Translations under genes and position numbers: made by a program
Part shown: piece by piece, positions 1 through 64,000 of the stretch
Position numbering within the stretch: the first letter of the stretch is position 1
Layout: each line of letters opens with the position of its first letter
Origin: Desulfosudaceae bacterium
Lineage (GTDB): Bacteria; Desulfobacterota; Desulfobacteria; Desulfobacterales; Desulfosudaceae
DNA length: 64,000 bases
NCBI GenBank assembly: GCA_963674745.2
Contig: CAXXDV010000003.1
Location: 2,560,001-2,624,000, forward strand
Direction of reading: 5' to 3'
The notes under the pieces: model-generated
Database searches by the model: none
What the model saw: the letters and a program-made list of their open reading frames with translations, nothing else
Told to the model about the DNA's origin: nothing

Positions 1-1
1 A

Positions 2-214
2 AAATTCGTCATTTCCGATGAAACCGACTATTGTTTTGCTCGTGATTTCTCCCGGAACATTGAGAATTTACCCAGCGCTAACATTCTTTTCTCCCCGGTC
101 AGCGGCGTGCTGCCGGCGGCCACACTGGCGGAATGGATCCTCAGGGATCAGCCTGGTGTCAGAATGCAGTTACAGTTGCATCAGATCATCTGGAAAGGAG
201 AACGGGGCAAATGA
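2..214 (+). CDS. queE: 7-carboxy-7-deazaguanine synthase, C-terminal part (truncated by window edge)
   Basis: Frame 2 reads [10 protein letters not shown]...LFSPV...[29 protein letters not shown], a typical QueE C-terminus; its stop overlaps the queC ATG (ATGA 211-214). Not in the ORF track. Confidence 0.85.
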
Positions 215-900
215 CGCAGCCGGGAAAAAAAGCGGTTGTTCTCTCCAGCGGTGGTGTCGATTCCACCACGGCCATGGCCATAGCGGCTTCTGAAGGCTAT
301 CGCCTTTACAGCCTGAGCTTTGCCTATGGCCAACGTCACCGGGCGGAACTGGCAGCTGCCGACCGGGTCGCCGCCAGGATCGGCGTCAAAACGCACCTGG
401 TCCTGGACATCGGGCTGGATAAAATCGGCGGGTCGGCATTGACGGACGACATTGAGGTCCCCAAATCCGGGCATACCGGCCCGGCGGAAATTCCCGTGAC
501 CTACGTTCCGGCCCGTAATACCATTTTTCTCTCCTGCGCCCTGGCCTGGGCCGAAGTGGTCGGAGCCTTTGACATCTTTATCGGTGTCAATGCCGTTGAT
601 TACAGCGGCTATCCGGACTGCCGCCCCGAGTTCATCGAAGCTTTCGAAAAAACGGCCAACCTGGCCACGCGGGCAGGTGTTGCCGGCAGCCGACCGTTTT
701 CCGTAAAGACCCCGCTGATCCATATGACCAAAGCGGAGATCATCAAAACCGGTATCGCGTTGGGCGTTGACTATTCGATAACCTTAAGCTGTTACGACCC
801 CTCGGCCGAGGGGCTGGCCTGCGGACAATGTGACAGCTGCCGCATCCGGAAAAAAGGATTTGCCGAAGCAAACGTTCCTGATCCCACCTGCTACGCCTGA
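211..900 (+). CDS. queC: 7-cyano-7-deazaguanine synthase
   Basis: SGGVDS PP-loop, [17 protein letters not shown] and C-terminal CYD...CGQCDSC Zn site; AGGAG RBS at 196-200 favours ATG 211 over 133. Confidence 0.95.
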
Positions 901-2123
901 GCGATCGCCTTGATCCTGTCCATAACCGGCGGATGTGAATAATGGAGCATCACATAAAAAGGATGCGGCGTCAGGTTGGACAGGTTGTCCCGACTGAGCC
1001 GCTTTAAAGCCGATACCATGAGTTCGGGTTTTTTCGTGGTCTCGACCGCGAAACGATCGGCCTCGTATTCATGGCGGCGGGAAACACAAAGAACGGCCAG
1101 GCCGACCACAAAATCAATCACCCCGTAAAGCAGGCTGAAAAAGACCAGGCCCGCGTATACCGACGGCTGATTCACAAAAAAGGCTTCAAAAAGGGGCGGC
1201 CAGGCGATGAACCAGGATAACAGGTAGAACATGACGCCGGCCTGTAAAATCGTCAATGCGGACATCTTCAGCAGGTGACGTTTTTTATAATGCCCGATTT
1301 CATGGGCCACAATCGCGACGATTTCATTCGGGGGGTGCTGGTCGATGAGGGTGTCAAACAGGACCAGGCGTTTTTTCTCACCCAGGCCGGCAAAAAAAGC
1401 GTTGGATTTGGCGCTTCGCCGGGAACCGTCCATAACGAACACATTGACCAGGGGAAACCGGTTTTCCCTGGCGTAAGACATAACCATCTCTTTTAACTCC
1501 CCTTCATCCAGAGGGACAAATCGGTTAAACAGGGGCATGATCCAGGCCGGTACAATGACCTGCATGACCAGCATAAAAGCGGAAAGCGCCATCCAGCAGC
1601 ACAACCAGGCATGGCTGCCGGCATACTCAAAAAAAGCCAAGACACCGGCCAGCAGTGGCATACCCAGCACGATGGCCAGGCCGACCACTTTCAATCGGTC
1701 AAGAACAAACAGACGCGGCGTGGTTCGGTTGAACCCGTAGCGGCCTTCCACCACAAACGTTCCGTACCAGGAAAAGGGAAGGCTGATCATCCCCCCGGCA
1801 GCCAGCAGTATGCCAATATAAACAATACCCGACCAGATCGGGGAAAGCTCCCGGGCGCGAACCCATTCGTCCAGAAGCCCGAACCCGCCACACAACCAGA
1901 AAACAAGAAAAACAGCCAGGTCCACCAATGCCGAAAACCGCCCCAGACGGGTCTTGGAACGCAAATAGTTCTGAGATTCAGAATACTTATCAGATTCATA
2001 GACGCCCACAAAACTTTCCGGCAGTTCTTCGGAAAGGGCTGACAGATTCAGATGGTCCGCCAGCCAGTCAACCAGAAAATGAACCAGTACAGCAACCAGA
2101 ATAAAAACAAAAATGATATTCAT
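891..2123 (-). CDS. M48 family (Ste24-like) membrane zinc metalloprotease
   Basis: Multiple TM segments, DGSRRS..SNAFF.G, HEIGH, EYEAD and YSHPP motifs. Confidence 0.9.
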
Positions 2124-2339
2124 TTAAACACTTTTTAATCCCGGGCATTTTATACCGGCTCCCTCCGGCATGCCTGATTTACGGTTTTAATCCCCGGCAT
2201 GATATGTGTTCATACCGATATTTGGCAATCGGGTTCCCATTTTTGTCATCCTATACAGTCGGCCCCGCCTTGTCAATTCAGACTTAAAATATATGTTTTT
2301 TAAGCAGGTTAAAACATCATGAAAAATTATATTGCCAAA

Positions 2340-2492
2340 TGTCTCATCAAAACGAGACAAAAAAAATGAAATTGTATCAAAAAAGATTAATAGTAGCCCT
2401 GCGTTTAAATTCTATCTCAACAAAAAAAATATAAACATATCAAATATTTAAAATAAATAAACGGCTGCGGGGAAAACGGCACGGTTTTTGTA
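2340..2492 (+). promoter_or_regulatory. Putative sigma54 promoter with IHF site and upstream activator palindrome
   Basis: TGTCTC-N8-GAGACA palindrome 2340-2359; TATCAAATATTTA (IHF consensus WATCAANNNNTTR) 2438-2450; CGGCACGGTTTTTGTA (-24/-12-like) 2477-2492. Confidence 0.6.
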
Positions 2493-2613
2493 TCTAGTTT
2501 CTATGTAGACCCGACGATGAACAGACATGTTGAAGTTTTGGTTGGGGGAGTTATCATGGCTGATTTAACCTGTCGGATTTGTTGATAACTTCAAGGACGA
2601 AAAGGAGGCGATC

Positions 2614-3207
2614 ATGTTTTTTAAACAGATTCTGATGGATGATTCCGGCGCCCTTTCGTACATCATCGGGTGCCCGCGGGAAAAGACCGCCTGCGTTGTT
2701 AACCCCAAAAAAGATATCAGTGAATATCTGGATTCAGTTGCTGCCCACGGGATGAAAATTACAACGATTTTTGAAACCGCCGGTTATGCAAAAAACAAAA
2801 GCGGACAAAAAGAATTGTCTGCCCTGACCGGCGCGCCTGTGTATTTTCTTGAAAAAAAAGAAAAGCATGGCGGAAAGCTGGCTCAGGCCGGATCAACATT
2901 CGATTTTGGCGATGCTGAAATCCGTATTGTCAATTCACCACAATACAATGCCTTTTCGTCCTCTGTTCTTGTCATCGACCGTAAGAACCAGGACAAACCC
3001 TGGCTGGTCCTGACACGGCGCTGCCTGTATACCGACAACCTGTCTTCCGAACTTTCGGGCAAAGAACTGGCCAACCGGGTGATGGATTATGTTGATTTTT
3101 ACGAGGCGGAATCAGGGGACGGGCTGACGGACAATCTCGCCTCGTTGAGCCGGAACATTTTCAATACCAGCCGAACGGAAATCGCAAAAATGTCGTTGCC
3201 GGCATAA
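2614..3207 (+). CDS. Degenerate metallo-beta-lactamase-fold protein (persulfide dioxygenase/glyoxalase II-like) lacking metal ligands
   Basis: MFFKQI...LSYIIGC...VVNP.KD...IFET pattern of the family, with HxHxDH replaced by AGYAKN; GGAGG RBS. Confidence 0.65.
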   Translation: MFFKQILMDDSGALSYIIGCPREKTACVVNPKKDISEYLDSVAAHGMKITTIFETAGYAKNKSGQKELSALTGAPVYFLEKKEKHGGKLAQAGSTFDFGDAEIRIVNSPQYNAFSSSVLVIDRKNQDKPWLVLTRRCLYTDNLSSELSGKELANRVMDYVDFYEAESGDGLTDNLASLSRNIFNTSRTEIAKMSLPA

Positions 3208-3250
3208 GCGATCAAGCCGTTCATTATACAGGTCACGACAACACCTCTTG

Positions 3251-3288
3251 CGGCGTCGGGGCGAGTTTAAAAATATGCCCCGACGCTG
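3251..3288. terminator. GC-rich hairpin downstream of the 2614 gene
   Basis: CGGCGTCGGGGC / GCCCCGACGCTG stem, long loop, weak U tract. Confidence 0.35.
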
Positions 3289-3613
3289 TTCGTAAAATTT
3301 CGCTTGCCTTTTAAAGAAAAACATGACAGCTTGCCAATAGTTGTTGCTCAGCTTTCCAGATCTTTATCATAAATTTATACGAAACCTCACTTTCGCTGAA
3401 AGCATAAGGGACATCTGAAAACGGATCTTCAGAAAACCGTTTTCAAAATTTACAAGTGTCATCTTACCTGTCATTTTTTTGCGCGCCAGACACTTTATCA
3501 TACAGACCGGCTTAACACCCGGGGTTGTTCAGAACATATATGAACCAGTCGAGACCGCTGAAGAAAGAGCATACGGTCTGTCGTCTTACAGAATTGAGAC
3601 CTTATTTTAAAAT

Positions 3614-5032
3614 ATGAATATCGGTATTATTCATTACCATCTCAAACCGGGCGGTGTAACCACCGTTATTAACCAGCATATCCGGGCGACCCGGGATCAA
3701 AATGATTTCCTGATTATTACCGGTGAAAATCCGCCCGATGGCCAGGCACCGGCTTCCGTCTGTGTTATTCCCGAGATCGGTTATGATCACCGTGACGGCC
3801 GGCCGGCCTGCCAGGATCCGGAGGCAACCGCCGATGCCGTCATCAGCCGCCTGAAAGAAAGATGGGACCGGGGTTGTGATGTACTGCACATTCACAACCC
3901 CCTGCTGGCCAAAAACGCCCGGTTTTTAAAAACCATCAAAGCCCTGGCAGCCAAAGGCCAGCGCCTGCTGCTGCAGATACATGATTTTGCCGAAAACGGC
4001 CGGCCGGGAAGCTATTATGCGGATGAGACATATCCTGAGAATTGTCATCTGGCGGTTATCAACACCCGGGACAGGTATATTTTAATTGATGTCGGTGCCA
4101 GGCCCGAAGGGGTGCATTATATCGCCAATGCAGTCAGCACCTTGCCGGGACCCGAACAGATGCCGGATCCGGAAGCGGTCGTCCTTTATCCGGTTCGTGC
4201 CATCCGTCGTAAAAACATCGGCGAAGCCATATTGTTGTCCATGTTCTTTGAAAACAGGGAGGCCCTGGCGATTACGCTGCCGCCCAACAGCCCGGTCGAC
4301 TTTCCACCTTACAACGGCTGGCGGTCTTTTTGCAAAGCCAACGGGATCAATGTCCTTTTTGAGGCCTCATCCCGGCACTCCTTCCCGGAATGGGTTGCCG
4401 CCTGCCGGGGAATGATTTCAACCAGCATTACGGAAGGATTCGGGTTCGCCTTTTTAGAGCCCTGGACGGCTGAAAAGCCATTGTCCGGCCGGAAACTCCC
4501 CGACCTGTGCGCGGATTTCGAAGCCGCCGGCATGGGGCTTGATCACCTCTACTCCCGACTGGCAGTGCCTTGTGAATGGCTGGACAGGCCGGTTTTAAAA
4601 GAAAAAATCCGTCGGGCCGTGGCCGCCGGCCACCACGCCTATGGCCTGCCGCCGGCCGGCAATACCATGGCGGACTTTCTGGCCCTGGCCGACCGGGAAA
4701 CGATTGATTTCGGCATGCTGGATGAAACACTCCAGAAACAGGTCATTGCCCGGGTACTTAAGTCACCGGCGGACAGGCAGCGGTTGATCCTGGAAAACCC
4801 CTTTCTGGAACACTTCGGGCATTCGGTCAAACCGGAAGCAATCGCCCGTAACAACCGGGTGATCCGTGAAAAATTCAATGAAAAAAGGTGCGGTGAACAG
4901 TTGATGGCCGCCTACCGGCGGACTGTTGCCGAACCGGTTTCACACCGCCTTGACCAAAAACGATTGTTGTCCCGGTTTTTCAATCCCGATTATTTCAGCC
5001 TGCTTCAATGGGGAGAATATGAAAACGATTGA
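3614..5032 (+). CDS. GT-B fold glycosyltransferase (GT4-like)
   Basis: HYHLKPGGV N-terminus, YPVRAIRRKNIGEA and STSITEGFGFAFLE (E-x7-E) motifs. Confidence 0.8.
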   Translation: MNIGIIHYHLKPGGVTTVINQHIRATRDQNDFLIITGENPPDGQAPASVCVIPEIGYDHRDGRPACQDPEATADAVISRLKERWDRGCDVLHIHNPLLAKNARFLKTIKALAAKGQRLLLQIHDFAENGRPGSYYADETYPENCHLAVINTRDRYILIDVGARPEGVHYIANAVSTLPGPEQMPDPEAVVLYPVRAIRRKNIGEAILLSMFFENREALAITLPPNSPVDFPPYNGWRSFCKANGINVLFEASSRHSFPEWVAACRGMISTSITEGFGFAFLEPWTAEKPLSGRKLPDLCADFEAAGMGLDHLYSRLAVPCEWLDRPVLKEKIRRAVAAGHHAYGLPPAGNTMADFLALADRETIDFGMLDETLQKQVIARVLKSPADRQRLILENPFLEHFGHSVKPEAIARNNRVIREKFNEKRCGEQLMAAYRRTVAEPVSHRLDQKRLLSRFFNPDYFSLLQWGEYEND

Positions 5033-5864
5033 CAGCCGCATCGCCGACCGTGTCGTGCCACTCACACCCCTTGATACCGGCCTTGAACCGAGCGGAATTC
5101 TGCCCGAAAAGCCTGACGCGTTTCTATTTGATGTGTACGGTACACTGCTGATCAGCGCCTCGGGAGACATTTCCGTCGGCAACGATGCCAAAACGCCTTT
5201 CCGTTCGCTGGCCGTGTTGCTGAACCAGTATTCCGTGCCCGGACAACCCGAAGACTTGTGCCGGTCGTTGCGAAAAGAGATTGTGGCCACCCACGAACGA
5301 ATGAAAAAACAGGGAGTTGATTATCCTGAAGTTGAAATAGACCGCGTCTGGCAGGCTGTTCTGGGTACCGATGATCGGGATCTGGCAAGACAATTTGCGC
5401 TGGAATTTGAAATGGCCGTAAACCCGGTTTACCCGATGCCCGACGCGGCATCGATTTTAATCGCCCTTCGCAAAAAAAATATCCCGGCCGGTATTATTTC
5501 CAATGCCCAGTTTTATACCGGCCATTTATTTAAACTGTTTTTCGGCGACCTGCCCCAGGATTCATGGGCCGATCCGGAATTGATTTTTTATTCATTTGAA
5601 CATGGACATGCCAAGCCCTCGGCTTACCTCTTTAAGCAGGCGGCCGACGTCCTCGGCAAAAAAAAGATCGCTATTTCAAAGACGCTGTATGTGGGTAATG
5701 ATATGATTAAAGACATCGCCCCGGCAGCCGCCCTGGGCTTTAAAACCGCTCTTTTTGCCGGTGATGCCCGGTCTCTGCGACTGGGGAAAAAAAACCCGGG
5801 CGGTTCAGGCCCAAAACCCGACCTGGTGATAACGGCCCTTGATCAGCTGGCGCCTTATATATAA
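5019..5864 (+). CDS. HAD-superfamily hydrolase (probable phosphatase)
   Basis: FDVYGTL, IISNAQ, KP and YVGNDMIKD motifs; GGAG RBS before ATG 5019, overlapping the GT gene. Confidence 0.85.
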   Translation: MKTIDSRIADRVVPLTPLDTGLEPSGILPEKPDAFLFDVYGTLLISASGDISVGNDAKTPFRSLAVLLNQYSVPGQPEDLCRSLRKEIVATHERMKKQGVDYPEVEIDRVWQAVLGTDDRDLARQFALEFEMAVNPVYPMPDAASILIALRKKNIPAGIISNAQFYTGHLFKLFFGDLPQDSWADPELIFYSFEHGHAKPSAYLFKQAADVLGKKKIAISKTLYVGNDMIKDIAPAAALGFKTALFAGDARSLRLGKKNPGGSGPKPDLVITALDQLAPYI

Positions 5865-5996
5865 AACCATTGTAAAAATAAGGAAACATGATGTACTCGT
5901 AAAAGGTTAAACTTGGGATGAAAATAAACGGAATGCCAGACGATTTCTGGCAAAAATAAATTAATCATGATATGTTAATGATTAAATCACAAAATT

Positions 5997-6512
5997 ATGG
6001 AGGCACAACCAATGAGTGAATTTTTAAAAAACCTGCGCAGTAATCAGGGCTATAACCAGAAACAGTACGATGCCAAATACAAGGGGCAGCAGCAAAATCG
6101 CAACAAGGGCGGCGGCGGCAAACAGCAACAGCAGCAGACAGCCGACATTCCGCCTTACTTGAAAGCGCTTTTTGATGACCTGGCCCCGGCCATCAAAAAT
6201 TATCTGAATCAGGCGGCGGAAAGCCAGGCGCGGGTGGCGGCCGCCCATGAAAAAAACGCCCAGGCCATTGAAAAAATGATGGAAGCCCTGCCGGAACTGA
6301 TCCAGCAGGCGCCCTTGAGAAGGGAACCGCGCAAAAGAAAAATCAGCGCCCGCAAGCAGGAACTGCTGGACCTGATCAAAAAGCTGCGTGATGAAAACAT
6401 GACCTATGAAGAAGTCGCCGCCTACCTGGAAAAAAACAAAATACCCACATTTTCCGGGCGCGGTCGCTGGCACGCCCAGACCATTCACCGCCTGTACATG
6501 TATTATCCCTAA
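5997..6512 (+). CDS. Hypothetical protein with Q/G-rich segment, coiled coil and C-terminal recombinase-type DNA-binding domain
   Basis: TYEEVAAYLEKNKIPTFSGRGRWHAQTIHRL resembles the DNA-binding domain of large serine recombinases; start may be 6012 (GGAGG upstream). Confidence 0.6.
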   Translation: MEAQPMSEFLKNLRSNQGYNQKQYDAKYKGQQQNRNKGGGGKQQQQQTADIPPYLKALFDDLAPAIKNYLNQAAESQARVAAAHEKNAQAIEKMMEALPELIQQAPLRREPRKRKISARKQELLDLIKKLRDENMTYEEVAAYLEKNKIPTFSGRGRWHAQTIHRLYMYYP

Positions 6513-6600
6513 TCATCTTCCTGTTTGCCATCCTGTTGACGCCACAAACCGGATCATGTGCTGTATGCGTTGCTGATACGGATACCCCATCGTTCATGCC

Positions 6601-6641
6601 AAAAAAAAGACTTTCCCGGACAAACGGTCCGGGAAAGTCTT
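6601..6641 (-). terminator. Rho-independent terminator of the minor pilin operon (possibly bidirectional)
   Basis: Perfect 15-bp stem AAGACTTTCCCGGAC/GTCCGGGAAAGTCTT with an A8 run (U tract on minus strand). Confidence 0.8.
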
Positions 6642-6672
6642 CAAAGAAGGCATGTTTCTGTTGTTTATCAAT

Positions 6673-7215
6673 TTAAAAGCGCATCCTGTATCCGCACTTG
6701 ACGATTGACTCGGTGTTATCGTTTCGCATCGCCCCAACGCCCCTGCCATAAAGGGAAAACTGATACAGGGAAGTCGGATCGGTCATATCAAGACTGCTGC
6801 CGGCAGCGATACCTTCGTACCGGACCAGAAAGCCGGCATTATTAACCCCACAGGTGTGGAAATCGCCGTAATCAGGAGCGCCATGATCACCGCGGAAATC
6901 ACCCACATCGACATCATGAAAATCATAGTTTATATAATGTCTTACCCAGGTATCATCAGAGTCATCTATCAATAAATCGTTGGTCACATTGAAATCAGCC
7001 GTATAGTCATCCATGATCTGAACCGCCTGCCGCACAGCGGCTTCGGCCAGGTACAAGGACTGCCGGTAAATAGCGTGGTTGCGCGCAATGCTGCTTTCCA
7101 CGACCGTGTCATTGATAGCGGTCAGGCCGGCAATGGTCAGTGTCACCATAACCATCAGCGCCAGGGCCATGACCGATCCTTGTTGATTCTTGATGGGTGA
7201 AATCATATTTTTCAC
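6673..7215 (-). CDS. pilX: Type IV pilus minor pilin, PilX-like
   Basis: QQG|SVMALALMV leader lacking Glu5; A.Y.AEA-like LYLAEAA; last gene of the pilin cluster. Confidence 0.7.
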   Translation of the reverse strand: MKNMISPIKNQQGSVMALALMVMVTLTIAGLTAINDTVVESSIARNHAIYRQSLYLAEAAVRQAVQIMDDYTADFNVTNDLLIDDSDDTWVRHYINYDFHDVDVGDFRGDHGAPDYGDFHTCGVNNAGFLVRYEGIAAGSSLDMTDPTSLYQFSLYGRGVGAMRNDNTESIVKCGYRMRF

Positions 7216-7233
7216 GTTTCAACCTCCATCCCG

Positions 7234-7818
7234 TTAAATCGATGCTGATTTCAGACTAGTCAGCTCGATCATTTTGTCGCTGCTGTTTTCCCAATTCGCC
7301 TTAAGGCCTTTACCCCAGCGCACCCGAACGGTAATCCGTTTGATCAGACCGGGACCTCCGGTAGGGTTGGCTTTATAAACCGGCGTGCCATCAGGCATGT
7401 TTCCCAGATTGTCGTCAGCATCAAGATCCTCCACCCGCCAGGAAAGCGCAAAAATGTCATCAAACGCCGGATGAGTTGTAATATCATCGACACCGTCCTC
7501 GTCATAGTCCAACCCTGCGAATTCATCAGGGGTATGCCAGGCGCCGTCGTCATCCAGGGCCGCGTAGTCCAGGGGGTCCTCGAGATCGGCCTTGTCCGTG
7601 CCAAGGGCCAGCAGGCGCTCCATGTAATCGGAAGCATATTCCACAGCCATGGTATTCATCCTGGAAGAAGAGTTTCGCGTCACCGATGATGTCTGCATAC
7701 CGGCCACGGCCAGCAGGCCTATGGAAAAAACGGCTAGGGCCAGCAGCACCTCAATCAGGCTGAATCCGGCATGGCCTTCCGGTTCACCATATTTTTTTTG
7801 CGATAAGGATCTTATCAT
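7234..7818 (-). CDS. pilV: Type IV pilus minor pilin, PilV-like
   Basis: AG|FSLIEVLLALAVFSIGLLAVAGMQ prepilin motif. Confidence 0.8.
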   Translation of the reverse strand: MIRSLSQKKYGEPEGHAGFSLIEVLLALAVFSIGLLAVAGMQTSSVTRNSSSRMNTMAVEYASDYMERLLALGTDKADLEDPLDYAALDDDGAWHTPDEFAGLDYDEDGVDDITTHPAFDDIFALSWRVEDLDADDNLGNMPDGTPVYKANPTGGPGLIKRITVRVRWGKGLKANWENSSDKMIELTSLKSASI

Positions 7819-7836
7819 CTATGTTCTCCTTGTTCC

Positions 7837-8607
7837 CTAACGCACCATGTTGCGGCACAAAACCGTCGTGGTCACCAGCTCGCGTCGGTACGCGTCATTA
7901 TAGGGTCCCCAGTCATTTCCGCTCAGCGTCGTATAAACCTGTGTATCCGGGGCACCGGCAAAGGATGGATGTTCGGTCCGGACCAGGATCGATATACCGA
8001 CCTGGCTGATATTGCCACGTTGGCTCGCGGCCGGGCTGGTCGTTCTTGTACCGTTAGCCAGTGTATAATAAAATTCCAGGGCCTCTACATCGTCGGCAAT
8101 CAATTCATCCTCCCGGACCGCGTTGGCGTTATCGACTTCAATAAAGGCCCGGTGAATCTCGTTGCCCTGAAGACTGAAGCGGATGCACTCGACCTCTTCT
8201 ATCTCATCCGTATCGCCGTCGCCGTTGTTGTCAATGCCGTCTTTTTCAAGGTCTTCATCCGTTTCACCGTCATCATCATTATCAACATTGTCTTCATTGC
8301 AGATCGGATCTCTAAAAGTGAATTCAAACACGGTCGAGGTGGCATTGGTTATCGTTCCGGCCGTGGGATCTGTGGGGTCATCCGAAAAACCGGCCATGAC
8401 CATGTCCCGTTGCATAAAGTAAACACCGGCGCGGATATTCTGCTGCATCTGCACCGCCATCTTCTGGTTTTTGCTTGTCTGGCTTTGAGCATAAAAAGCG
8501 CTGACGATGAGACCGACAACAATCATACCGATGAAGATAGCGATTAACATTTCCACCATCGTAAAGCCGCGCTCTTTTCCTGTTGTTTGCTGGCGTAAAC
8601 AATTCAT
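7837..8607 (-). CDS. pilW: Type IV pilus minor pilin, PilW-like
   Basis: RG|FTMVEMLIA, MQQNIR...RDMVMAGF, C-terminal CRN. Confidence 0.8.
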   Translation of the reverse strand: MNCLRQQTTGKERGFTMVEMLIAIFIGMIVVGLIVSAFYAQSQTSKNQKMAVQMQQNIRAGVYFMQRDMVMAGFSDDPTDPTAGTITNATSTVFEFTFRDPICNEDNVDNDDDGETDEDLEKDGIDNNGDGDTDEIEEVECIRFSLQGNEIHRAFIEVDNANAVREDELIADDVEALEFYYTLANGTRTTSPAASQRGNISQVGISILVRTEHPSFAGAPDTQVYTTLSGNDWGPYNDAYRRELVTTTVLCRNMVR

Positions 8608-9048
8608 TTATTGCACCCTTATATTCCCGGTGGCATCGACGACGATGTTGCTGACCCTCCCGCCGCCGGAGCCCAGGCGAAGGGTGACCGTGCCGTTATT
8701 AATCAAATCCTGTAAATTTCTCGCAAACCCCAGGTTATTGAAAATGGCGACATTACCTGATTCCGTGAAGTTCACGGCGGAAAAAACAACACCTTCCAAG
8801 GTTCGCTGTTGTCCGTTCAGTGTGTATGAATTGGTACCGGTGCTAAAGTTCACCCTCATCATCGTATTGCCCTTGATCGCCAGCGTTCGGGCTTTCTGGA
8901 GGTCGGAATAAACCTGGCGAGCGCCTTGGGACAGTATGGCATTGTTCCGCCAGCCGATAAAATTGGGCACGATTGCCGCCGAACTGATAGCAATGATGGC
9001 AATTACCACCATCATTTCTATCAAGGTAAAACCGGATTTTTTACACAT
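8608..9048 (-). CDS. FimT/FimU/GspH-like pilin
   Basis: SG|FTLIEMMVVIAII, DLQKARTLAI, FNNLG; AGGAGAG RBS supports start 9048. Confidence 0.8.
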   Translation of the reverse strand: MCKKSGFTLIEMMVVIAIIAISSAAIVPNFIGWRNNAILSQGARQVYSDLQKARTLAIKGNTMMRVNFSTGTNSYTLNGQQRTLEGVVFSAVNFTESGNVAIFNNLGFARNLQDLINNGTVTLRLGSGGGRVSNIVVDATGNIRVQ

Positions 9049-9086
9049 GGATCTCTCCTGGAAAAATACCTTTTGAATTAATTCCA

Positions 9087-9150
9087 TCCAAAAATCATGC
9101 CACCTTTTTCGAACAACTCACCAACTGCGATATTTAAAATCAACACATTG
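9087..9150 (-). promoter_or_regulatory. Putative sigma54 promoter plus IHF site of the pilin operon
   Basis: Minus-strand TGGCATGATTTTTGGA (9102-9087; -12 element GG instead of GC); AATCAACACATTG IHF match 9138-9150. Confidence 0.5.
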
Positions 9151-9498
9151 GAATATATATAAAAAAAGTCCTCACACCTTAAGCAATGATGTTTTATTGT
9201 TTTTTCATAATTTGTTTTTTTAAACCAAAGCCTAAAAAATTTTAATACCCGCTATAAAATTTTTTAGTACCTGGAAATCGACTTTTTTCTCAAAACGATG
9301 TTAAACAATGCATTATAGACTTTATTTAGCCGGCAGGAACCAGTATGATTACCCCATCCCGCAGCTTAAAAAAGAAACAGAAAACATTTATTTATACTAG
9401 ATACCGCCTTTCGTTTTAGTGTAATAATTATCGACATATCCTGGCAGAGAAAAATCCGGACAAAGGCCCGGAAAACGATCGACTGCTTCGAGAAACTC

Positions 9499-10935
9499 AT
9501 GCAAACCGAACCTCTTCAAAACATATTACACAAATGGCTGTCGCCGGTCAACGTCGAACTGCCCGAATTATATGTCGTTGGTGGCGCCGTGCGCGACCAT
9601 CTCATGGCCAGGCCCATCCAGGATGTGGATCTGGCCTGCCGGGACGCCGCCGCTTTTGCCCGGAAAATCGCCGATTGCCAGGTTTTTCCGGCTGCGGTGG
9701 TACCGTTTACACGGGATCAACGGGCCCCCTGTTATCGAGTGGTCAACCGCGGCAACCCGGACGATCATATCGATGTGGTCAACCTGAGAGGCGCTGACAT
9801 CGAGACCGATCTGGCGTTGCGGGATTTTACCGTCAACGCCCTGGCCATTCGTATTGCCCCCCGGGGCCGGATGACGCAGGTATTGGATTGTCTCGGCGGC
9901 CGAAAAGACATTAAAAACCGCATGATCCGTGTTTGCGCGGACACGGCTTTTACCGACGATCCCTTGCGTATCTTACGGGCGGCACGCCTGGCTGCCCTGC
10001 TCGACTTTGACATTACGGCCGATACAATTCAAATGATGAAAGAAAACACGGGCCGACTGGTTGATGTGGCCGCCGAACGGATCACCGCCGAGTTGATGAC
10101 GTTGCTGAACTGTAGGAACAGCCTGCCCTGGGTCCGGCTGCTGGACGAAACCGGCGCCTTGTCCTTGATCCTGCCGGAAATATCGGCCGCCAAAGGATGC
10201 CAACAAAACGGCTATCATCATCTGGATGTGTGGGAACATTCCCTGGAAACGCTCTCTGCCTGTGACACCATGGCAGACAACCCTTCGTCTTTTTTCGAAA
10301 ACGCCGGTGAAGTTATTCGGGATATGCTTAGCCGTAAAGACAACCTGGCACTGATGAAACTGGCCGCCCTGCTTCACGATGTCGGCAAACCACGGGTAAA
10401 ACGATTCGACCCGGACAGGGGCCGGATGACCTTTCACGGCCATGCCCGGCGAGGCGCAGTCATGGCGGCCGATACGGCCGTTCGGCTTCGCCTGTCAACC
10501 GCTCACAAGGACCTGTTGACCCTGCTGATCGGCCATCACATGCGGCCGGTCATCCTTTCCCAACCGGACGTCAAAAAAGCCACCGTCGTCAAGTGGTTTC
10601 GCGAGATCGGGGATGCCGCCCTGCTGGTCATGATGCTGGCGGTGGCCGATGTGACCGCCAAGTCCGGTGAGAAACTGACCCAGGCCGCCAAGGACCGGTT
10701 TTTCAACTGGGTTCGGCAGACGACCGTTTATTATCTGGAAGACCTGAAAAACACCCTGGCGCAACCCAACCTGGTCAACGGGCACGATCTTATCCATCTG
10801 GGGCTGTCCCCCGGCCCGGCCCTGGGCAAAACGCTGGCGGAAATTCGTAAAAAACAGGACCTGGGGGAAATCGCCGACCGGGACAAAGGGTTAGAACTGG
10901 CCAAAAAACTGATCGAATCGAGGTTCGGGGGGTGA
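9499..10935 (+). CDS. Class II tRNA nucleotidyltransferase with HD domain (probably CC-adding)
   Basis: VGGAVRD, DVD, RDFTVNA, DDPLRILRA, ERI and LLHDVGK motifs. Confidence 0.85.
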   Translation: MQTEPLQNILHKWLSPVNVELPELYVVGGAVRDHLMARPIQDVDLACRDAAAFARKIADCQVFPAAVVPFTRDQRAPCYRVVNRGNPDDHIDVVNLRGADIETDLALRDFTVNALAIRIAPRGRMTQVLDCLGGRKDIKNRMIRVCADTAFTDDPLRILRAARLAALLDFDITADTIQMMKENTGRLVDVAAERITAELMTLLNCRNSLPWVRLLDETGALSLILPEISAAKGCQQNGYHHLDVWEHSLETLSACDTMADNPSSFFENAGEVIRDMLSRKDNLALMKLAALLHDVGKPRVKRFDPDRGRMTFHGHARRGAVMAADTAVRLRLSTAHKDLLTLLIGHHMRPVILSQPDVKKATVVKWFREIGDAALLVMMLAVADVTAKSGEKLTQAAKDRFFNWVRQTTVYYLEDLKNTLAQPNLVNGHDLIHLGLSPGPALGKTLAEIRKKQDLGEIADRDKGLELAKKLIESRFGG

Positions 10936-10974
10936 GGTTCGGGGTTCAAGGTTCAAGGTTCAAGGTTCGGGGTT
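10921..10974 (+). repeat. Heptamer tandem repeat (RGGTTCR)n
   Basis: aggttcg gggttca aggttca aggttca aggttcg directly after the stop codon. Confidence 0.85.
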
Positions 10975-10997
10975 GTAGGGGCGACCCGCGGTCGCCC
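10975..10997 (+). repeat. GTAG-type REP palindrome
   Basis: GTAG-G-GGCGACC-CGC-GGTCGCC-C. Confidence 0.75.
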
Positions 10998-11086
10998 GAT
11001 AAAAAATGCTCAGCCCGCAACAACTTGTTTTAAAAACTTTTCTCCACCCACAGACCACAAGAAGAAAAAAGCTTGACGAACCCTTC

Positions 11087-11132
11087 TTAATCGTATAGTT
11101 TAATTAATCAGTTAATTAAACTATACGATTAA
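11087..11132. promoter_or_regulatory. Perfect palindrome, probable TetR operator overlapping the promoter
   Basis: 21-bp arms TTAATCGTATAGTTTAATTAA with TCAG spacer; TTGACG at 11073-11078; ends just upstream of the tetR start. Confidence 0.8.
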
Positions 11133-11136
11133 CTGC

Positions 11137-11778
11137 ATGGGAGGCAAAATGACCGAAGCGGAAACACCTCAAAAAATCATCGCGGCGGCAACAACCGTTT
11201 TTTCACGGGAAGGATTCAAGGGCGCCCGCATGCAGCAGATCGCCAAACAGGCGAATGTCAACCAGGCCCTGTTGCATTATTATTTCAACTCCAAGGAAAA
11301 CCTGTACGAAGAAGTCCTGTTCCGTTTTTTTGCCAAAATAATTGAACAGCTGGCCCATCATTTCCAGTCCCCCCCCTCGCCGGAAGCGGCGCTTTCCAAT
11401 TTTATCCATGCTTACATGGATATTTTAAAAGACAACCCCGAGCTGCCCCGCCTGATGGTTTCCGAGATGCTCGACGGCGGCAGCCATATCATCGCCACCG
11501 CCGACCGGATTTTTTCCCAGACAGGAGTAACGCCGCCCGATTTAATCGCGCCGTTTATTGAAAAAACCGCGGCCGAAGGCCTGATCAGACCGGTCGATGC
11601 CCGGCAGACCGCCATCAGCGTGCTGGGCATGTGTATCTTCTATTTTATAGCCAAACCGCTTCTGGACCATGTCTGGGGTGAACCGACCGATGAAGATAAT
11701 TTTTTTGAAGAACGAAAAGCAGCCATTATGGATCTGGTGCTTCATGGATTGAAAATAGAAAAAGAGGCGATATCGTGA
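11137..11778 (+). CDS. TetR/AcrR family transcriptional regulator
   Basis: AATTVFSREGFKGARMQQIAKQANVNQALLHYYFNSKENLY HTH; start may be 11149. Confidence 0.92.
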   Translation: MGGKMTEAETPQKIIAAATTVFSREGFKGARMQQIAKQANVNQALLHYYFNSKENLYEEVLFRFFAKIIEQLAHHFQSPPSPEAALSNFIHAYMDILKDNPELPRLMVSEMLDGGSHIIATADRIFSQTGVTPPDLIAPFIEKTAAEGLIRPVDARQTAISVLGMCIFYFIAKPLLDHVWGEPTDEDNFFEERKAAIMDLVLHGLKIEKEAIS

Positions 11779-13196
11779 AAAGATTAAAAGGGGTGTTAAG
11801 AATCGTTATAATCGATCGCATTTGGCGGACATCAACGATTTGCCTGCTCTTGGTGGCAATCTTCCGCCTGCCGGCATTGGCAGAGCCGTTAACCTTGACC
11901 CGATGCCTGGACATCGCCGCCGACAAAAACCCGGACATCGCCCGGGCAGAAGCGGCAAAAAACGAAGCCGAACTGAGGCTTAAAAAAGCCGAAGCCGGAT
12001 ATTACCCGGAACTGGCCGTCGATGTCCTGTCCGGCTACAAATCCAGGGTCAATACCACCGAGCAGGACGATATAACAATTCCCGTCTCACCGGACACGCC
12101 GCCACTGACCATACCCGGACCGTCTTTTGACCTGGGGGACAAAAAACAACATGACATGGCCCTGATACTGCGCCAGCCGATTTACACCGGCGGCCGGGTA
12201 ACAAACGGCATACGCCTGTCCGAAGCGGCCCTGGCCACGGCCGAAAGCCGGGAGGAACTACAGAAGCGGGATATCCGCCATAACGTCATCAACGCCTTTT
12301 ACCAGCTGGCCATGGCCCAAGCGTTTGAAAAAATCGCCCGGGCTTCAAAAAAACAGATCGACAGTCATCTTGCCGATGCGCAGAACCTGCTATCACAGGG
12401 AATGATCATCAAAAGCGACCTTTTCCCCATCAAGATCCGGCAACTGGAAACAGATTTAAACGTCGTCGAGGCTGAAAATGCCATCGCCAGGGCCAAAGCC
12501 TCCCTGGCCGCGGTCATGGGGCTGTCACCGGAAGCGCCCATAGATATCCTGGTCGATTGGGAACAGCATCCTCCCTGGCCTGTCCCGGAAACAATAAAGT
12601 CCGGCCAAATAAAACGAGCAGAACAGAAAATCGCCGGTCAACAGATTAAAATGGCCGCGGCCGAGGAGGACATCGCCCGGGGCACCCGGCTGCCCTCTAT
12701 CGGTTTGACAGCCTCAACCCATTATGGATGGCCGGGTTTTATCAGTAACGATCCCGGTTGGGATACCTGGTGGCAGGCAGGCGTAAATATCACCTGGCCT
12801 GTTTTTGACATGGGCCGGCGCCGCCATGAACAAATGGCCGCCAAAGAAAAAATCAGGCGTCTGGACAAGGCGGCCCAAGCGCTGGACCGCCAGATCGAAC
12901 TGGACCGGATCAACTGCCGGCTGGCTTATGAGGAAACCTGCCGGAAGCGGATCATCAACGAAGAAAAGGTTGAATCCGCCCGGGAAAATTACCAGACCAA
13001 ATCCGACAACTTCAGGGTGGGCATGGCCTCGGGAACAGATTACCTGGACGCGCATACCGAACTGATGACCGCCGAAACCGACCTGTCCATTGCCACCGTC
13101 CGGGCCCGGGTGGCCTGGGCGGACTATCTTCGGGCCATGGGGCTGGATTTAAAGCAGTCAACCGGAACCTGCATCAAAGAGGGAGAAGCTAAATGA
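11775..13196 (+). CDS. TolC family outer membrane efflux protein
   Basis: Signal peptide, NPDI, YYPEL, QPIYTGG and WPVFDMG repeats. Confidence 0.88.
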   Translation: MKRLKGVLRIVIIDRIWRTSTICLLLVAIFRLPALAEPLTLTRCLDIAADKNPDIARAEAAKNEAELRLKKAEAGYYPELAVDVLSGYKSRVNTTEQDDITIPVSPDTPPLTIPGPSFDLGDKKQHDMALILRQPIYTGGRVTNGIRLSEAALATAESREELQKRDIRHNVINAFYQLAMAQAFEKIARASKKQIDSHLADAQNLLSQGMIIKSDLFPIKIRQLETDLNVVEAENAIARAKASLAAVMGLSPEAPIDILVDWEQHPPWPVPETIKSGQIKRAEQKIAGQQIKMAAAEEDIARGTRLPSIGLTASTHYGWPGFISNDPGWDTWWQAGVNITWPVFDMGRRRHEQMAAKEKIRRLDKAAQALDRQIELDRINCRLAYEETCRKRIINEEKVESARENYQTKSDNFRVGMASGTDYLDAHTELMTAETDLSIATVRARVAWADYLRAMGLDLKQSTGTCIKEGEAK

Positions 13197-14098
13197 GAAT
13201 AAAAAATTACATCAACATCGGGCTGATGGTTTTTTTAATGACCGGGCTCTGCGCCTGCCGGAATAATCAAGCCCCGGGATTCGCCGGTTCCGGTACGCTG
13301 GAAGCCACGGAGGTGAGCGTCAGCGCTCTGGGCACAGGCACCGTGCTGACCATGACCCGGGAAGAAGGCCAATCCGTAGCCGAAGGTGATGTTCTGGCCG
13401 CCATTGATGTGGAAAAGCTTGTCCTGCAGCGAGCCCAGCTGGCGGCCAGCCTGCAGGAAATCGAAGCCAACCGGATCGGAGCCGAAGCGACCATTGCCCA
13501 GGCGGAAGAAAACTTCGAAAACACCCGGGGCCGGTACGACCGGACCAAAGAGCTCCATGCCCGGGGTTCGGCCACCCAGCAGCAATTTGACGACATTTCC
13601 ACCCGGCTGGGCGTCGACCGCAACCAGCTGGCCGCGGCCAGGGCGCAAAGCCCCATCCTGGACGCCAGACAGGCCCAGACCGAAGCAGCCATGGCGGTTA
13701 TCGACCGGCAGATTGCTGATGGCACCATCATTGCCCCCCTGCCGGGCATGGTGGTGGAAAAATATGTCGAACCCGGCGAAGTCGTGACCGCCGGTCAGAA
13801 GGTTTACAAAATCGTTGACCTGGAAAATTTCTGGCTGAATATCTATATGGCGGAAACCGACCTGGGAGAAATCACCACCGGGCAAGCGGTTTTTGTCCGG
13901 GTTGACGCCATCAACACACCCCTTGCCGGCCGGATCGCCTGGACATCGCCGGAAGCGGAATTCACCCCCAAAAACGTGCAGACCAGACAAGCCCGTTCGG
14001 AACTGGTTTATGCCGTCAAGGTCATGCTTGATGAAAACCGGCCGGAACTGAAAATCGGCATGCCGGCCGAAGTCTACCTGACAGATCAGGACAGCTGA
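13193..14098 (+). CDS. HlyD family periplasmic adaptor (YbhG-like lipoprotein)
   Basis: Lipobox LCAC, SGTLEATEV, EAEFTPKNVQT, LKIGMPAEV. Confidence 0.9.
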   Translation: MRIKNYINIGLMVFLMTGLCACRNNQAPGFAGSGTLEATEVSVSALGTGTVLTMTREEGQSVAEGDVLAAIDVEKLVLQRAQLAASLQEIEANRIGAEATIAQAEENFENTRGRYDRTKELHARGSATQQQFDDISTRLGVDRNQLAAARAQSPILDARQAQTEAAMAVIDRQIADGTIIAPLPGMVVEKYVEPGEVVTAGQKVYKIVDLENFWLNIYMAETDLGEITTGQAVFVRVDAINTPLAGRIAWTSPEAEFTPKNVQTRQARSELVYAVKVMLDENRPELKIGMPAEVYLTDQDS

Positions 14099-15048
14099 TG
14101 AACACCACGGCGGTTTCCATAAAGGATTTATACAAGCAGTACGGCGATACAACGGCGCTGAACACGATCAGCCTTGAAGTGGCACCGGCGGAGATGTTCG
14201 GGCTGATCGGACCGGATGGTGCCGGTAAAACCACCCTGATCCGGATTCTGTGTTCGCTGATGGACCCGGACGCCGGGGAATGTCGCTTGCTCGACATCTC
14301 CGTAGCCCGGCACCCGGATAAAATCCGCCGCATGATCGGTTATATGCCGCAACGGTTCTCTCTTTATCCCGACCTGACGGTCGAAGAGAACCTGCGTTTT
14401 TTCGCCGGTCTGTTCCGGGTGCCGAGAAACGAACGCCGTCAGCGGGCCGGTGAACTGCTGGAATTCAGCCGCCTGACGCCTTTTGTCAAACGTCGGGCCG
14501 GGCAGCTTTCCGGCGGCATGAAGCAGAAACTGGCCCTGTCCTGCGCCCTGATCCACACCCCCCAAATTTTGATCCTGGATGAACCGACCACCGGTGTCGA
14601 CCCGGTTTCCCGCCGGGAATTCTGGGAAATCCTGTCAAAACTCAAAACCGACGGCGTGACCATCCTGGTTTCCACGCCTTACATGGACGAGGCCGAACTG
14701 TGTGACCGCATCGCCCTGATGCACAAAGGCGAGGTATTGACCACCGGCCGGGCCGAAGACATTGCCGCCGGTTTTCCCGGCACTGTTTTTGCCGTGGCCG
14801 GCCGGGACATGACCGGCCTGGCAGCCTGGTTTAAACGACGGCTCAGCCCTGAACAGGTCCGCATCCTGGGTGACCGCGTCCAGGTCAACCTGTTTGAAAA
14901 TGCCGGCCAGAATATGGACGACCTGCGCCGGAACGCGACGGATGACGGTCTTTTCATTGAATCAGTCGAAACCCGGCCGCCGGCCTTAGAAGACGCCTTT
15001 ATCGCCATGATTGCCGAACAGGAAAGGGATCATTATGCACCGGCCTGA
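14098..15048 (+). CDS. ABC transporter ATP-binding protein (YbhF N-half-like)
   Basis: GPDGAGKTT, LSGGMKQK, LDEPTTGVD. Confidence 0.93.
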   Translation: MNTTAVSIKDLYKQYGDTTALNTISLEVAPAEMFGLIGPDGAGKTTLIRILCSLMDPDAGECRLLDISVARHPDKIRRMIGYMPQRFSLYPDLTVEENLRFFAGLFRVPRNERRQRAGELLEFSRLTPFVKRRAGQLSGGMKQKLALSCALIHTPQILILDEPTTGVDPVSRREFWEILSKLKTDGVTILVSTPYMDEAELCDRIALMHKGEVLTTGRAEDIAAGFPGTVFAVAGRDMTGLAAWFKRRLSPEQVRILGDRVQVNLFENAGQNMDDLRRNATDDGLFIESVETRPPALEDAFIAMIAEQERDHYAPA

Positions 15049-15790
15049 CCATCAACAGCCCTTACCGACCGAATATGCCGTAACGGTCCGCAACCTGACC
15101 CGACGGTTCGGTGATTTCGTGGCTGTCGACGATATCTCCTTTGATGTCCGAAAAGGGGAAATATTCGGCTTTCTCGGTGCCAACGGGGCCGGCAAAACCA
15201 CCACCATCAAAATGCTGACCGGCCTGCTGCGACCTTCGTCCGGCCGGGGTACCGTGGGGGGCCTGGACATCATCCGCGGCCATAACGCCATTAAAACCCG
15301 TATCGGCTACATGTCCCAGAAATTTTCCCTGTATGAAGACCTGAAGGTGGAAGAAAACCTCTTTTTCTTCGGCGGCATATACGGACTGGACCGTGAAGCC
15401 ATCAACACCCGGATGAAGGAACTGGACACCATTCTGCACCTGTCCGAGATCCGCAAACGCCGCACCGACTCCCTGCCACTGGGATACAAACAGCGCCTGG
15501 CCCTGGCCTGCGCCATTCTGCACCGGCCGCCCATCCTGTTTCTGGACGAGCCCACCGGCGGAGTGGATCCCATTGCCCGGCGGTACTTCTGGGACCTCAT
15601 CTCCGCCATGACCGCCGAAGGCAGGACCGTTTTCGTGACCACGCACTATATGGATGAAGCCGAATACTGCCACCGGCTGTCCATCATGTATAAAGGCCGG
15701 ATCGTCGAGATCGACTCCCCGGCCGCCATCAAACAGAAATACAACCTGCCATCCATTCAGGATGCCTTTATTCATCTGGTGGACCGGTGA
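15035..15790 (+). CDS. ABC transporter ATP-binding protein (YbhF C-half-like)
   Basis: GANGAGKTT, LPLGYKQR, LDEPTGGVD; start approximate. Confidence 0.92.
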   Translation: MHRPDHQQPLPTEYAVTVRNLTRRFGDFVAVDDISFDVRKGEIFGFLGANGAGKTTTIKMLTGLLRPSSGRGTVGGLDIIRGHNAIKTRIGYMSQKFSLYEDLKVEENLFFFGGIYGLDREAINTRMKELDTILHLSEIRKRRTDSLPLGYKQRLALACAILHRPPILFLDEPTGGVDPIARRYFWDLISAMTAEGRTVFVTTHYMDEAEYCHRLSIMYKGRIVEIDSPAAIKQKYNLPSIQDAFIHLVDR

Positions 15791-16893
15791 TGATCAAATC
15801 CCTTTTTATACATCTGGCCGTAAAAGAGTTCATCCACATTCGCAGAGACCCGCGTTCCCTGCTGATCCTGCTGTTGATGCCCCTGTTCATGATGTTTGTC
15901 TTCGGCTATGCCATCAACATGGATTTAAAGCACATCCGCCTGGGTGTATGCGATCTGAACCGCACCCCGGTCAGCCGCGACCTGATCCAGACCCTGGTCG
16001 CCTCCCCTTACTTTGACGTGATCCAACGTTTTGACGATCCCCGCCTGACCGAAGGCCTGTTTCGCCAGCGGCTGGTCCGGGCGGCGGTGATCATCCCGGC
16101 CGACTTTGCCCGCCGCCTGGCCGGGTCACAGGGCGCCACGATCGGTGTCATCACTGACGGCACGGACGCCAACAGCGCCACCCTGACCCAGAACTACCTG
16201 GAAAGCCTTTTTTTAAGCCGGTCACTGTCCGGAGACGGCATGGGCCTGCCCATCCATATCAAAACCCGGATATTCTATAACCCGGACATGGAATCAGCCC
16301 ATTTTGTCGTACCCGGTATCGTGGCCCTGCTGCTGATCATGATCGGCGCCCTGCTGACCTCGGTCACCATTGCCCGGGAAAAAGAAACCGGCACCATGGA
16401 GCAGATCCTGGTCAGCCCCATCCGGCCCTACGAGGTCATCCTGGGCAAAGCCCTGCCCTACCTGGTCCTGGCCTTTGCCATCGCCGTCTTTATCATTGTC
16501 TTCGGCCATCTCTGGTTTGCGGTACCCATGCTGGGGTCATGGACCTGGCTGATGCTGTTCTGCCTGCTGTACCTGTTCACGGCCCTGACCATCGGATTGC
16601 TGATTTCGACCCTGGTTTCGACCCAGCAGGTGGCCATGATGCTGTCTTTGGTGGCCACCCTGCTGCCGTCGGTCATGCTCTCCGGGTTCATTTTTCCCAT
16701 AGCGTCCATGCCGCGGCCGCTGCAGGTGGTGTCCCAGATTATACCGGCCACCCATTTTCTGAAAATCATCCGGGGTATCATGCTCAAAGGCAACGGCCCC
16801 CTGGAGTTGTGGCCGTCGATCGCTGCCCTGACGGCGGTGGGCCTGTTTTTTATCACCCTGGCCATCTGGCGATTTCAACTCAAACTCAAATAA
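15790..16893 (+). CDS. ABC-2 type permease (YbhS-like)
   Basis: KEFIHIRRD, YNP, AREKETGTMEQ, LSGFIFPI. Confidence 0.9.
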   Translation: MIKSLFIHLAVKEFIHIRRDPRSLLILLLMPLFMMFVFGYAINMDLKHIRLGVCDLNRTPVSRDLIQTLVASPYFDVIQRFDDPRLTEGLFRQRLVRAAVIIPADFARRLAGSQGATIGVITDGTDANSATLTQNYLESLFLSRSLSGDGMGLPIHIKTRIFYNPDMESAHFVVPGIVALLLIMIGALLTSVTIAREKETGTMEQILVSPIRPYEVILGKALPYLVLAFAIAVFIIVFGHLWFAVPMLGSWTWLMLFCLLYLFTALTIGLLISTLVSTQQVAMMLSLVATLLPSVMLSGFIFPIASMPRPLQVVSQIIPATHFLKIIRGIMLKGNGPLELWPSIAALTAVGLFFITLAIWRFQLKLK

Positions 16894-16905
16894 AGGCAAC
16901 CGCCA

Positions 16906-18036
16906 ATGAAACGTGTCTGGCATCTGGTCAAAAAAGAACTCTGGCAGGTCACCCGGGATCCCAACATGCTGCGGGTCATTTTTGTGGTGCCCATGATTCA
17001 GTTGCTGGTACTGGGGTATGCCATTACCACCGACATCAAAAACCTGGACATCCTGATCTGTGACCAGGACGATTCAGCTGTCAGCCGGAACCTGGTGGAA
17101 CGGTTTTCCCATAACGAATATCTGACCGTCAAACCCCTGCCATGCCGGGCGGGACAGATTGAACAGCACATCTTTCGCGGAGACGTCCTGCTGGCCCTGG
17201 TCATTCCCGAACATTTCGGCCGGGACCTGGAAAACCGGGAGAGCCCTGAAATCCAAATCCTGCTCGACGGCCAGAATTCCAACACCACCGCCGTGGCCCT
17301 GGGTTACTGCAATCGTATCCTGCTGGAGTTCGTGCGGGACAACCTGGCAGCAGCTGCCGGGCGTAACCCGCGACTGGCCCGGTCCATCCGGTTCATCGAA
17401 CCGGTCAGCCGAACCTGGTACAACCCGGAACTGAAAAGCGTCTACTACATGATTCCCGGCATTATTTCCATCCTGCTGACCATTATTACCATGCTGCTGA
17501 CCGGCCTGGCCATTGTCAAAGAACGGGAAATCGGCACCCTGGATCAACTGCTGGTAACACCGCTTTCCTCCTGGCAGATCATCGCCGGCAAAACCATTCC
17601 CTTTGCTTTTCTGGGCTTTCTGGAAATGGGCTTTGCCATGACCTTCGGCGTGCTCTGGTTCAAGGTTCCCATTGTCGGCAGCCTGCCCCTGCTGGCCGTG
17701 CTGGCGGCGGTATTTATTCTGACCACCCTGGGACTGGGTATTTTTGTATCCACCATGGTAGACACCCAGCAGCAGGCCCTGTTCATGGCCTGGTTTTTCC
17801 TGGTCTCTTTTGTCCTGCTGTCCGGTTTCTTTTATCCCATCGAAAACATGCCCGGCTGGGTCCAGGTCATTACCTACATCAATCCACTGCGGTATTTCAT
17901 TGAAATTTTAAGAGAACTCTTCTTAAAGGGGGCGGGTTTGTCGGTCCTCTGGCCGGAGCTGCTGTCACTACTGACCATCGGCGTCTCTATTTTCACCCTG
18001 GCCACGGTTCGTTTTGCACGACGCGCCGCCGCCTGA
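16906..18036 (+). CDS. ABC-2 type permease (YbhR-like)
   Basis: KELWQVTRD, WYNPEL, KEREIGTLDQL, LSGFFYPIENMP. Confidence 0.9.
   Translation: MKRVWHLVKKELWQVTRDPNMLRVIFVVPMIQLLVLGYAITTDIKNLDILICDQDDSAVSRNLVERFSHNEYLTVKPLPCRAGQIEQHIFRGDVLLALVIPEHFGRDLENRESPEIQILLDGQNSNTTAVALGYCNRILLEFVRDNLAAAAGRNPRLARSIRFIEPVSRTWYNPELKSVYYMIPGIISILLTIITMLLTGLAIVKEREIGTLDQLLVTPLSSWQIIAGKTIPFAFLGFLEMGFAMTFGVLWFKVPIVGSLPLLAVLAAVFILTTLGLGIFVSTMVDTQQQALFMAWFFLVSFVLLSGFFYPIENMPGWVQVITYINPLRYFIEILRELFLKGAGLSVLWPELLSLLTIGVSIFTLATVRFARRAAA
17923..18036 (+). repeat. Direct repeat copy 1 (3' end of ABC permease gene)
   Basis: Matches 28469-28583. Confidence 0.9.
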
Positions 18037-18173
18037 TAAGGGCAAGGGTTCAAGGGATCGAGTCCCAAAAGGGTATTTTTCTGATAATGTAAAAACATAA
18101 AGGGCGTTCCCAACTTACAACTTACGCATGGTTTTTTTATCAAAGATCTTTTAGAGTCCTCTTGTTCTTCGAA

Positions 18174-18272
18174 CACTGACAACAAGTTGTCAGTGCCATC
18201 CCGTCAGTGCATGCCCCATCCACAGTGCAAATTGCCCCGGCCTCGGGTGGCCCCGGGAACTTGTTCCCGGGG
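18174..18272. repeat. Pair of REP-like palindromes in opposite orientation
   Basis: Minus CGGGATGG-CACTGACAAC-TT-GTTGTCAGTG (18203-18174) and plus CGGGTGG-CCCCGGGAAC-TT-GTTCCCGGGG (18244-18272). Confidence 0.65.
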
Positions 18273-18432
18273 TGCGAAGCACAGGAGCATTGTCTGTTTA
18301 ATTATCACATGGCTGTTGGGCAAAAAACCGTCACCCACTAACACACAAAGAAACCGAAGAAACGCATAAAAGCATAGACATCCCCAGTAATTTCGCGTTA
18401 ATTTCTTGCACCTTTCGCTTCTTAGAAATAAA

Positions 18433-21400
18433 TCAGTTATTCAACAGGGTATTGAAGAAACATCCGCCGCCGCCACCGCCGCCCGAAGATTTGGGGGCAG
18501 CGTCTCCTCCCGGCCCTGACGGATCGACAATAATCCCGTTGACGGTATTGTCCACATCGCCGGTGCCACCGTCGGTAATGGTCATGGTCATGGACATCCG
18601 GTCGGCGCTGAAAGTGACTTCCGTTGAGAAATCATACCAGCCGTTGATGATATCGTACTTATACCAACGCATATTTGCGGGAACGGCATCAGTAAAGTAA
18701 ACCGTAATGGTTGCCGTATCACCGGGTTGGGACAGGCGGACGCGGAAATTCAGCAGGTCCGCCGGCAGGTAAGCGGGTTGGCCATCAGAATTATCCAGGT
18801 CCGTTGGATCGATCAACTCCAGCATTTCAAACAAGCCGCCCCCTTCGACCGAAATACCCGAATAATAACCGGACAGTGCGATATAGGTATCCTGAATATC
18901 CGCCGTCCCGGGCAAGGTGGTAAAAGAAAACGTCTCGGACCACGCTGAAGGCAGGCCGTTTTCATCATAGAACCGGACCCGGCGATAGTAGACCGAATCC
19001 GGCTTCAGAACGCCGGCCGGCATCTGAAGATATGTCAAACAGAAATCTCCGATGGCTTCATAGGTCAGCGGTTCAAAATCAGGTGAGGTGCTGAACTGCC
19101 ACTGGGAGGAGGCATGACCGAGTCCTTCCGGATGGGTATAATCCTCAGTGGTGCAGATAGCCGTCAGGCTGACGTTCCCGGCCTGATTTCCAGGTGACTC
19201 ATGAATCGGCTGGTCCGGCCCCTCCTGTCCGTTGGGGGTCGGGTCGCTGTTATCGCCGATACCGTCGCCATCAGAATCCTGCCACTCGTTCGGATCATCG
19301 GGGAACACATCCAGGCAATCGCCGGTGCCGTCGCCGTCCCTGTCCGCTATATTAAAGACGGCCGTGACCGACATATCCTGATCCAGTTCGACGGTGCAGT
19401 CACCGGTACCGGTGCAGGCGCCGCCCCACCCGGCAAACGTGCTGCAGAGGTCGGGTTCGGCACTGAGCTGAACCGTTGAGCCGTCATCAAACGCTCCGCT
19501 GCAGGTACTGCCGCAGTCGATCCCGGCGGGCGTGCTGGTGACCCAGCCGCTGCCGTCACCGGTTGTGGACACGACCAGTTGCCTTGTAATCGTCGGCAAG
19601 GCAGAAGTCGACGTCGTAAAATACTTATCGGCGCCATAGGCCGTACCGCCCAGGTTTGTGGCATATGCCCGGTAATGATAAATAGTTCCGGGTGAAAGGT
19701 TGTATAGAGCGCCGGTAAAAGAACCGGTGGTTGTGGCGGCACCGGACTCGGTTCGATCGCCCGCGATGGTGGGATCGGCTGTAAGCCCCCAGCAAATCCC
19801 GTGCTGAGTGGGATCAGGATCGCCAAGATCCGTAATATTGCCATAGACGATGGCGGATGTCTGGCCAACCACGGCGGTCGCGCCCGTGGTTACCGTTGGC
19901 AATACGCCGACGGTTACCGTATCCGTGGCCGTATTATTGGTTTCATCAATTTCCGGCACACGATTGTCGGGATCCACAGTGCAATTACCGCCGGATCTGG
20001 GGTTGACAAAGGTCCCCGTTGCCGTGGGCGTGGCCGTAAATTCCAGGTCCAGCCGGCCTGTTTCAGCGCCGAAACTAATCGGACCACCAATGGCCCTAAC
20101 CTGCAAGTCGTTTGAAACAATGTCGGCGAGAATAGTTCCCGCCCAGATAATGTTCGTTTCGTAAGCAATGCTGACGGCCGAATAATTAATATTCGCATCC
20201 GGCAGGCTATCGATCAGAAGCACCTCATCGGTGTGAAAATGGGCATCGGCGGTGCCGGTATTGGTGATACTCAATGTCCAGGTCCAGCTATCTCCGAGTT
20301 CGACGGCGTCGGAAACGTCGTTGGTCTTGGTCACCGTCAGTTCCGGCTGGACGCCGGTTCCTTTAACGTCAAACGTATACGGATTTTCATCGGCATCTTC
20401 ACTGGCGATACTGATGGTGGCCGTGCGTTCACCCAGGTCCGCCGGGGTAAATTCAACCTCAAACGTGGTGGTTGCACCCGGGAGTATGGGTGACACCGGC
20501 GGCGTGGTCACCACGAATTCGGCACTGTGTGTACCGGAAACCGCCACCATCGGCGTTCCGGTCAAATACAAGGGGCCGGCGCCGGCGGCGTTTTCTATGG
20601 TAAAGGTGCGTGTGGCAACACCGCCCAGAAGCAGGACGTTGCTAAAGTCGGTGTGGTCGTTTAAATCCGGGGTGTCGTCGCCGTCGACAATTTCCAGTCC
20701 ATTGCCCTGAACACTTATCTCCGGCAGGGCGTTGGTGGTAAAGGTCATGTCAGCGCCGTTGACGACCCCGCCCAGGTTATCGCCTTTCACCCGGTAGTGG
20801 TAGGTGGTGCCGGGCGTCAGTCCGGTCAGCGTGAAGCTGGCGGCCGTATCCGTGAGGCCCGTAACCGGGCTCGGGGCCGCCGTGACCGTGGTGCCGTAAG
20901 CGACGGTTTCCCCGTATTCAAAGGCGACGGTGGTGTCGGCGTTGTTGGCATTGACCGTACCGTTCAACGTGGCCGTGGTTGCAAGAACAGTTGTGGCCGC
21001 ATTAGTCGTAACGGTCGGCGGCGCGGCTGCCGTGGTAAACGTCATGTCCGCACCGTTGGTGGTGCCGCCCGGGTTAACGCCCACCACCCGGTAGTGATAG
21101 GTGGTGTTGGGTGTCAGGCCGGTCAGCGCGGAACTGACGGCCGTATCCGTAATGCCCGTAACCGGGCTCTGGTCCGCCGTCACCGTGGTGCCGTAAACGG
21201 ACGTCAGGCCGTATTCAAAGGTGACGGTGGTGCTGGCATTGTTGGCGTTGACCGTGCCGTTTAACGTCGCCGTGGTGGTGCCGATGCCGGTGGCCGCGCT
21301 GGTGGTGACCACGGGGGGCACCGGAAGGGTGGTAAACGTCATATCCCCGCCGTTGGTGGTGCCGGCCCCATTGACCCCGACTACCCGGTAATGATAGAGG

Positions 21401-24400
21401 GTGTTGGGTGTCAGGCCGGTCAGCGCATAACTGACGGCCGTGGCCGTATTGCCCGTGACCGGGCTTTCGGCCGCGGTTACCGTGGTGCCGTAGGCAACGG
21501 TTTCGCCGTATTCAAATGTTACGGTGGTGCTGTTATTATAGGCATTGACCGTGCCGTTTACGGTTGTTGTGGTGGTGCCGACACCCGTGGCCGCATTGGT
21601 CGTGGCGGCAGGCGGCGCGGCTACCGTGGTAAAGGTCATGTCGGCGCCATTGGACGTGCCGCCCGAATTCACCCCGACCACCCGGTAATGATAGGTGGTG
21701 TTGGGGATAAGACCTGTCAGCATGTAGCTGACGGGCGTATCCGTGTTGCCCGTAACCGGGCTCTGGTCCGCCGTCACCGTGGTACCGTAAGAGGCGTCCG
21801 TGCCGTATTCAAAGGTGACGGTCGTGCTGGGATTGTTCGCGTTGACCGTACCGTTTACGGTCGCCGTGGTGGTGGTGATGCCCGTGGCCGCGTTGGTGGT
21901 GACCGTGGGCGGCGTGTCATTGTCCAGGATCGTGGCCGTGTAAACCGTGGTAGCACCCTGAGTCGCGTTGGTCGGAGCGCCCATGGTGACAGCCACTGTT
22001 TCATCGCTTTCCATTGTGCCATCATCGACAACTGTGATGGTCATCGTTTGCGTCGTGGACCCGGCCGCAATGGTGATCGGGCTGGCCGTAATCGTATAGT
22101 CTGTTCCACCGCCCGTAGCATCGCCGCCGGTGGTAAATGGAACGGTCACCGCAAGGCCCGATACGGCCGAAAGCTGGGCCGTTATGGTCAGGGGGCCGCC
22201 ATTTTCGGCAACAGACTGGCCGGCGGAGGTAAACGTTACCGTCGGCGGGGCGTCATTGTCGGCAATGGTGGCGGTATGGACCGTGGTCGCGCCCTGGCTG
22301 GCGTTGGTGGGCGTACCCATGGTCACCATGACGGTCTCATTATTTTCATCCAGGGCATCGTCGGTAACCGTAATGGTTATCGTCTGGATGGTGGACCCGG
22401 CCGCGATGGTTATGGGACTGGCGGTAATCGAATAGTCCGCGCCCGTGGCCGTACCGCCGACAGTATAGGGCACGGTCACCGGCAGACCCGATGCGGCTGA
22501 AAGCTGGGCCGTTATGGTCATGGTACCGGTGTTCTCAGCACCGGACTGAGCGGCGGAGGTAAACGACACCGTCGGCGGATCGTCATTGTCGCTGATGGTG
22601 GCGGTATGAACCGTTGTCGCGCCCTGGCTGGCGTTGGTGGGCGTACCCATGGTCACCACAACCGTCTCATTATCTTCATCCAGAGTGTCGTCATTCACCG
22701 TGATGGTGATGGTCTGGGTCGTGAACCCGGCCGCGATGGTTATCGGACTGGCCGTAATCCCATAGTCCGTTCCTCCGCCCGTGGCCGTACCGCCCACGGT
22801 AAAAGGAACGGTCACCGCAAGGCCCGATGGGGCCGAAAGCTGGGCCGTTACGGTCATGGTGCCGGCGCCCTCAGCGCCGCTCTGACTCGCGGACGTAAAC
22901 GACACCGAAGGTGTGGGATCATCGTCCGTGATGGTGGCGGTATGGACCGTGGTGGCGCCCTGGGTGGCGTTGGTGGGCGTGCCCATGGTTACAATGACGG
23001 TCTCGCTGTTCTCGTCCAGGACGTCGTCATTCACCGTGATGGTAATCGTCCGGGTCGTGGCCCCGGCCGCAATGGTGATTGGACTGGCCGTAATCGAATA
23101 GTCGGTTCCCCCGCCCGTAGCTGTTCCGCCCACGGTAAAGGGCACGGTCACAATATCACTGGAGGTTGTCGACAGTTCGGCGGTAATGGTCATGGTGCCG
23201 ACATCTTCCGCCCCGGTCTGGCTGGCGGCGGTAAAAGAAACGGCCGGCAGCAGGGAGGAAAGCGTGACAATGGGTGACGTCGGTGTCCCCGACCAGCCGG
23301 TTTCCGGCGGTGTGGCGCTGTCGGTCAGGTTGCGGTAAAGCTGACACCAGGTAATATCTGTTTCCGTGATCACCCATTTATTGGTACAGCCGCGATAACC
23401 CAGAAAATAATAATCCTTTTTATAATATTTCCTGCCGTTATAAAGACCGCCGACAACATCGATATACAGTCCATTTACATCGGCATTGGGGGCATCGGAA
23501 ACCAGGTAGCAGACCGGGTCAAAATTGATGCCAAAATCATTTCGCGTGGCCTGATATACCGCGGAAGCATTGCCCCCTGAAAAGGCGCTGTTCTGAAAAG
23601 CAAATGTCAGGTTGGTGACGTCATCCCCGTCGGCATGGTTCGTTGCTGCACCGGTCAGGGTGACGGACAGTTCCGTATCGCTGATCCGTTCGGCCACGGC
23701 CGTCAGGCCGGCCGGCAGGTTGGTGACGACCAGTTTTCCGGCAGCGACAAAATCATCGCCGTTGCTGCCGGTAAAGATTTCTCCCTGGTAATTATTATGG
23801 GTGATGATCATCACCGGTTTGTTGTGAATGGACCCGTCATTGGCCACGCCTTCTAAAAAGACGGTTTTGCTGTAAGCCAGCGCGGGTGCGGCCGGAAGGA
23901 CCGTGGGATACGGATATTCTCCGTTGCCGCCCCAGTTCCGCCAGTTGGTTTGCGGCGGCAGGTCGGCGGCCGAGTTATTGTAATAATAAGCGGTATTCCA
24001 GGTTGTATCCGGCCCGATCCGCCAGTTTGATTGGAGATTATACGTACCCCAGTATAGGACCTCGCCGGTCCCGAAATCGGTAAAAATCAGCTTGCCGTTG
24101 TAGACACCGCTTAAGCCGTAAATGCCGTTGGCCGCATCGGTCCCGGCATTAATGGCCATATATTCCCGGTAAAAATAGATGCTCAGGTCGTTTTTGGTGG
24201 AATTAAACACCCCGGCCGCTGTCGACAGAGTAAAAGCGCTGTCCTGGAAGGTAAAGGTGACATTGCTGACATCGTCCGCCGTGGTATGGCTCGCTGCATT
24301 ACCGGTAAAGGTTACGCTGAGTTCGACATTGCTGACGCGTTCGGCCACTGCCGTCAACCCGGCTGGCAGATTGGTCACCACCAGCTTGCCGTCGGCCACA

Positions 24401-26175
24401 AAATCGTCGCCGTTGCTGCCGGAAAACTCGTCTCCTCCGCTGTTGTTGTGGGTAATGATCAGCGGCGTAGTATTGTTAATGCTGCCGTCATCGGCGGCAG
24501 CCTCGGCGAACAGGTCCACGCTGTAGCTGACGGACGCTTCGGCTCTCATAACCGTAGGGCCCGGGGCCACCCCCGGACTTTCGGCCTGGACCCAGCCGGT
24601 TTCAGGCGGAAGCGTATCTGTGTTGGCGGCCCTGAAAAGCGGGCAATAATTGTTGGCAATAACGCCATCAACAATCACCCAGTCCTGGGGACATAATTTC
24701 CAGTACATCGTAAACAATCTGTCGGCAGTTACAAAATAAAGCCGGCTGTTTTCGGTGCCGTCATCATAATAGATCCCATCGACCGCTGCCGTTCCGGCTC
24801 CGGAAACCACATATGCCACCGGATCAAAATTGATTTTAAAACCGGTTTTTGAATAGCTGTAAACCGCCGACGCGCTGCCGCCGGAAAAGGCACTGTCTTG
24901 GAATACGAAGCTTATATTTGTCACATCCGTTGTATGATTCGTTGCCGTGCCGGTAATGGTCACGCTGAGTTGCGTGTCGCTGATACGCTGGGCAACCGCA
25001 GCCAGGTTGGCCGGCAGGTTGTTGACGATCAGTTTTCCATCGGCCACGAAATTATCGGCGTTAATGCCGGTAAAAATTTCCCCGTTATAGTTGTTCAGGG
25101 TAATGATCAGCGGATCACCATTATCGATAACGCCGGCGGCAGCCTCGATGAAAATGACCCTGCTATAATCCAGGGCCGGTCGTGCCGAAAGAACGGTGGG
25201 GACCGGAAAAAAACCAGCGGGACACCTGTACCAGGGTGTTGAAGGGGGATTATCGGCACTGGAGTAGGCACTGTTATAATACCGGTTACTATAGACAGTA
25301 TCCGGACCTATAATCCACCTTGAATAGCTGCCGTTGCTATCCCACCAGATTGTCTCTCCTGTCCCGCTTTTGGTAAACTTCTTCTTACCGTTAAAAGAGC
25401 CGTCAAGCCCGTAAATGCCTTTTGCGCTTCCCAGCCCCGCATTCACGACAATGTATTCATAGTAAAAGTTTATCTTCAGGTCGCTTTTGGTGGAACGATA
25501 CACCACCGAAGCATCTCCGCCGGAAAAGGCACTGTCCTGGAAGACAAAGGTCAGGTTGCTGACATTATCACCTGTGGTATGGTTCGTTGCCGCGCCGGTC
25601 AAGGTGACGCTGATTTCGGTGGCGCTGGTGCGTTCGGCCACAACGGTCAGGCCGGCCGGAAGATTGCTCACCACCAGTTTGCCGGCGGCCACGAAATCAT
25701 CACCGTTGGTGCCCGTAAACGTGGCTCCCGCCCAGTTATTATGGGTGATGATCAGGGGCGTTGTGTTATTTATCGTTCCATCGTCTGCTGATGCTTCTGT
25801 AAAAAGATCGCAACTGTAACTCAAGGCAGGTTCCGCCCGGGTAATGGTGGGAGCCGGGTTTGCGCCTCCAGCCCGTTCCCAGCCTGTTTCCGGCGGATCG
25901 TTTTCCTGAGAGCTATTTCTGTAAAGCGGACAATCACTGTCATTAAGATTAGAGCCATTAATAATTATCCATCGGTTTTGCATACATCCCCGGTAAAAAA
26001 GCCGGTATGTCCCATTTATAAATACGGGCCGGCCCTCATGGGTCCCGGACTCGGTATACACCCCGTTCACACCGGCTGTTCCTGCGCCCACGACCTGATA
26101 ATCGGTTGCCTGGACCGTCTGGCAGAAAAATCCGCCAAGGAACAGTATCATTAATATAAAAAATAGCCTTTTCAT
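18433..26175 (-). CDS. Giant secreted multi-domain surface protein (2580 aa)
   Basis: Signal peptide; 5+4 alternating N-terminal modules; 4 Calx-beta; FN3-like repeats; Ig-like and CARDB/DUF11-like domains; InlB-B-like repeat; TSP3-like Ca-binding repeat; choice-of-anchor U-like domain; GGGGGGGCFFNTLLNN tail. Confidence 0.85.
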   Translation of the reverse strand: MKRLFFILMILFLGGFFCQTVQATDYQVVGAGTAGVNGVYTESGTHEGRPVFINGTYRLFYRGCMQNRWIIINGSNLNDSDCPLYRNSSQENDPPETGWERAGGANPAPTITRAEPALSYSCDLFTEASADDGTINNTTPLIITHNNWAGATFTGTNGDDFVAAGKLVVSNLPAGLTVVAERTSATEISVTLTGAATNHTTGDNVSNLTFVFQDSAFSGGDASVVYRSTKSDLKINFYYEYIVVNAGLGSAKGIYGLDGSFNGKKKFTKSGTGETIWWDSNGSYSRWIIGPDTVYSNRYYNSAYSSADNPPSTPWYRCPAGFFPVPTVLSARPALDYSRVIFIEAAAGVIDNGDPLIITLNNYNGEIFTGINADNFVADGKLIVNNLPANLAAVAQRISDTQLSVTITGTATNHTTDVTNISFVFQDSAFSGGSASAVYSYSKTGFKINFDPVAYVVSGAGTAAVDGIYYDDGTENSRLYFVTADRLFTMYWKLCPQDWVIVDGVIANNYCPLFRAANTDTLPPETGWVQAESPGVAPGPTVMRAEASVSYSVDLFAEAAADDGSINNTTPLIITHNNSGGDEFSGSNGDDFVADGKLVVTNLPAGLTAVAERVSNVELSVTFTGNAASHTTADDVSNVTFTFQDSAFTLSTAAGVFNSTKNDLSIYFYREYMAINAGTDAANGIYGLSGVYNGKLIFTDFGTGEVLYWGTYNLQSNWRIGPDTTWNTAYYYNNSAADLPPQTNWRNWGGNGEYPYPTVLPAAPALAYSKTVFLEGVANDGSIHNKPVMIITHNNYQGEIFTGSNGDDFVAAGKLVVTNLPAGLTAVAERISDTELSVTLTGAATNHADGDDVTNLTFAFQNSAFSGGNASAVYQATRNDFGINFDPVCYLVSDAPNADVNGLYIDVVGGLYNGRKYYKKDYYFLGYRGCTNKWVITETDITWCQLYRNLTDSATPPETGWSGTPTSPIVTLSSLLPAVSFTAASQTGAEDVGTMTITAELSTTSSDIVTVPFTVGGTATGGGTDYSITASPITIAAGATTRTITITVNDDVLDENSETVIVTMGTPTNATQGATTVHTATITDDDPTPSVSFTSASQSGAEGAGTMTVTAQLSAPSGLAVTVPFTVGGTATGGGTDYGITASPITIAAGFTTQTITITVNDDTLDEDNETVVVTMGTPTNASQGATTVHTATISDNDDPPTVSFTSAAQSGAENTGTMTITAQLSAASGLPVTVPYTVGGTATGADYSITASPITIAAGSTIQTITITVTDDALDENNETVMVTMGTPTNASQGATTVHTATIADNDAPPTVTFTSAGQSVAENGGPLTITAQLSAVSGLAVTVPFTTGGDATGGGTDYTITASPITIAAGSTTQTMTITVVDDGTMESDETVAVTMGAPTNATQGATTVYTATILDNDTPPTVTTNAATGITTTTATVNGTVNANNPSTTVTFEYGTDASYGTTVTADQSPVTGNTDTPVSYMLTGLIPNTTYHYRVVGVNSGGTSNGADMTFTTVAAPPAATTNAATGVGTTTTTVNGTVNAYNNSTTVTFEYGETVAYGTTVTAAESPVTGNTATAVSYALTGLTPNTLYHYRVVGVNGAGTTNGGDMTFTTLPVPPVVTTSAATGIGTTTATLNGTVNANNASTTVTFEYGLTSVYGTTVTADQSPVTGITDTAVSSALTGLTPNTTYHYRVVGVNPGGTTNGADMTFTTAAAPPTVTTNAATTVLATTATLNGTVNANNADTTVAFEYGETVAYGTTVTAAPSPVTGLTDTAASFTLTGLTPGTTYHYRVKGDNLGGVVNGADMTFTTNALPEISVQGNGLEIVDGDDTPDLNDHTDFSNVLLLGGVATRTFTIENAAGAGPLYLTGTPMVAVSGTHSAEFVVTTPPVSPILPGATTTFEVEFTPADLGERTATISIASEDADENPYTFDVKGTGVQPELTVTKTNDVSDAVELGDSWTWTLSITNTGTADAHFHTDEVLLIDSLPDANINYSAVSIAYETNIIWAGTILADIVSNDLQVRAIGGPISFGAETGRLDLEFTATPTATGTFVNPRSGGNCTVDPDNRVPEIDETNNTATDTVTVGVLPTVTTGATAVVGQTSAIVYGNITDLGDPDPTQHGICWGLTADPTIAGDRTESGAATTTGSFTGALYNLSPGTIYHYRAYATNLGGTAYGADKYFTTSTSALPTITRQLVVSTTGDGSGWVTSTPAGIDCGSTCSGAFDDGSTVQLSAEPDLCSTFAGWGGACTGTGDCTVELDQDMSVTAVFNIADRDGDGTGDCLDVFPDDPNEWQDSDGDGIGDNSDPTPNGQEGPDQPIHESPGNQAGNVSLTAICTTEDYTHPEGLGHASSQWQFSTSPDFEPLTYEAIGDFCLTYLQMPAGVLKPDSVYYRRVRFYDENGLPSAWSETFSFTTLPGTADIQDTYIALSGYYSGISVEGGGLFEMLELIDPTDLDNSDGQPAYLPADLLNFRVRLSQPGDTATITVYFTDAVPANMRWYKYDIINGWYDFSTEVTFSADRMSMTMTITDGGTGDVDNTVNGIIVDPSGPGGDAAPKSSGGGGGGGCFFNTLLNN

Positions 26176-26198
26176 CCTTCTCCCCCTTGCTTAAAGGA

Positions 26199-27236
26199 TT
26201 ATTTTTTAAAAAAATTCGTTTTTATAATTTGAATATCTTTCTTTCTCGCGTTCATTACCGCCGAGGCCTCGCCGTCACTGAAGGCCGTATTCTGAAACGT
26301 GAACGTCAACGGGACGACATCATCATTATCTATAAGTTCACCGGTAAATATGAGGCTCAGATGGTTTTCGTCCAGACGGGTCATCACCGGCATTAATCCT
26401 GCGGGCAAACCTGCTACGGTGACTTTGTTATCAACCACAAAATCATCACCATTCGTGCCGGTAAACGTTTTACCGGACACATGGGGCAGTGTAATGACTG
26501 CCGGTGCTGAATTGTCGACAGGATACAGGCTCGTCTTTGCCCTTGGAAATTCGGTTTTGCTGTAGACCAGGCAGGGTTTGCTGACGCGCTTTACCGTGGG
26601 CGTGGGATCCAGGTTGTTTTCACCGCAACCGGTTTCCCATCCATCCTGGGGCGGGGTCTTTGAATCGGTCTTGTTTTTGTACAGGTTACGGTCTCCGTCG
26701 ATAATCATCCATTTGCTGTGGCAGCCTTTGTAATACAGGATGTATTGATCATGGCCGTATTGATCGCCGCCGGTTTCGTGCTTTCCGCAAGGCGTATAAA
26801 TCCCGTTCACCGCGGCCTTGCCGGCCCCTTTCACCTGGAAATAATCGCCCAAAGCATCCGGCAAAAACAGGGAGGCTTCAAGTACGGTCAGCTTCGTATC
26901 CGGCGCCTGCGGGGCGGAAACCGCTGTCCAGCCCCTTCGGGGAGGCGCCGCTGTCTGTTTGTCGTTTTGATAAAAAACGGTGTCTTCCCGGCTGATGACC
27001 CAGCCTTGGGTTTTATCTTTATAATAAATACCGAAAACGCCTTTGACGTACTGGGGATGATTATGGCGGTTTCCTGCCTTTATATAAGTGCCGTTGACGC
27101 TATGTCTTTGGGCCCCGGTAACGACAAGGCCTTTTCTCAACTCGGTTTCGGCACCGCTCCCGGATGCCGGGAAAACAAGCAGCAGAAAAGATAAGATAGC
27201 CAAAGGATATATGTTTTTAACAATGATCATACCCAC
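26199..27236 (-). CDS. Secreted protein sharing the N-terminal modules of the giant protein
   Basis: Signal peptide; two V.GA....VNG.Y...W.I...Y.N...PP..GW modules plus one FTGTNGDDFV...LPAGL...FQNTAFS module. Confidence 0.8.
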   Translation of the reverse strand: MGMIIVKNIYPLAILSFLLLVFPASGSGAETELRKGLVVTGAQRHSVNGTYIKAGNRHNHPQYVKGVFGIYYKDKTQGWVISREDTVFYQNDKQTAAPPRRGWTAVSAPQAPDTKLTVLEASLFLPDALGDYFQVKGAGKAAVNGIYTPCGKHETGGDQYGHDQYILYYKGCHSKWMIIDGDRNLYKNKTDSKTPPQDGWETGCGENNLDPTPTVKRVSKPCLVYSKTEFPRAKTSLYPVDNSAPAVITLPHVSGKTFTGTNGDDFVVDNKVTVAGLPAGLMPVMTRLDENHLSLIFTGELIDNDDVVPLTFTFQNTAFSDGEASAVMNARKKDIQIIKTNFFKK

Positions 27237-28273
27237 AAATTCCCCAGAGCCCCGATCGCAAGGCTTAATAAAAACGTTTCAATGACGACGGTTATCAACA
27301 CCACGAAAGTCAGTTTTTTTCCGATAAACTTAATCAGCATCACCAGAGACGTAATGCAGACCGAGGTCGATGTCAGGGAAAAGGCCAGGGCCGTACCCAG
27401 CGGAAGGTTGGCGCATCTCATCAAGGGTTCTAAAAACAGCACATCAGCGCCATTGCAGAAATAAACCGGCACCCCGACCACGATGACCAGAACGGTCCCC
27501 AGAAAGTTGTTGCTCAGGTCGTAGTTTTTCAGCAGGCTGCCGGGAACATACAATTCGATCAACACCCCCATGGCGCCGGCAAGCAATAAAAAAGGAAATA
27601 TATTTTTAAAAATAACATAGGTGGTTTCATAAACATTGCTTTGGGCCATCGGGCAGCTTTTTTTTCCCGGGTTACACATGATCAGCGTACCCATCTCCTG
27701 CGGTTCCATTCTCCGATAAAACAGGTTGGCGATATAACCGGTTGAGACAGCGATGATAAATGAACAGATCACACGTAAAACAGCGTATCGCAACCCCAGG
27801 ACCGATATGGAAAGCATAATGATATAAGGGTTTAACAGGGGTGCGGCAACGACAAAGGTCATTACCGTCCCAAAGGATATTTTATTGCTCATGGTCTTAA
27901 TTAGCGGAATGGCGCTGCACGAACAGACCGGTATGATTGCCGCGTATAAAAAGGCCGAAGCCGGGTTATTGGGTATAAACCGCTTTAATTTAGAAAAATA
28001 TTTTTCCAGCAGACTGGCCACAAAAATACCGGCAATGACGACCAGGATCAATTCGATAAAATATTCGTAAAACATGAAAGCCGCTCGCGGCAGGGTAACG
28101 TAAAGGATGCACTCCTGACGGTTCAGATAGGTAATCCCGTTGGCATACTTATAGATCGTATCAATGATAAGTAAAAAAAAAGAGATCAGGATTAAACCCT
28201 TGATCCATAGTTCTCTGCGCACTTCGAATGTATTCCGCCTTTTGACAGCGGTAACAATTCTCATTTGAGACAA
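27227..28273 (-). CDS. Predicted permease (DUF318/ArsP-like)
   Basis: About 9 TM segments, PVCSCSAIP, AAPLLNP, GVPVYFC; start uncertain. Confidence 0.75.
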   Translation of the reverse strand: MSQMRIVTAVKRRNTFEVRRELWIKGLILISFFLLIIDTIYKYANGITYLNRQECILYVTLPRAAFMFYEYFIELILVVIAGIFVASLLEKYFSKLKRFIPNNPASAFLYAAIIPVCSCSAIPLIKTMSNKISFGTVMTFVVAAPLLNPYIIMLSISVLGLRYAVLRVICSFIIAVSTGYIANLFYRRMEPQEMGTLIMCNPGKKSCPMAQSNVYETTYVIFKNIFPFLLLAGAMGVLIELYVPGSLLKNYDLSNNFLGTVLVIVVGVPVYFCNGADVLFLEPLMRCANLPLGTALAFSLTSTSVCITSLVMLIKFIGKKLTFVVLITVVIETFLLSLAIGALGNLWV

Positions 28274-28468
28274 TCTCGATTTACTGAAATGATTTTTATT
28301 CCCCTTATAAAAAAATTATTATGGCATAAAGGGAACAGTAAATCAAGAGAATAGCACCTCGACCTAATCAATTTTAGTGTTATATTATAGATGTTTATAA
28401 TACCCCCGGCAGGGATCAGTTCACACTACCCACCAGCGGGTTTATTCGAAATTCTAAGGCTGCTCTCA

Positions 28469-28583
28469 TTAAAAGGGGGCGGGCTTGTCGGTCCTCTGGC
28501 CGGAGCTGCTGTCACTGCTGACCATCGGTGTCTCTATTTTCACCCTGGCCACAGTCCGATTCGCCCGGCGCGCCGCCGCCTGA
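28469..28583 (+). pseudogene. Displaced 3' fragment of the ABC permease gene (direct repeat copy 2)
   Basis: Encodes the same GLSVLWPELLSLLTIGVSIFTLATVRFARRAAA* peptide; decayed similarity extends back to ~28400. Confidence 0.85.
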
Positions 28584-28586
28584 TGC

Positions 28587-28728
28587 GGGCACCTCTAAAA
28601 ATTGCCTTTTGGCCCGATGTCGGCGTTGTGCTCAAATTTTAATCCTCGAAATACGACTAAGTATTCCTCCGGTTAAAATTTTCGCGCGCCTTGACCTCGA
28701 ACCAAAATTCTAATTTTTAGAGATACCC
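28587..28728. mobile_element. MITE-like element, 142 bp
   Basis: Terminal inverted repeats GGGCACCTCTAAAAATT / AATTTTTAGAGATACCC (15 of 17 match); no coding capacity. Confidence 0.65.
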
Positions 28729-28745
28729 GTAAGTTTAGTCATCCA

Positions 28746-28841
28746 TTGCATTTTTCAATTCTTAAAAAAAATCGCCGCCCAACAGCGTATTGAAGAAGCA
28801 TCCGCCGCCTGATAGATTTAAGGGGTCAAGGGGGCTGAGTC
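28746..28841. repeat. Chimeric remnant: giant-gene tail fused to permease stop region
   Basis: 28746-28809 resembles 18406-18470; 28802-28841 resembles 18026-18064; the parts overlap at CCGCCGCC. Confidence 0.7.
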
Positions 28842-28979
28842 ATTAAGCCATGAACTCCGACCGTATTAAAAAACTCAAAAAATTGATATCGATTGTGTTA
28901 ACGCAAATAATACGGTAATATATTATATTCCTGAACTTTTGATTCACCCAACTTCTGCAATCAACCGATGAGGCGGCTC

Positions 28980-30215
28980 ATGCTGACGGAAAAAGAGAAA
29001 CTTGAACGGCTGACCATTCTGGGAATCGAGCTGAATCATATCCAGGATATGGATATCATGATGGAAAAAATCCTGACCGAGTCGCGATGTTTTGTCAATG
29101 CCGACGCCGGTTCCATCTATATCCGGGAAAATGACCGCCTGCGTTTTACCTACACCCAGAACGATACCCTTCAAAAACGGCTGGCACCGGGTGAAAAACT
29201 GATTTATTCCACCTTTAGCCTGCCCATTGACAAAAAAACCCTGTCCGGATATGTCACCCTGACCGGCGAGCCCCTAAATCTCGACGACGTTTATCAAATC
29301 GATCCGGTCAGTCCCTACCAGTTCGGCAAACGATTTGACGAGGCCACCGACTACAGAACCAAGTCGATTTTGACCATTCCCCTGGCCACACCCGGGGGTA
29401 AAACCCTGGGCGTTCTGCAGGTCATCAACGCCCGGGATGACGCCGGCCGGACGGTTGCCTTCAGCGACTCGGACGTGATGACCATGATGAACTTCGCCGG
29501 TATCGCCTCGGTCACCCTGGAACGCGCCCAGATGACCCGCGCCCTGCTGTTGCGGATGATCAAGATGGCCGAGATGAGGGATCCCAGGGAAACCGGTGCC
29601 CATGTCAACCGCGTCGGCGGTTATGCCGTGGAGTTGTATGAAAAATGGGCCCGGCGACGGGACATTCCGGAACAAGAGATCGAAAAAAACCGGGATCTGC
29701 TGAGGATGGCGGCCATGCTCCATGACGTGGGCAAGGTCGGTATTTCCGACACGATTTTAAAAAAACCCGGCAAACTGGACGAACAGGAATATGAAACCAT
29801 GAAGGACCATTCCGTGCTGGGCGCGCGGCTGTTTATCAACAGCCAGTCGGCTTTTGACGATACCGCCGCTGCCGTGGCACTGAACCATCATGAAAAATGG
29901 AATGGCTCCGGATACCCCGGGTATATCAACACCGCTACCGGGCGCCCTCTGCCGGAACATAAACAGCCCAACGGTCGGGCGGCCGGCAAAAAGGGAGAAG
30001 AAATCCCGATTTTCGGCCGAATTGTGGCTCTGGCCGATGTCTTTGACGCGTTGTCCTCCATCCGGGTCTACAAGCCCGCCTGGGATGAGGCCCGGGTGCT
30101 GGAAACCCTGCAAAAAGACGCGGGTTCCCATTTTGATCCCGAATTGGTGGAACTGTTTCTCGACAGCCTGGATATTATGCGCAGCATTCAGCAACGGTAT
30201 AAGGATGACGAATGA
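28980..30215 (+). CDS. GAF + HD-GYP cyclic dinucleotide phosphodiesterase
   Basis: NADAGSIY, YRTKSILTIPL, GVLQVIN (GAF); ETGAHVNRV, LHDVGK, HHEKWNGSGYP, ADVFDAL. Confidence 0.9.
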   Translation: MLTEKEKLERLTILGIELNHIQDMDIMMEKILTESRCFVNADAGSIYIRENDRLRFTYTQNDTLQKRLAPGEKLIYSTFSLPIDKKTLSGYVTLTGEPLNLDDVYQIDPVSPYQFGKRFDEATDYRTKSILTIPLATPGGKTLGVLQVINARDDAGRTVAFSDSDVMTMMNFAGIASVTLERAQMTRALLLRMIKMAEMRDPRETGAHVNRVGGYAVELYEKWARRRDIPEQEIEKNRDLLRMAAMLHDVGKVGISDTILKKPGKLDEQEYETMKDHSVLGARLFINSQSAFDDTAAAVALNHHEKWNGSGYPGYINTATGRPLPEHKQPNGRAAGKKGEEIPIFGRIVALADVFDALSSIRVYKPAWDEARVLETLQKDAGSHFDPELVELFLDSLDIMRSIQQRYKDDE

Positions 30216-30307
30216 TGTGGTTATGTGTTTAAGTGGTTAGGTGATTAGGGGGGTGTGGGTCATGAGAGGCAGGGGCTTTGAAGGGTTTAAAGTTTTAAGT
30301 GATTAAG
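30215..30307 (+). repeat. Degenerate octamer tandem array (G/T-rich on plus) with internal non-periodic motif
   Basis: ATGTGGTT ATGTGTTT AAGTGGTT AGGTGATT ... AAGGGTTT AAAGTTTT AAGTGATT. Confidence 0.85.
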
Positions 30308-30312
30308 CCTTT

Positions 30313-30747
30313 TTATACCATTTCTTGACAGATTTCACAGTTCCAGTTTACAATTTCCAATCCTTTCTTAAATTCTTGTAACAATTCAACATGATTAAAA
30401 TATTCTTCTTTTGATGAAAAATCATATGCCCAAAGAGTTGATTCCAATGTCATAAGTTCTGGTGTTGGCATGCATGTAAATTCAAGATGCAACTGTTCCA
30501 TATATTCGTACTCACCATCTTCATCAGCCACTGAGAACTGGCGGACGAATTCAAAATAAAAAAGGCGCTCACCAGTAAAATCATAACATCCCGTCTGAAA
30601 CAGAATACCATCATCCTCACATTCAACTGGTTCGGCAACGAACTTTTTAAATGCCTTCCACGCAATACCCGGATCTGGCTTTTTAAAATCAAAGCCGCTG
30701 GAACTCAATATTTCAAGCAATCTTGCTTCCGCTTCATTGACTTTCAT
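30313..30747 (-). CDS. AT-rich acidic hypothetical protein (possibly immunity-like)
   Basis: 144 aa, GGAG RBS, codon usage unlike neighbours; function not recognisable. Confidence 0.7.
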   Translation of the reverse strand: MKVNEAEARLLEILSSSGFDFKKPDPGIAWKAFKKFVAEPVECEDDGILFQTGCYDFTGERLFYFEFVRQFSVADEDGEYEYMEQLHLEFTCMPTPELMTLESTLWAYDFSSKEEYFNHVELLQEFKKGLEIVNWNCEICQEMV

Positions 30748-30757
30748 TTTGTCTCCA

Positions 30758-30919
30758 AATCACTTAAAACCCGAACCAAAAACATAATCACAACTGGGCA
30801 CGGCACCGCCGTGCCCCTACATAAACACTTAACCACCTGAAAACCCGAACCACTTAATCACATAATCACTTAAACACATAATCACTTAATCACCTAAAAC
30901 CCTAACACTCTAAAACCTT
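30758..30919 (-). repeat. Degenerate octamer tandem array (G/T-rich on minus) containing a GTAG REP
   Basis: AATCACTT, AACCACTT, AAACACAT and AAAACCCT units; GTAGGGGCACGGCGGTGCCGTGCCC on minus at 30820-30796. Confidence 0.88.
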
Positions 30920-30935
30920 TCCCTTCCCCGCACGG

Positions 30936-31574
30936 CTAGAGTAACCCCAAGCTAAATATTGCGGCGTTCCCGAGGACATGAATGGTGTAGGGGGTCATCA
31001 AGCTTTTTTCTTTTTCATAGGCCAGGCAGAAAACAATCCCGCCGATGGCCTGGGTAACCGGAATGGCCGCAACAGACAGGTGCAGGCCGGCAAATACGGC
31101 GGTGGCCACAATGACGCCGGTGGCCACCCCCCAACGTCGAAAATAACCGTACAAAAGCCCCCGGAAAAACAACTCCTCGGCAAGGGGGGACACCACCACG
31201 CCGGTTAAAAGATAAAGCGCCCCATCGGTTCCGGGAGGCAGGTCCAGCCGGAAAAAAAGGACCGGGTTGTTACCCGCGGCCAGCAGCAATGCGCCGGCAA
31301 CGGCTACCGCGCCGCCGAAAACAATCGACCAGCTCAACCCCGTCTTTAGCCCCCTGACGAAATCGCTTTTGCCCAGCCCCACGCCGGCCAGATCGCGCTG
31401 CCACAACCATATTAATAACAGCAACAGCAGCGTCTCGGCCATGCGAGCGGCCAGAAGCGCAACCGGTGGCGAGCACGTGCCTGCCGCCACGGTTGTCCGG
31501 GCCAGGGTTTCGACCAGCACAATCGCCGCCATGGCCGTAGCAACCGTTATCAGTCTGATTTTTCCGGTATCCAT
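30936..31574 (-). CDS. CPBP family (CAAX protease/Abi) intramembrane protease
   Basis: EELFFRG, FAGLH and HVLGN motifs; TM segments. Confidence 0.9.
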   Translation of the reverse strand: MDTGKIRLITVATAMAAIVLVETLARTTVAAGTCSPPVALLAARMAETLLLLLLIWLWQRDLAGVGLGKSDFVRGLKTGLSWSIVFGGAVAVAGALLLAAGNNPVLFFRLDLPPGTDGALYLLTGVVVSPLAEELFFRGLLYGYFRRWGVATGVIVATAVFAGLHLSVAAIPVTQAIGGIVFCLAYEKEKSLMTPYTIHVLGNAAIFSLGLL

Positions 31575-33160
31575 CCCAGTCTCCTGGAGTCCTTAAAGGC
31601 GTAAAACTGAACATACCAGTTATCGGTGGACTGCATTTTCTCAAGCACCACTTCCCTGTAAGACTCCTGGGTTTTGCCATCCAGATTTTCAAACCGATCA
31701 GCGATAGCAGCAATGGCTTTGCAGATGATATAGGCTGAATCTGATTCCAAAAATCGAAAAATGGCCCTGGTTGCTTCAGGGGCACGACTGTTCCCCAGAT
31801 TACTGACCAGCCAGTAGCGCTGGGCAAAATCCGTAGTTGTCAGCAGTTTCTGATACCCCGGGAAACCGGCGATATCCAACCGGTTGTCATGAATAAACCG
31901 CAAGGCGACGATGCGCTCTTTGCGGGTACCATCCCGGATAGCGGCTGCGGCCTGATCCCGTGTCAGCGTGTCCGCTGCCGGTGCATCCAGGGCCAGCATG
32001 ACGCATATCCAAAAAATGAAGCAGAGAAGCGGTGCCAGAAATGATGCCACGCGGATATTCAACAGCACGCCGGGAAAAAGACAAAAAACGGCATAGCTGC
32101 TCAGATAAAGAATCAGGGGTGCCACACCCAGCAGGGCGACGATGGTAAACTGTCGAAAAGCCTTGCTGTTATCCGTTTCTGCGGAAAACTGATCGAGTAT
32201 TTCAGCGGCCGATCTCATAAACCGGTTGCGGTCGACAATCAACACGGCCTTTTTTCCATGGCCGAGAATCAGCCGGTCTTCCTGAAAAACAAGTCTCAAG
32301 TCAGCCGCAGGCCCTTCTTCGGCAATGACAAAATAGTTCTGTGCCCGCAACACAGCTTCCAGGCTGCGGGCGGTTTTTGCATCCATATCTCCGGCAATCA
32401 CACAGGTTTTAAGCTGTTTATCAGCCAACGGCTTGAAAACCTCGGCCGGGAACAGGGTATACCGGTAATAAAAATCAACGATCGCGGCACCGGGGCGGGA
32501 GGTCAACAGCAGGTTGTCCTTTAAATTGACAAACACATCCTTGTTCACCTGCGACAACCAGATCGCCAGCAGGACGGCAATAAGCACAAAATGAAAGGGA
32601 TTGCGCCAGGGAAGGCGTTTATACCCTTTTCGTTGCGGCGACCATTTCAGGGTTGCCCAGACAACCGCCGGGGGAACCAGCAGCAAAAAAGCCGTCAGAC
32701 CGGGACAAAGCCCACGGGCATTAGCCCGGATCAGCAGCATCAGCCATCCGATGACTGGAACCGTCGCGGCGGTTGCCGTTATCAGAAGAACCGCCATGCC
32801 CAGGAACCGGAAACCGGGTTTTAACATTCCGGATTTATAAACCCGGACGAGCGACGGCAGCGGCAGAATCAGCAAAATCGTCACAAAGGTCAGCAAAACG
32901 ACTCCCGCGCCCGTACTGAGCGTGAAAAAGGCGCCACCGGCAAAAGCGGCTTCAAAGCTTGTCAGTGACGGGTCAATATTAACGCCGGGCAGTGGACTGT
33001 AGCCTGCCGCCTGGATGGCGGCAATTTTTGCCGCCAGCGACCGGTTGGAAAAATAAACCAGCACGGTCCCGACCACCTGAGCCACCGCCAGTCCCAGAAC
33101 GACCACCCGAAACGGATAGAGGAGGCGCAGGGTGTCTTTAATGTTCGAAACCAGGTTCAA
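31550..33160 (-). CDS. Polytopic membrane protein with C-terminal HEAT-like repeats
   Basis: Many TM segments; C-terminal helical repeats (RYWLVSNLG, ICKAIAAIA); overlaps the CPBP gene. Confidence 0.6.
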   Translation of the reverse strand: MNLVSNIKDTLRLLYPFRVVVLGLAVAQVVGTVLVYFSNRSLAAKIAAIQAAGYSPLPGVNIDPSLTSFEAAFAGGAFFTLSTGAGVVLLTFVTILLILPLPSLVRVYKSGMLKPGFRFLGMAVLLITATAATVPVIGWLMLLIRANARGLCPGLTAFLLLVPPAVVWATLKWSPQRKGYKRLPWRNPFHFVLIAVLLAIWLSQVNKDVFVNLKDNLLLTSRPGAAIVDFYYRYTLFPAEVFKPLADKQLKTCVIAGDMDAKTARSLEAVLRAQNYFVIAEEGPAADLRLVFQEDRLILGHGKKAVLIVDRNRFMRSAAEILDQFSAETDNSKAFRQFTIVALLGVAPLILYLSSYAVFCLFPGVLLNIRVASFLAPLLCFIFWICVMLALDAPAADTLTRDQAAAAIRDGTRKERIVALRFIHDNRLDIAGFPGYQKLLTTTDFAQRYWLVSNLGNSRAPEATRAIFRFLESDSAYIICKAIAAIADRFENLDGKTQESYREVVLEKMQSTDNWYVQFYAFKDSRRLGWIPEKSD

Positions 33161-33176
33161 GGGTTCTTTCTTTCAG

Positions 33177-33260
33177 AAATGGTTAAGTGTTTATGTGATT
33201 ATGTGTTTAAGGTTTTAGAGTTTTAGGGTTTTAGGTGGTTAAGTGATTAAGTGGTTAAGG
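33177..33260 (+). repeat. Degenerate octamer tandem array (G/T-rich on plus), about 10 units
   Basis: AAATGGTT AAGTGTTT ATGTGATT ATGTGTTT AAGGTTTT AGAGTTTT AGGGTTTT AGGTGGTT AAGTGATT AAGTGGTT. Confidence 0.9.
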
Positions 33261-33265
33261 ATTTT

Positions 33266-33757
33266 CTAGTTATCGTTAATCACCTGTGTAAATGTAATCT
33301 CTAAATATGACTCAGAGGCCCCATGCATCATAAGGATTGATTTAACTTCTGCATCTTTTAATAGGCCTGAATCAAAAGGGCCTTCTACCCGCCACCAAGC
33401 GGGGTCAGCCTCCGAGTTATCCTGTAAGAATCTGTTGGATGGATTATCATACGGCTTCAAACCAAGCTTATTCACTAAACGAATAACGGCATCTTTATTT
33501 AATATGAATGCATACGTCACGGCACTACTATTCGATGACTTGTTCACATGAACAACGTTCGAGATGGGCAGCCCGTTATTTTCTAACAACATATCGATTT
33601 TCCGAACAAATTCTTCGTGACTATTACATGAGAACAGTATAGTACAAAAAATAAGCATCAAAGCGATTGCAAATGAGCTTATTCTTATATAGCCCCGACC
33701 AGCCACAGAATATTTTATCCCATACATTGAATTTATGTTTAGCATGTCCTGCGCCAT
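33266..33757 (-). CDS. AT-rich hypothetical lipoprotein
   Basis: Hydrophobic stretch ending in lipobox LFSC. The ORF-track start 33847 lies inside the IS, so the real start is 33757, 33745 or 33727. Confidence 0.6.
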   Translation of the reverse strand: MAQDMLNINSMYGIKYSVAGRGYIRISSFAIALMLIFCTILFSCNSHEEFVRKIDMLLENNGLPISNVVHVNKSSNSSAVTYAFILNKDAVIRLVNKLGLKPYDNPSNRFLQDNSEADPAWWRVEGPFDSGLLKDAEVKSILMMHGASESYLEITFTQVINDN

Positions 33758-33859
33758 AACACCTAAAACTTTAACACCCTGATATGATTGACAGTTGTCA
33801 AATGGAAAATAGTTCTCCTGCCAGTTTTTAATCTGGTCTCCTTGCATTTATGAAATTCC

Positions 33860-34050
33860 AGGGTACCCGGAGGGGCGGAACCTTTAATGCGACGGTTGTT
33901 CACTCTGATATACGCGGGTTGGATACCGCATGACTTTTCTTCGTCGCGGAGCTGCCTCTGTCTAAAATCTGGAGTTAGGCCGAAAGGCTTATCCTATAGG
34001 GTGTCCGAGGGTTCTCCTTTCCGTGGCTGCGCCCCCGCGGCTGCCCTGGA
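33860..34050 (-). ncRNA. Putative bridge/seek RNA of the IS (ends approximate)
   Basis: Contains ACACCCTA and TTTTAG (target) either side of a hairpin, and ATATCAGA (donor junction). Confidence 0.7.
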
Positions 34051-34120
34051 ATATGATGTTGTAAATGGTCTATCGAACCTCCTGTTGATCATGTTTTTGT
34101 ATTTTGCCTTTTGATTGGCT

Positions 34121-35236
34121 CTAATTTGTCAAAGATGCTTCGGATTCAATGGCGATTGCCCAGATAAAACCGCAAAGTTCCCGGGCGATAGCGGTTATAA
34201 TGACCTGCTTGGTTTTTCCTTTGGCCCAAAAATGCCGGTAGCGTCCACAGAGTCTTAATTGTGCTTTCCAGGAAATATCACGGATGCTTTGCGGTAATCC
34301 TTCCTGTTTCTTCAGTAATGCTCGAGTAACCCGTGCTCTGTGCCGGTACGACCAGGCCGCTTCAACCAGTATGCGGCGCACATGCGAATTACCGGTTTTG
34401 GTGATCGGGCCGCGCTTGATATTTTCGCCGGTGGAATATTCTGATGGCACCAGGCCAAGATAGCTCATCAGTTGATCCGGGTGGTCAAAACGATTAAAAC
34501 TTCCGATCTCCACGGTGATTATAGCGGCAGCGAGTAACGAGATGCCGCGCAGGCTCTGGAGCGCTTGAACGACAGGAAACATCCGCCATTGCGGTATGAG
34601 CTGATGTATCTGCTCGGTGAGCCGCTGAACACGCAGGCTGCAATGATCCAGATGGTCGACATATTCTTGCAGGACAATTTGCTGGGACTCATGGGGCATT
34701 TTGATATCGGCAATCCAGCGCCGATGAGCCTGGGTCCACGGCGTACGTCCGGTATACGTAAAACCGCTACGCAGCAGAAAAGCCGACAATCGCTGCTTGC
34801 AACGTTTTTCATCCTGCTTGATATCACTACGCGCTCTGACCAGGTCTCGCAAGGCCTCGTCTTCGGCAAGGGGAACATGAACGGAAGTCAAGTCGCCGGA
34901 TCGATGCAAACGCGCCAGCATAAGAGAATCGCGCCGGTCATTTTTAATCCGGTTCCCGCTCTGCTTGGGAATCAGCGAAGGCGCTACCACCTTACAGTCA
35001 AAACCCTTGGCAGTAAGATGACGATAGATCTGATAACCGCAGGGACCGGCCTCATACACAAAATGCAGATCGGCATTTTTACTGACCATCTTACGTGTCA
35101 CCTTGTCCAGTGCCGCCAATGTTCCATCGATTTGACCATAGTGTACAACTTCACCATTACACCCGCCTTGGGCGATGGAAATATCAATACTTTTTTTGTG
35201 GACATCCATACCGATAAATATGCTATTCTTCTTCAT
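34121..35236 (-). CDS. IS110 family transposase/recombinase
   Basis: DEDD residues in GMDVHK, YEAGPCG and KNDRRD; C-terminal GLVPSEYSTG, ITKTGN, AIARELC. Confidence 0.95.
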   Translation of the reverse strand: MKKNSIFIGMDVHKKSIDISIAQGGCNGEVVHYGQIDGTLAALDKVTRKMVSKNADLHFVYEAGPCGYQIYRHLTAKGFDCKVVAPSLIPKQSGNRIKNDRRDSLMLARLHRSGDLTSVHVPLAEDEALRDLVRARSDIKQDEKRCKQRLSAFLLRSGFTYTGRTPWTQAHRRWIADIKMPHESQQIVLQEYVDHLDHCSLRVQRLTEQIHQLIPQWRMFPVVQALQSLRGISLLAAAIITVEIGSFNRFDHPDQLMSYLGLVPSEYSTGENIKRGPITKTGNSHVRRILVEAAWSYRHRARVTRALLKKQEGLPQSIRDISWKAQLRLCGRYRHFWAKGKTKQVIITAIARELCGFIWAIAIESEASLTN

Positions 35237-35355
35237 GACCTGCCTCCTTGGTATTGGCTCTGTGCCAGGTTAATGTAGGTTGACCTTTAGCATAACCCAC
35301 GTTTGCAAGGATGGCAGGTCATTTCCTTCTATTTTAACTGTCAATCATTATGTCT

Positions 35356-35543
35356 AAAACCTTTAATGCCTCTGCCGCACATCCCCCCAGATCTAACCTA
35401 CACCCTCATAATCACTTAACCACTTAATCACCTAAGCACCTAAAGCTTCTAAGCGGCACTTTCACTTATCGGCTTGGTTCTGCGCTATGCCCCGGTTGGA
35501 CGTTTAAAACCCTAAAACCTAAAACTCTAAAACTTTAAAACCT
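35356..35543 (-). repeat. Degenerate octamer arrays (G/T-rich on minus), continuing 33757-33780 across the IS
   Basis: TAATCACT TAACCACT TAATCACC TAAGCACC (35409-35440) and TAAAACCC TAAAACC TAAAACTC TAAAACTT (35505-35543). Confidence 0.85.
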
Positions 35544-35641
35544 TCGTATAATTATGAGTTGTACTATACCATCGTTCTGTTAAAATACAACATTCGACCA
35601 CGTTCAATCAATTGCGAGACGAAGCCGTCAAAGGAGATAAA

Positions 35642-36385
35642 ATGAAAATAGCCGCCATCATTCCCTCACGCTACGAATCCACCCGTTTCCCGGGAAAACC
35701 CCTGGCGCCGATTGCCGGCACCCCCCTGATCCAGCACGTTTACAATCGTGTCCGCCAGGCCCCTTGCATCACGGACGTCGCCGTGGCCACGGACGACCAG
35801 CGTATTTATGACGCGGTGATGGGTTTCGGCGGGGATTGCGTGATGACCCGGGACAAATGCCGCACCGGAACGGACAGAGTCGCGGAAGCCGCCCGGTTAA
35901 TGGGGCTGGAACCCGGTGACATCGTCGTTAACGTTCAGGGGGACCAGCCGCTGATCGCGGCGGAGACCATCGAACAGACCGTCGCCCCGCTGCTTTCTCC
36001 GGTTGATTTCGGCGTATCCACCCCGCTTCTTGCCATCGATGATGAAACAACGATCAACAGCACCAAAAACGTCAAAGCGGTTTTTGACAGCGGGGGGTTC
36101 GCACTTTATTTCTCAAGGGCACCGATTCCTTATGCCCGCGATCCCGAAACGCCCGCCCGGATTTACAAGCATCTGGGTGTCTATGCTTTTGCCATCGGTT
36201 TTCTGGGCCTGTTTGCCAGCCTGCCGTCGGGGAAACTGGAAGAAATTGAAAAACTGGAGCAGTTAAGAGTGCTGGAGTATGGATACAAAATCAAGGTCGT
36301 CATTACCGAACATGATTCACCGTCCGTTGATCTTCCCGAAGATATCGAGTATATCGAGTCGCTCATGGCCGCCGGTCAGGAGTGA
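35642..36385 (+). CDS. kdsB: 3-deoxy-manno-octulosonate cytidylyltransferase
   Basis: IIPSRYESTRFPGKPL, GTDR, VNVQGDQP, YFSR.PIP, EKLEQLR; AGGAG RBS. Confidence 0.95.
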   Translation: MKIAAIIPSRYESTRFPGKPLAPIAGTPLIQHVYNRVRQAPCITDVAVATDDQRIYDAVMGFGGDCVMTRDKCRTGTDRVAEAARLMGLEPGDIVVNVQGDQPLIAAETIEQTVAPLLSPVDFGVSTPLLAIDDETTINSTKNVKAVFDSGGFALYFSRAPIPYARDPETPARIYKHLGVYAFAIGFLGLFASLPSGKLEEIEKLEQLRVLEYGYKIKVVITEHDSPSVDLPEDIEYIESLMAAGQE

Positions 36386-36393
36386 TCAAAACC

Positions 36394-37200
36394 TTACCTT
36401 AAATTTTCTTCGACAATCTCCCCGGGAGGAACAGGCTCGGCGCCAGGTGAAGAAACGGCCATCTTCCGTTCCAGATCATAGATGCGGACTTTCAGGGCTT
36501 TTAATTCATTTTCAACCGATCTGGTCGCGGCCTCAACAGACGGCATCAGGTTTTTCTGAAACTGGTTCAGCATGCCGCGAACCGTTTCCGTATCCGGTTT
36601 AAGGGCCGTCATATCCTTGAGGCCGGCCAGATGGGTTTCAACCGTTTCAAGCTGCTGGCGCAAGGCCAGCAGCTGACGTGACGCTTCAGCCACGGCCGAC
36701 GACAGTTTTTCCATGTCCTTGCGCAAACCGTCTACGGATGAAGCGTTTTCCCTGTTTTCCGCGGTCAGGGATTTAATGCTTTTTTGATTGGCTTTTACGC
36801 TGCCCTGATATGTCTTGAAGTCGGCCGAGATACTTTTAAACTCGCTCCGGATGCTTTTCACGGCCTCGGCATTGTGACTGATTCTGGCCAGTTCCCTGTC
36901 CACAGATTCCTTTTGCGCCGCCAGATTATTCTGCATGTCATTCAGGCGGACATCGTATCGTTGGGAAAATGACTGCACCGTTTCCGAACCCGTATGCTGA
37001 AAATCATTCACTTTTTTGGTAATACTGAAATAGGCCAGAACCCCGACCACCGCGATCAGGCAGGGTATAATGATGGATATAAAGGTGACTTTCCATCCCA
37101 GGCTGTCCACCTTTTTTTCCAGGTGTTCACCGGCGTACTCACCGGCATGGTCTTTGTGGTCGAACGAAAAGGTAAAATCTCCGTCATCCGGGAAGTCCAT
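36394..37200 (-). CDS. Single-TM coiled-coil protein
   Basis: One TM segment near the N-terminus followed by long heptad repeats. Confidence 0.65.
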   Translation of the reverse strand: MDFPDDGDFTFSFDHKDHAGEYAGEHLEKKVDSLGWKVTFISIIIPCLIAVVGVLAYFSITKKVNDFQHTGSETVQSFSQRYDVRLNDMQNNLAAQKESVDRELARISHNAEAVKSIRSEFKSISADFKTYQGSVKANQKSIKSLTAENRENASSVDGLRKDMEKLSSAVAEASRQLLALRQQLETVETHLAGLKDMTALKPDTETVRGMLNQFQKNLMPSVEAATRSVENELKALKVRIYDLERKMAVSSPGAEPVPPGEIVEENLR

Positions 37201-37206
37201 CAGGCA

Positions 37207-38736
37207 TTACTCCCACTCAATGGTGCTGGGCGGTTTGGAACTGATGTCATAAACCACCCGGTTCACACCGGAGACTTCATTGATAATCCGGTTGGATATC
37301 CGGCCGAGCAGTTTATGGGGCAACCGGGCCCAGTCGGCCGTCATGGCGTCTTTGCTGGTCACGGCCCGGATGGCCGCGATATGCTCGTAGGTCCGTTTAT
37401 CGCCCATGATGCCCACGCTCTTCAAGGGCAGAAGAACGGCAAAAGACTGCCACAATTTGCGGTAATAACCGCTCTTTCGAATCTCATCCAACAGCACCGC
37501 GTCCACCTCACGCAACAGGTCCAGTTTTTTACGGGTCACCGGTCCGATAATGCGGATGGCCAGCCCGGGACCGGGAAACGGCTGGCGGTGGATCATGTCC
37601 TCGTCCAGCCCCAGGGTCTTGCCGAGGGCACGGACCTCATCCTTGAACAAAAACTTGAGCGGTTCCACCAGGGACAACTTCATCCTGGCCGGCAGGCCGC
37701 CCACATTATGATGTGACTTGATCACCGACGAGGGGCCGCCGAAGGCCGAACGGGACTCGATCACATCCGGGTAAAGCGTCCCCTGGGCCAGAAATTCGGC
37801 GCCCTTGACCTTTCCGGCCTCCTGTTCAAACACTTCCATAAACACCCGGCCGATGATCTTGCGCTTTTTTTCCGGATCCGCCACACCCGCCAGGGCCTTT
37901 AAAAAGCGGCCCGAGGCCCGCACATAACGAATGCGCAGATTCAGGTGACGGGTAAACACCTCTCGCAGTTTTTCGGCTTCATTCTTGCGTAACAGGCCGT
38001 TGTCCACAAAGATGCAGGTCAGGCTATCTCCGATGGCCTGGTGAATCAGCAGCGCCGTCACGGAAGAATCCACGCCGCCGCTTAAGCCCAGCACGACTGT
38101 TTTACCGGCCGTGGCCTGGCGGACTTCCGCGATTGATTCTCTGGCAAAGGCTTTCATGGACCAGGTTTTCTTACAGCGGCAGATATCAAACAGAAAATTG
38201 GCCAGGATGCGGGTGCCTTCCCGGGTATGTACAACTTCAGGATGAAACTGGAGCCCGTAAAAATCGCGGGTGGTATCGGCAATAACCGCCGCTTCCGTGT
38301 TTTCGGTAGAGGCGATGACTGAAAAGCCGGGGGGCATTTTCTCCACCGAATCACCGTGGCTCATCCAGCAGGTGGACGTTTTACTGATCCCTTTTAAAAT
38401 TCTGCCGATTTTTGAGACCGACAGCTCGGCGAACCCATATTCTCTTTTACCCGCCGGTGCCACTTTTCCGCCCAGTGTCTTGGCCATGAAATGCATGCCA
38501 TAGCATATACCCAGCACCGGTATACCCAGATCAAATATCCTTCTGGTAATTCCGGGGCTGTTCTTCTCATAAACCCCGGAGGGCCCGCCGGAAAGAATAA
38601 TGCCTTCCGGTTTCATTTCCTTAATGGCTTTGACCGTGATATCCGGCGGCTCGATCCGGCAATAAACTTTGCACTCCCGGACCCGCCTGGCGATCAGCTG
38701 GTTGAATTGAGAACCAAAGTCAATAATCAGTATCAT
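37207..38736 (-). CDS. guaA: GMP synthase (glutamine-hydrolysing)
   Basis: [40 protein letters not shown]. Confidence 0.97.
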
Positions 38737-39198
38737 AATCTTCCCCGTCTTTTGGACCCGCAAAAACCGGCCTGGAATCTGCTCGATGCTCCAGGGCCCT
38801 TCTCCGTTTGAAATTTCGCCGGCCCCGGCATCGCAAAAAAATACCCGTTTCAACAGCGCCGTTAAAAGAAATAACGTTCCCTTCTACGGCAAAGGCATCC
38901 ATCAATTGAGGTTGCAATATTTCAGAAAAATTCAATTTTTACAAGTTCTTTTTGCAAACCGTCGCCTGCCCGAAAAGGGGCTGTAAAGGCAAAAAATATC
39001 AGGTAATGCTTGACTTACGGTTGTCATCCGGTTATAAAAAAAACTGCATTTCGTTTCGGCAACCTGATTCATGTTTCACTGAACACTAACCTGAAATTTT
39101 CATGATCCTTATTTATTTGCGTACAATTTCAAACGATGTGCTTTTATGAACGGGCATGTGCCCGTTCCCCTTAAAACCCGCAACGAAAGGAGACAATC

Positions 39199-39408
39199 AT
39201 GGGTGACAGTGTTTACAAAATCATCAACCTTGTAGGGACCAGCCCGACGTCCTGGGAAGAAGCGGCCAAAAACGCCGTGGAGCGCGCCTCTAAAACCCTG
39301 GAAGACCTGAGGGTCGCTGAAGTTCTTGAGCTGGACATGAAAATCGAAAACGGCAAGGTTGCCGCTTACCGGGCCAGCATTAAAGTTTCGTTCAAGTATA
39401 GAGATTAA
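39199..39408 (+). CDS. Dodecin family protein
   Basis: VYKIINLVGTSPTSWEEAAKNAVE...YR..KVSF; AGGAG RBS. Confidence 0.92.
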   Translation: MGDSVYKIINLVGTSPTSWEEAAKNAVERASKTLEDLRVAEVLELDMKIENGKVAAYRASIKVSFKYRD

Positions 39409-39449
39409 TCCTGAAGTCTTACAGTTAAAGTGTGAAGTATACGGTTTGA

Positions 39450-39486
39450 CAAAAGGCGGGTCGGACGGGTTCCGGCCCGCCTTTTG
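39450..39486. terminator. Bidirectional intrinsic terminator
   Basis: CAAAAGGCGGGTCGGA / TCCGGCCCGCCTTTTG between convergent genes. Confidence 0.8.
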
Positions 39487-39580
39487 TTTACGTATGATCT
39501 GATGGATTTTTTTAATACCGGTTTTACGCTTCAGCTTCCCGACTGTCCCGGGACGACTCATCTTTATGAAGGGACAGGGA

Positions 39581-40345
39581 TTATGCCTGCGACAATTTCA
39601 GGATGTCACCAAAAACCCCGCTGATATCATCCCGAACAACGGCGTCCGCCAGCCCGTCCAGGGGCGTGGCGGTGTTGTTGACAATCACCAGACGCGCGCC
39701 CTGCTGTTTGGCGATAACGGGAAACCCCGCGGCCGGCTGGACCACCAGCGATGACCCCACCGCGATAAACAGGTCGCATTTGGCGGACAGGGCGGCCGCC
39801 CGCTGCAGATCTTTTTCCCGCAGGCTCTGACCGAAGGAGATGGTGGCCGGTTTCATAAGACCGCCGCAGGACTCGCACGTGGGCGCCTCATCCCCTCTTT
39901 TGACCCGTTCACAGACGTCGTCCATGGGAACAGACAGGCTGCAGGCAAGACAGGCCGCCTCATGCAGCCAGCCGTGAAGCCGTACGATCTTATCCGGGGC
40001 CAGGCCGGATTTCTCGTGCAGGCCGTCAATGTTCTGAGTAATCAGTCCCAGCAGCCGGCCTTCGGCCGCCAGTCCGGTAAAAAAGCGGTGGCCGTCGTTG
40101 GGTTGTGCGTCCCGGATGGCCGGCCAGCTTTCCACTTTCTGACGCCAGTACTCCACCCGGTCTTCATGATTATTCAAAAACGCGTCAAACATGACGGTCC
40201 GGTTTCTGGCCCAGACGCCATCCGGGCTTCGAAAATCAGGGATCCCCGACCCGGTGGATATGCCGGCACCGGTAAAACCGGTGATGGCGGTTGACTGCCG
40301 GATCCAGTCGGCGACGGTTGCGATATCATTTTTAATAGCGTTCAT
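39581..40345 (-). CDS. Sir2 family NAD-dependent protein deacylase
   Basis: TGAGISTGSGIPDFR, TQNIDGLH, HG, CxxC...CxxC, GSSL.V.PA. Confidence 0.93.
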   Translation of the reverse strand: MNAIKNDIATVADWIRQSTAITGFTGAGISTGSGIPDFRSPDGVWARNRTVMFDAFLNNHEDRVEYWRQKVESWPAIRDAQPNDGHRFFTGLAAEGRLLGLITQNIDGLHEKSGLAPDKIVRLHGWLHEAACLACSLSVPMDDVCERVKRGDEAPTCESCGGLMKPATISFGQSLREKDLQRAAALSAKCDLFIAVGSSLVVQPAAGFPVIAKQQGARLVIVNNTATPLDGLADAVVRDDISGVFGDILKLSQA

Positions 40346-42318
40346 TTTACGGTCCTGCCTTTTTCGGCGGCCTGTTCTTTCGCATACGCCAGAACAGACA
40401 GATATTGCTGTTCCAACCCGGCGAATGTCCGTTTGTTAAAATCAATAACCGATCGCCGATTCTGAATGGCCCGCCACCCTTTTTCAAGAATATCAACCGC
40501 CTCATGCGGCCGCCCGGCAACCATCGCCACCCGGGCGGATTCCATGAACAGCATCAGGTCAAAACGCCGGGTCGGCCGGGCCATGACTTCTTTAAACACC
40601 GTTAAAGCGGGCTCCGTTTGATTCTGGCGCAACAGTGTCTGGCCGCAGAGCATCAGGGATAATGAATGTCGATCAGTTGCTTCCACCAGGCCGCGGGCAA
40701 CGGCCAGTGCCGCCTCCTGTTTCCCCGCCATTGACAACTCCGCAATCTGATTCTTGCAAAAATAATAATCCGGAACCGTCGGCAGGGGATGGTTCATCAT
40801 AAATGCCGTGTCTTTTTGATGGCCGTCATGACCGAATGTGTCTAGAAACGCCTTCAACCGGTATCTTTTGGTTACATCATGCATCAGGGCATATGATAAC
40901 GGCGGCTGGTCTAGGAGCGCCATCAGGCCGGCAAAGGTCTTTTGATAATTTTTTACCATCAGTCTCTTTTTAAGCCCGGCCGTCACCCCCATATGTCGCT
41001 CACATTCTATTTGAGACGGAACACGAACGGCAGGCTCACCGGTCAGATGCAATGCCAAACCTGGACAGATCTCGGCGGCAACCCGGTAACTGCCCTCTGC
41101 CGTAAAATGGACGATATCGGTAAAAAACGTCTCATCCGACAAGAAACCGAAAGGGCTTGCCTTTTTTATCGCTTCGGCCACATCAACCAGATAAATCGCG
41201 TCTTCTGAAGAGACGGCGGATATTTCGCGAACCACTCCGTTTAAGACGTCCAACCCCTCTGAATGGCCGGCGGAAAGCCGTCTTGCCCGACGGTAAAGGT
41301 CATCCGCTTTTTTCGGTCGGTCCAAAGCCCGGTAGCAGAACGCCATATGACACAGGGGGGCGGCAAATTGCGGAAAATAATTAAGGAATCGTTCATAGTA
41401 AAATATCGCAGCCGGATACTCTCCGGCACGTTCATAATCATACGCCTGGCGCACCAACGACAAATTGGCTTCGACCTCCTCAAAACGGGTATTTTTTGAA
41501 AACGGCTCGGCAGTGCACAAATTTTTCTGATTATGCGCATAAGTACATAAAAAAACAGGGACACCCTTTTCTTGACAAAGGGCTGCGATCTTATTCATGT
41601 TGTGCCGATAAACGGCCCTGACAGACGCCACCACCTCCGGTTTCAATGTTCGAAACGTGTTGAAATGTCGATAATCCTCCTGATTGACGAAACAATCGGG
41701 AATCTGCCGGATATATTCGCCGGCAACATCAACGGCCAACTGATATGTTTTCAGCCTTTTTATTGTATATATCGTTTCTTCAACCACAGATATTAACTTC
41801 GGGGAAAGCGGGCCCTTTTCCATGACGACGCCCCTCCCGAGATCGTTTCCGGCTTCGTAACAGACAACGGCATCCGGCTTGAGGAAAAGCGTGTCTTTTA
41901 AAATTCGGGCCATAGAGCCGGTGGTCAGAGAGGGGAAGGCCAGGCTGACAACGTCGATTTCACGTTCAGGAAACAGGATTTCCAGCATGGCTGCCAGGTA
42001 TCGGGCAAACCCGAGATCAGGTGCGAAATAGCCCCCGTATGCCGCCGATCCGCCCAGAACAAAAACACGAATAACCCCTTCCGGTTTGTTAACCGGCATA
42101 TTCAGAAACACTTCCCGGCTGGAATTGATCACACTCAGGCTCGTATACGGCAGCAGCGCGCAGAGATTCAGCACCGCCTTGTCTCCGGTTGCGGTCGACT
42201 TCCGGAGGGCATACGATGTGCTGTAGCCATAATCAAAAAACCGAAGCCCCAGCTCCAGTAATATAAAAAGCAGGACGGGCACAGAAAAGAAAATGATGGC
42301 TTTTTTTAATGTTTTCAT
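40342..42318 (-). CDS. Membrane-anchored SGNH-like protein with TPR repeats
   Basis: ELGLR anchor, RVFVLGGSAA, GND, DIVH, TPR-like helices. Confidence 0.7.
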   Translation of the reverse strand: MKTLKKAIIFFSVPVLLFILLELGLRFFDYGYSTSYALRKSTATGDKAVLNLCALLPYTSLSVINSSREVFLNMPVNKPEGVIRVFVLGGSAAYGGYFAPDLGFARYLAAMLEILFPEREIDVVSLAFPSLTTGSMARILKDTLFLKPDAVVCYEAGNDLGRGVVMEKGPLSPKLISVVEETIYTIKRLKTYQLAVDVAGEYIRQIPDCFVNQEDYRHFNTFRTLKPEVVASVRAVYRHNMNKIAALCQEKGVPVFLCTYAHNQKNLCTAEPFSKNTRFEEVEANLSLVRQAYDYERAGEYPAAIFYYERFLNYFPQFAAPLCHMAFCYRALDRPKKADDLYRRARRLSAGHSEGLDVLNGVVREISAVSSEDAIYLVDVAEAIKKASPFGFLSDETFFTDIVHFTAEGSYRVAAEICPGLALHLTGEPAVRVPSQIECERHMGVTAGLKKRLMVKNYQKTFAGLMALLDQPPLSYALMHDVTKRYRLKAFLDTFGHDGHQKDTAFMMNHPLPTVPDYYFCKNQIAELSMAGKQEAALAVARGLVEATDRHSLSLMLCGQTLLRQNQTEPALTVFKEVMARPTRRFDLMLFMESARVAMVAGRPHEAVDILEKGWRAIQNRRSVIDFNKRTFAGLEQQYLSVLAYAKEQAAEKGRTVK

Positions 42319-42424
42319 GGCAGGCTGCCTGCTCCGCCTCATCGGTTAAGGCACTCAATGAGCGCACGATTTGATGAACCCAAAAATAAGCATTTTTTAA
42401 GACGGCCGTGTAAAAAGTTCAAGG

Positions 42425-43348
42425 TCAAGGCTTGCAGAAATATTTGCCCTGCCAGGAATCCCTGTCCGCCATTGTTTTCTGTATCGCGGCCAGTGTTTCT
42501 CTTTTCCGCATCGCCCAGAGCGGCGCGACCAGGTCGGCCGGGTGCGGATCACCGGTCAGGCGCTGGATGATCATATCTTCGGGCAGACGTTCTAAGACAT
42601 CACAAACCCGGTCCACGTATTCCTGCTGCTCCATACAGTGATAGGCGCCTTTGGCCAGCATCCCCACCAGGGGAGTGTTTTTAACCACATATAACAGGTG
42701 AATTTTCACCGCGTCGATTCCCAGGCGGCCGACAACTTCAGCGGTGTGCAGCATATCAGCGGCTGTTTCTCCGGGCAGTCCCAGAATGATGTGGGCGCAG
42801 ATTTTGACACCCCGGTTTTTCGTCATCTCAATCGCTTTTTCCACGCAGGCGAAATCGTGCCCCCTGTTGATCAGGGCCAGGGTTTTGTCCAGGGCTGACT
42901 GCACCCCGTACTCCAGCCAGATCAAGTAACGATCGGTATAATTCTCCAGGAGACCAAGCACATCCGGATTGACGCAATCCGGCCGCGTCCCCACCGACAG
43001 CCCGACGATATAATCTTCGGCCAGGGCTTCGTCATACAGCTTTTTCAACCGGTCCAGCGGCGCATAGGTATTGGTATAAGCCTGAAAATAAGCGATAAAT
43101 TTCGTCGCTTTATAACGGCGGGAAAGGACTTTACGACCGGCCCGCAACTGTTCGGTCACGGACAGCCCGGCCGCATGGGCACCGGTACCCGACCCACGGT
43201 TGTTGCAGAATATACACCCCGATCTGGACAATGTGCCGTCCCGATTGGGGCAGGCGAAGCCGGCGTCGATAGTGATCTTATGAACCCGGCATCCGAATAG
43301 GGATCGGAAATAGGTATTCAGATCATTATAGCGTTTACGCTCCGTCAT
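42425..43348 (-). CDS. TIGR01212 radical SAM protein (YhcC/YtqA-MnmL-like)
   Basis: CPNRDG...GCIFC, YFQAYTNTY, GTRPDC, NRGH, KIHLL, QRLTGD. Confidence 0.9.
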   Translation of the reverse strand: MTERKRYNDLNTYFRSLFGCRVHKITIDAGFACPNRDGTLSRSGCIFCNNRGSGTGAHAAGLSVTEQLRAGRKVLSRRYKATKFIAYFQAYTNTYAPLDRLKKLYDEALAEDYIVGLSVGTRPDCVNPDVLGLLENYTDRYLIWLEYGVQSALDKTLALINRGHDFACVEKAIEMTKNRGVKICAHIILGLPGETAADMLHTAEVVGRLGIDAVKIHLLYVVKNTPLVGMLAKGAYHCMEQQEYVDRVCDVLERLPEDMIIQRLTGDPHPADLVAPLWAMRKRETLAAIQKTMADRDSWQGKYFCKP

Positions 43349-43407
43349 CTTCTTGACCTGATTCTAAAAGCCATATACTTTTATATAATAAATAATATGA
43401 AAATACC

Positions 43408-45288
43408 ATGACCACAGAAAATTATGACATCATTGTCATCGGTGCCGGCCATGCCGGTTGCGAAGCGGCCCTGGCAGCCGCCAGGATGGGTTGCGCCGTA
43501 CTGCTTCTGGCCATTGACCTGGATAAACTCGCCGTCATGCCATGCAGCCCCTCCATCGGCGGCATGGCCAAGGGACAGCTGGTCAAGGAGATCGACGCCC
43601 TGGGCGGTATGATGGCCCGGGTTGCGGACGCGACCGCCATTCAGTATAGAACCCTTAATACCCGCAAAGGCCCGGCGGTTCAGTCCACCCGTACCCAGAA
43701 CGACAAACACCGCTATCACGCGTTAATGAAATCGGCCGTAGAAAGCAGCCCGGGGATTGATCTCAAGCAGGCGCTGGTCACCCGCCTGGTCGTCGAAGGC
43801 GGAACCGTCACAGGCGCAATCGATCAGTCCGGTTACGCTTATTCAGCCAAAGTCGTGGTCATCGCCGCCGGCACCTTTCTGGGCGGGCGGGTCCATATCG
43901 GATCGGTATCTTATGACGCGGGCCGGGCCGGAGAATTCGCGTCGGTCGAGCTGGCCGGTCAACTGCGCGACATGGGCTTTACCACCGGTCGCATGAAAAC
44001 AGGAACGCCGCCCCGGCTTGACCGGGACAGCATTGATTTTTCAAAATTCGAAAAACAGCTTTCCGAAACCGCCCCCCGGCCCTTTTCGTTCTCGGGCCCC
44101 GGTCCGACCTTGCCCCGGGTCGCGACTTATCTCGGCCGCACCCGGCCGGAAAGCGTGGCCCTGGTCAAACGGCACCTCAAGGCGTCTTCTCTTTACGGCG
44201 GCTACATCACCGGCGTGCCGGCCCGTTATTGTCCCTCGTTTGAGGACAAGGTGGTCCGTTTTCCGGAGCGGGAAAATCACCATGTCATCCTCGAACAGGA
44301 AGGGCTGGAAACAAAGGAAATTTATGCCAGCGGCCTGGGCAACAGCCTGCCACTGGACATTCAGATCCGGTTCGTGCGATCAATCGAGGGGCTTGAGCAG
44401 GCGGTTATCATGCGTCCGGCCTATGCCATTGAATACGATTATCTCAACCCCCTCCAGCTCTTTCCTACCCTGGAGACCAAACTGGTGAGCGGTCTGTACC
44501 TGGCCGGTCAGGTCAACGGCACTTCCGGTTACGAGGAGGCTGCCGCCCAGGGACTGTGGGCCGGCGTCAACGCGGCCTGCAAAATCCAGAAACGGCCGCC
44601 GTTTATACTGGACCGGTCCCAGGCATACATGGGCGTTATGATTGACGACCTGGTGACCAAAGGCACCATTGAGCCCTACCGCATGTTTACCTCCCGGGCG
44701 GAATACCGCCTGATCCTGCGCGAAGATAATGCCGATATCCGCCTGGCGGCAATCGGTCATAAACTGGGGCTGGTAACCACCGAAAGCCTGGAACGGATCA
44801 ATGAAAACATCAAATCAATTGAAAAAGAGATCCGCCGTGTCCGCAAATCCCTGGTTAAGCCTACCGATGAGACCAACCGGCATCTCGCGACCAGGCATGT
44901 CCCACCGCTGAAAGGCAGTGTCACCGCGGAGCAACTGCTCAAACGCTCGGAACTGACCTATGCCGACATCCGGGTTCTGGCGCCACCGCCGGAACCGATT
45001 CCGGACGACATCACACGGCAGGTCGAAATCGAAATCAAATATGAAGGTTATATCGACCGTCAGCAACGGGAAATTGAAAAATTCCGTAACCTGGAGAAGC
45101 AGAAGATACCGGACGGCTTTGACTATTCCGTCGTTCCGGGCCTGTCCGGCGAATTAAAAGAAAAACTGTCGGCTGTCCGTCCGGCATCACTGGGGCAGGC
45201 ATCGCGCCTGGACGGTATGACACCGGCAGCCATGTCGGTGCTGATGGTTGCCCTCAAGGCCGCAACAAGCAAAGGAAAATCATCATGA
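43408..45288 (+). CDS. mnmG: tRNA uridine-5-carboxymethylaminomethyl modification enzyme
   Basis: [55 protein letters not shown]. Confidence 0.97.
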
Positions 45289-46322
45289 ACCGGATACTCG
45301 TGCTCAGGCGGCACACGCTCAACATACCGTTAATACTGTTAATAACACTTTTTTTCTTCAACAGCGCCTTTGCCGGGGATACGGTTTTTCAAGAAAAACT
45401 CGGCCTGATTAAAGCTAAAAACTTAAAACACTATAAATTCTCAGGCAAATCCGACCTGGCAGACCGGATCAAAACAGCCCCTGACTTTGTGCTCGCATAT
45501 TGGAGTAAACAGGACGACCGGTCATACACCGCCTACAACCTGTCCGAAGATGATCTCCGGCTTACGCGGCAGTGCCTGGCACTTCTCCCGGGAACATATA
45601 AAACCATTTTAAAAGAGCGGCTTATCGGCATCTATTTTGTAGAGGACTTCCTCGGCAGCGGGCTGGCCGACTATGTCGTGGATGAAAATGATAGGATCTA
45701 CACTATACTGATGTTCAATCCCGCCGTTCTGAAAAAGGACCTGTCGGAACTGGTGACCGAAAAAGAGCGCACCTGCTTTATTCCCGACCGTCCCGGCACC
45801 TCGATTTCCATCACGCTGGATGACACCTTGCCCGGCCTTATTTATATCCTGCTGCATGAAGCCACTCACATTGTCGATTACATCAATCGCTACACCCCTT
45901 ATGTGGAACCGGACATGATCAAAATTCAGGGCAAAAACGTCAACCAGACGGCTTTCACCGACGGGGTCTGGAGCGATTATAACCGGTTCAAGGATACGAT
46001 GGATTTTAAATATAAGGACCGGGTGACCTTCTACGGGATGAACCAGGGGCCGAAAATCAACATATCAAATGCAGATGACGTCTACCGGGCTCTGGAAGCT
46101 GTTCCGGTGGCATCCATATACAGTACCTTCAACTGGGCGGAAGATTTTGCCGAATACATGACCTTCTATTATTTAACCCGAAGGCTTAAAACAGACTACA
46201 CCATCACGGTGTCGGCTAACGACAAAGTTCTCTATCAATATCAGCCATTTGCTAAAAAACAGGTGGTTGATCGGGCAGGGCAGCTGCCCTCGCTGCTTCG
46301 GCAGGGATCTGATCCGGAGTAA
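45285..46322 (+). CDS. Secreted protein with HEXXH motif (putative zinc metallopeptidase)
   Basis: Signal peptide, [10 protein letters not shown], downstream AEDFAE. Confidence 0.6.
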
Positions 46323-46340
46323 AATCTTTTTAATTTTTTC

Positions 46341-46368
46341 TTGACATATAAAAAATTGAGAATATTAT
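46341..46368 (+). promoter_or_regulatory. Sigma70-type promoter of rplM-rpsI
   Basis: TTGACA-N16-TATTAT with a T-rich upstream tract. Confidence 0.55.
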
Positions 46369-46403
46369 TGCAAGATTATATCGATACTAGGAGCAAGAAG
46401 GTT

Positions 46404-46838
46404 ATGAAAAAATATACATACAGCGCAAAAACGACGGATAACGAAAACAAGTGGTACGTGATCGACGCGGAAGGGCGCGTACTGGGAAGAATGGCCACGG
46501 AAATCGCCCGCCGCCTGAGGGGAAAACACAACCCCCTGTTCACGCCGCATGCGGATACCGGGGATGCGATTATTGTCGTTAACGCGGAAAAAATTGTTCT
46601 TACCGGCCGCAAGTGGGACGATAAAATGTATCACCATCACAGCGGATACATGGGTGGCTTAAAATCCATTACCGCCAAACAGCTTCATGAAAAACAGCCG
46701 GAAGAGCTGGTGATTCACGCTGTCAGAGGGATGCTGCCCAAAAACCGCCTGGGAAGAGACCTGCTGAAAAAATTACGGGTCTACGTCGGGCCGGATCATC
46801 CCCATGAAGCGCAACAACCCCAACCGCTTGAAATTTAA
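46404..46838 (+). CDS. rplM: 50S ribosomal protein L13
   Basis: [35 protein letters not shown]. Confidence 0.98.
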
Positions 46839-46865
46839 TTTAAAACTTTTCTTATCGAGGAAACG

Positions 46866-47258
46866 ATGGAAGAAAACATAATTTACGCAACAGGAAAAAG
46901 AAAGACCGCCATTGCGCGTGCCTGGTTGAAACCCGGAAGCGGGAAAATCACCGTTAACGACAAAGAAGCCGATGATTATTTTACCACGCTTATGGTGCGA
47001 AACCTTCTCCGCTCCCCGCTGACGTTCACCGAAACAGCCGACAAATTCGATATTAAACTGAAGATCACCGGCGGTGGTATGACCGGTCAGGCCGGTGCGG
47101 CCAGACACGCCCTCAGCAAGGCGCTGACCCTGTTTCAGGCAGATCTGCGTCAGCCGCTGAAGGCCGCCGGGTTTCTGAAGCGGGACGCCCGTATAAAAGA
47201 ACGAAAAAAATACGGTCAGCGCGGTGCCCGGGCCAACTACCAGTTCTCAAAACGTTAA
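46866..47258 (+). CDS. rpsI: 30S ribosomal protein S9
   Basis: ATGKRKTA.AR, GGG..GQAGA, ERKKYG, QFSKR. Confidence 0.98.
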   Translation: MEENIIYATGKRKTAIARAWLKPGSGKITVNDKEADDYFTTLMVRNLLRSPLTFTETADKFDIKLKITGGGMTGQAGAARHALSKALTLFQADLRQPLKAAGFLKRDARIKERKKYGQRGARANYQFSKR

Positions 47259-47282
47259 TTTTTCTTCTCCACAGACTGATTC

Positions 47283-47318
47283 AAAGGGCGACGGCTTCGG
47301 GCCATCGCCCTTTTTTTT
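47283..47318 (+). terminator. Rho-independent terminator
   Basis: GGGCGACGGC / GCCATCGCCC stem followed by T8. Confidence 0.85.
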
Positions 47319-47491
47319 ATGGCCCCTGGTTCCCGCTTTACCGGCGACACTTCTTTCTTGAATCGCCACCCGAATTACGTTACAAAAACAGAGTCTAAGC
47401 AAAGGCTCGTCAGAAGCTCAATTTCGGCCTTGCGTCCCGCCTCTCGTTAAGGCGGCGGCGCTGATTTCACAATGGGGGAACAACCAACGGA

Positions 47492-48511
47492 ATGACCGCA
47501 TACTTTCTCAGGCGCCTGCTGCTTATTCTTCCGACGTTTATCGGTGTGACCATTATGGTCTTCTGTATTACCCGTTTTGTTCCCGGCGGTCCGGTGGAAC
47601 GAATGATTGCCGAATCCTACCGCATGCAAAGCATGTCCGGTACACCCGGTCAACAAAATGGCAACCAACCCCTGTCCGAAGAACAGATCAATTACCTGAA
47701 ACAATATTACGGCTTTGATAAACCTGTTCTGGTGGCCTATTTTCTCTGGCTGGGGAAAGTGCTCACCGGTGATCTGGGCACGTCCACCCGGTATTATGAC
47801 CCGGTATGGGACATGATCAGCGAACGGATTCCCATCTCCCTTTATTTCGGCATCCTGTCACTGATACTGATTTACGGTGTCTGTATCCCGCTGGGCATGG
47901 CCAAGGCCATCCGCCACAAAACCGGCTTTGACAACATTTCGTCTATTGCCGTGTTTACCGGTTATGCCATTCCCGGGTGGGTGCTGGGGATTTTGCTGCT
48001 GCTGCTGTTCGCCTCCCGCTGGGGCATTCTCCCCCTGGGCGGCCTGACGGACTATGGCTTCAAAGACCTGTCCCTGGCGGGTAAACTTATCGATATCATA
48101 CGGCACACGATCCTGCCCCTGATCGCTTATGTCATCGGCTCGTTTGCCGTGATGACCTTTCTGATGAAAAACACGCTCATGGACAACCTCTCGGCCGACT
48201 ACGTTCGTACCGCCATTGCCAAGGGGCTTTCATTCAAACAGGCGGTTTTCAGTCATGCGTTGAGAAACAGCCTCATCCCTATTGCCACCAGCTTCGGGAA
48301 CAACATCTCGATTATCCTGACCGGATCGTTCCTCATCGAAAGTGTTTTCAACATCAACGGCATGGGGCTGTTGGGTTATGAATCCGTGCTGGAACGCGAT
48401 TACCCGGTCGTCATGGGCATCCTGGTTATTTCTTCGTTGTTGTTTATGATCGGTAATATCCTGTCTGATATCTGTGTCGCTGTTGTCGATCCAAGGGTAC
48501 GCTTTCAATGA
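47492..48511 (+). CDS. Peptide ABC transporter permease (YejB/OppB-like)
   Basis: FVPGGPVE, YGFDKP, DYVRTAIAKGL, HALRNSLIP, RDYPVV. Confidence 0.92.
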   Translation: MTAYFLRRLLLILPTFIGVTIMVFCITRFVPGGPVERMIAESYRMQSMSGTPGQQNGNQPLSEEQINYLKQYYGFDKPVLVAYFLWLGKVLTGDLGTSTRYYDPVWDMISERIPISLYFGILSLILIYGVCIPLGMAKAIRHKTGFDNISSIAVFTGYAIPGWVLGILLLLLFASRWGILPLGGLTDYGFKDLSLAGKLIDIIRHTILPLIAYVIGSFAVMTFLMKNTLMDNLSADYVRTAIAKGLSFKQAVFSHALRNSLIPIATSFGNNISIILTGSFLIESVFNINGMGLLGYESVLERDYPVVMGILVISSLLFMIGNILSDICVAVVDPRVRFQ

Positions 48512-49554
48512 TTAGCATCAGCCCCCTGACCCAAAAAAAAGTCAAACGATTCAAGTCCATCCGACGCGGTTACGGATCGCTTATCCTGTTTTGCGCCCTG
48601 GTTGCCCTGTCCCTGGCGGCCGAACTGTTGATCAGCAACCGGGCCATTATCGTCCATTACCAGGGAGACTTTTATTTTCCCACCTACGGCAACATCATCC
48701 CCGGCACAACTTTCGATCTGGACTATGCGTATGAAACCAACTACCGGGAACTGGCCCGGCGCCTTGAAACGGAAGCGTCCGGCAACTGGGTGCTGATGCC
48801 GCCCGTTCCCTACAACCCTTATGAGAATGACTTCATGGAGGGGAAATACCCGCCGTCTCCGCCTTCGTTTTCCCGAAAGCATTACCTGGGCACCGACACC
48901 TCGGGACGGGACGTGCTGGCCAGGCTAGTCTACGGTTTCAGGATCGCCGTATTTTTTTCATTTGCACTGCTGATCGTGACCTATACCATCGGCGTGGCCC
49001 TGGGAAGCGCCATGGGTTACTGGGGCGGGAAATTCGACCTGTTTGTCCAGCGGCTTATCGAGATATGGAGTAATATGCCCCTTTTGTATGTGATTATCAT
49101 TATTTCGTCGGTGGTGGTGCCCAGTTTTTTCATTCTGCTGATCATCATGGTGGTCTTCGGGTGGGCTTCCCGGACCTGGATCATGCGTACCGTAACCTAC
49201 AAGGAAAAGGAGCGGGAATATGTGCTGGCCGCCCGTTCCCTGGGCGCGTCCGATACAAGGATCATCTTTTTTCATATTATTCCCAATACCATCTCGATTA
49301 TCGTGACCTTTGCGCCTTTTTCCGTGGCCGAAGGGGTCATCGCCCTGACATCCCTTGATTATCTCGGATTCGGCCTGCCCTCGCCCACCCCCAGCTGGGG
49401 AGAGCTGCTGCATCAGGGCTGGTCCAACCTGAGTGCCTGGTGGATCGTCTGTTCGGTCGTGGTGGCCATGATTGTCACCCTTACCCTGGTTACGTTTATC
49501 GGTGAAGCGGTGCGGGAAGCCTTTGATCCGAGGATGCATACGGTTTATGAATAA
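48508..49554 (+). CDS. Peptide ABC transporter permease (YejE/OppC-like)
   Basis: HYLGTDTSGRDVLARL.YGFR, EYVLAARSLGA, PTPSWGELL. Confidence 0.92.
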   Translation: MISISPLTQKKVKRFKSIRRGYGSLILFCALVALSLAAELLISNRAIIVHYQGDFYFPTYGNIIPGTTFDLDYAYETNYRELARRLETEASGNWVLMPPVPYNPYENDFMEGKYPPSPPSFSRKHYLGTDTSGRDVLARLVYGFRIAVFFSFALLIVTYTIGVALGSAMGYWGGKFDLFVQRLIEIWSNMPLLYVIIIISSVVVPSFFILLIIMVVFGWASRTWIMRTVTYKEKEREYVLAARSLGASDTRIIFFHIIPNTISIIVTFAPFSVAEGVIALTSLDYLGFGLPSPTPSWGELLHQGWSNLSAWWIVCSVVVAMIVTLTLVTFIGEAVREAFDPRMHTVYE

Positions 49555-49577
49555 AAAATGAAAGGGGCAACGGACAT

Positions 49578-51467
49578 ATGCAAAAAACAAAAAGACTTTT
49601 AATCATCCTTCTGGCTTTCTTGATGACCCTGACGGTGGCCTGTTCATCGGACAAGGATAAAAACAAGACTGAAAAGGCCGAACCATTGCTGGTCGTCAAC
49701 CCGCCTTTTAAGGCGCCGGTTTCCGAAACCGGACCGCCGGAAAATATCAAGTGGATAACCAATGAAAGCGATCCGGTTTACGCTTCACCGGAGGCGGTAA
49801 CGGGCGGGACCCTGCGCCTGGCCATCACCGATTTTCCCTTGACGTTCAGGGTTGTCGGTCCGGATTCCAACAGCAGTTTCCGGAGTGCCATTCTTGACAA
49901 CCAGCTGTCGCTGGTTTCCGTTCACCCCAATACGGAAAATATCGTACCGGAAATCGCCACCCACTGGGCCTTTGGCGACGACAAGAAGACCATGTATTTC
50001 AAGCTTAACCCGAATGCCCGGTGGTCGGACGGCGTGCCGGTGACCGCCCATGATTTTGCCTATACCCTTGAGTTCATGCGTTCAAAACATATCGTCGCAC
50101 CCTGGTATAACGATTACTATACCAAAGAAATTGACCGGGTCATCGTGTATGACGATCACACCCTGGCGGTTATGGCCACCAAGGCCCAGCCGGATCTTCA
50201 TTTACGGGTGGCGCTGGCCCCGACACCCGCCCATTTTTATGGAACGCTGAACGACCGTTTTGTCCAGGACTACAACTGGAAAGTCACACCCAATACCGGC
50301 CCCTATCAGATATCCGATTTTCAGAAAGGCAAATATATCGAGTTTACCCGGAAAAATGACTGGTGGGGCAAGGATCTGCATTATTTTAAAAACCGGTTTA
50401 ACGTCGACCATGTCGTCTATACCGTCATCCGGGACTACAGCATGTTATGGGAGTATTTTAAAAAGGCCCGGGTCGATGTATTCGGCATCACCATCCCCGA
50501 TTACTGGTATAACAAGACCGACACACCGATTGTGAACAACGGCTACGTCCATAAAATCTGGTTTTTCAACGACACCCAGCGCTCCGCGTCCGGCATATGG
50601 CTGAACCAGGACAATTCCCTTTTTGCCGACAAAAACGTCCGTTACGCTTTCGCCCACGCCATGAATATCGAAAAAGTTATCAAAACGGTTTTAAGAGGCG
50701 ACTATTTCCGACTGGAACAGGGTTTTGTGGGTTACGGGGCCTACACCAACAATGACATCAAGGCCAGACGATACGACCTTGAAAAAGTCGAGCAGTACAT
50801 GAAACAGGCCGGCTGGGAACGGGGCGCCGACGGTATCTGGGAAAAAGGGGAGACCCGTTTTTCGGTAAACGTCACCTACACGCATGAAGAGCACACTTCC
50901 AGGCTGGTGGTGTTGAAAGAGGAGGCCAAAAAAGCCGGTATAGAGCTGAACCTGCGGCGACTGGATCCGGCCGCGGCCTTCAAACAGATCCTGGAGAAAA
51001 AACATGATGCGGCCTGGATGGGGTGGAGCACATCCCTGCGTCCGCAGTACTGGGAGCATTTCCATTCCGTGAACGCTCACAAGCCGCAGACCAACAATAT
51101 CACCAACACCGATGACCCGGAAATGGACCGTTTGATTGATGCCTATCGCAACAGTCTTGACGAAAAAGAACGGGAGGCCCTGTCAAGACAGATCCAGGCC
51201 AAGGTGCACGATATCGGCTGTTTCGTACCGACCTTCATGGTGCCTTACGTACGGCAGGCCTGCTGGCGCTGGTGGCGCCTGCCTGAACCGCCGGGCACCA
51301 GGCATAGCGAAGACCTGTTTAACCCTTTCAGCAGCATCACCGGCGGGCTGTTCTGGTTTGACCAGGCGCTTTACGATCAGACCCAGGCAGCCATGGAAAA
51401 CGGCACCACCTTTCCGCCCGTGACCGAAATTGATAAAACCTATTTAACCGGCCGGGATAATCCATGA
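49578..51467 (+). CDS. Peptide ABC transporter substrate-binding lipoprotein (family 5, YejA-like)
   Basis: Lipobox TVAC, ARWSDG.PVTA.D, TGPY, NRFN.D. Confidence 0.9.
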
Positions 51468-52468
51468 CCGAAAAAAACCTTCTGACGGTTGAAGACCTGA
51501 CCACTTCGTTCACCACCGAGGCCGGTCGCCTGCCGGCCGTGGAGAATGTCTCTTTTGGCATTAAACGGGGTGAAGCACTGGGACTGGTGGGCGAGTCCGG
51601 TTGCGGCAAGAGCGTAACCGCCCTGTCGATCATGCGGCTTCTCCCCAGGCCTGCGGGGCGCATCGACCATGGCCGGGTTCTGCTTGAAGAAACGGATCTG
51701 ATCAGCCTTACCGCCGAACGGATGCGGTCCATCCGGGGCAGCCGGGTGGCCATGATATTCCAGGAGCCCATGACCGCCTTAAACCCGGTTCACGCCGTCG
51801 GGAAACAGCTGCGGGAAGCCCTCCGGCTCCATGAACACATTACCAACCGGCAACAGGGCGATACCAAAAGCGTTGAACTGCTCAAACAGGTGGGTATTCC
51901 GGACCCCGCCAGGCGGTTAAAAGAGTATCCTCACCAGATTTCCGGGGGTATGCGTCAGCGAGTGATGATCGCCATGGCTCTGGCCTGTGATCCCGACCTG
52001 CTCATCGCCGACGAGCCCACGACCGCCCTGGACGTCACCATCCAGGCCCAGATCCTGGACCTGATCAAACATTTGCAGGAGAAAAGGGGGCTATCGATCC
52101 TCCTGATCACTCACGATCTGGGGGTTGTGGCTGAAACCTGCGACCGGGTATGCGTCATGTATGCCGGCCGGATCGTAGAAACCGCAGACGTCAAAACCCT
52201 TTTCTCCGGACCGGCCCATCCTTATACCCGGGGGTTGCTGTCTTCCATCCCCCGCCTGGACAACAAAAGAAAAACCCGGCTGGCCGTCATCCCCGGCATG
52301 GTCCCTTCCCTTTCCGAACTGCCGCCGGGATGCCGGTTTCAGAACCGGTGCCGACTGGCACAGGACATCTGCCGCACCAGCGAACCACCGTTATTAACCA
52401 TCAGTGAAGGCCACGCGGCCGCCTGTCATTTTGCCGAACCAGAGAAAGGCCAGCATGCAACCGGTTAA
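51464..52468 (+). CDS. Peptide ABC transporter ATP-binding protein (OppD-like)
   Basis: [31 protein letters not shown]. Confidence 0.93.
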
Positions 52469-53462
52469 GCCCCTGATTGAAGTCACCAACCTGAAAAAAC
52501 ATTTTCCGATTCACGGCGGCGTGTTTCTGCGTCGGAAAGGGGCCGTTTACGCGGTTGACGGAATTTCCTTTTCCATCGCCCCCGGTGAAAACCTGGGGCT
52601 GGTCGGTGAGTCCGGATGCGGTAAAACTACCGTGGGGCGCTGTCTGCTGAGACTTTATCGACCGACGGAGGGCCGCATTCTGTTTGACGGACAGGATATG
52701 GCAGGGCTTGACAGACCGGCCTTACGCCGACTGCGAAAACATATTCAGGCCATCTTCCAGGATCCGTTTGAATCGTTAAACCCGCGCCACACCGTGGGCC
52801 ATATCCTGGAAGAACCGTTTATCATCCATGGCCTGGGTGACCGCCGGCAACGCCGGGAACAGGTTACGCAGCTGCTGGACCGGGTCGGCCTGGCCCGGAA
52901 CGCCGCCGATCGGTTTCCCCATGAATTCAGCGGCGGCCAGCGTCAGCGGATCGGCATTGCCCGGGCCATTGCCTTGAACCCGCGTATGATCGTCTGCGAC
53001 GAACCGGTCTCAGCCCTGGATGTCTCCATCCAGTCCCAAATCCTGAACCTGCTCCTGGATTTGCAGCAGGAATACGGCTTTACCAGCCTGTTCATCGCCC
53101 ACGACCTGGCCGTTGTCAAGCACATATCAGACCATGTTGCCGTCATGTATCTGGGAAAAATCGTGGAATTTACCGACGCCGACACCATCTACCAGACCCC
53201 CCGGCATCCCTACACACAGGCCCTGATTTCAGCCATCCCCATCCCGGATCCGACCCGGAAAGCAGAAAAGCAGGTTCTGACCGGCGATGTCCCCTCACCA
53301 TCAGCCCCACCGGCCGGCTGTCGCTTTCACACCCGCTGCCCCTATGCGGTCGACCGCTGCCTTGAAAAAGAACCGGGGCTACGGGCCATCAACCCGACCA
53401 CCGAACCGGAACATCTGGTTGCCTGCCACCGGGTTGATGAACTGAGCCGGGACTTAAATTAA
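52455..53462 (+). CDS. Peptide ABC transporter ATP-binding protein (OppF-like)
   Basis: [35 protein letters not shown]. Confidence 0.93.
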
Positions 53463-53491
53463 AATATATGACACCTATTATTATTCTGAAT

Positions 53492-54850
53492 CTATCTCAG
53501 GACGTCCGGAACATTGAGCATATTGCAGTAGATCGCTTCAGCTGCAATTGTATGGCCTATTTCATTTAAATGCGTATCATCATAATACCAAACAGACTTT
53601 TGTGATTCAATAAACACATCGCGGGAACCTTTTACTAAAAAGGGTTTCAAATCAATATAGTCGATCTTGTTATCCAGGCAATAATTGGTCAGTACTTCTG
53701 AAAAGCCTGACAGCGTTTCAACTATTGTCCCTGGTTCCACCCCCTCGGCAACCCATTGATAAACCTCTAACTTTGTCGGGAACAATACAATTTTCAACTC
53801 TAGCCCACGTTGCAGGCAGAACCCTTGCAACGCGCTCAGTGTTGACAGAAATTTTTTGAGCTTTGGATGAGAAAGGACCTCCTGCTTTGACCGGTTCGCC
53901 TGGTGTTTGTACAAATTATAAAATACCATTTTATGTGAATCAGAAAAATCACTTATGGTAAAAGCCGATTGATCAGGGGTCGCCGGGTTCCTTGCATGAT
54001 CCAGCTGCTGCTTTATCGGCGACCTGTTCTTAAAAGTCCGTAATGATGTTTTAAAGGCGGCTACCTGGCCAGCCGGAGGAAGTTCCGACAGATCGTTTGC
54101 TCTGTTCTTTGTTTCATCAAGATCATTTCCAGTAAAAAGTGTTAACAGGATGATCGTATCGGCTTTCAGGTTGAGTCGGTCATATTCAAGCTGCAAATTC
54201 ATAGAATGCTCCCAGAGCCCGCCCGGCAAAGAAAGGTTGTAAACCCCCAGGGCATATTGACTGGAAAGAAGGCTTGCCCAGGTAGCTGCCTGCGTGGTTC
54301 CATTTCCCACACCGAATGAATCACCCAGGACGATCACATTGATATCATGGGGAACGGCATCAGGGTCGTTCCTGAAGCCGAATTCGTCTGTTAAAAAGAT
54401 TACCTGCCGTTTTTCCTGAAGCGACTGAACACCGGACATGGCAGCCAGGTCTCCACAGACTTCTCCGGTATAAACGGCATTCGCCTTATAGCGACTCAGA
54501 TAAGGTCTTGATGGACAACGATTAATAAACCTGTCATGAGGACGGTAGTAAAGTGATCTGGGGGGATAAACTCTTAAAAAGATATCGACTAGTATGAACA
54601 GGGAAAAGGTTATCGTCACAACGAGCAAAATATTCACCGGCCATTCCAGTTTGGGATAAACCAGTAAACCCACGAACAACACGAACAGAATGACTGTAAA
54701 CGGTTCAAACAATCGAACCGGGAGGATGCCGAACAGCCAAAGTCCGATATTGGCCATTAGTGCCAGTATGAAAAGCAGAATCTTAATAGAAAGACGAATG
54801 TTCCGTGATTGTTTATCACTTTTATTACTTTTGTCTGCTTGTCCCGACAT
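53492..54850 (-). CDS. Membrane-anchored SGNH/AlgX-like protein
   Basis: Three N-terminal TMs, GFR, LGDSFG.G, GND, DTHLN..GH; AT-rich. Confidence 0.8.
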   Translation of the reverse strand: MSGQADKSNKSDKQSRNIRLSIKILLFILALMANIGLWLFGILPVRLFEPFTVILFVLFVGLLVYPKLEWPVNILLVVTITFSLFILVDIFLRVYPPRSLYYRPHDRFINRCPSRPYLSRYKANAVYTGEVCGDLAAMSGVQSLQEKRQVIFLTDEFGFRNDPDAVPHDINVIVLGDSFGVGNGTTQAATWASLLSSQYALGVYNLSLPGGLWEHSMNLQLEYDRLNLKADTIILLTLFTGNDLDETKNRANDLSELPPAGQVAAFKTSLRTFKNRSPIKQQLDHARNPATPDQSAFTISDFSDSHKMVFYNLYKHQANRSKQEVLSHPKLKKFLSTLSALQGFCLQRGLELKIVLFPTKLEVYQWVAEGVEPGTIVETLSGFSEVLTNYCLDNKIDYIDLKPFLVKGSRDVFIESQKSVWYYDDTHLNEIGHTIAAEAIYCNMLNVPDVLR

Positions 54851-54938
54851 TCAGTCTTCTTCTTTTCTTTTTGGGGATGAAAATGTAAATGAAAGACCGG
54901 ACGGGAGCAAGAAAAATAATAAGCGGTGCTGATGGACC

Positions 54939-56129
54939 TTATCGGCCGGCACCGGCCAGGGCCTGGTCCAGGTCGGCAATAATGTCTTCCACGTTTTCAA
55001 TGCCAACCGCGAAACGGATCAGCCCGTCCTTGATGCCAAGGGCTTCCCGTTCGGCCTTGGTCTTGTCATAATAACTGATGGTGGCCGGATGGGTGATCAG
55101 CGACTCAACGCCGCCCAGGCTGGGCCCGATACAGGCAATCTGAAGCCGGCTTAAAAAGTCCAGGACATAGTTCTTGTCATCTTTCACCTCAAAGGTTACC
55201 ACCGCGCCATAGCCTTTCATCTGGCGTCTGGCGACATCATGGTGTTGATGACTGGGCAGACCGGGATAATAGACACGCTCGACCTGGGGATGACGTTCAA
55301 GGTATTCGGCCACTTTCTGGCCGTTATGGTTGAGACGTTCCATGCGGACTTCGAACGTTTTCAACCCACGGATCAGCAGGTAGGCTGAATTGGGATCGAT
55401 CACGCCGCCGGTTATTTTCAGGTAGTCCCGAATCGGCTCGGTCAGTTCCGTGTTACCCAGTACCACCCCGCTTAGCAGGTCGTTATGTCCCCCCAGGTAC
55501 TTGGTGGCACTGTGAATGACGATGTCCACGCCGAACTCCAGCGGCCGCTGATTATAAGGGGTGGCAAAGGTGCTGTCTGAAATAACCAGTATGTTCCGCT
55601 TTTTGAAAATTCCCATCAGCCGTTCCAGGTCCATGATATTCAGGTAGGGATTGGTCGGGGACTCGGAAAAGAAGATACGGGTGTTGGGTTTAATGGCCTG
55701 TTCCATGGCCTCGTAATCACACATCTTGACAATGGTGCAATCGATATCAAAGCGATTCAGGCAGGTTTTGGCGAATTCCAAAGTTCGGCGATAGGCGTCA
55801 TCGGTAATAATGATATGGTCACCGGACCGGAGCAGGGCGAAAAGCGTGGTCGTAATCGCGCTCATTCCGGACGAGAAAAGGATGGCGTTCTCGGCCTCTT
55901 CGATGGCCGCCAGTTTTTTTTCTGCTGCCACTTCTGTGGGATGACCGTACCGGCCGTATTCAAACCGGCCCATGGCACCGTCGGCGAGTTTTTTTATTTC
56001 TTCAATCCCTTTGAATATAAAAGTAGATGTCTGGACAATCGGCGTTGTTACGGCACCGTATTCATTGTAGCGGACTTCGCCGGCTCGAACCGACCGTGTT
56101 GACAACCCCTGTTTTTTACTGTTCTCCAT
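54939..56129 (-). CDS. Cystathionine gamma-synthase family PLP enzyme
   Basis: EYGRYGHPT, FSSGMSA, ESPTNP, HSATKYLGGH (PLP lysine), SLGGVESL. Confidence 0.88.
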   Translation of the reverse strand: MENSKKQGLSTRSVRAGEVRYNEYGAVTTPIVQTSTFIFKGIEEIKKLADGAMGRFEYGRYGHPTEVAAEKKLAAIEEAENAILFSSGMSAITTTLFALLRSGDHIIITDDAYRRTLEFAKTCLNRFDIDCTIVKMCDYEAMEQAIKPNTRIFFSESPTNPYLNIMDLERLMGIFKKRNILVISDSTFATPYNQRPLEFGVDIVIHSATKYLGGHNDLLSGVVLGNTELTEPIRDYLKITGGVIDPNSAYLLIRGLKTFEVRMERLNHNGQKVAEYLERHPQVERVYYPGLPSHQHHDVARRQMKGYGAVVTFEVKDDKNYVLDFLSRLQIACIGPSLGGVESLITHPATISYYDKTKAEREALGIKDGLIRFAVGIENVEDIIADLDQALAGAGR

Positions 56130-56243
56130 CAGAAGCCCCCTTTTCCGAACCGCCAGACCTTTTTTCCGGCATTTCCTGCTGAATGGTAAAGATATCAATC
56201 TCTGTGTGACAAGAGATATATATATAACCGATAAAGATCCACC

Positions 56244-59168
56244 TCAAGGATTATTTCCATTCGCGGCCCGGGGTTTAACAATAATGGTCGCGCTTTGGGA
56301 CACATCAAGGTATTTTTGCGCCAGCTGTATCATCTCATCGGTCGTTATTGCTTGATAATCGCTCAAAAAATTCCGGCACCAATCCAGGCGTTCCGGATGT
56401 GCCCGGCAACCGGACAACACGCTTCCCAACCAGTAATTGTTGGTCTTCACAAGCTCCTGAATGCCGGTCAGAACCGGTTCCCGGGCCCTGGCCATCTCGT
56501 CTTTGGTAAGGCCGTTTTGCCTGACATCCTCGGCGATGGACCGGATGGCGGCAATCACCGACCGGTCTTCCCCCGGTTTAATTTGAGCCGCGGCATGGAA
56601 AACGCCGTAGCCGGGATAAGCCAGGGAGGCATCATGATAGGCATACTGGCTGTAAGACTGCCCTGCGTCCTCGCGGATGATCACCCGCATGCGATCTGAA
56701 AAAATACGGGACAGCATCATCAGCCGACGCGTGCGTCGGATGTCCCAGAAATCGTCCGTCGGCCAGGCCACTTCAACATAGGCCTTGGCAATTTCGGTGG
56801 GAACGGTCAGCTCTTTTGTTTCACCGGCCGGAACAAACGGCGCCGGCCGTGAAGTCTCTGACCGGCCCTGATTGACCGCCATATCCATGCCACCAAAATA
56901 AAGCGCCGCGGCATCCTTCACCTGCCGCGGATCAAAGTCACCCACAATTGATATTTCCGGTTTTGACTGCCGTAACGCGGTTTTTATCCAGTCGCGGATC
57001 TCATCCAGCGAAACTTTTTCAAAAGCGCCGTAATCGGCCGGCCATCCAAAACGGGAATCTCCACCGGCCAGGAACCGGTCGCCCTCAAGCAACATCGCAC
57101 CGGAAATGGTATGGGTCTTTTCTTCATAGTCTTGCCGAAAACGCTCAAGACTCAGACGATAGGCGTCTTCCCGGCATGTCCAGTCATTATAGAAAGTGTA
57201 AAAAAGCTGAAACAGCAGGCGGACTTCATCAGAAGCGCAGCTGCCGGTCAACAGGAACCGGTCCTGATCAACGGAAAATGAGACACCGGCTTTCTTTCCG
57301 GCCAGGGCCAGGCGAAGGTCTTCTTTTTTCATCTGCCCGAAACCGCTTTCATTCAACGTTTGCGCGCCCAGTTCACACAGGGCCGGCTGATCCGCCGGCT
57401 CGGTTGACTCGCCGTATCCGAACCGCAGTTCGGCCACAACCTGGTTGGCTTTAAAATCGGTTTTCTTGAAATTCAAACGGACGTCGTTTTCAAAATCGAT
57501 CCGGGTAACACCGATATCCGGGTCTTCAATTTCCCGGACCACACGTCCTTTTTTCTGCGGGTCCGGAAGATATGGGAACTGTCGTGTCTCTTTTTCATCC
57601 GGTTTCCGGACGATTGCTTTGCGGCTTTTCTGCCATACAGAACGAATGGTGTCTTCAGGTTGGCCGGGCCCTTCAATCCGGACATTGCCGGTAACCAGAA
57701 CCAATCGGGCCTCAGGCGCCCAGGTTTTCTCAAATACCTTCAGCAGCAATTCCGGGGTCAAGGATCGGGCCACCGGTGCCAGCAGCGCCCGTTCCTGTTG
57801 CGGGGACTGAAAAACCTGATCCAGGGCCAGGTTCATCATTATCCGCGAGGCCAGTTTGCTGCTCTGCCGCGTATCGGCCTGCAGAACGGCCCGGTCCATT
57901 TCCGCCAGCACCTCCCGTTTGGCCCGTTCGACTTCCGACCGGGTAAACCCGTATGTCCGCACGGACCTTAACACTTTTTCCACCGCCGCCAGGGCCTGTT
58001 CCCATTTTTCCGGGACGGTGTTGGCATAAATAGACGCATAAGAATAATATTTCAGGGCGCCGCCGGCCGAGGCAGAAGCGGAAGTAAATGGCGGGTCCGG
58101 TTTTTCTTTTAACTCATCTAAGCGATAATTCACGATCCGGTAAGCCATGTTCCGTAAAAAGCGCTCTTTTTTAGCTTCCGCGGAATCCGGGGGCTGAGGC
58201 GCCTGTATCAGGGTTTCCAGGGTCACTTCCGTGCTGCCGGCCTCTGCTTCATGATGATAAAGAAAAGATACACCGTCATGGTCGGTATGACCGACGTCCG
58301 GAACCGGACGGGACCCACCTCTGGGACGCATGTCCGCAAACGCCCCGGCGATTTCTTCAACAGCCGTTTCCGGATCAAATTCCCCGACCACGACCAGGGT
58401 CATCCGTTCCGGACGGTACCAGGTATCATAATAGGATTTAAGACGGTCGGATCCGGCAACATCGAGGACCGCTTCGATCCCGATGGGATATCGCCGGATC
58501 AGCCTGGAACCTTCCAGCTCGAAATCCAGCGTAGCTTTAAACGTCCGGTACGACACGGAATCCCGGGTCCGTTTTTCGGCCAGGATGATGCCGCGCTCCT
58601 TGTCCACCTCGGATTCCAGAAGCAGTGCGCCCTCGGCATAATCCGTCATCACCAGCAGCCCCTGCCGCAGATGGTCCACATCTCCGGAAGGCAGATGCAG
58701 GTCATACACGGTCCTGTAAAAACCGGTATGGGCGTTGACATCGTTGCCGAAACCCATGCCGATGGACTGGAAATATTTAACCAGCTCTCCGGGAGGGTAA
58801 TGGGTCGTGCCGTTAAAGAGCATGTGCTCCAGGTAATGCGCCAACCCCTGCTGCTCATCGGTCTCATGAAAGGAACCGGCTTCAACCACCAGGTGCATGT
58901 CAACCCGGTCCTCAGGCCGGTTGTTTTTCATCAGCACATATTTGAAACCGTTTTCCAGCTCCCCGGTCTTTAGTGCCGGATCCGGCAGAAGATCACCGGT
59001 TTCCGGAACAAAAGCCTCAACACGGTCTTGCCGGGAAGAATTGAACAGACACCCGGACATGACCGCAAAAACGGCCATAAAAGCACACATTACCAGGACC
59101 GGGGAAAACCGGCCGGTGATAAATCGTTCTTTTTCAAACACTTGCCTCATATTAAATTTCCTTAACAT
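56244..59168 (-). CDS. M16 family zinc protease (PqqL-like lipoprotein)
   Basis: GLAHYLEHMLFNG inverzincin motif, NAHT, WYRP, lipobox MSGC; start uncertain. Confidence 0.92.
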   Translation of the reverse strand: MLRKFNMRQVFEKERFITGRFSPVLVMCAFMAVFAVMSGCLFNSSRQDRVEAFVPETGDLLPDPALKTGELENGFKYVLMKNNRPEDRVDMHLVVEAGSFHETDEQQGLAHYLEHMLFNGTTHYPPGELVKYFQSIGMGFGNDVNAHTGFYRTVYDLHLPSGDVDHLRQGLLVMTDYAEGALLLESEVDKERGIILAEKRTRDSVSYRTFKATLDFELEGSRLIRRYPIGIEAVLDVAGSDRLKSYYDTWYRPERMTLVVVGEFDPETAVEEIAGAFADMRPRGGSRPVPDVGHTDHDGVSFLYHHEAEAGSTEVTLETLIQAPQPPDSAEAKKERFLRNMAYRIVNYRLDELKEKPDPPFTSASASAGGALKYYSYASIYANTVPEKWEQALAAVEKVLRSVRTYGFTRSEVERAKREVLAEMDRAVLQADTRQSSKLASRIMMNLALDQVFQSPQQERALLAPVARSLTPELLLKVFEKTWAPEARLVLVTGNVRIEGPGQPEDTIRSVWQKSRKAIVRKPDEKETRQFPYLPDPQKKGRVVREIEDPDIGVTRIDFENDVRLNFKKTDFKANQVVAELRFGYGESTEPADQPALCELGAQTLNESGFGQMKKEDLRLALAGKKAGVSFSVDQDRFLLTGSCASDEVRLLFQLFYTFYNDWTCREDAYRLSLERFRQDYEEKTHTISGAMLLEGDRFLAGGDSRFGWPADYGAFEKVSLDEIRDWIKTALRQSKPEISIVGDFDPRQVKDAAALYFGGMDMAVNQGRSETSRPAPFVPAGETKELTVPTEIAKAYVEVAWPTDDFWDIRRTRRLMMLSRIFSDRMRVIIREDAGQSYSQYAYHDASLAYPGYGVFHAAAQIKPGEDRSVIAAIRSIAEDVRQNGLTKDEMARAREPVLTGIQELVKTNNYWLGSVLSGCRAHPERLDWCRNFLSDYQAITTDEMIQLAQKYLDVSQSATIIVKPRAANGNNP

Positions 59169-59222
59169 CTCACCGACTCACCCGTTTAACCCCGGCCCTT
59201 TATCCACATAACCATGACAAAA

Positions 59223-59246
59223 GGGCACGGCACGCCGTGCCCCTAC
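59223..59246 (-). repeat. GTAG-type REP palindrome
   Basis: Minus strand GTAGGGGCACGGCGTGCCGTGCCC, nearly identical to 30796-30820. Confidence 0.8.
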
Positions 59247-59266
59247 AACATTTTCGATCGACCGGA

Positions 59267-59320
59267 GAACCCAGAACCCAGAACCCAGAACCTCGAACCC
59301 CGAACCCCGAACCCCGAACC
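59267..59320 (-). repeat. Heptamer tandem repeat (GGTTCNR)n, about 8 units
   Basis: gaaccca x3, gaacctc, gaacccc x3, gaacc; abuts the stop codon of the 59320 gene. Confidence 0.9.
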
Positions 59321-59610
59321 TATATCGCATCCAGCTCATCAAACATTTCAATCACCGGTGGCTCGGCCAGCAGCGGCTCCAGTGCTTTGAAAGACTGCTT
59401 AAAATAATCGGTCGAACTGTGAGCCACCAGGGCCTCGGCACCGGTGTATTTCTCATAAAACAGAAAAACCGAGGGATCCTGCTGGAGTCGGTTGAGGGTA
59501 TAGACCAGGGTACCTTCCTCGTTTCTCACGTTGGGGATCAACCCTTTTAAAATATTCGCCATTTCATCTTCTTTACCTTTTTGGGCCTTTAATCTGGCAA
59601 CGACAACCAT
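59320..59610 (-). CDS. Antibiotic biosynthesis monooxygenase family protein
   Basis: R.EEG...Y, FLFYEKY, ALVAH..T.YF; AGGAG RBS. Confidence 0.88.
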   Translation of the reverse strand: MVVVARLKAQKGKEDEMANILKGLIPNVRNEEGTLVYTLNRLQQDPSVFLFYEKYTGAEALVAHSSTDYFKQSFKALEPLLAEPPVIEMFDELDAI

Positions 59611-59791
59611 GAGGTTCTCCTTTCTGAATGATAATTATAATTCTAAAATGATAATAAACAACCGGACAAAGAGTGAGCGTCTTGCAATTTTACGTATAAT
59701 GATTCAATAATGACAATTAACAGGATTAATCATTTATGTAATATAAGACAAAAATGGATAAAAATAAACGTCTTTGGCAGGGAATTGAAAT

Positions 59792-60775
59792 ATGACAATG
59801 CTCAGCGTCCACCACACGCCGGGTAAACACTGCGGCAGTACCGGTATCCGCGATCTGGTCAACTTTCACGGGCTTGATTTTGACGAACCCATGTGCTTTG
59901 GCATCGGCGCGGGCATGGGGATCTGGTACTTGAAACAAAAGGGCCTGCCGGCCACCCGGATGATTCATGTCCGTTCCCTTGACCTGGAACATCAGTTTTT
60001 CACCCGCATCGGCATGCCTTTCGCGTGGACGTACTATGAAACCCCTGAAGAAAGTGAAACCGACCTGCTGGCCTGCCTGGACAGGGGGCTTCCCGCCATT
60101 ATCCAGAGTGATATTTATCACCTGCCCTACTATCAATCCAGCACCCATTTTCCCGGCCACCTGATCACCGTTTGGGGATATGACGCGCAACGCCGGGTGT
60201 TTTTCGTCACGGACACCGAGCGCCCTGATGTCCAGGAGGTCCCGTTTGAAAGCATGAAAGCCGCCCGTTTTTCAGGGGGTGGTATTTTTGACCTTCGGGG
60301 CAACCTGTTCGCACCGTCATCCATATCGCCGCCGGCTGATCTGCCGGGGGTTATCCGGCAGGTCATTTCTTTTAACAGCCGCGTCCTGCTCGATGACAGC
60401 CATGACATGCAGGGGCTTGCCGCCCTGGACGCCTGGCACGAGGAACTGGACGCCTGGCCTGATTTTGAAGACTGGCAGTGGACGGCCCGCCTGGCCTACC
60501 AGATCATTGAAAAACGCGGTACCGGCGGCGGCGGTTTCCGGCTGATGTACCGGGATTTTCTCTCCCGCAGCCGGTCATATCTGCCGGATCTTATTTCCAT
60601 GGAACTGATAGACGGCATGGATCAATCGGCGTCGGCCTGGACGGCCCTGGCCGACGCCCTGAAAGCCGCCTCGGAGAACGGCAGGCCGGATTTTTCCGCC
60701 GTTAAAAACAGACTGCGGACGGTCAGGGACCATGAAACCGCTTTTCATGAAGCGGCTGTTAAACTTGATGCCTGA
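59792..60775 (+). CDS. BtrH/DUF4872-like papain-fold protein
   Basis: GKHCGST, EPMCFGIG.G, DIYHLPYY, HFPGH...WGYD, EKRGTGGGGFR.MY. Confidence 0.75.
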   Translation: MTMLSVHHTPGKHCGSTGIRDLVNFHGLDFDEPMCFGIGAGMGIWYLKQKGLPATRMIHVRSLDLEHQFFTRIGMPFAWTYYETPEESETDLLACLDRGLPAIIQSDIYHLPYYQSSTHFPGHLITVWGYDAQRRVFFVTDTERPDVQEVPFESMKAARFSGGGIFDLRGNLFAPSSISPPADLPGVIRQVISFNSRVLLDDSHDMQGLAALDAWHEELDAWPDFEDWQWTARLAYQIIEKRGTGGGGFRLMYRDFLSRSRSYLPDLISMELIDGMDQSASAWTALADALKAASENGRPDFSAVKNRLRTVRDHETAFHEAAVKLDA

Positions 60776-60809
60776 CAATAACGGCCGGGCAGAAGAAAAA
60801 GGATGGGCC

Positions 60810-61232
60810 ATGCCGACACAACTGCCTGCACCCTCTGTCAGCCGAATCGCCTTAACCGCGCTTGCTTATGCACTGGCTGTTTTATTGGGCGAATTGACCT
60901 TCGGAAACCCGGTTTTTCCGATAACCATCTGGTATTTTGAAACGCTTCCGGCCTGGCAGTGGAGTTTGCCCGTTCACCTGGCCGGGTTCATCTGGCTGGT
61001 GTCCATCAACCGGTTTTTTTTGAACTATTCCAAGGCCTTGCCGATAATTGCGACCACCCTGTTCTTCTTCATCGGTGAAACCCTCAACTGGTATTTCTGG
61101 GACTTTTTCACTTACGCCGGCGACCTTGCCTGGCATAAAGCCCTGTCCTTCTGGACGGTGATCCTCATGTACGCCGGTCTTTGCACCGGCGCTGTACTTT
61201 TATTAAGAATACCAGAAAAGGAAAACCCTTGA
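60810..61232 (+). CDS. Hypothetical membrane protein (about 4 TM)
   Basis: Hydrophobic ORF; AAGGA upstream of ATG 60810. Confidence 0.6.
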   Translation: MPTQLPAPSVSRIALTALAYALAVLLGELTFGNPVFPITIWYFETLPAWQWSLPVHLAGFIWLVSINRFFLNYSKALPIIATTLFFFIGETLNWYFWDFFTYAGDLAWHKALSFWTVILMYAGLCTGAVLLLRIPEKENP

Positions 61233-61263
61233 CGCACCGACCGGCCCGCTATATGTAACGGCC

Positions 61264-62139
61264 ATGTCGAAAACCAAAGGCCACCAAAGGGCAGCAAACC
61301 CGGAGCTGGATGAACTTGACCGCCGGACACCCGGAGGGGTCTATCTTTGCCAGGTCAGCGCCACGGTTTCCTGCGGTGCCTGCTGCGGCCTTTATAACGT
61401 CAACGACCTTTCCCGTGAGGCACTGACCCGGATGCTGGAAGACCGGACCGGCCGGTTTGCCCGGGTACCGCGGTCCATCGAAGCCATTGACGACTTTGCC
61501 GGTGAAACTTTCTTTCGTACCGAAGGGCAAAAACGCCCCATACCGGATTTCCACCACTGCCCGTTTCTGGGCCTGATAAGCCCCGGAAACTGTACTGTCG
61601 GTTGTCTGCTCCACCCGCTGGCCCAGGGCAATGACGGTGTTGACTGGCGGGGATTAAGCTACTACGGCGCTTTTGCCTGCGCCACCTATTTCTGCCCGAC
61701 CTGTCACCAACTTGCGCCGGGACACAAGCGCCTGATCCGGCAGGCGGCGGATAACTGGTATGACTACGGCCTGATGATTACCGAATCCGATATGCTGGCC
61801 ACGTTCCTGGACCGGGTGGAAAACCGGCTGGGGCAATCACTGGACGGACAACACATTGAACTGCGGCCAGAAGCACTAGACGCCCTCCGGCATTTTCTGG
61901 CCATCAAAACGACCTGGCCTTTCCGCGATCCGGACCGGTTCCGGGGGGCCAATTTTTTCTTTAACAAGGAGGAAAACCAGCCGCCGCCCATTGATTCCCA
62001 ACGTTCGGGGGGAGAAGGATCCGACTGGACGCCGGTTCTGAACGCGCTATGGTCAAAGCTGCCCGATCTAACGGCCTTGCGCGAAGCCGAATCGCACCTT
62101 AACCGCATGGCCGACGATATGGCCACGGCCCTTTCTTAA
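61264..62139 (+). CDS. Cys-rich hypothetical protein, putative Fe-S/Zn-binding
   Basis: LC...SCGACCG, CPFLG, GCLLHP, C..YFCP. Confidence 0.65.
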   Translation: MSKTKGHQRAANPELDELDRRTPGGVYLCQVSATVSCGACCGLYNVNDLSREALTRMLEDRTGRFARVPRSIEAIDDFAGETFFRTEGQKRPIPDFHHCPFLGLISPGNCTVGCLLHPLAQGNDGVDWRGLSYYGAFACATYFCPTCHQLAPGHKRLIRQAADNWYDYGLMITESDMLATFLDRVENRLGQSLDGQHIELRPEALDALRHFLAIKTTWPFRDPDRFRGANFFFNKEENQPPPIDSQRSGGEGSDWTPVLNALWSKLPDLTALREAESHLNRMADDMATALS

Positions 62140-62313
62140 TGGTTAAACTCCCAAGTAGTTATAGTATATGGATTGCATAATTTTCAGTTCAGACAAAGGT
62201 CTTGGAAGGGCCAAGGGTTCAGTGACTTGAAACCGACTTTTGGTCGTGATATCAATAAAAAGTTTTTCTGCGCTTGTGCAAAAATGAATTTTTAGCCGAA
62301 AGGGGTATGGGGC

Positions 62314-63171
62314 ATGAAATCTGTTTTAATTACCGGGGCGTCCACGGGTATCGGCCGGGAATGCGCGATCGACCTTTCCCGGGCCGGCTGGCGCGTGTTT
62401 GCCGGTGTCCGAAAAACCCAAGACGGAGAAGCGCTGCGAACCACATCCGGTGACAGCGTTGTTCCCGTAATTCTGGATGTGACCGACGATAAAAGTATTC
62501 AGCAGGCGGCCGCAACCGTTGAAGAACAACTGTCCGGAAGCGGACTTGACGGCCTGGTCAACAATGCCGGCATAACCGTTCAGGGTCCCCTTGAATTCGT
62601 GCCATTGGCCATGTTCGATCAGCAATTTCAGGTGAATGTCATCGGCCAGCTGGCCGTAACCCAGGCTTTTCTGCCGCTGATTCGCAAAAACCGGGGCAGG
62701 ATCGTATTTATGGGGTCTGAGAGCGGACGGTTCACGCTGCCCCTGCTGGGACCTTACTCGGCATCCAAGTTCGCCTTAGAAGCGGTTGCCACCGCCCTGC
62801 GCCTTGAGCTGAAACCCGCCGGCATCCGGGTCGCGCTGATGGAACCGGGAAGTGCCAAAACCAGGATCTGGGACAAGGCGACTGAAAACAGCGGCCGGAT
62901 CATCAACGCCATGCCGGAGCAGGCCCGGCAGCTATACGCTTCGGAGCTGGCACTTTTGTCCAAACTGCCGGCGCGGATGAACAAAATGGCCTTTTCTCCG
63001 AAAAAGGTGTCAAAAGCCGTGATTCATGCCCTGACCGCCGATCGGCCTAAAATCCGGTATGTTATCGGTTCGGAAGCAAAAATGATGGTGCTTTTCTACC
63101 ACCTGACGCCGGCGCGGATAACCGACTGGATGACCTTAAGAATTATGGGCCTGATGAAACGTTTCCTTTAA
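62314..63171 (+). CDS. SDR family oxidoreductase
   Basis: TGASTGIG, LVNNAG, YSASK. Confidence 0.93.
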   Translation: MKSVLITGASTGIGRECAIDLSRAGWRVFAGVRKTQDGEALRTTSGDSVVPVILDVTDDKSIQQAAATVEEQLSGSGLDGLVNNAGITVQGPLEFVPLAMFDQQFQVNVIGQLAVTQAFLPLIRKNRGRIVFMGSESGRFTLPLLGPYSASKFALEAVATALRLELKPAGIRVALMEPGSAKTRIWDKATENSGRIINAMPEQARQLYASELALLSKLPARMNKMAFSPKKVSKAVIHALTADRPKIRYVIGSEAKMMVLFYHLTPARITDWMTLRIMGLMKRFL

Positions 63172-63372
63172 TCAGCCTTGGGTATACCATAAAAATAACG
63201 GCAGCAGAAAAACGGCCAGAAGGATGATCAGCCCGGGCGGGCTGTAGTATGCTTTATACCAGGGGTCTCCCCGCTGATGTCCCCGCTTAACTCTTGTCAG
63301 GAACCAGTTACCGACCGCGATACCGCCGATCAGGCAGGCAATCATTTTCATCAAAATGACAAGGTTTTCCAT
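63172..63372 (-). CDS. Small membrane protein
   Basis: 66 aa with two hydrophobic segments. Confidence 0.6.
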   Translation of the reverse strand: MENLVILMKMIACLIGGIAVGNWFLTRVKRGHQRGDPWYKAYYSPPGLIILLAVFLLPLFLWYTQG

Positions 63373-63392
63373 GGAACTTCTCTCTTACCGGG

Positions 63393-63998
63393 CTATTCTG
63401 CAGATTGGTCGTTCTGCAGATCTGAGGGTTTTTTCATGATCCGGCCGGCCTTGTAAGAGAGCAGCTTAAAAGCAGACGGGTTTTCAGACGAAATACCGGC
63501 ATAGTCTTTTATATCCTCCTCTTCGGAAAGCGGAAACAGTGAAAGGGTATAGGTTTTTTTACCGGTCAAGGTAACCGTATAGGCCGGATTCGTAAATGTT
63601 TTATCCGTATCTCCGGCGAGATAACTGTCACACTCAAGATCGGACAGCATGTCCAGAAGCTCTTTTATCGCTTCCTGATCGACGGCTTGATCATCAGCGG
63701 TTTTCCAGACGGCCTGTTCGTCTTCCGGCGTCAAATTTTCCCCGGCGGCACTCTCATCGGATGCTTCAGCCGGGGCCGGCGCTTTGCTCAACTCCAGCGT
63801 TTCATCGGCCATGGCGATGGATATCTTCTCAATTTCATTTTTGTCAAAGGCAAGAACCGTCTGATCCCTTAAGTCCTCGATGGTTTTTGCAAACGTATCA
63901 TGAAAGCTGCCGCCGACGTGATAAACAAAAGGGTCTTCACCGACCCGGGCAAAGGTATATTGACCGGACGTAGCACGTTTACCGACGGTCAGATCCCT
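63393..63998 (-). CDS. DUF4340-like protein, C-terminal part (truncated by window edge)
   Basis: Frame open to the window end: LTVGKRATSGQYTFARVG..P.VY....F...IEDLRDQTVLAFD. Confidence 0.65.
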   Translation of the reverse strand, partial: RDLTVGKRATSGQYTFARVGEDPFVYHVGGSFHDTFAKTIEDLRDQTVLAFDKNEIEKISIAMADETLELSKAPAPAEASDESAAGENLTPEDEQAVWKTADDQAVDQEAIKELLDMLSDLECDSYLAGDTDKTFTNPAYTVTLTGKKTYTLSLFPLSEEEDIKDYAGISSENPSAFKLLSYKAGRIMKKPSDLQNDQSAE

Positions 63999-64000
63999 GA

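Follow-up and report, generated by a model that had tools for sequence, protein, structure and literature searches.

Two short AT-rich genes in the genome of a Desulfosudaceae bacterium (G000, the genome under study) each lie between two arrays of the same degenerate octamer. An earlier note on this DNA proposed that the arrays are capture sites for single-gene cargo, or that they pair in the transcript and loop the gene out. The question raised by these loci is what the arrays are and how the genes came to lie between them. The window, i.e. the whole stretch of DNA that was analysed, spans 64 kb, and the analysis was extended to the whole genome and to related genomes, of which G001 and G002 belong to the same genus. 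The features at the two loci were as follows.

28968..30215, + strand, GAF + HD-GYP-type phosphohydrolase (Pfam HD_5, HD, GAF)
30215..30307, + strand, locus 1 left arm, G/T-rich degenerate octamers; the G-strand 5' end is at the HD-GYP stop codon
30313..30747, - strand, cargo 1, a 144-aa protein of a conserved family; GC 0.37
30758..30920, - strand, locus 1 right arm, C/A-rich when read on the + strand
30796-30816, GC-rich REP-type hairpin within the locus 1 right arm
30936..31574, - strand, CPBP/Rce1-like membrane protease (Pfam PF02517); syntenic in G002 and G001
31550..33160, - strand, 536-aa membrane protein; orthologue, 59% identical, at the same position in G002
33180..33260, + strand, locus 2 left arm, G/T-rich octamers; 5' end 20 bp off the membrane-gene start
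33266..33757, - strand, cargo 2, a small protein with a lipoprotein-like signal, hydrophobic stretch to ...LFSC (lipobox read by eye); start at 33757 or further in
33758..35360, - strand, IS110-family (IS1111-like) insertion sequence (IS); ends uncertain by about 25 bp
33786-33797 and 35337-35348, 12-bp subterminal inverted repeats of the IS
34121-35236, - strand, IS110-family RNA-guided transposase gene (Pfam DEDD_Tnp_IS110 and Transposase_20)
35361..35544, - strand, locus 2 right arm, C/A-rich, two blocks flanking a hairpin motif of about 45 nt (approximately 35463-35505)
35612..36385, + strand, kdsB, CMP-KDO synthetase (Pfam CTP_transf_3); syntenic in G002

Octamer arrays and the enclosed genes

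The array units were mainly of the form TTADGTGD, with TTTTARRG as the second form. All nine TTA[A/T/G]GTG[G/A/T] units were common, and C made up 3.4% of the G-strand. With the two-unit pattern TTADGTGDTTADGTGD (TTADGTGD twice, at most one mismatch allowed), 19 matches were present in the window compared to a mean expectation of 0.04, and none of 100 shuffles reached 19. All 19 fell at the two cargo loci (+ strand, 30213-30252 and 33183-33254; - strand, 30817-30897 and 35404-35443), confirming the stated positions and strands of the arrays. At locus 1, G/T-rich arrays on the + strand were located at 30215-30249, where the first unit overlaps the HD-GYP stop codon, and at 30286-30307, and C/A-rich arrays at 30758-30792 and 30814-30920. 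At locus 2, a G/T-rich array on the + strand (33180-33260) was accompanied by C/A-rich arrays at 33757-33780, 35344-35364, 35407-35444 and 35503-35544. The best inverted arm pair was 41 nt long and 83% complementary. The arrays had been described as ending within about 10 bp of the cargo start and stop codons; the measured gaps were 5 bp at the cargo 1 stop, 10 bp at its ATG, where the spacer contains GGAGA, and 5 bp at the cargo 2 stop. The GTAG-hairpin of the locus 1 right arm was also seen genome-wide in array centres, and the hairpin motif of the locus 2 right arm recurred in G001 and G002, likewise at array centres.

The statement that neither cassette encodes a recombinase was wrong at locus 2, where the transposase gene had been overlooked (253 bits against NF033542, cut-off 140). 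The IS splits the locus 2 right arm, leaving array pieces on either side of the transposase gene. A second copy of the IS, 99.9% identical and in the same orientation, was also found inside a C-rich array. The stretch at 33757-33780, initially counted as part of the arm, is indeed a C/A-rich array, but it has a nearly letter-for-letter match at the second copy and is thus possibly part of the IS or its preferred target rather than of the arm. A 193-aa reading of cargo 2 was rejected because the reading frame extends into the IS.

Both cargo genes had a GC of 0.37 compared to 0.50 for the genome, and coding scores of 17-21 compared to typical values of 60-300. Neither matched a family in Pfam, NCBIfam or PADLOC. 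Cargo 1 is single copy in the genome and has a predicted structure with a pLDDT of 95. It has 14 relatives, 12 of them at 51-85% identity across at least 97% of the length, with a spread including Chloroflexota, Bacillota and Betaproteobacteria and a GC usually below that of their surroundings. For cargo 2, one relative was found (55% identity).

The cargo 1 family is cassette-like in nature. In two metagenome contigs its members are flanked by direct repeats of 110-130 nt, spaced 490-820 bp apart, which are attC-like, starting RYYYAAC-like and finishing GTTRRRY-like. The integron core-site consensus is GTTRRRY, and array units such as GGTTAAGT, GGTTATGT and GGTTAGGT contain it, the C-rich strand reading RYYYAAC. 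The G000 genome has three integrons, with three IntI above the curated cut-off and approximately 218 attC-like matches. Its cassette ORFs share a low GC (0.31-0.43) and short leaders with the two cargo genes, which like integron cassettes are single, compact, promoterless AT-rich ORFs. The integron integrase could potentially have placed the two genes at pseudo-sites in the arrays; the resemblance of the units to the core site (by inspection) and the polarity, with units of G-type preceding the ORF and units of C-type following it, would fit. However, insertion at a secondary site should bring an attC, and no attC-like sequence was found beside either cargo or within the 64-kb window. Instead of one imperfect palindrome, each cargo is flanked by tandem arrays in inverted orientation, whereas insertion at one site would give flanks of the same orientation, and only about one third of the units begin with G. 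Octamer arrays are also present in genomes that lack the integrase, as no IntI match was obtained in G061 and G084, which are rich in arrays and each 99% complete, while of the 151 genomes of the order 79 had IntI above the cut-off, most of these being array-free. Placement by the integrase is considered very unlikely.

The same junctions in related genomes

Orthologues of the HD-GYP gene were 84-86% identical in the two same-genus genomes, G001 and G002, the only two sisters compared. In both, the junction between the HD-GYP and CPBP genes and that between the membrane gene and the kdsB side carried an inward array pair, with neither cargo nor IS. The empty sites that the earlier note had suggested looking for are therefore present. 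At the panC junction, arrays were found in both G000 and G002 with differing centres. Whatever gene is adjacent in a given species, the array runs up to it and overlaps its stop codon. The cargo thus occupies a variable centre between conserved arrays, and the low GC, the patchy distribution and the absence from the same junctions in both sisters support that the two genes behave as cargo.

At both junctions, G000 lacks a gene that both sisters carry beside the array (p286, p251), so the events were more complex than simple insertion. The direction was probably gain in the G000 lineage, though this is not proven, as the sisters, if each other's closest kin, may share one ancestral loss. Accordingly, the two genes could be long established, with the sister species having lost them and the arrays simply having grown around the genes; the comparison of just two relatives leaves room for a single shared loss, and arrays do extend to whichever gene adjoins. 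The base composition and coding scores of the cargo argue against long residence, as do the scatter of the cargo 1 family over phyla, usually at a lower GC than its surroundings there too, its absence from the other array bearers of the order that were searched, and the one known relative of cargo 2. Old residence is judged to be quite unlikely.

Alternatively, the arrays may act as portable homology, in which two crossovers, in any 8-bp register, would swap the centres and allow recombinase-free cassette exchange among strains with the repeat. Arms that stay while centres vary between species are consistent with this, and gene loss and gene gain coincide at both junctions as in one replacement. 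Any G-arm also pairs with any C-arm about alike (-0.60 kcal/mol per nt for non-partners and -0.65 for partners, compared to -0.24 for G against G). However, the only inter-array segments with a second copy in the genome were IS elements, REP clusters and integron cassettes (27 of 196 segments with any repeat match). A search of five array-bearing relatives did not yield cargo 1, and relatives of cargo 1 elsewhere were without octamer arrays (11 genome loci; 10 of 28 metagenome loci inspected). Arms of 20-160 bp at 70-85% identity would, in addition, be poor RecA substrates, and such exchange is unlikely.

Arrays across the genome

The commonest tandem period reported by TRF in the genome was 8 (591 of 2803 rows). 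A total of 668 arrays were identified by k-mer chaining, and 600 after a G-content filter. Neighbouring blocks less than 500 bp apart were arranged +- in 47 cases, -+ in 9, ++ in 9 and -- in 13, which bears out a strongly non-random inward orientation genome-wide. Regions retrieved from three other genomes followed the same rule (+- 10, -+ 1, at less than 500 bp). Relative to genes, where counts depend on a crude custom ORF caller, blocks within spacers between confident genes were +- in 52 cases and -+ in 3; of 356 intergenic blocks, 265 had the G-strand 5' end closer to a gene than the other end (medians 58 vs 211 bp), and this 5' end abutted the stop-codon end of a gene in 128 cases and the start-codon end in 55.

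The expectation that inverted pairs enclose low-GC genes was not borne out. Most inward pairs had no gene inside, and low-GC genes were not enriched beside arrays (17/261 vs 375/3983). Arrays also occurred singly or in same-orientation runs, and stretches as long as about 30 kb had one-orientation arrays between successive accessory genes. Other array centres contained PF05635, Y1_Tnp with REPs, ParE, DACNV+DAC and DUF7919 genes. Of the proposed capture sites, the part that stands is that the genes behave as cargo; a cassette-specific device is not supported, as approximately 600 arrays hug ordinary gene ends.

Pairing of the arms in the transcript would place the ORF in a long imperfect duplex, with the message either cut by RNase III or stabilised, as in the ORF-bearing intervening sequences (IVS) of 23S rRNA, where a small gene lies within inverted arms able to form a long duplex. 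In the minimum-energy fold of 30205-30925 (- strand), the two arm segments did pair, enclosing the ORF. The membrane-gene/CPBP operon runs in the same direction as both cargo genes, and a read-through transcript would therefore bear a GU-rich arm on the 5' side and a CA-rich arm on the 3' side. Genes of PF05635, the family found in 23S IVS, adjoin or sit between arrays in G000. However, the fold had a z-score of -1.76, with one of 20 shuffles folding equally well, and true partner arms matched each other scarcely better than non-partners did (permutation p 0.03; the median rank of the partner was 20.5 of 50). The empty pairs, the single arrays and the same-orientation runs also speak against this role, and the two cargo genes are neither PF05635 nor located in rRNA. 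From the modelled fold, loop-out would be physically possible; as an explanation of the arrays, it is highly improbable.

Proposed explanation and known repeats

The preferred reading, given a probability of roughly 0.6, is that the arrays are the octamer form of a known bacterial repeat class, with later-arriving accessory genes lodged in the centres. They would be the form taken in one lineage by the long, strand-asymmetric simple-sequence repeats found at gene ends of some bacteria. Each array starts at, or a few bases from, a neighbouring gene, and its G/T-rich strand leads away 5' to 3'; arrays that share a spacer therefore point towards each other. The arrays are kept at orthologous junctions between species, as host features, while the zone between them may be poorly constrained. 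Extra DNA would survive there, namely REP hairpins and an IS110-type element as well as small orphan genes, four-helix genes of the 23S-IVS type and toxin-antitoxin pairs. Both AT-rich genes would have been acquired horizontally and be of the compact, promoterless accessory kind that fills the G000 integrons. Their arrival was probably passive rather than catalysed. Arrays, presumably growing through unit slippage, may expand up to sequence under selection, which could explain why they come within 5-10 bp of the cargo. Passive accumulation leaves unaccounted for the near-absent untranslated flank of the cargo and the long one-orientation runs between accessory genes.

Several known repeats share some of these properties. 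REP/BIME mosaics and REPIN-RAYT systems form hairpins, lie between genes with a preference for 3' gene ends, and make up mosaics together with other motifs; G000 array centres likewise hold GTAG-hairpins and a Y1_Tnp gene, but the arrays themselves consist of direct repeats in tandem instead of palindromic units and lack a GTAG signature. Cyanobacterial STRR heptamers are abundant, lineage-specific intergenic 7-nt tandem repeats. The same description fits the TAACTGA direct repeats of Beggiatoaceae (MacGregor 2015, PMC4679880) and, apart from unit length, the arrays here; however, the TAACTGA sets lie immediately upstream of start codons in forward orientation, with a single inverted set reported.

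In Geobacter metallireducens, 24 pairs of tandem octanucleotide sites (GTTGCTYN x4) were proposed as candidate sites for an IHF/HU-type regulator, and some of them have an insertion sequence at a fixed distance (Aklujkar et al. 2009, PMC2700814). They resemble the present arrays as species-specific octamer tandem repeats in opposite-strand pairs at variable distance. The unit differs, there are four units per site, and the sections of the paper used here describe no enclosed genes.

The closest description was that of the convergent G-rich heptamer repeats GGGAATC and GGGGAYT of Xanthomonas and Nostoc (Rehm et al. 2015, PMC4692102). These are about 90% intergenic and strongly strand-asymmetric, have the repeat 5' side near an ORF whatever the ORF orientation, often overlap the stop codon, form 70-75 opposite-strand convergent pairs and are commoner between convergent than divergent genes. 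Repeat-bearing spacers in Xanthomonas were more conserved than controls, with no link to mobile elements, whereas G000 array centres contain the IS, REPs, toxin-antitoxin pairs and orphan genes. The G000 units differ in being octamers, degenerate at two positions, and, as the main family is without G-tracts, no G-quadruplex is expected. Short tandem units, strand asymmetry, a gene-hugging 5' end, stop-codon overlap and convergent pairs are common to both.

Octamer arrays and mobile elements at the two loci

The octamer arrays at the HD-GYP/CPBP junction (locus 1) and the membrane-gene/kdsB junction (locus 2) were recovered where the earlier note had placed them. Two consecutive TTADGTGD units (≤1 mismatch) matched 19 times in the window, compared with a mean of 0.04 expected; none of 100 shuffles reached 19, and all 19 matches fell within the arrays of these two loci on the strands claimed for them. 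Positions without a contig prefix are those of the window.

30215-30307: octamer array, G/T-rich on the + strand (locus 1)
30313-30747: cargo 1, 144 aa (locus 1)
30758-30920: octamer array, C/A-rich on the + strand (locus 1)
33180-33260: octamer array, G/T-rich on the + strand (locus 2)
33266-33757: cargo 2 (locus 2)
33757-33780: octamer array, C/A-rich on the + strand (locus 2)
~33758-35360: IS110-family element (locus 2); transposase gene 34121-35236, with PF01548, PF02371 and NF033542 (253 bits, cut-off 140)
35344-35544: octamer array, C/A-rich on the + strand (locus 2)

The array ends lie 5 bp from the stop codon and 10 bp from the ATG of cargo 1, and 5 bp from the stop codon of cargo 2. 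The enclosed DNA has a GC content of 0.32-0.42, compared with 0.50 for the genome. An Rfam search of window 28000-37000 returned no family at E<=1. Three species, and several loci of the genome studied, share a hairpin motif of ~45 nt (GGTTTGGTTCCGGG...CCCGGTTGGGACGCT type) at the inner edge of the C-rich arms (35463-35505 in the window; L011:10432-10475; L077:3716-3760).

Neither cassette was thought to encode a recombinase, which proved wrong for locus 2, where the transposase gene lies between 33780 and 35344. Its product combines a DEDD RuvC-like N-terminal domain with a C-terminal Transposase_20 domain, as in the IS110 family. Subterminal inverted repeats of 12 bp and an extended non-coding region 3' of the transposase gene are features that the element shares with IS1111-type members. 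The proposed arm at 33757-33780 does have the array sequence, but it is shared with the second copy of the element and may be IS or target sequence instead. Cargo 2, in its 193-aa reading, begins with 30 residues that also belong to this shared segment, so that the gene starts at 33757 or further in.

The second copy (99.9% identical) is the only other one in the genome. It likewise sits in a C-rich array and is oriented in the same way; that both of the two copies lie in arrays is suggestive of an element that may target them. Within the non-coding part, positions 33890-33980 were covered by contigs at depths of hundreds to thousands in four runs, compared with 5-8 for the genome, indicating a widely shared conserved sequence; it is possibly the guide-RNA core of IS110-type elements. 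A 12-nt sequence at 33879-33890 is found again immediately beyond the IS end, within 35359-35374. An ISL3-type element at C1:1589347-1590680, present in three identical copies with 8-bp target duplications, also lies in a C-rich array; array targeting was rejected for it, as only one of the three copies is so located.

Other repeats were present in the window. The octamers are not the only strand-asymmetric repeats of the genome, as separate heptamer arrays of further families lie at 10918-10974 and 59266-59320 (AGGTTCA/GGGGTTC type and AGAACCC type). Two long tandem repeats at 20735-23151 (period 297 x4.0 and 336 x3.3; 77-80% matches) probably lie within a large repetitive protein gene.

The octamer family across the genome and the order

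In the 5.55 Mb assembly of three contigs, period 8 was the top period of Tandem Repeats Finder (591 of 2803 rows). Chaining of array 8-mers gave 668 arrays with a total length of 28.4 kb, 448 of which had an intergenic midpoint; a filter against A-rich false hits left 600 arrays, or 507 merged blocks. C makes up 3.4% of the G-rich strand. The main units comprise all nine combinations of TTA[A/T/G]GTG[G/A/T], and a second family has the unit TTTTARRG. Judged from the units themselves, the TTA-GTG core is invariant and two positions take 'anything but C', a pattern that looks like constraint and not decay. Unlike the units of G-tract repeats, the main TTADGTGD units carry no GGG, which occurs only in the minor TTTTAGGG unit, and no G-quadruplex is expected of the main family. 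A resemblance to telomere-like and omega-heptad-like repeats was dropped as unsupported. Full-text searches of the literature found no description of the octamer unit.

Among 151 sampled genomes of the order, a three-unit pattern matched in nine: 480 times in the genome studied (G000), 68 in the same-genus species G002, 72 in G061, 39 in G084 and 1-4 times in each of five others. The reversed control pattern had no match in any of the 151.

Array orientation was non-random genome-wide. Of adjacent blocks <500 bp apart, 47 were ordered G-then-C (inward), nine C-then-G (outward) and 22 on the same strand, whereas beyond 500 bp the four orders were roughly equal. Spacers between confident genes held 52 inward and three outward pairs. 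Inward pairs also prevailed (10 versus 1 at <500 bp) in fetched regions of G002, G061 and G084, which were chosen around matches and are not a random sample.

The arrays were also polar with respect to genes. Gene positions were taken from our own caller based on ORFs and codon usage, and the gene-based counts are therefore approximate. In 265 of the 356 intergenic blocks, a gene lay nearer to the 5' end of the G-strand than to its 3' end (median distance 58 bp versus 211 bp), and this 5' end adjoined the stop-codon end of a gene 128 times and the start-codon end 55 times. Arrays were found in 64/510 convergent, 78/509 divergent and 185/2824 tandem spacers, and inward pairs in 17/510, 3/509 and 32/2824, respectively. 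A role of the C-rich arrays as promoters was rejected, with five promoter-like sites in the region against 6.7 expected and pairs rarest between divergent genes.

Arrays were densest at C1:173-241 kb, a polysaccharide-synthesis cluster with an array in almost every spacer, interleaved with genes for AbiEii, MazF, HEPN, Schlafen/AlbA_2, PF05635 and seven AAA_14-DUF4143 proteins. All its arrays are C-rich on the + strand up to ~203 kb and G-rich from ~211 kb, so that orientation is constant over ~30 kb and flips near C1:205 kb with no change in gene strand (nearly all genes are on the - strand). No GC-skew switch was found at the flip, and replication strand, which showed only a mild bias, was rejected as the cause of orientation. 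Within the cluster, upstream of a UDP-glucose dehydrogenase-like gene, lies a composite repeat (C1:234461-235540). Its unit of 115-230 bp, present in about nine tandem copies, is made up of octamer units alternating with two conserved segments of 60-80 bp.

The closest likeness was to the GGGAATC heptamers of Xanthomonas. These are reported to lie close to an ORF on the 5' side of the repeat whatever the ORF orientation, often to overlap the stop codon, and to form 70-75 convergent pairs that are commoner between convergent than divergent genes (PMC4692102). The octamer arrays share this geometry, with the G-strand 5' end near a gene and convergent pairs, and have the features of Xanthomonas/Nostoc-type SSRs: head-to-tail repetition, well above chance, of a unit in the 5-11-nt range, a mostly intergenic position, the 5' end near an ORF and frequent convergent pairs. 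Geobacter metallireducens is described as having octanucleotide sites of four units each, which form 24 opposite-strand pairs with varying distances between the partners and have IS nearby (PMC2700814). The octamer units differ from REP/REPIN sequences in being direct repeats rather than GTAG-headed palindromes that go with a RAYT (Y1) transposase; it is separate GC-rich hairpins in the centres between arms, including 30796-30816, that are of the REP/REPIN type.

Contents of inward pairs and tests of capture

Most inward pairs hold no gene, their centres being 26-250 bp of hairpins that are often GTAG-headed, GC-rich, REP-type palindromes. Compared with transposons and MITEs, the only sequence common to the centres was REPs and short motifs, and arm length ranged from 20 to 260 bp. 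Only five genes were tightly flanked in the order G-array, gene, C-array; they are short (median 144 aa) with a median GC of 0.45. The reverse order, C-array, gene, G-array, was found for 13 genes, which are long and of normal GC (median 0.54).

Other inward pairs in the genome contained a PF05635 four-helix gene (a family found in ORF-bearing 23S rRNA intervening sequences), a ParE toxin with its partner, a DACNV+DAC protein, a DUF7919 protein and the following gene:

C3:1064302-1064871: Y1_Tnp gene (IS200-like, RAYT-like)

The Y1_Tnp gene has REP doublets on both sides and one more in frame inside the ORF. A second copy, 90% identical, was seen at C3:1179248-1180120.

The earlier note had read the arrays as capture or recombination sites for single genes. 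Outside integrons, low-GC genes were not enriched beside arrays (17/261 versus 375/3983; odds ratio 0.67, p 0.12). Any repeat elsewhere was found for 27 of 196 inter-array segments, and these were IS elements, REP clusters, tandem duplications and integron cassettes, with no cargo among them. Centres do differ between species at conserved pairs: the inward pair that G000 and G002 both carry downstream of panC encloses an AT-rich 121-aa membrane ORF in G002 and ~500 bp of AT-rich DNA with REPs in G000. Capture of single genes is not borne out by the enrichment and recurrence data, and array-mediated exchange of cassettes is unlikely.

The second proposal was that the arms pair in the transcript and loop the ORF out. 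When the putative cargo 1 transcript was folded, the arms were paired in the minimum-energy structure, with a z of only -1.76. Contigs of four runs, mapped to the stretch in the search for RNA evidence, merely cross-mapped from array to array, and no clean joint was seen. Partner arms paired at -0.651 kcal/mol per nt compared with -0.599 for non-partners, any G-arm pairing with any C-arm, and partner specificity was weak (median partner rank 20.5/50, permutation p 0.03). A duplex function of the arms at the RNA level appears very improbable.

Origin of the cargo and junctions in sister species

Cargo 1 is a real gene, with 14 relatives (12 of them 143-147 aa long and 51-85% identical) and a mean pLDDT of 95 for its predicted fold. 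Searches for its function gave no Foldseek match at E<=0.001 and no Pfam, NCBIfam or PADLOC family; the best VIA-align Z was 4.8 (noise level) and the best ESM Atlas score 0.76. The relatives occur in Anaerolineales, Chitiniphilus, Desulfosporosinus, Clostridium, Paenibacillus and others, usually at lower GC than their surroundings. Octamer arrays were found at none of 11 genome loci and none of the 10 metagenome loci inspected (of 28), and cargo 1 was not found in five array-bearing genomes. Each of the two cargo genes occurs once in the genome. For cargo 2, one relative is known, and a lipoprotein-like signal was recognised by eye.

Two metagenome contigs may link cargo 1 to integrons. In L050 the relative is flanked by two direct repeats of 129 nt, and a third, partial copy is present at cassette spacing; in L048 three direct repeats surround it at 600- and 492-bp intervals. 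The repeats of both contigs, which are 110-130 nt long, flank the gene with the spacing of cassettes, and their ends, judged by eye against the consensus, resemble attC inverse-core and core sites. G000 itself encodes three integron integrases (TIGR02249, 415-429 bits; cut-off 265). It has ~218 attC-like blastn matches in two sequence classes, in arrays of up to ~85 cassettes with an ORF GC of 0.31-0.43, and several of the attC clusters lie far from any integrase.

C3:27977-28915: integron integrase gene
C3:2348261-2349205: integron integrase gene
C1:2117407-2118342: integron integrase gene
C1:1480915-1531204: attC array (~50 kb)
C3:1821281-1857804: attC array

The cargo loci differ from integron cassettes: an integrase is present in the genome, but no attC site directly follows the ORF, and none of the 218 matches of either class falls within the window (C3:2560001-2624000). 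An integron origin of the arrays was rejected, since the array-rich G061 and G084 have no IntI match, though 79 of 151 genomes have an integrase over the cut-off. Integrase action at pseudo-sites in the arrays seems highly unlikely.

The junctions were compared in two sister species for empty sites, as the earlier note had suggested. In G002, gene order is kept (kdsB, membrane gene, CPBP, HD-GYP; flank proteins 59-85% identical), with one inward pair directly upstream of the membrane gene start (centre ~160 bp, no gene) and another after the CPBP stop codon (centre ~115 bp, no gene). G001 likewise has both pairs, both empty. Cargo 1, cargo 2 and the IS were absent from the orthologous sites of both genomes. 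Between HD-GYP and the pair, each sister carries a gene of 260-286 aa, and next to the other pair a LarB-like one of 250 aa; neither gene is present there in G000, whose only paralogues, located elsewhere, are 52% identical. That the cargo genes are ancestral and were lost from the sister species, of which two were compared, is improbable.

We favour, with a probability of about 0.6, a reading in which the arrays belong to a known class of host spacer repeats, the two orphans are acquired accessory genes lying in the variable centres of two pairs, and the arrays grew up to constrained sequence. Such growth would give the tight fit around the cargo. In every case compared, the stop codon of whichever gene adjoins is met, and often overlapped, by the array, suggesting that after rearrangements arrays come to adjoin the coding boundary again.

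A broader proposal is that facing arrays act as a general landing pad, a second one that does not depend on attC. Promoterless cassettes of integron type, toxin-antitoxin pairs, PF05635 genes and elements of IS110 type would be captured there, would pass between relatives by way of the arrays and would stay insulated from the flanking host genes. We consider this unlikely; if true, the repeats would be genome-wide punctuation for accessory genes and not inert spacer DNA. For decades, long arrays of 7-8-nt units have been recorded at the ends of bacterial genes with no function assigned, and G000 offers an unusually clean case, with ~600 arrays, a strict polarity rule, arrays kept across species and centres turning over. 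Were the centres preferred, tolerated or catalysed points of entry of accessory genes, the repeats would gain a role in genome plasticity, and the fixation of integron-type orphan genes outside integrons would also be explained. If they are not, this is still a new octamer family in a sulfate-reducer-like order, to which the Xanthomonas geometry is extended.

At L011:7683-7731, a region of G002, an array of 7-nt units (TTAAGTN) was seen at the orthologous junction where G000 has 8-nt units, indicating that unit length is not fixed within the genus.

Follow-up and report, generated by a model that had tools for sequence, protein, structure and literature searches.

We identified, within the window (the whole stretch of 64,000 nucleotides that was analysed), an element that is very probably (about 0.88) an intact IS1111-group insertion sequence of the ISSso6 subgroup, whose guide RNA specifies the site ACACC-CT-AAAA. 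The mechanism itself has been known since 2024; the element is a natural example of it, and the target alone is somewhat new, being an 11-bp variant junction in an intergenic repeat family of period 8. Our direct observations are the anatomy of the element, an RNA structure with covariation, covariation of guides with flanks across the clade, and two independent insertions into one site (Table 1).

Table 1 Features of the insertion sequence, its predicted guide RNA and its insertion site, in window coordinates.
Feature	Position	Strand	Remarks
Whole insertion sequence	33781..35355	-	Two 100% identical genome copies; ends conserved in 33 related loci
Left half of split octamer array	33757..33780	+	Ends in half-site ACACC plus core CT (33779-33780)
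Right half of split array	35356..35375	+	Begins with half-site AAAAC
Right end (transposase sense)	33781..33796	-	13-bp subterminal inverted repeat 33784-33796 plus 3-bp extension ATC 33783-33781
Left end (transposase sense)	35336..35355	-	Core AG 35355-35354, ACATA 35353-35349, 13-bp subterminal inverted repeat 35348-35336
Transposase gene, 371 aa	34121..35236	-	DEDD (RuvC-like) domain and Transposase_20 domain
-35 hexamer TTGACA of predicted circle-junction promoter	33796..33801	-	In 33/33 related loci
-10 hexamer CATAAT in left end	35352-35347	-	Partner of right-end TTGACA
Predicted bridge/seekRNA region	33858..34049	-	Outer stem 34049-34025 with 33882-33858 encloses target-binding and donor-binding stem-loops
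5' guide of target-binding loop, ACACCCUA	33997..34004	-	Predicted pairing with T-AG-GGTGT
Terminal hairpin of target-binding loop	33971..33994	-	3/3 consensus pairs with compensatory changes
3' guide of target-binding loop, UUUUAG (B match/RTG)	33962..33967	-	Predicted pairing with + strand CTAAAA
Donor-binding stem-loop	33889..33947	-	Stem 33947-33942 with 33894-33889; hairpin 33928-33913
Donor 5' loop, candidate guide AAAGUCA	33937-33931	-	Placed by position
Donor 3' loop AUAUCAG	33911-33905	-	Equals right end plus core

The insertion sequence measures 1575 bp with one copy of the CT/AG core counted, and its transposase is encoded on the minus strand. The 13-bp subterminal inverted repeats (ATGATTGACAGTT and AACTGTCAATCAT) were found in 38 related loci and carry outer extensions of 7 bp on the left (AGACATA) and 3 bp on the right (ATC), a 3-bp right-end extension being usual in the IS1111 group. 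Their length fits the 7-17 bp given for this group in the excerpted text of Durrant et al. (2024, PMC11208160), and excerpts of Siddiquee et al. (2024, PMC11187229) refer to a "required 7 bp extension" at the left end of IS1111 elements. The CT core present at both ends of the element (33779-80 and 35354-55), common to donor and target, is the only sequence repeated at the borders, at 2 bp. The earlier note had proposed that removal of 33781-35355 restores an in-phase array, and excision does join ...TAAAACTT TAACACCCT to AAAACCTT... in phase.

A second copy elsewhere in the genome is 100% identical over 1575 bp and sits not at an unrelated site but in the same ACACC-CT-AAAA. The two copies have 21/22 nt of left flank and 7 nt of right flank in common and diverge completely farther out; they are two independent insertions into the same site. 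Because there are only two, specificity for the exact site rests on n = 2 together with the clade-wide rule described below. The sequencing contigs contain a joint 33774>35406 (a single contig, with side 22 and depth 2.8), which probably derives from the octamer repeats and does not represent the precise empty site.

The target arises where a TAACAC variant unit precedes a CCTAAAAC unit in octamer arrays, the resident site reading ACACCCTAAAA and the consensus junction AAACCCTAAAA. The genome holds seven ACACC-CT-AAAA sites including the 2 occupied by the element; the five uninterrupted copies (ACACCCTAAAAC) all lie within octamer arrays. Sites with one mismatch number 116, and the consensus junction AAAACC-CT-AAAA is present at 47 sites. 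This period-8 family is abundant in the host genome and scarcely occurs in the 12 other genomes of the host family. IS1111 and IS110 elements are known to target host repeats such as REP sequences, attC sites and transposon ends. With both genome copies in the same 11-bp site within arrays, the proposal that the element is aimed at the octamer arrays is upheld. The further suggestion of an undescribed target class holds in part: the octamer junction is somewhat new, and the step is a modest one, as five of 33 loci examined (the resident element and four others) lie in short tandem repeats. Within the limited set of papers searched, we found none on insertion of IS110-family elements into short tandem repeats and none on octamer intergenic tandem repeats of Desulfobacter.

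The transposase matches PF01548 (64 bits), PF02371 (76 bits) and the NCBIfam model NF033542 for an "IS110 family RNA-guided transposase", where it scores 253 bits and the cut-off is 140. Its reading frame is open with all conserved residues in place: D11, E62, D100 and D103 are invariant in 26 full-length relatives, as are G261, L262, P264 and G270 of the C-terminal motif GL-P----S(t)G, present here as GLVPSEYSTG (residues 261-270). Sequence matches in the PDB include ISCro4 (9t56, E = 4e-10) and IS621 (8wt6, E = 4.5e-7). Among 13 genomes of the host family, relatives at E <= 1e-60 were found in the host only and in none of the other 12. Among named sequences the best match is a gene on an E. 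coli plasmid with the annotation "ISSso6 family transposase" (46% amino acid identity over 97% of the query); identity to IS4321/IS5075 is only about 25%. The earlier assignment to the IS1111 type agrees with the DEDD transposase, the 13-bp subterminal repeats with their 7-bp and 3-bp extensions, and the long downstream non-coding region; at the protein level it needs refinement, the affinity being to the ISSso6 subgroup and the compact IS1111 cluster being more distant. At 371 aa the protein is longer than the 330-350 aa of that cluster, and the subgroup was assigned by pairwise identity.

The non-coding region extends 340 nt downstream of the transposase gene versus 119 nt upstream, and the longer side downstream is the IS1111 layout. 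A bridge RNA in the left end, in the style of IS110, was rejected, since only 119 nt are available there and all covariation signal lies downstream. Folded alone, the 340-nt region gave z = -3.9, and it is predicted to form a bridge/seekRNA with two internal loops. An RNAalifold consensus on the sequences of 24 relatives has 41 pairs, 24 of them with compensatory changes. Paired cells in the consensus amounted to 96.5% versus 85.0% after shuffling and 39-47% when partners were slid, and the covariation score was reached by 0/500 shuffles, the consensus structure having been taken from the same 24-sequence alignment on which it is scored. A scan of 33000-36000 with Rfam 15 at E <= 1 gave 0 matches. 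Two open reading frames were discarded: one of 75 codons on the plus strand (33887-34114), because the region evolves as paired RNA on the opposite strand, and one of 193 codons entering the element from 33266, which is a hybrid artefact.

The strings on which the earlier note based its guides occur on the minus strand at 34004-33997 (ACACCCTA), 33969-33962 (GATTTTAG) and 33911-33904 (ATATCAGA), and the hairpin that it placed between the two target matches (33994-33971) is confirmed. On a single sequence these matches are not beyond chance, because such lengths arise in 4-9% of shuffles: in 5000 mononucleotide shuffles of the 340-nt region, an 8-mer match to the 20-nt restored site appeared in 471, an 8-mer combined with a 6-mer on the opposite strand in 201, and an 8-mer match to the circle junction in 461. 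The matches are convincing only because of their place in a conserved structure and the covariation in relatives. We attribute to chance a further 8-nt agreement, between UAAAGGUU (33886-33879) and the right flank of copy 1: the string falls in the region of the outer stem, and the flank in question is missing at copy 2.

Covariation of guides with flanks was examined in 24 relatives that carry different guides, with guide positions taken from alignment columns. The 5' guide ACACCCUA, which is the T match of Siddiquee et al. and the LTG of Durrant et al. for a target written with a CT core, agreed with right flanks at 110/144 positions in the 24 elements (permutation mean 53.3, maximum 76), and the 3' guide with left flanks at 84/144 (mean 46.3, maximum 65); in neither case did any of 20,000 permutations reach the observed value. 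When the guide columns were shifted by one as a register control, the 5' guide scored 47/144, a value reached by 1264/20,000 permutations. The base of the 5' guide after the core pairs with the last left-flank base in 21/24 elements, and agreement along the 3' guide is 5, 5, 12, 22, 17 and 23 of 24 by position. Guide positions change with the flanks even in relatives having unrelated, non-repeat targets. By the guide table, several relatives fit their flanks poorly with the 5' guide (L020, L024 and L039) or with the 3' guide (L028 and L035); the permutation test scored four of these five, with T/B matches of 6 standing at 4/4 for L024, 4/3 for L028, 5/2 for L035 and 4/3 for L039. The covariation that the earlier note had suggested looking for is therefore present across these 24 relatives, and it supports both loop segments picked there as the real target guides. 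The match of ACACCCTA stands as proposed; of GATTTTAG, only UUUUAG (33967-33962) covaries with the target, the GA in front of it belonging to the loop and hardly varying. A degenerate 21-nt pattern built on the 5' guide and its surroundings hit 6 loci in metagenomes, none with the loop context or ends of the element, and yielded no further copies with the same guide.

In the donor-binding loop, AUAUCAG matches the right end plus core at 7/7, but both are invariant within the clade. The second donor guide, described earlier as not clearly identifiable, can be placed by position as AAAGUCA, although it matches its expected partner at only 4/7 in the resident element. In the donor loop of an alphaproteobacterial group, GGUCU agrees with AGACC at 5/5 and AUCACAG with ATGACAG at 6/7. 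Covariation of donor guides is hard to test because the element ends are almost invariant within the clade.

The predicted circle junction runs from the right end ...CATATC through AG to the left end ACATAATG..., and would bring the right-end TTGACA to a spacing of 18 nt from the left-end -10 hexamer in 30 of 33 loci and of 17 nt in the other 3. Circle-junction promoters of such elements are known to be active. One contig of 261 nt from an RNA run covers part of the transposase gene (34210-34470); such a library can hold DNA, and since the contig lies wholly inside the gene it says nothing on the guide RNA.

It is conceivable that the element is a silent relic whose guides record a past insertion site and which no longer moves, a reading that we consider improbable. 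Only 2 copies exist despite 5 unoccupied perfect sites; the 12 other family genomes yielded no match at E <= 1e-60; and neither a circle junction nor a clean empty-site joint was seen in the contigs of 4 sequencing runs (X1, X3, X4 and X18), contigs being unable to show rare circles. A relic is nevertheless difficult to reconcile with two copies identical at 100% over 1575 bp, with an open transposase frame retaining every conserved residue, and with intact ends, junction-promoter halves and RNA stems.

Still less probable is that a larger segment was duplicated or recombined between arrays, which would make the shared site uninformative on targeting. The similarity of the immediate flanks (21/22 nt left, 7 nt right) would suit such an event, but the outer flanks differ completely as against 0 differences in the 1575-bp element, the shared flank is the array consensus, found uninterrupted 5 times in the genome, and the guide-to-flank rule holds in 24 independent relatives. 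The same rule bears on the idea, to which we give the least credence, that the protein or the shape of DNA at the A-rich repeats picks the target and the RNA matches are coincidental. The frequency of comparable matches in single-sequence shuffles (4-9%) would permit this, yet guides change together with flanks in relatives with unrelated, non-repeat targets, and the other two IS110-family types in the host genome (2 and 3 copies) sit outside the octamer arrays. An intact, RNA-guided insertion sequence is our preferred reading.

For such an element we infer from the published mechanism that the RNA is transcribed and processed, that the protein binds it and that the element is active today. 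The DEDD recombinase would excise the element as a circle, whose abutted ends would form a sigma-70 promoter (right-end TTGACA, 18 nt, left-end CATAAT) transcribing the transposase gene and a roughly 190-nt RNA downstream of it. This RNA would fold into two internal loops. The first may pair with both target strands, ACACCCUA with T-AG-GGTGT and UUUUAG with CTAAAA, the two overlapping on the core, so that the target guides would jointly specify ACACC-CT-AAAA in the host octamer arrays. The second may pair with the joined ends, AUAUCAG being equal to right end plus core and the degenerate AAAGUCA facing the left end.

Run X4, from a sediment metagenome, contains an element of ~95% similarity whose 5' guide is changed at two positions, 34003 and 34005. 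These substitutions would retarget it to AAAACC-CT-AAAA, and we tentatively suggest that, by adjusting its guides, the IS lineage may keep pace with an octamer satellite specific to the species, a proposal about which we are doubtful. If true, this would be a natural pair of minimally different guides acting on one repeat family, and short tandem intergenic arrays would be suggested as a recurrent safe harbour for the clade. The 24 guide/target pairs give the ISSso6 subgroup a natural data set for guide rules, in which both guides cover the core, the 5' guide reaching 5 nt beyond it in one direction and 1 nt in the other and the 3' guide taking in a further 3-4 nt. A bridge-RNA element can apparently be adapted to a repeat that hardly occurs outside a single species, and the finding also points to the unexplained satellite families of period 8 in the host itself. 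For annotation, the 340 nt after the transposase gene are best regarded as a guide RNA gene, neither spacer nor a 75-codon opposite-strand ORF.

We know of no bench study of the ISSso6 subgroup, whose named members include ISCARN28, ISEc45, ISVisp2, ISCps8, ISSpi3 and ISMtsp6. Like the resident element, the ISSso6 copy on the E. coli plasmid has a 13-bp subterminal repeat, a right end reading CAT-ATC-AG and, ahead of AATATCAG, the same hairpin in the donor loop, in a loop-by-loop comparison that we made from sequence. The two differ in that identity is only 46%, guides and target are other ones, and the resident host is a Desulfobacterales-type bacterium. Excerpts of Siddiquee et al. (2024, PMC11187229) file ISSso6 under the IS1111 family with 801 unique insertions (Fig. 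8b data) and place ISCARN28 in the ISSso6 subgroup by identity matrix; in those of Durrant et al. (2024, PMC11208160), ISCARN28 is among six elements with predicted LTG/RTG/LDG/RDG and a drawn bridge RNA.

With ISEc11, ISPa11 and ISKpn4/ISPst6, as presented in excerpts of PMC11187229, the element has in common a non-coding region downstream of the transposase gene, a 7-bp left extension and, as predicted from its sequence, a circle-junction promoter and no target duplication; as in the IS1111 seekRNAs of that source, the top-strand match lies 5' of the bottom-strand match and overlaps it in the target. The same excerpts report that the RNAs of those elements co-purify with transposase, are required and are programmable, whereas the resident RNA is predicted from sequence, and that the ISEc11/ISXne4 pair represents natural retargeting via guide bases alone. 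The ISEc11/ISPa11/ISKpn4 transposases belong to the compact 330-350 aa cluster, at ~25% identity to the resident protein with IS4321/IS5075 as proxy.

Unlike IS621, whose bridge RNA is reportedly the subject of Hiraizumi et al. 2024, the resident element bears its predicted RNA in the right end rather than the left, has long subterminal repeats and an only remotely similar recombinase, and is inserted the other way round with respect to a target oriented to read CT. As described in excerpts of PMC11208160, IS621 has two internal loops, for target and donor, as predicted for the resident RNA, with the longer guide on the 5' side and the shorter on the 3' side; the resident guide lengths of 8 nt (5') and 6 nt (3'), with the core in both, fit its 8-9 and 4-7 nt. 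The core is CT when the target is oriented as in IS621.

REP sequences are targeted by several IS110-family elements, namely ISPa11, ISPpu9/ISPpu10 and IS621. The resident element resembles these in using a short host repeat whose many intergenic copies amount to many harmless landing sites. Its target differs from REP targets in being a direct tandem octamer array and not a palindrome, with the site straddling two adjoining units, of which one is a variant.

The transposase of the element scored 253 bits against the NCBIfam model NF033542 'IS110 family RNA-guided transposase' (cut-off 140). Read in transposase sense, the element starts with AG-ACATA-ATGATTGACAGTT and ends with AACTGTCAATCAT-ATC, its termini consisting of a 13-bp subterminal inverted repeat with extensions of 7 bp (left) and 3 bp (right), and it contains 340 nt of non-coding DNA downstream of the transposase gene and 119 nt upstream. 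Exactly two copies, 100% identical, are present in the host genome (5.55 Mb, 3 contigs). Copy 1, in the window, is flanked by ...CACCTAAAACTTTAACACC-CT / CT-AAAACCTTT and copy 2 by ...CACCTAAAACATTAACACC-CT / CT-AAAACGTTA, with no relation between these flanks beyond the near-site sequence. The 12-mer ACACCCTAAAAC occurs uninterrupted at five more places in the host genome, every one within an octamer array. The element ends, the flanks of both copies and these five sites show that the boundaries, the CT core and the restored in-phase array proposed in the earlier note were correct. On the window's minus strand, a 193-codon ORF listed at 33266-33847 begins within the right end of the insertion sequence. 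The host gene of this region more likely starts at an ATG near 33755, ~25 nt from the insertion, so the element parts the gene from its former upstream DNA.

Features of the element and its surroundings (window coordinates)
Feature	Position	Strand	Remark
Insertion sequence	33781-35355		1575 bp; transposase on minus strand
Transposase ORF	34121-35236	minus	371 aa; sole long ORF of element; two Pfam domains of IS110-family transposases
Outer stem	34049-34025 with 33882-33858	minus
Target-binding stems	34017-34005 with 33958-33948	minus
First internal loop, 5' side	34004-33997	minus	ACACCCTA
Hairpin between ACACCCTA and GATTTTAG	33994-33971	minus
First internal loop, 3' side	33969-33962	minus	GATTTTAG
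Donor-binding stem	33947-33942 with 33894-33889	minus
Second donor guide, placed by position	33937-33931		AAAGUCA
Second loop, 3' side	33911-33905		AUAUCAG
TTGACA hexamer	33801-33796	minus	right end
CATAAT hexamer	35352-35347	minus	left end
Period-8 arrays	33757-33780, 35356-35375, ~35390-35445, 35505-35550

Taken alone, the 340-nt region folds as minus-sense RNA better than 100 of 100 shuffles (z = -3.9), and its predicted single-sequence fold is a long outer stem enclosing two stem-loops with large internal loops. Related elements were gathered from public genomes (79 loci, transposase identity 43-81%), and both ends and both flanks were readable in 33 of them. Ends across these 33 loci are nearly invariant (N-AG/ACATA-ATG... 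and ...CAT-ATC/AG-N), with AA replacing AG on the right side in a gammaproteobacterial subgroup. When 24 representatives, one for each distinct guide pair, were aligned over the RNA region, the consensus structure had 41 pairs, 24 of which show compensatory changes. Alignment cells were paired at 96.5%, against 85.0% with partners shuffled and 39-47% with partners slid by 1-3 columns, and the covariation score was attained by 0 of 500 shuffles, all on a structure predicted from this same alignment. The donor-loop region (33877-33964) is covered by a great number of contigs in every DNA run, at depths of 983 (run X1) and 100-189 (X4), and loose contig ends in X3 and X4 begin at 33963, the edge of the variable 3' guide. 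This pattern fits a constant donor loop, common to many environmental relatives, adjoining a variable guide.

The two target guides named in the earlier note form the two sides of the first internal loop, with a hairpin between them. Judged on this sequence alone, the matches are not remarkable: an 8-mer match arose in 471 of 5000 shuffles and both matches in 201. Covariation of guide and target across homologues, which that note had proposed as a check, was found when the six columns before the core on each loop side were compared with that locus's own flanks for 24 distinct guide pairs. The 5' side agreed with the reverse complement of the right flank at 110 of 144 positions (permuted mean 53.3, maximum 76), and the 3' side with the left flank at 84 of 144 (mean 46.3, maximum 65); neither value was reached in 20,000 permutations. 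Under the same permutation test, moving the 5' columns by one left no clear guide/flank signal.

Position by position, from far to near the core, the 5' guide agreed in 7, 17, 23, 20, 22 and 21 of 24 loci and the 3' guide in 5, 5, 12, 22, 17 and 23; in 21 of 24 loci the 5'-guide base that follows the core pairs with the final base of the left flank. These values yield a working rule for the clade: the 5' guide reads the 2-nt core together with 5 nt from one flank and 1 nt from the other, and the 3' guide reads the core and 3-4 nt. GATTTTAG holds as a guide in its core-side, covarying part, but its leading G and A belong to a constant part of the loop. Under this rule the guides of the window element together would specify ACACC-CT-AAAA. 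Five loci fit poorly as we read the guide table: L020, L039 and L024 at their 5' guide, L028 and L035 at their 3' guide. Matches out of six (5'/3' side) were 4/4 for L024, 4/3 for L028, 5/2 for L035 and 4/3 for L039; L020 shares its guides with L014 and was left out of the permutation test of 24 representatives. Six gammaproteobacterial and other relatives (L051, L055, L056, L057, L059 and L063) have AA at the right junction, AG at the left and a 5' guide ending ...CGUUA that matches the AA version, so their target and donor cores appear to be one base apart.

In the donor loop, AUAUCAG has the same sequence as the right end with the core, as the earlier note had seen, and it carries no covariation information within the clade because ends and loop are both invariant there. 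In a more distant group of alphaproteobacterial elements the ends are AG-ACC... / ...ATGAC-AG, and the loops match them at 5/5 (GGUCU with AGACC) and 6/7 (AUCACAG with ATGACAG), indicating that the loops shift in the expected direction. The second donor guide, previously considered unclear, can be assigned by position, but its match to the expected partner is weak (4/7); copies in Desulfosarcina widdelii match at 6/7 there. The donor loop is therefore identified and its pairing only partly supported. Joining of the ends would create a putative promoter, with the TTGACA and CATAAT hexamers 18 nt apart. Both hexamers occur in 33/33 loci, with a spacing of 18 in 30 and 17 in 3, and comparable promoters at joined ends have been described in IS1111 and IS110 elements (PMC11187229). 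No circle junction was seen among contigs of four sequencing runs (X1, X3, X4 and X18).

TRF analysis of the whole host genome (at least 3 copies) counted 81 CCTAAAAC-like, 170 CACTTAAC-like and 98 CCTTGAAC-like intergenic period-8 arrays, mostly outside long ORFs (343/349) and falling into 255 clusters in which families are often adjacent. By a stricter count there are 105 YYTAAAAC-type arrays, and a shuffled contig gave none. Three exact units in succession occur 76 times in the host, 1 and 2 times in the two genus mates and not at all in the 10 other family genomes, several of the genomes compared being fragmented; the reversed-pattern control gave 0. Within the family, the arrays are almost confined to the host species. 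They are reminiscent of the heptameric STRR repeats found in cyanobacteria.

The insertion site joins a TAACAC variant unit to a CC-initial unit; seven such sites exist in the genome and two are occupied, copy 2 lying in the same site as copy 1 rather than at an unrelated one. AAAACCCTAAAA, the consensus junction, is present 47 times, and 116 sites have one mismatch with the core kept. Two further IS110-family types, in 2 and 3 copies (one truncated), lie in the host genome at C1:2189795-2190226 and C3:1613079-1613510, and at C3:1843816, 1846550 and 2335168; their flanks are unrelated to octamer arrays. Short tandem repeats of period 7-10 hold 5 of the 33 related loci (the window element, L010, L011, L023 and L043), and others lie in hairpins or unique DNA. 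We found neither IS110-family targeting of short tandem repeats nor octamers of this kind in Desulfobacter-type bacteria in the limited literature searched. Targeting of host repeats is already a known habit, and a tandem satellite is thus a small extension of it.

A 606-nt contig from the X4 sediment metagenome (depth about 5) spans 33907-34532 with 13 differences, including 34003 G>T and 34005 C>T in and beside the 5' guide; none is listed for the 3' guide. The changed 5' guide would read GAAAACCCUA, matching the consensus junction with its 47 host sites, on a single contig with flanks unseen. Read as retargeting, these changes would move the element off the variant junction and onto the octamer consensus junction.

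Covariation in relatives and the shared site of the two copies support the RNA-guided, octamer-targeting interpretation; the observation is confirmed, and we infer the mechanism from family rules. The element is of value for the clean covariation set that it provides on an unstudied subgroup and for pointing to the unexplained octamer satellites of its host.

Siddiquee et al. 2024 place the non-coding region of IS1111 elements downstream of the transposase gene, with the seekRNA's top-strand match 5' of the bottom-strand match and the two overlapping in the target, and describe the seekRNA as required and reprogrammable (PMC11187229). Durrant et al. 2024 predict right-end bridge RNAs in 93% of ISfinder IS1111 elements, ISCARN28 being one of six drawn examples (PMC11208160). 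From its sequence, the element fits both descriptions. With the CT core read on the plus strand, the 5' guide has the sequence of the left target and core, comparable to Durrant's LTG, and the 3' guide is the complement of the core and right target, comparable to the RTG; relative to this CT-oriented frame, the transposase gene runs opposite to that of IS621. Solved structures are remote matches only (ISCro4, 4e-10; IS621, 4.5e-7), and IS4321/IS5075 are ~25% identical. In the Siddiquee source data ISSso6 is listed as IS1111 and has 801 unique insertions; its identity is 43-49% to ISCARN28 and others and ~20-25% to the compact IS1111 cluster (PMC11187229). ISSso6 is the closest named relative of our element (46% identity), and the ISSso6-family copy examined has the right end and donor-loop hairpin in common with it.
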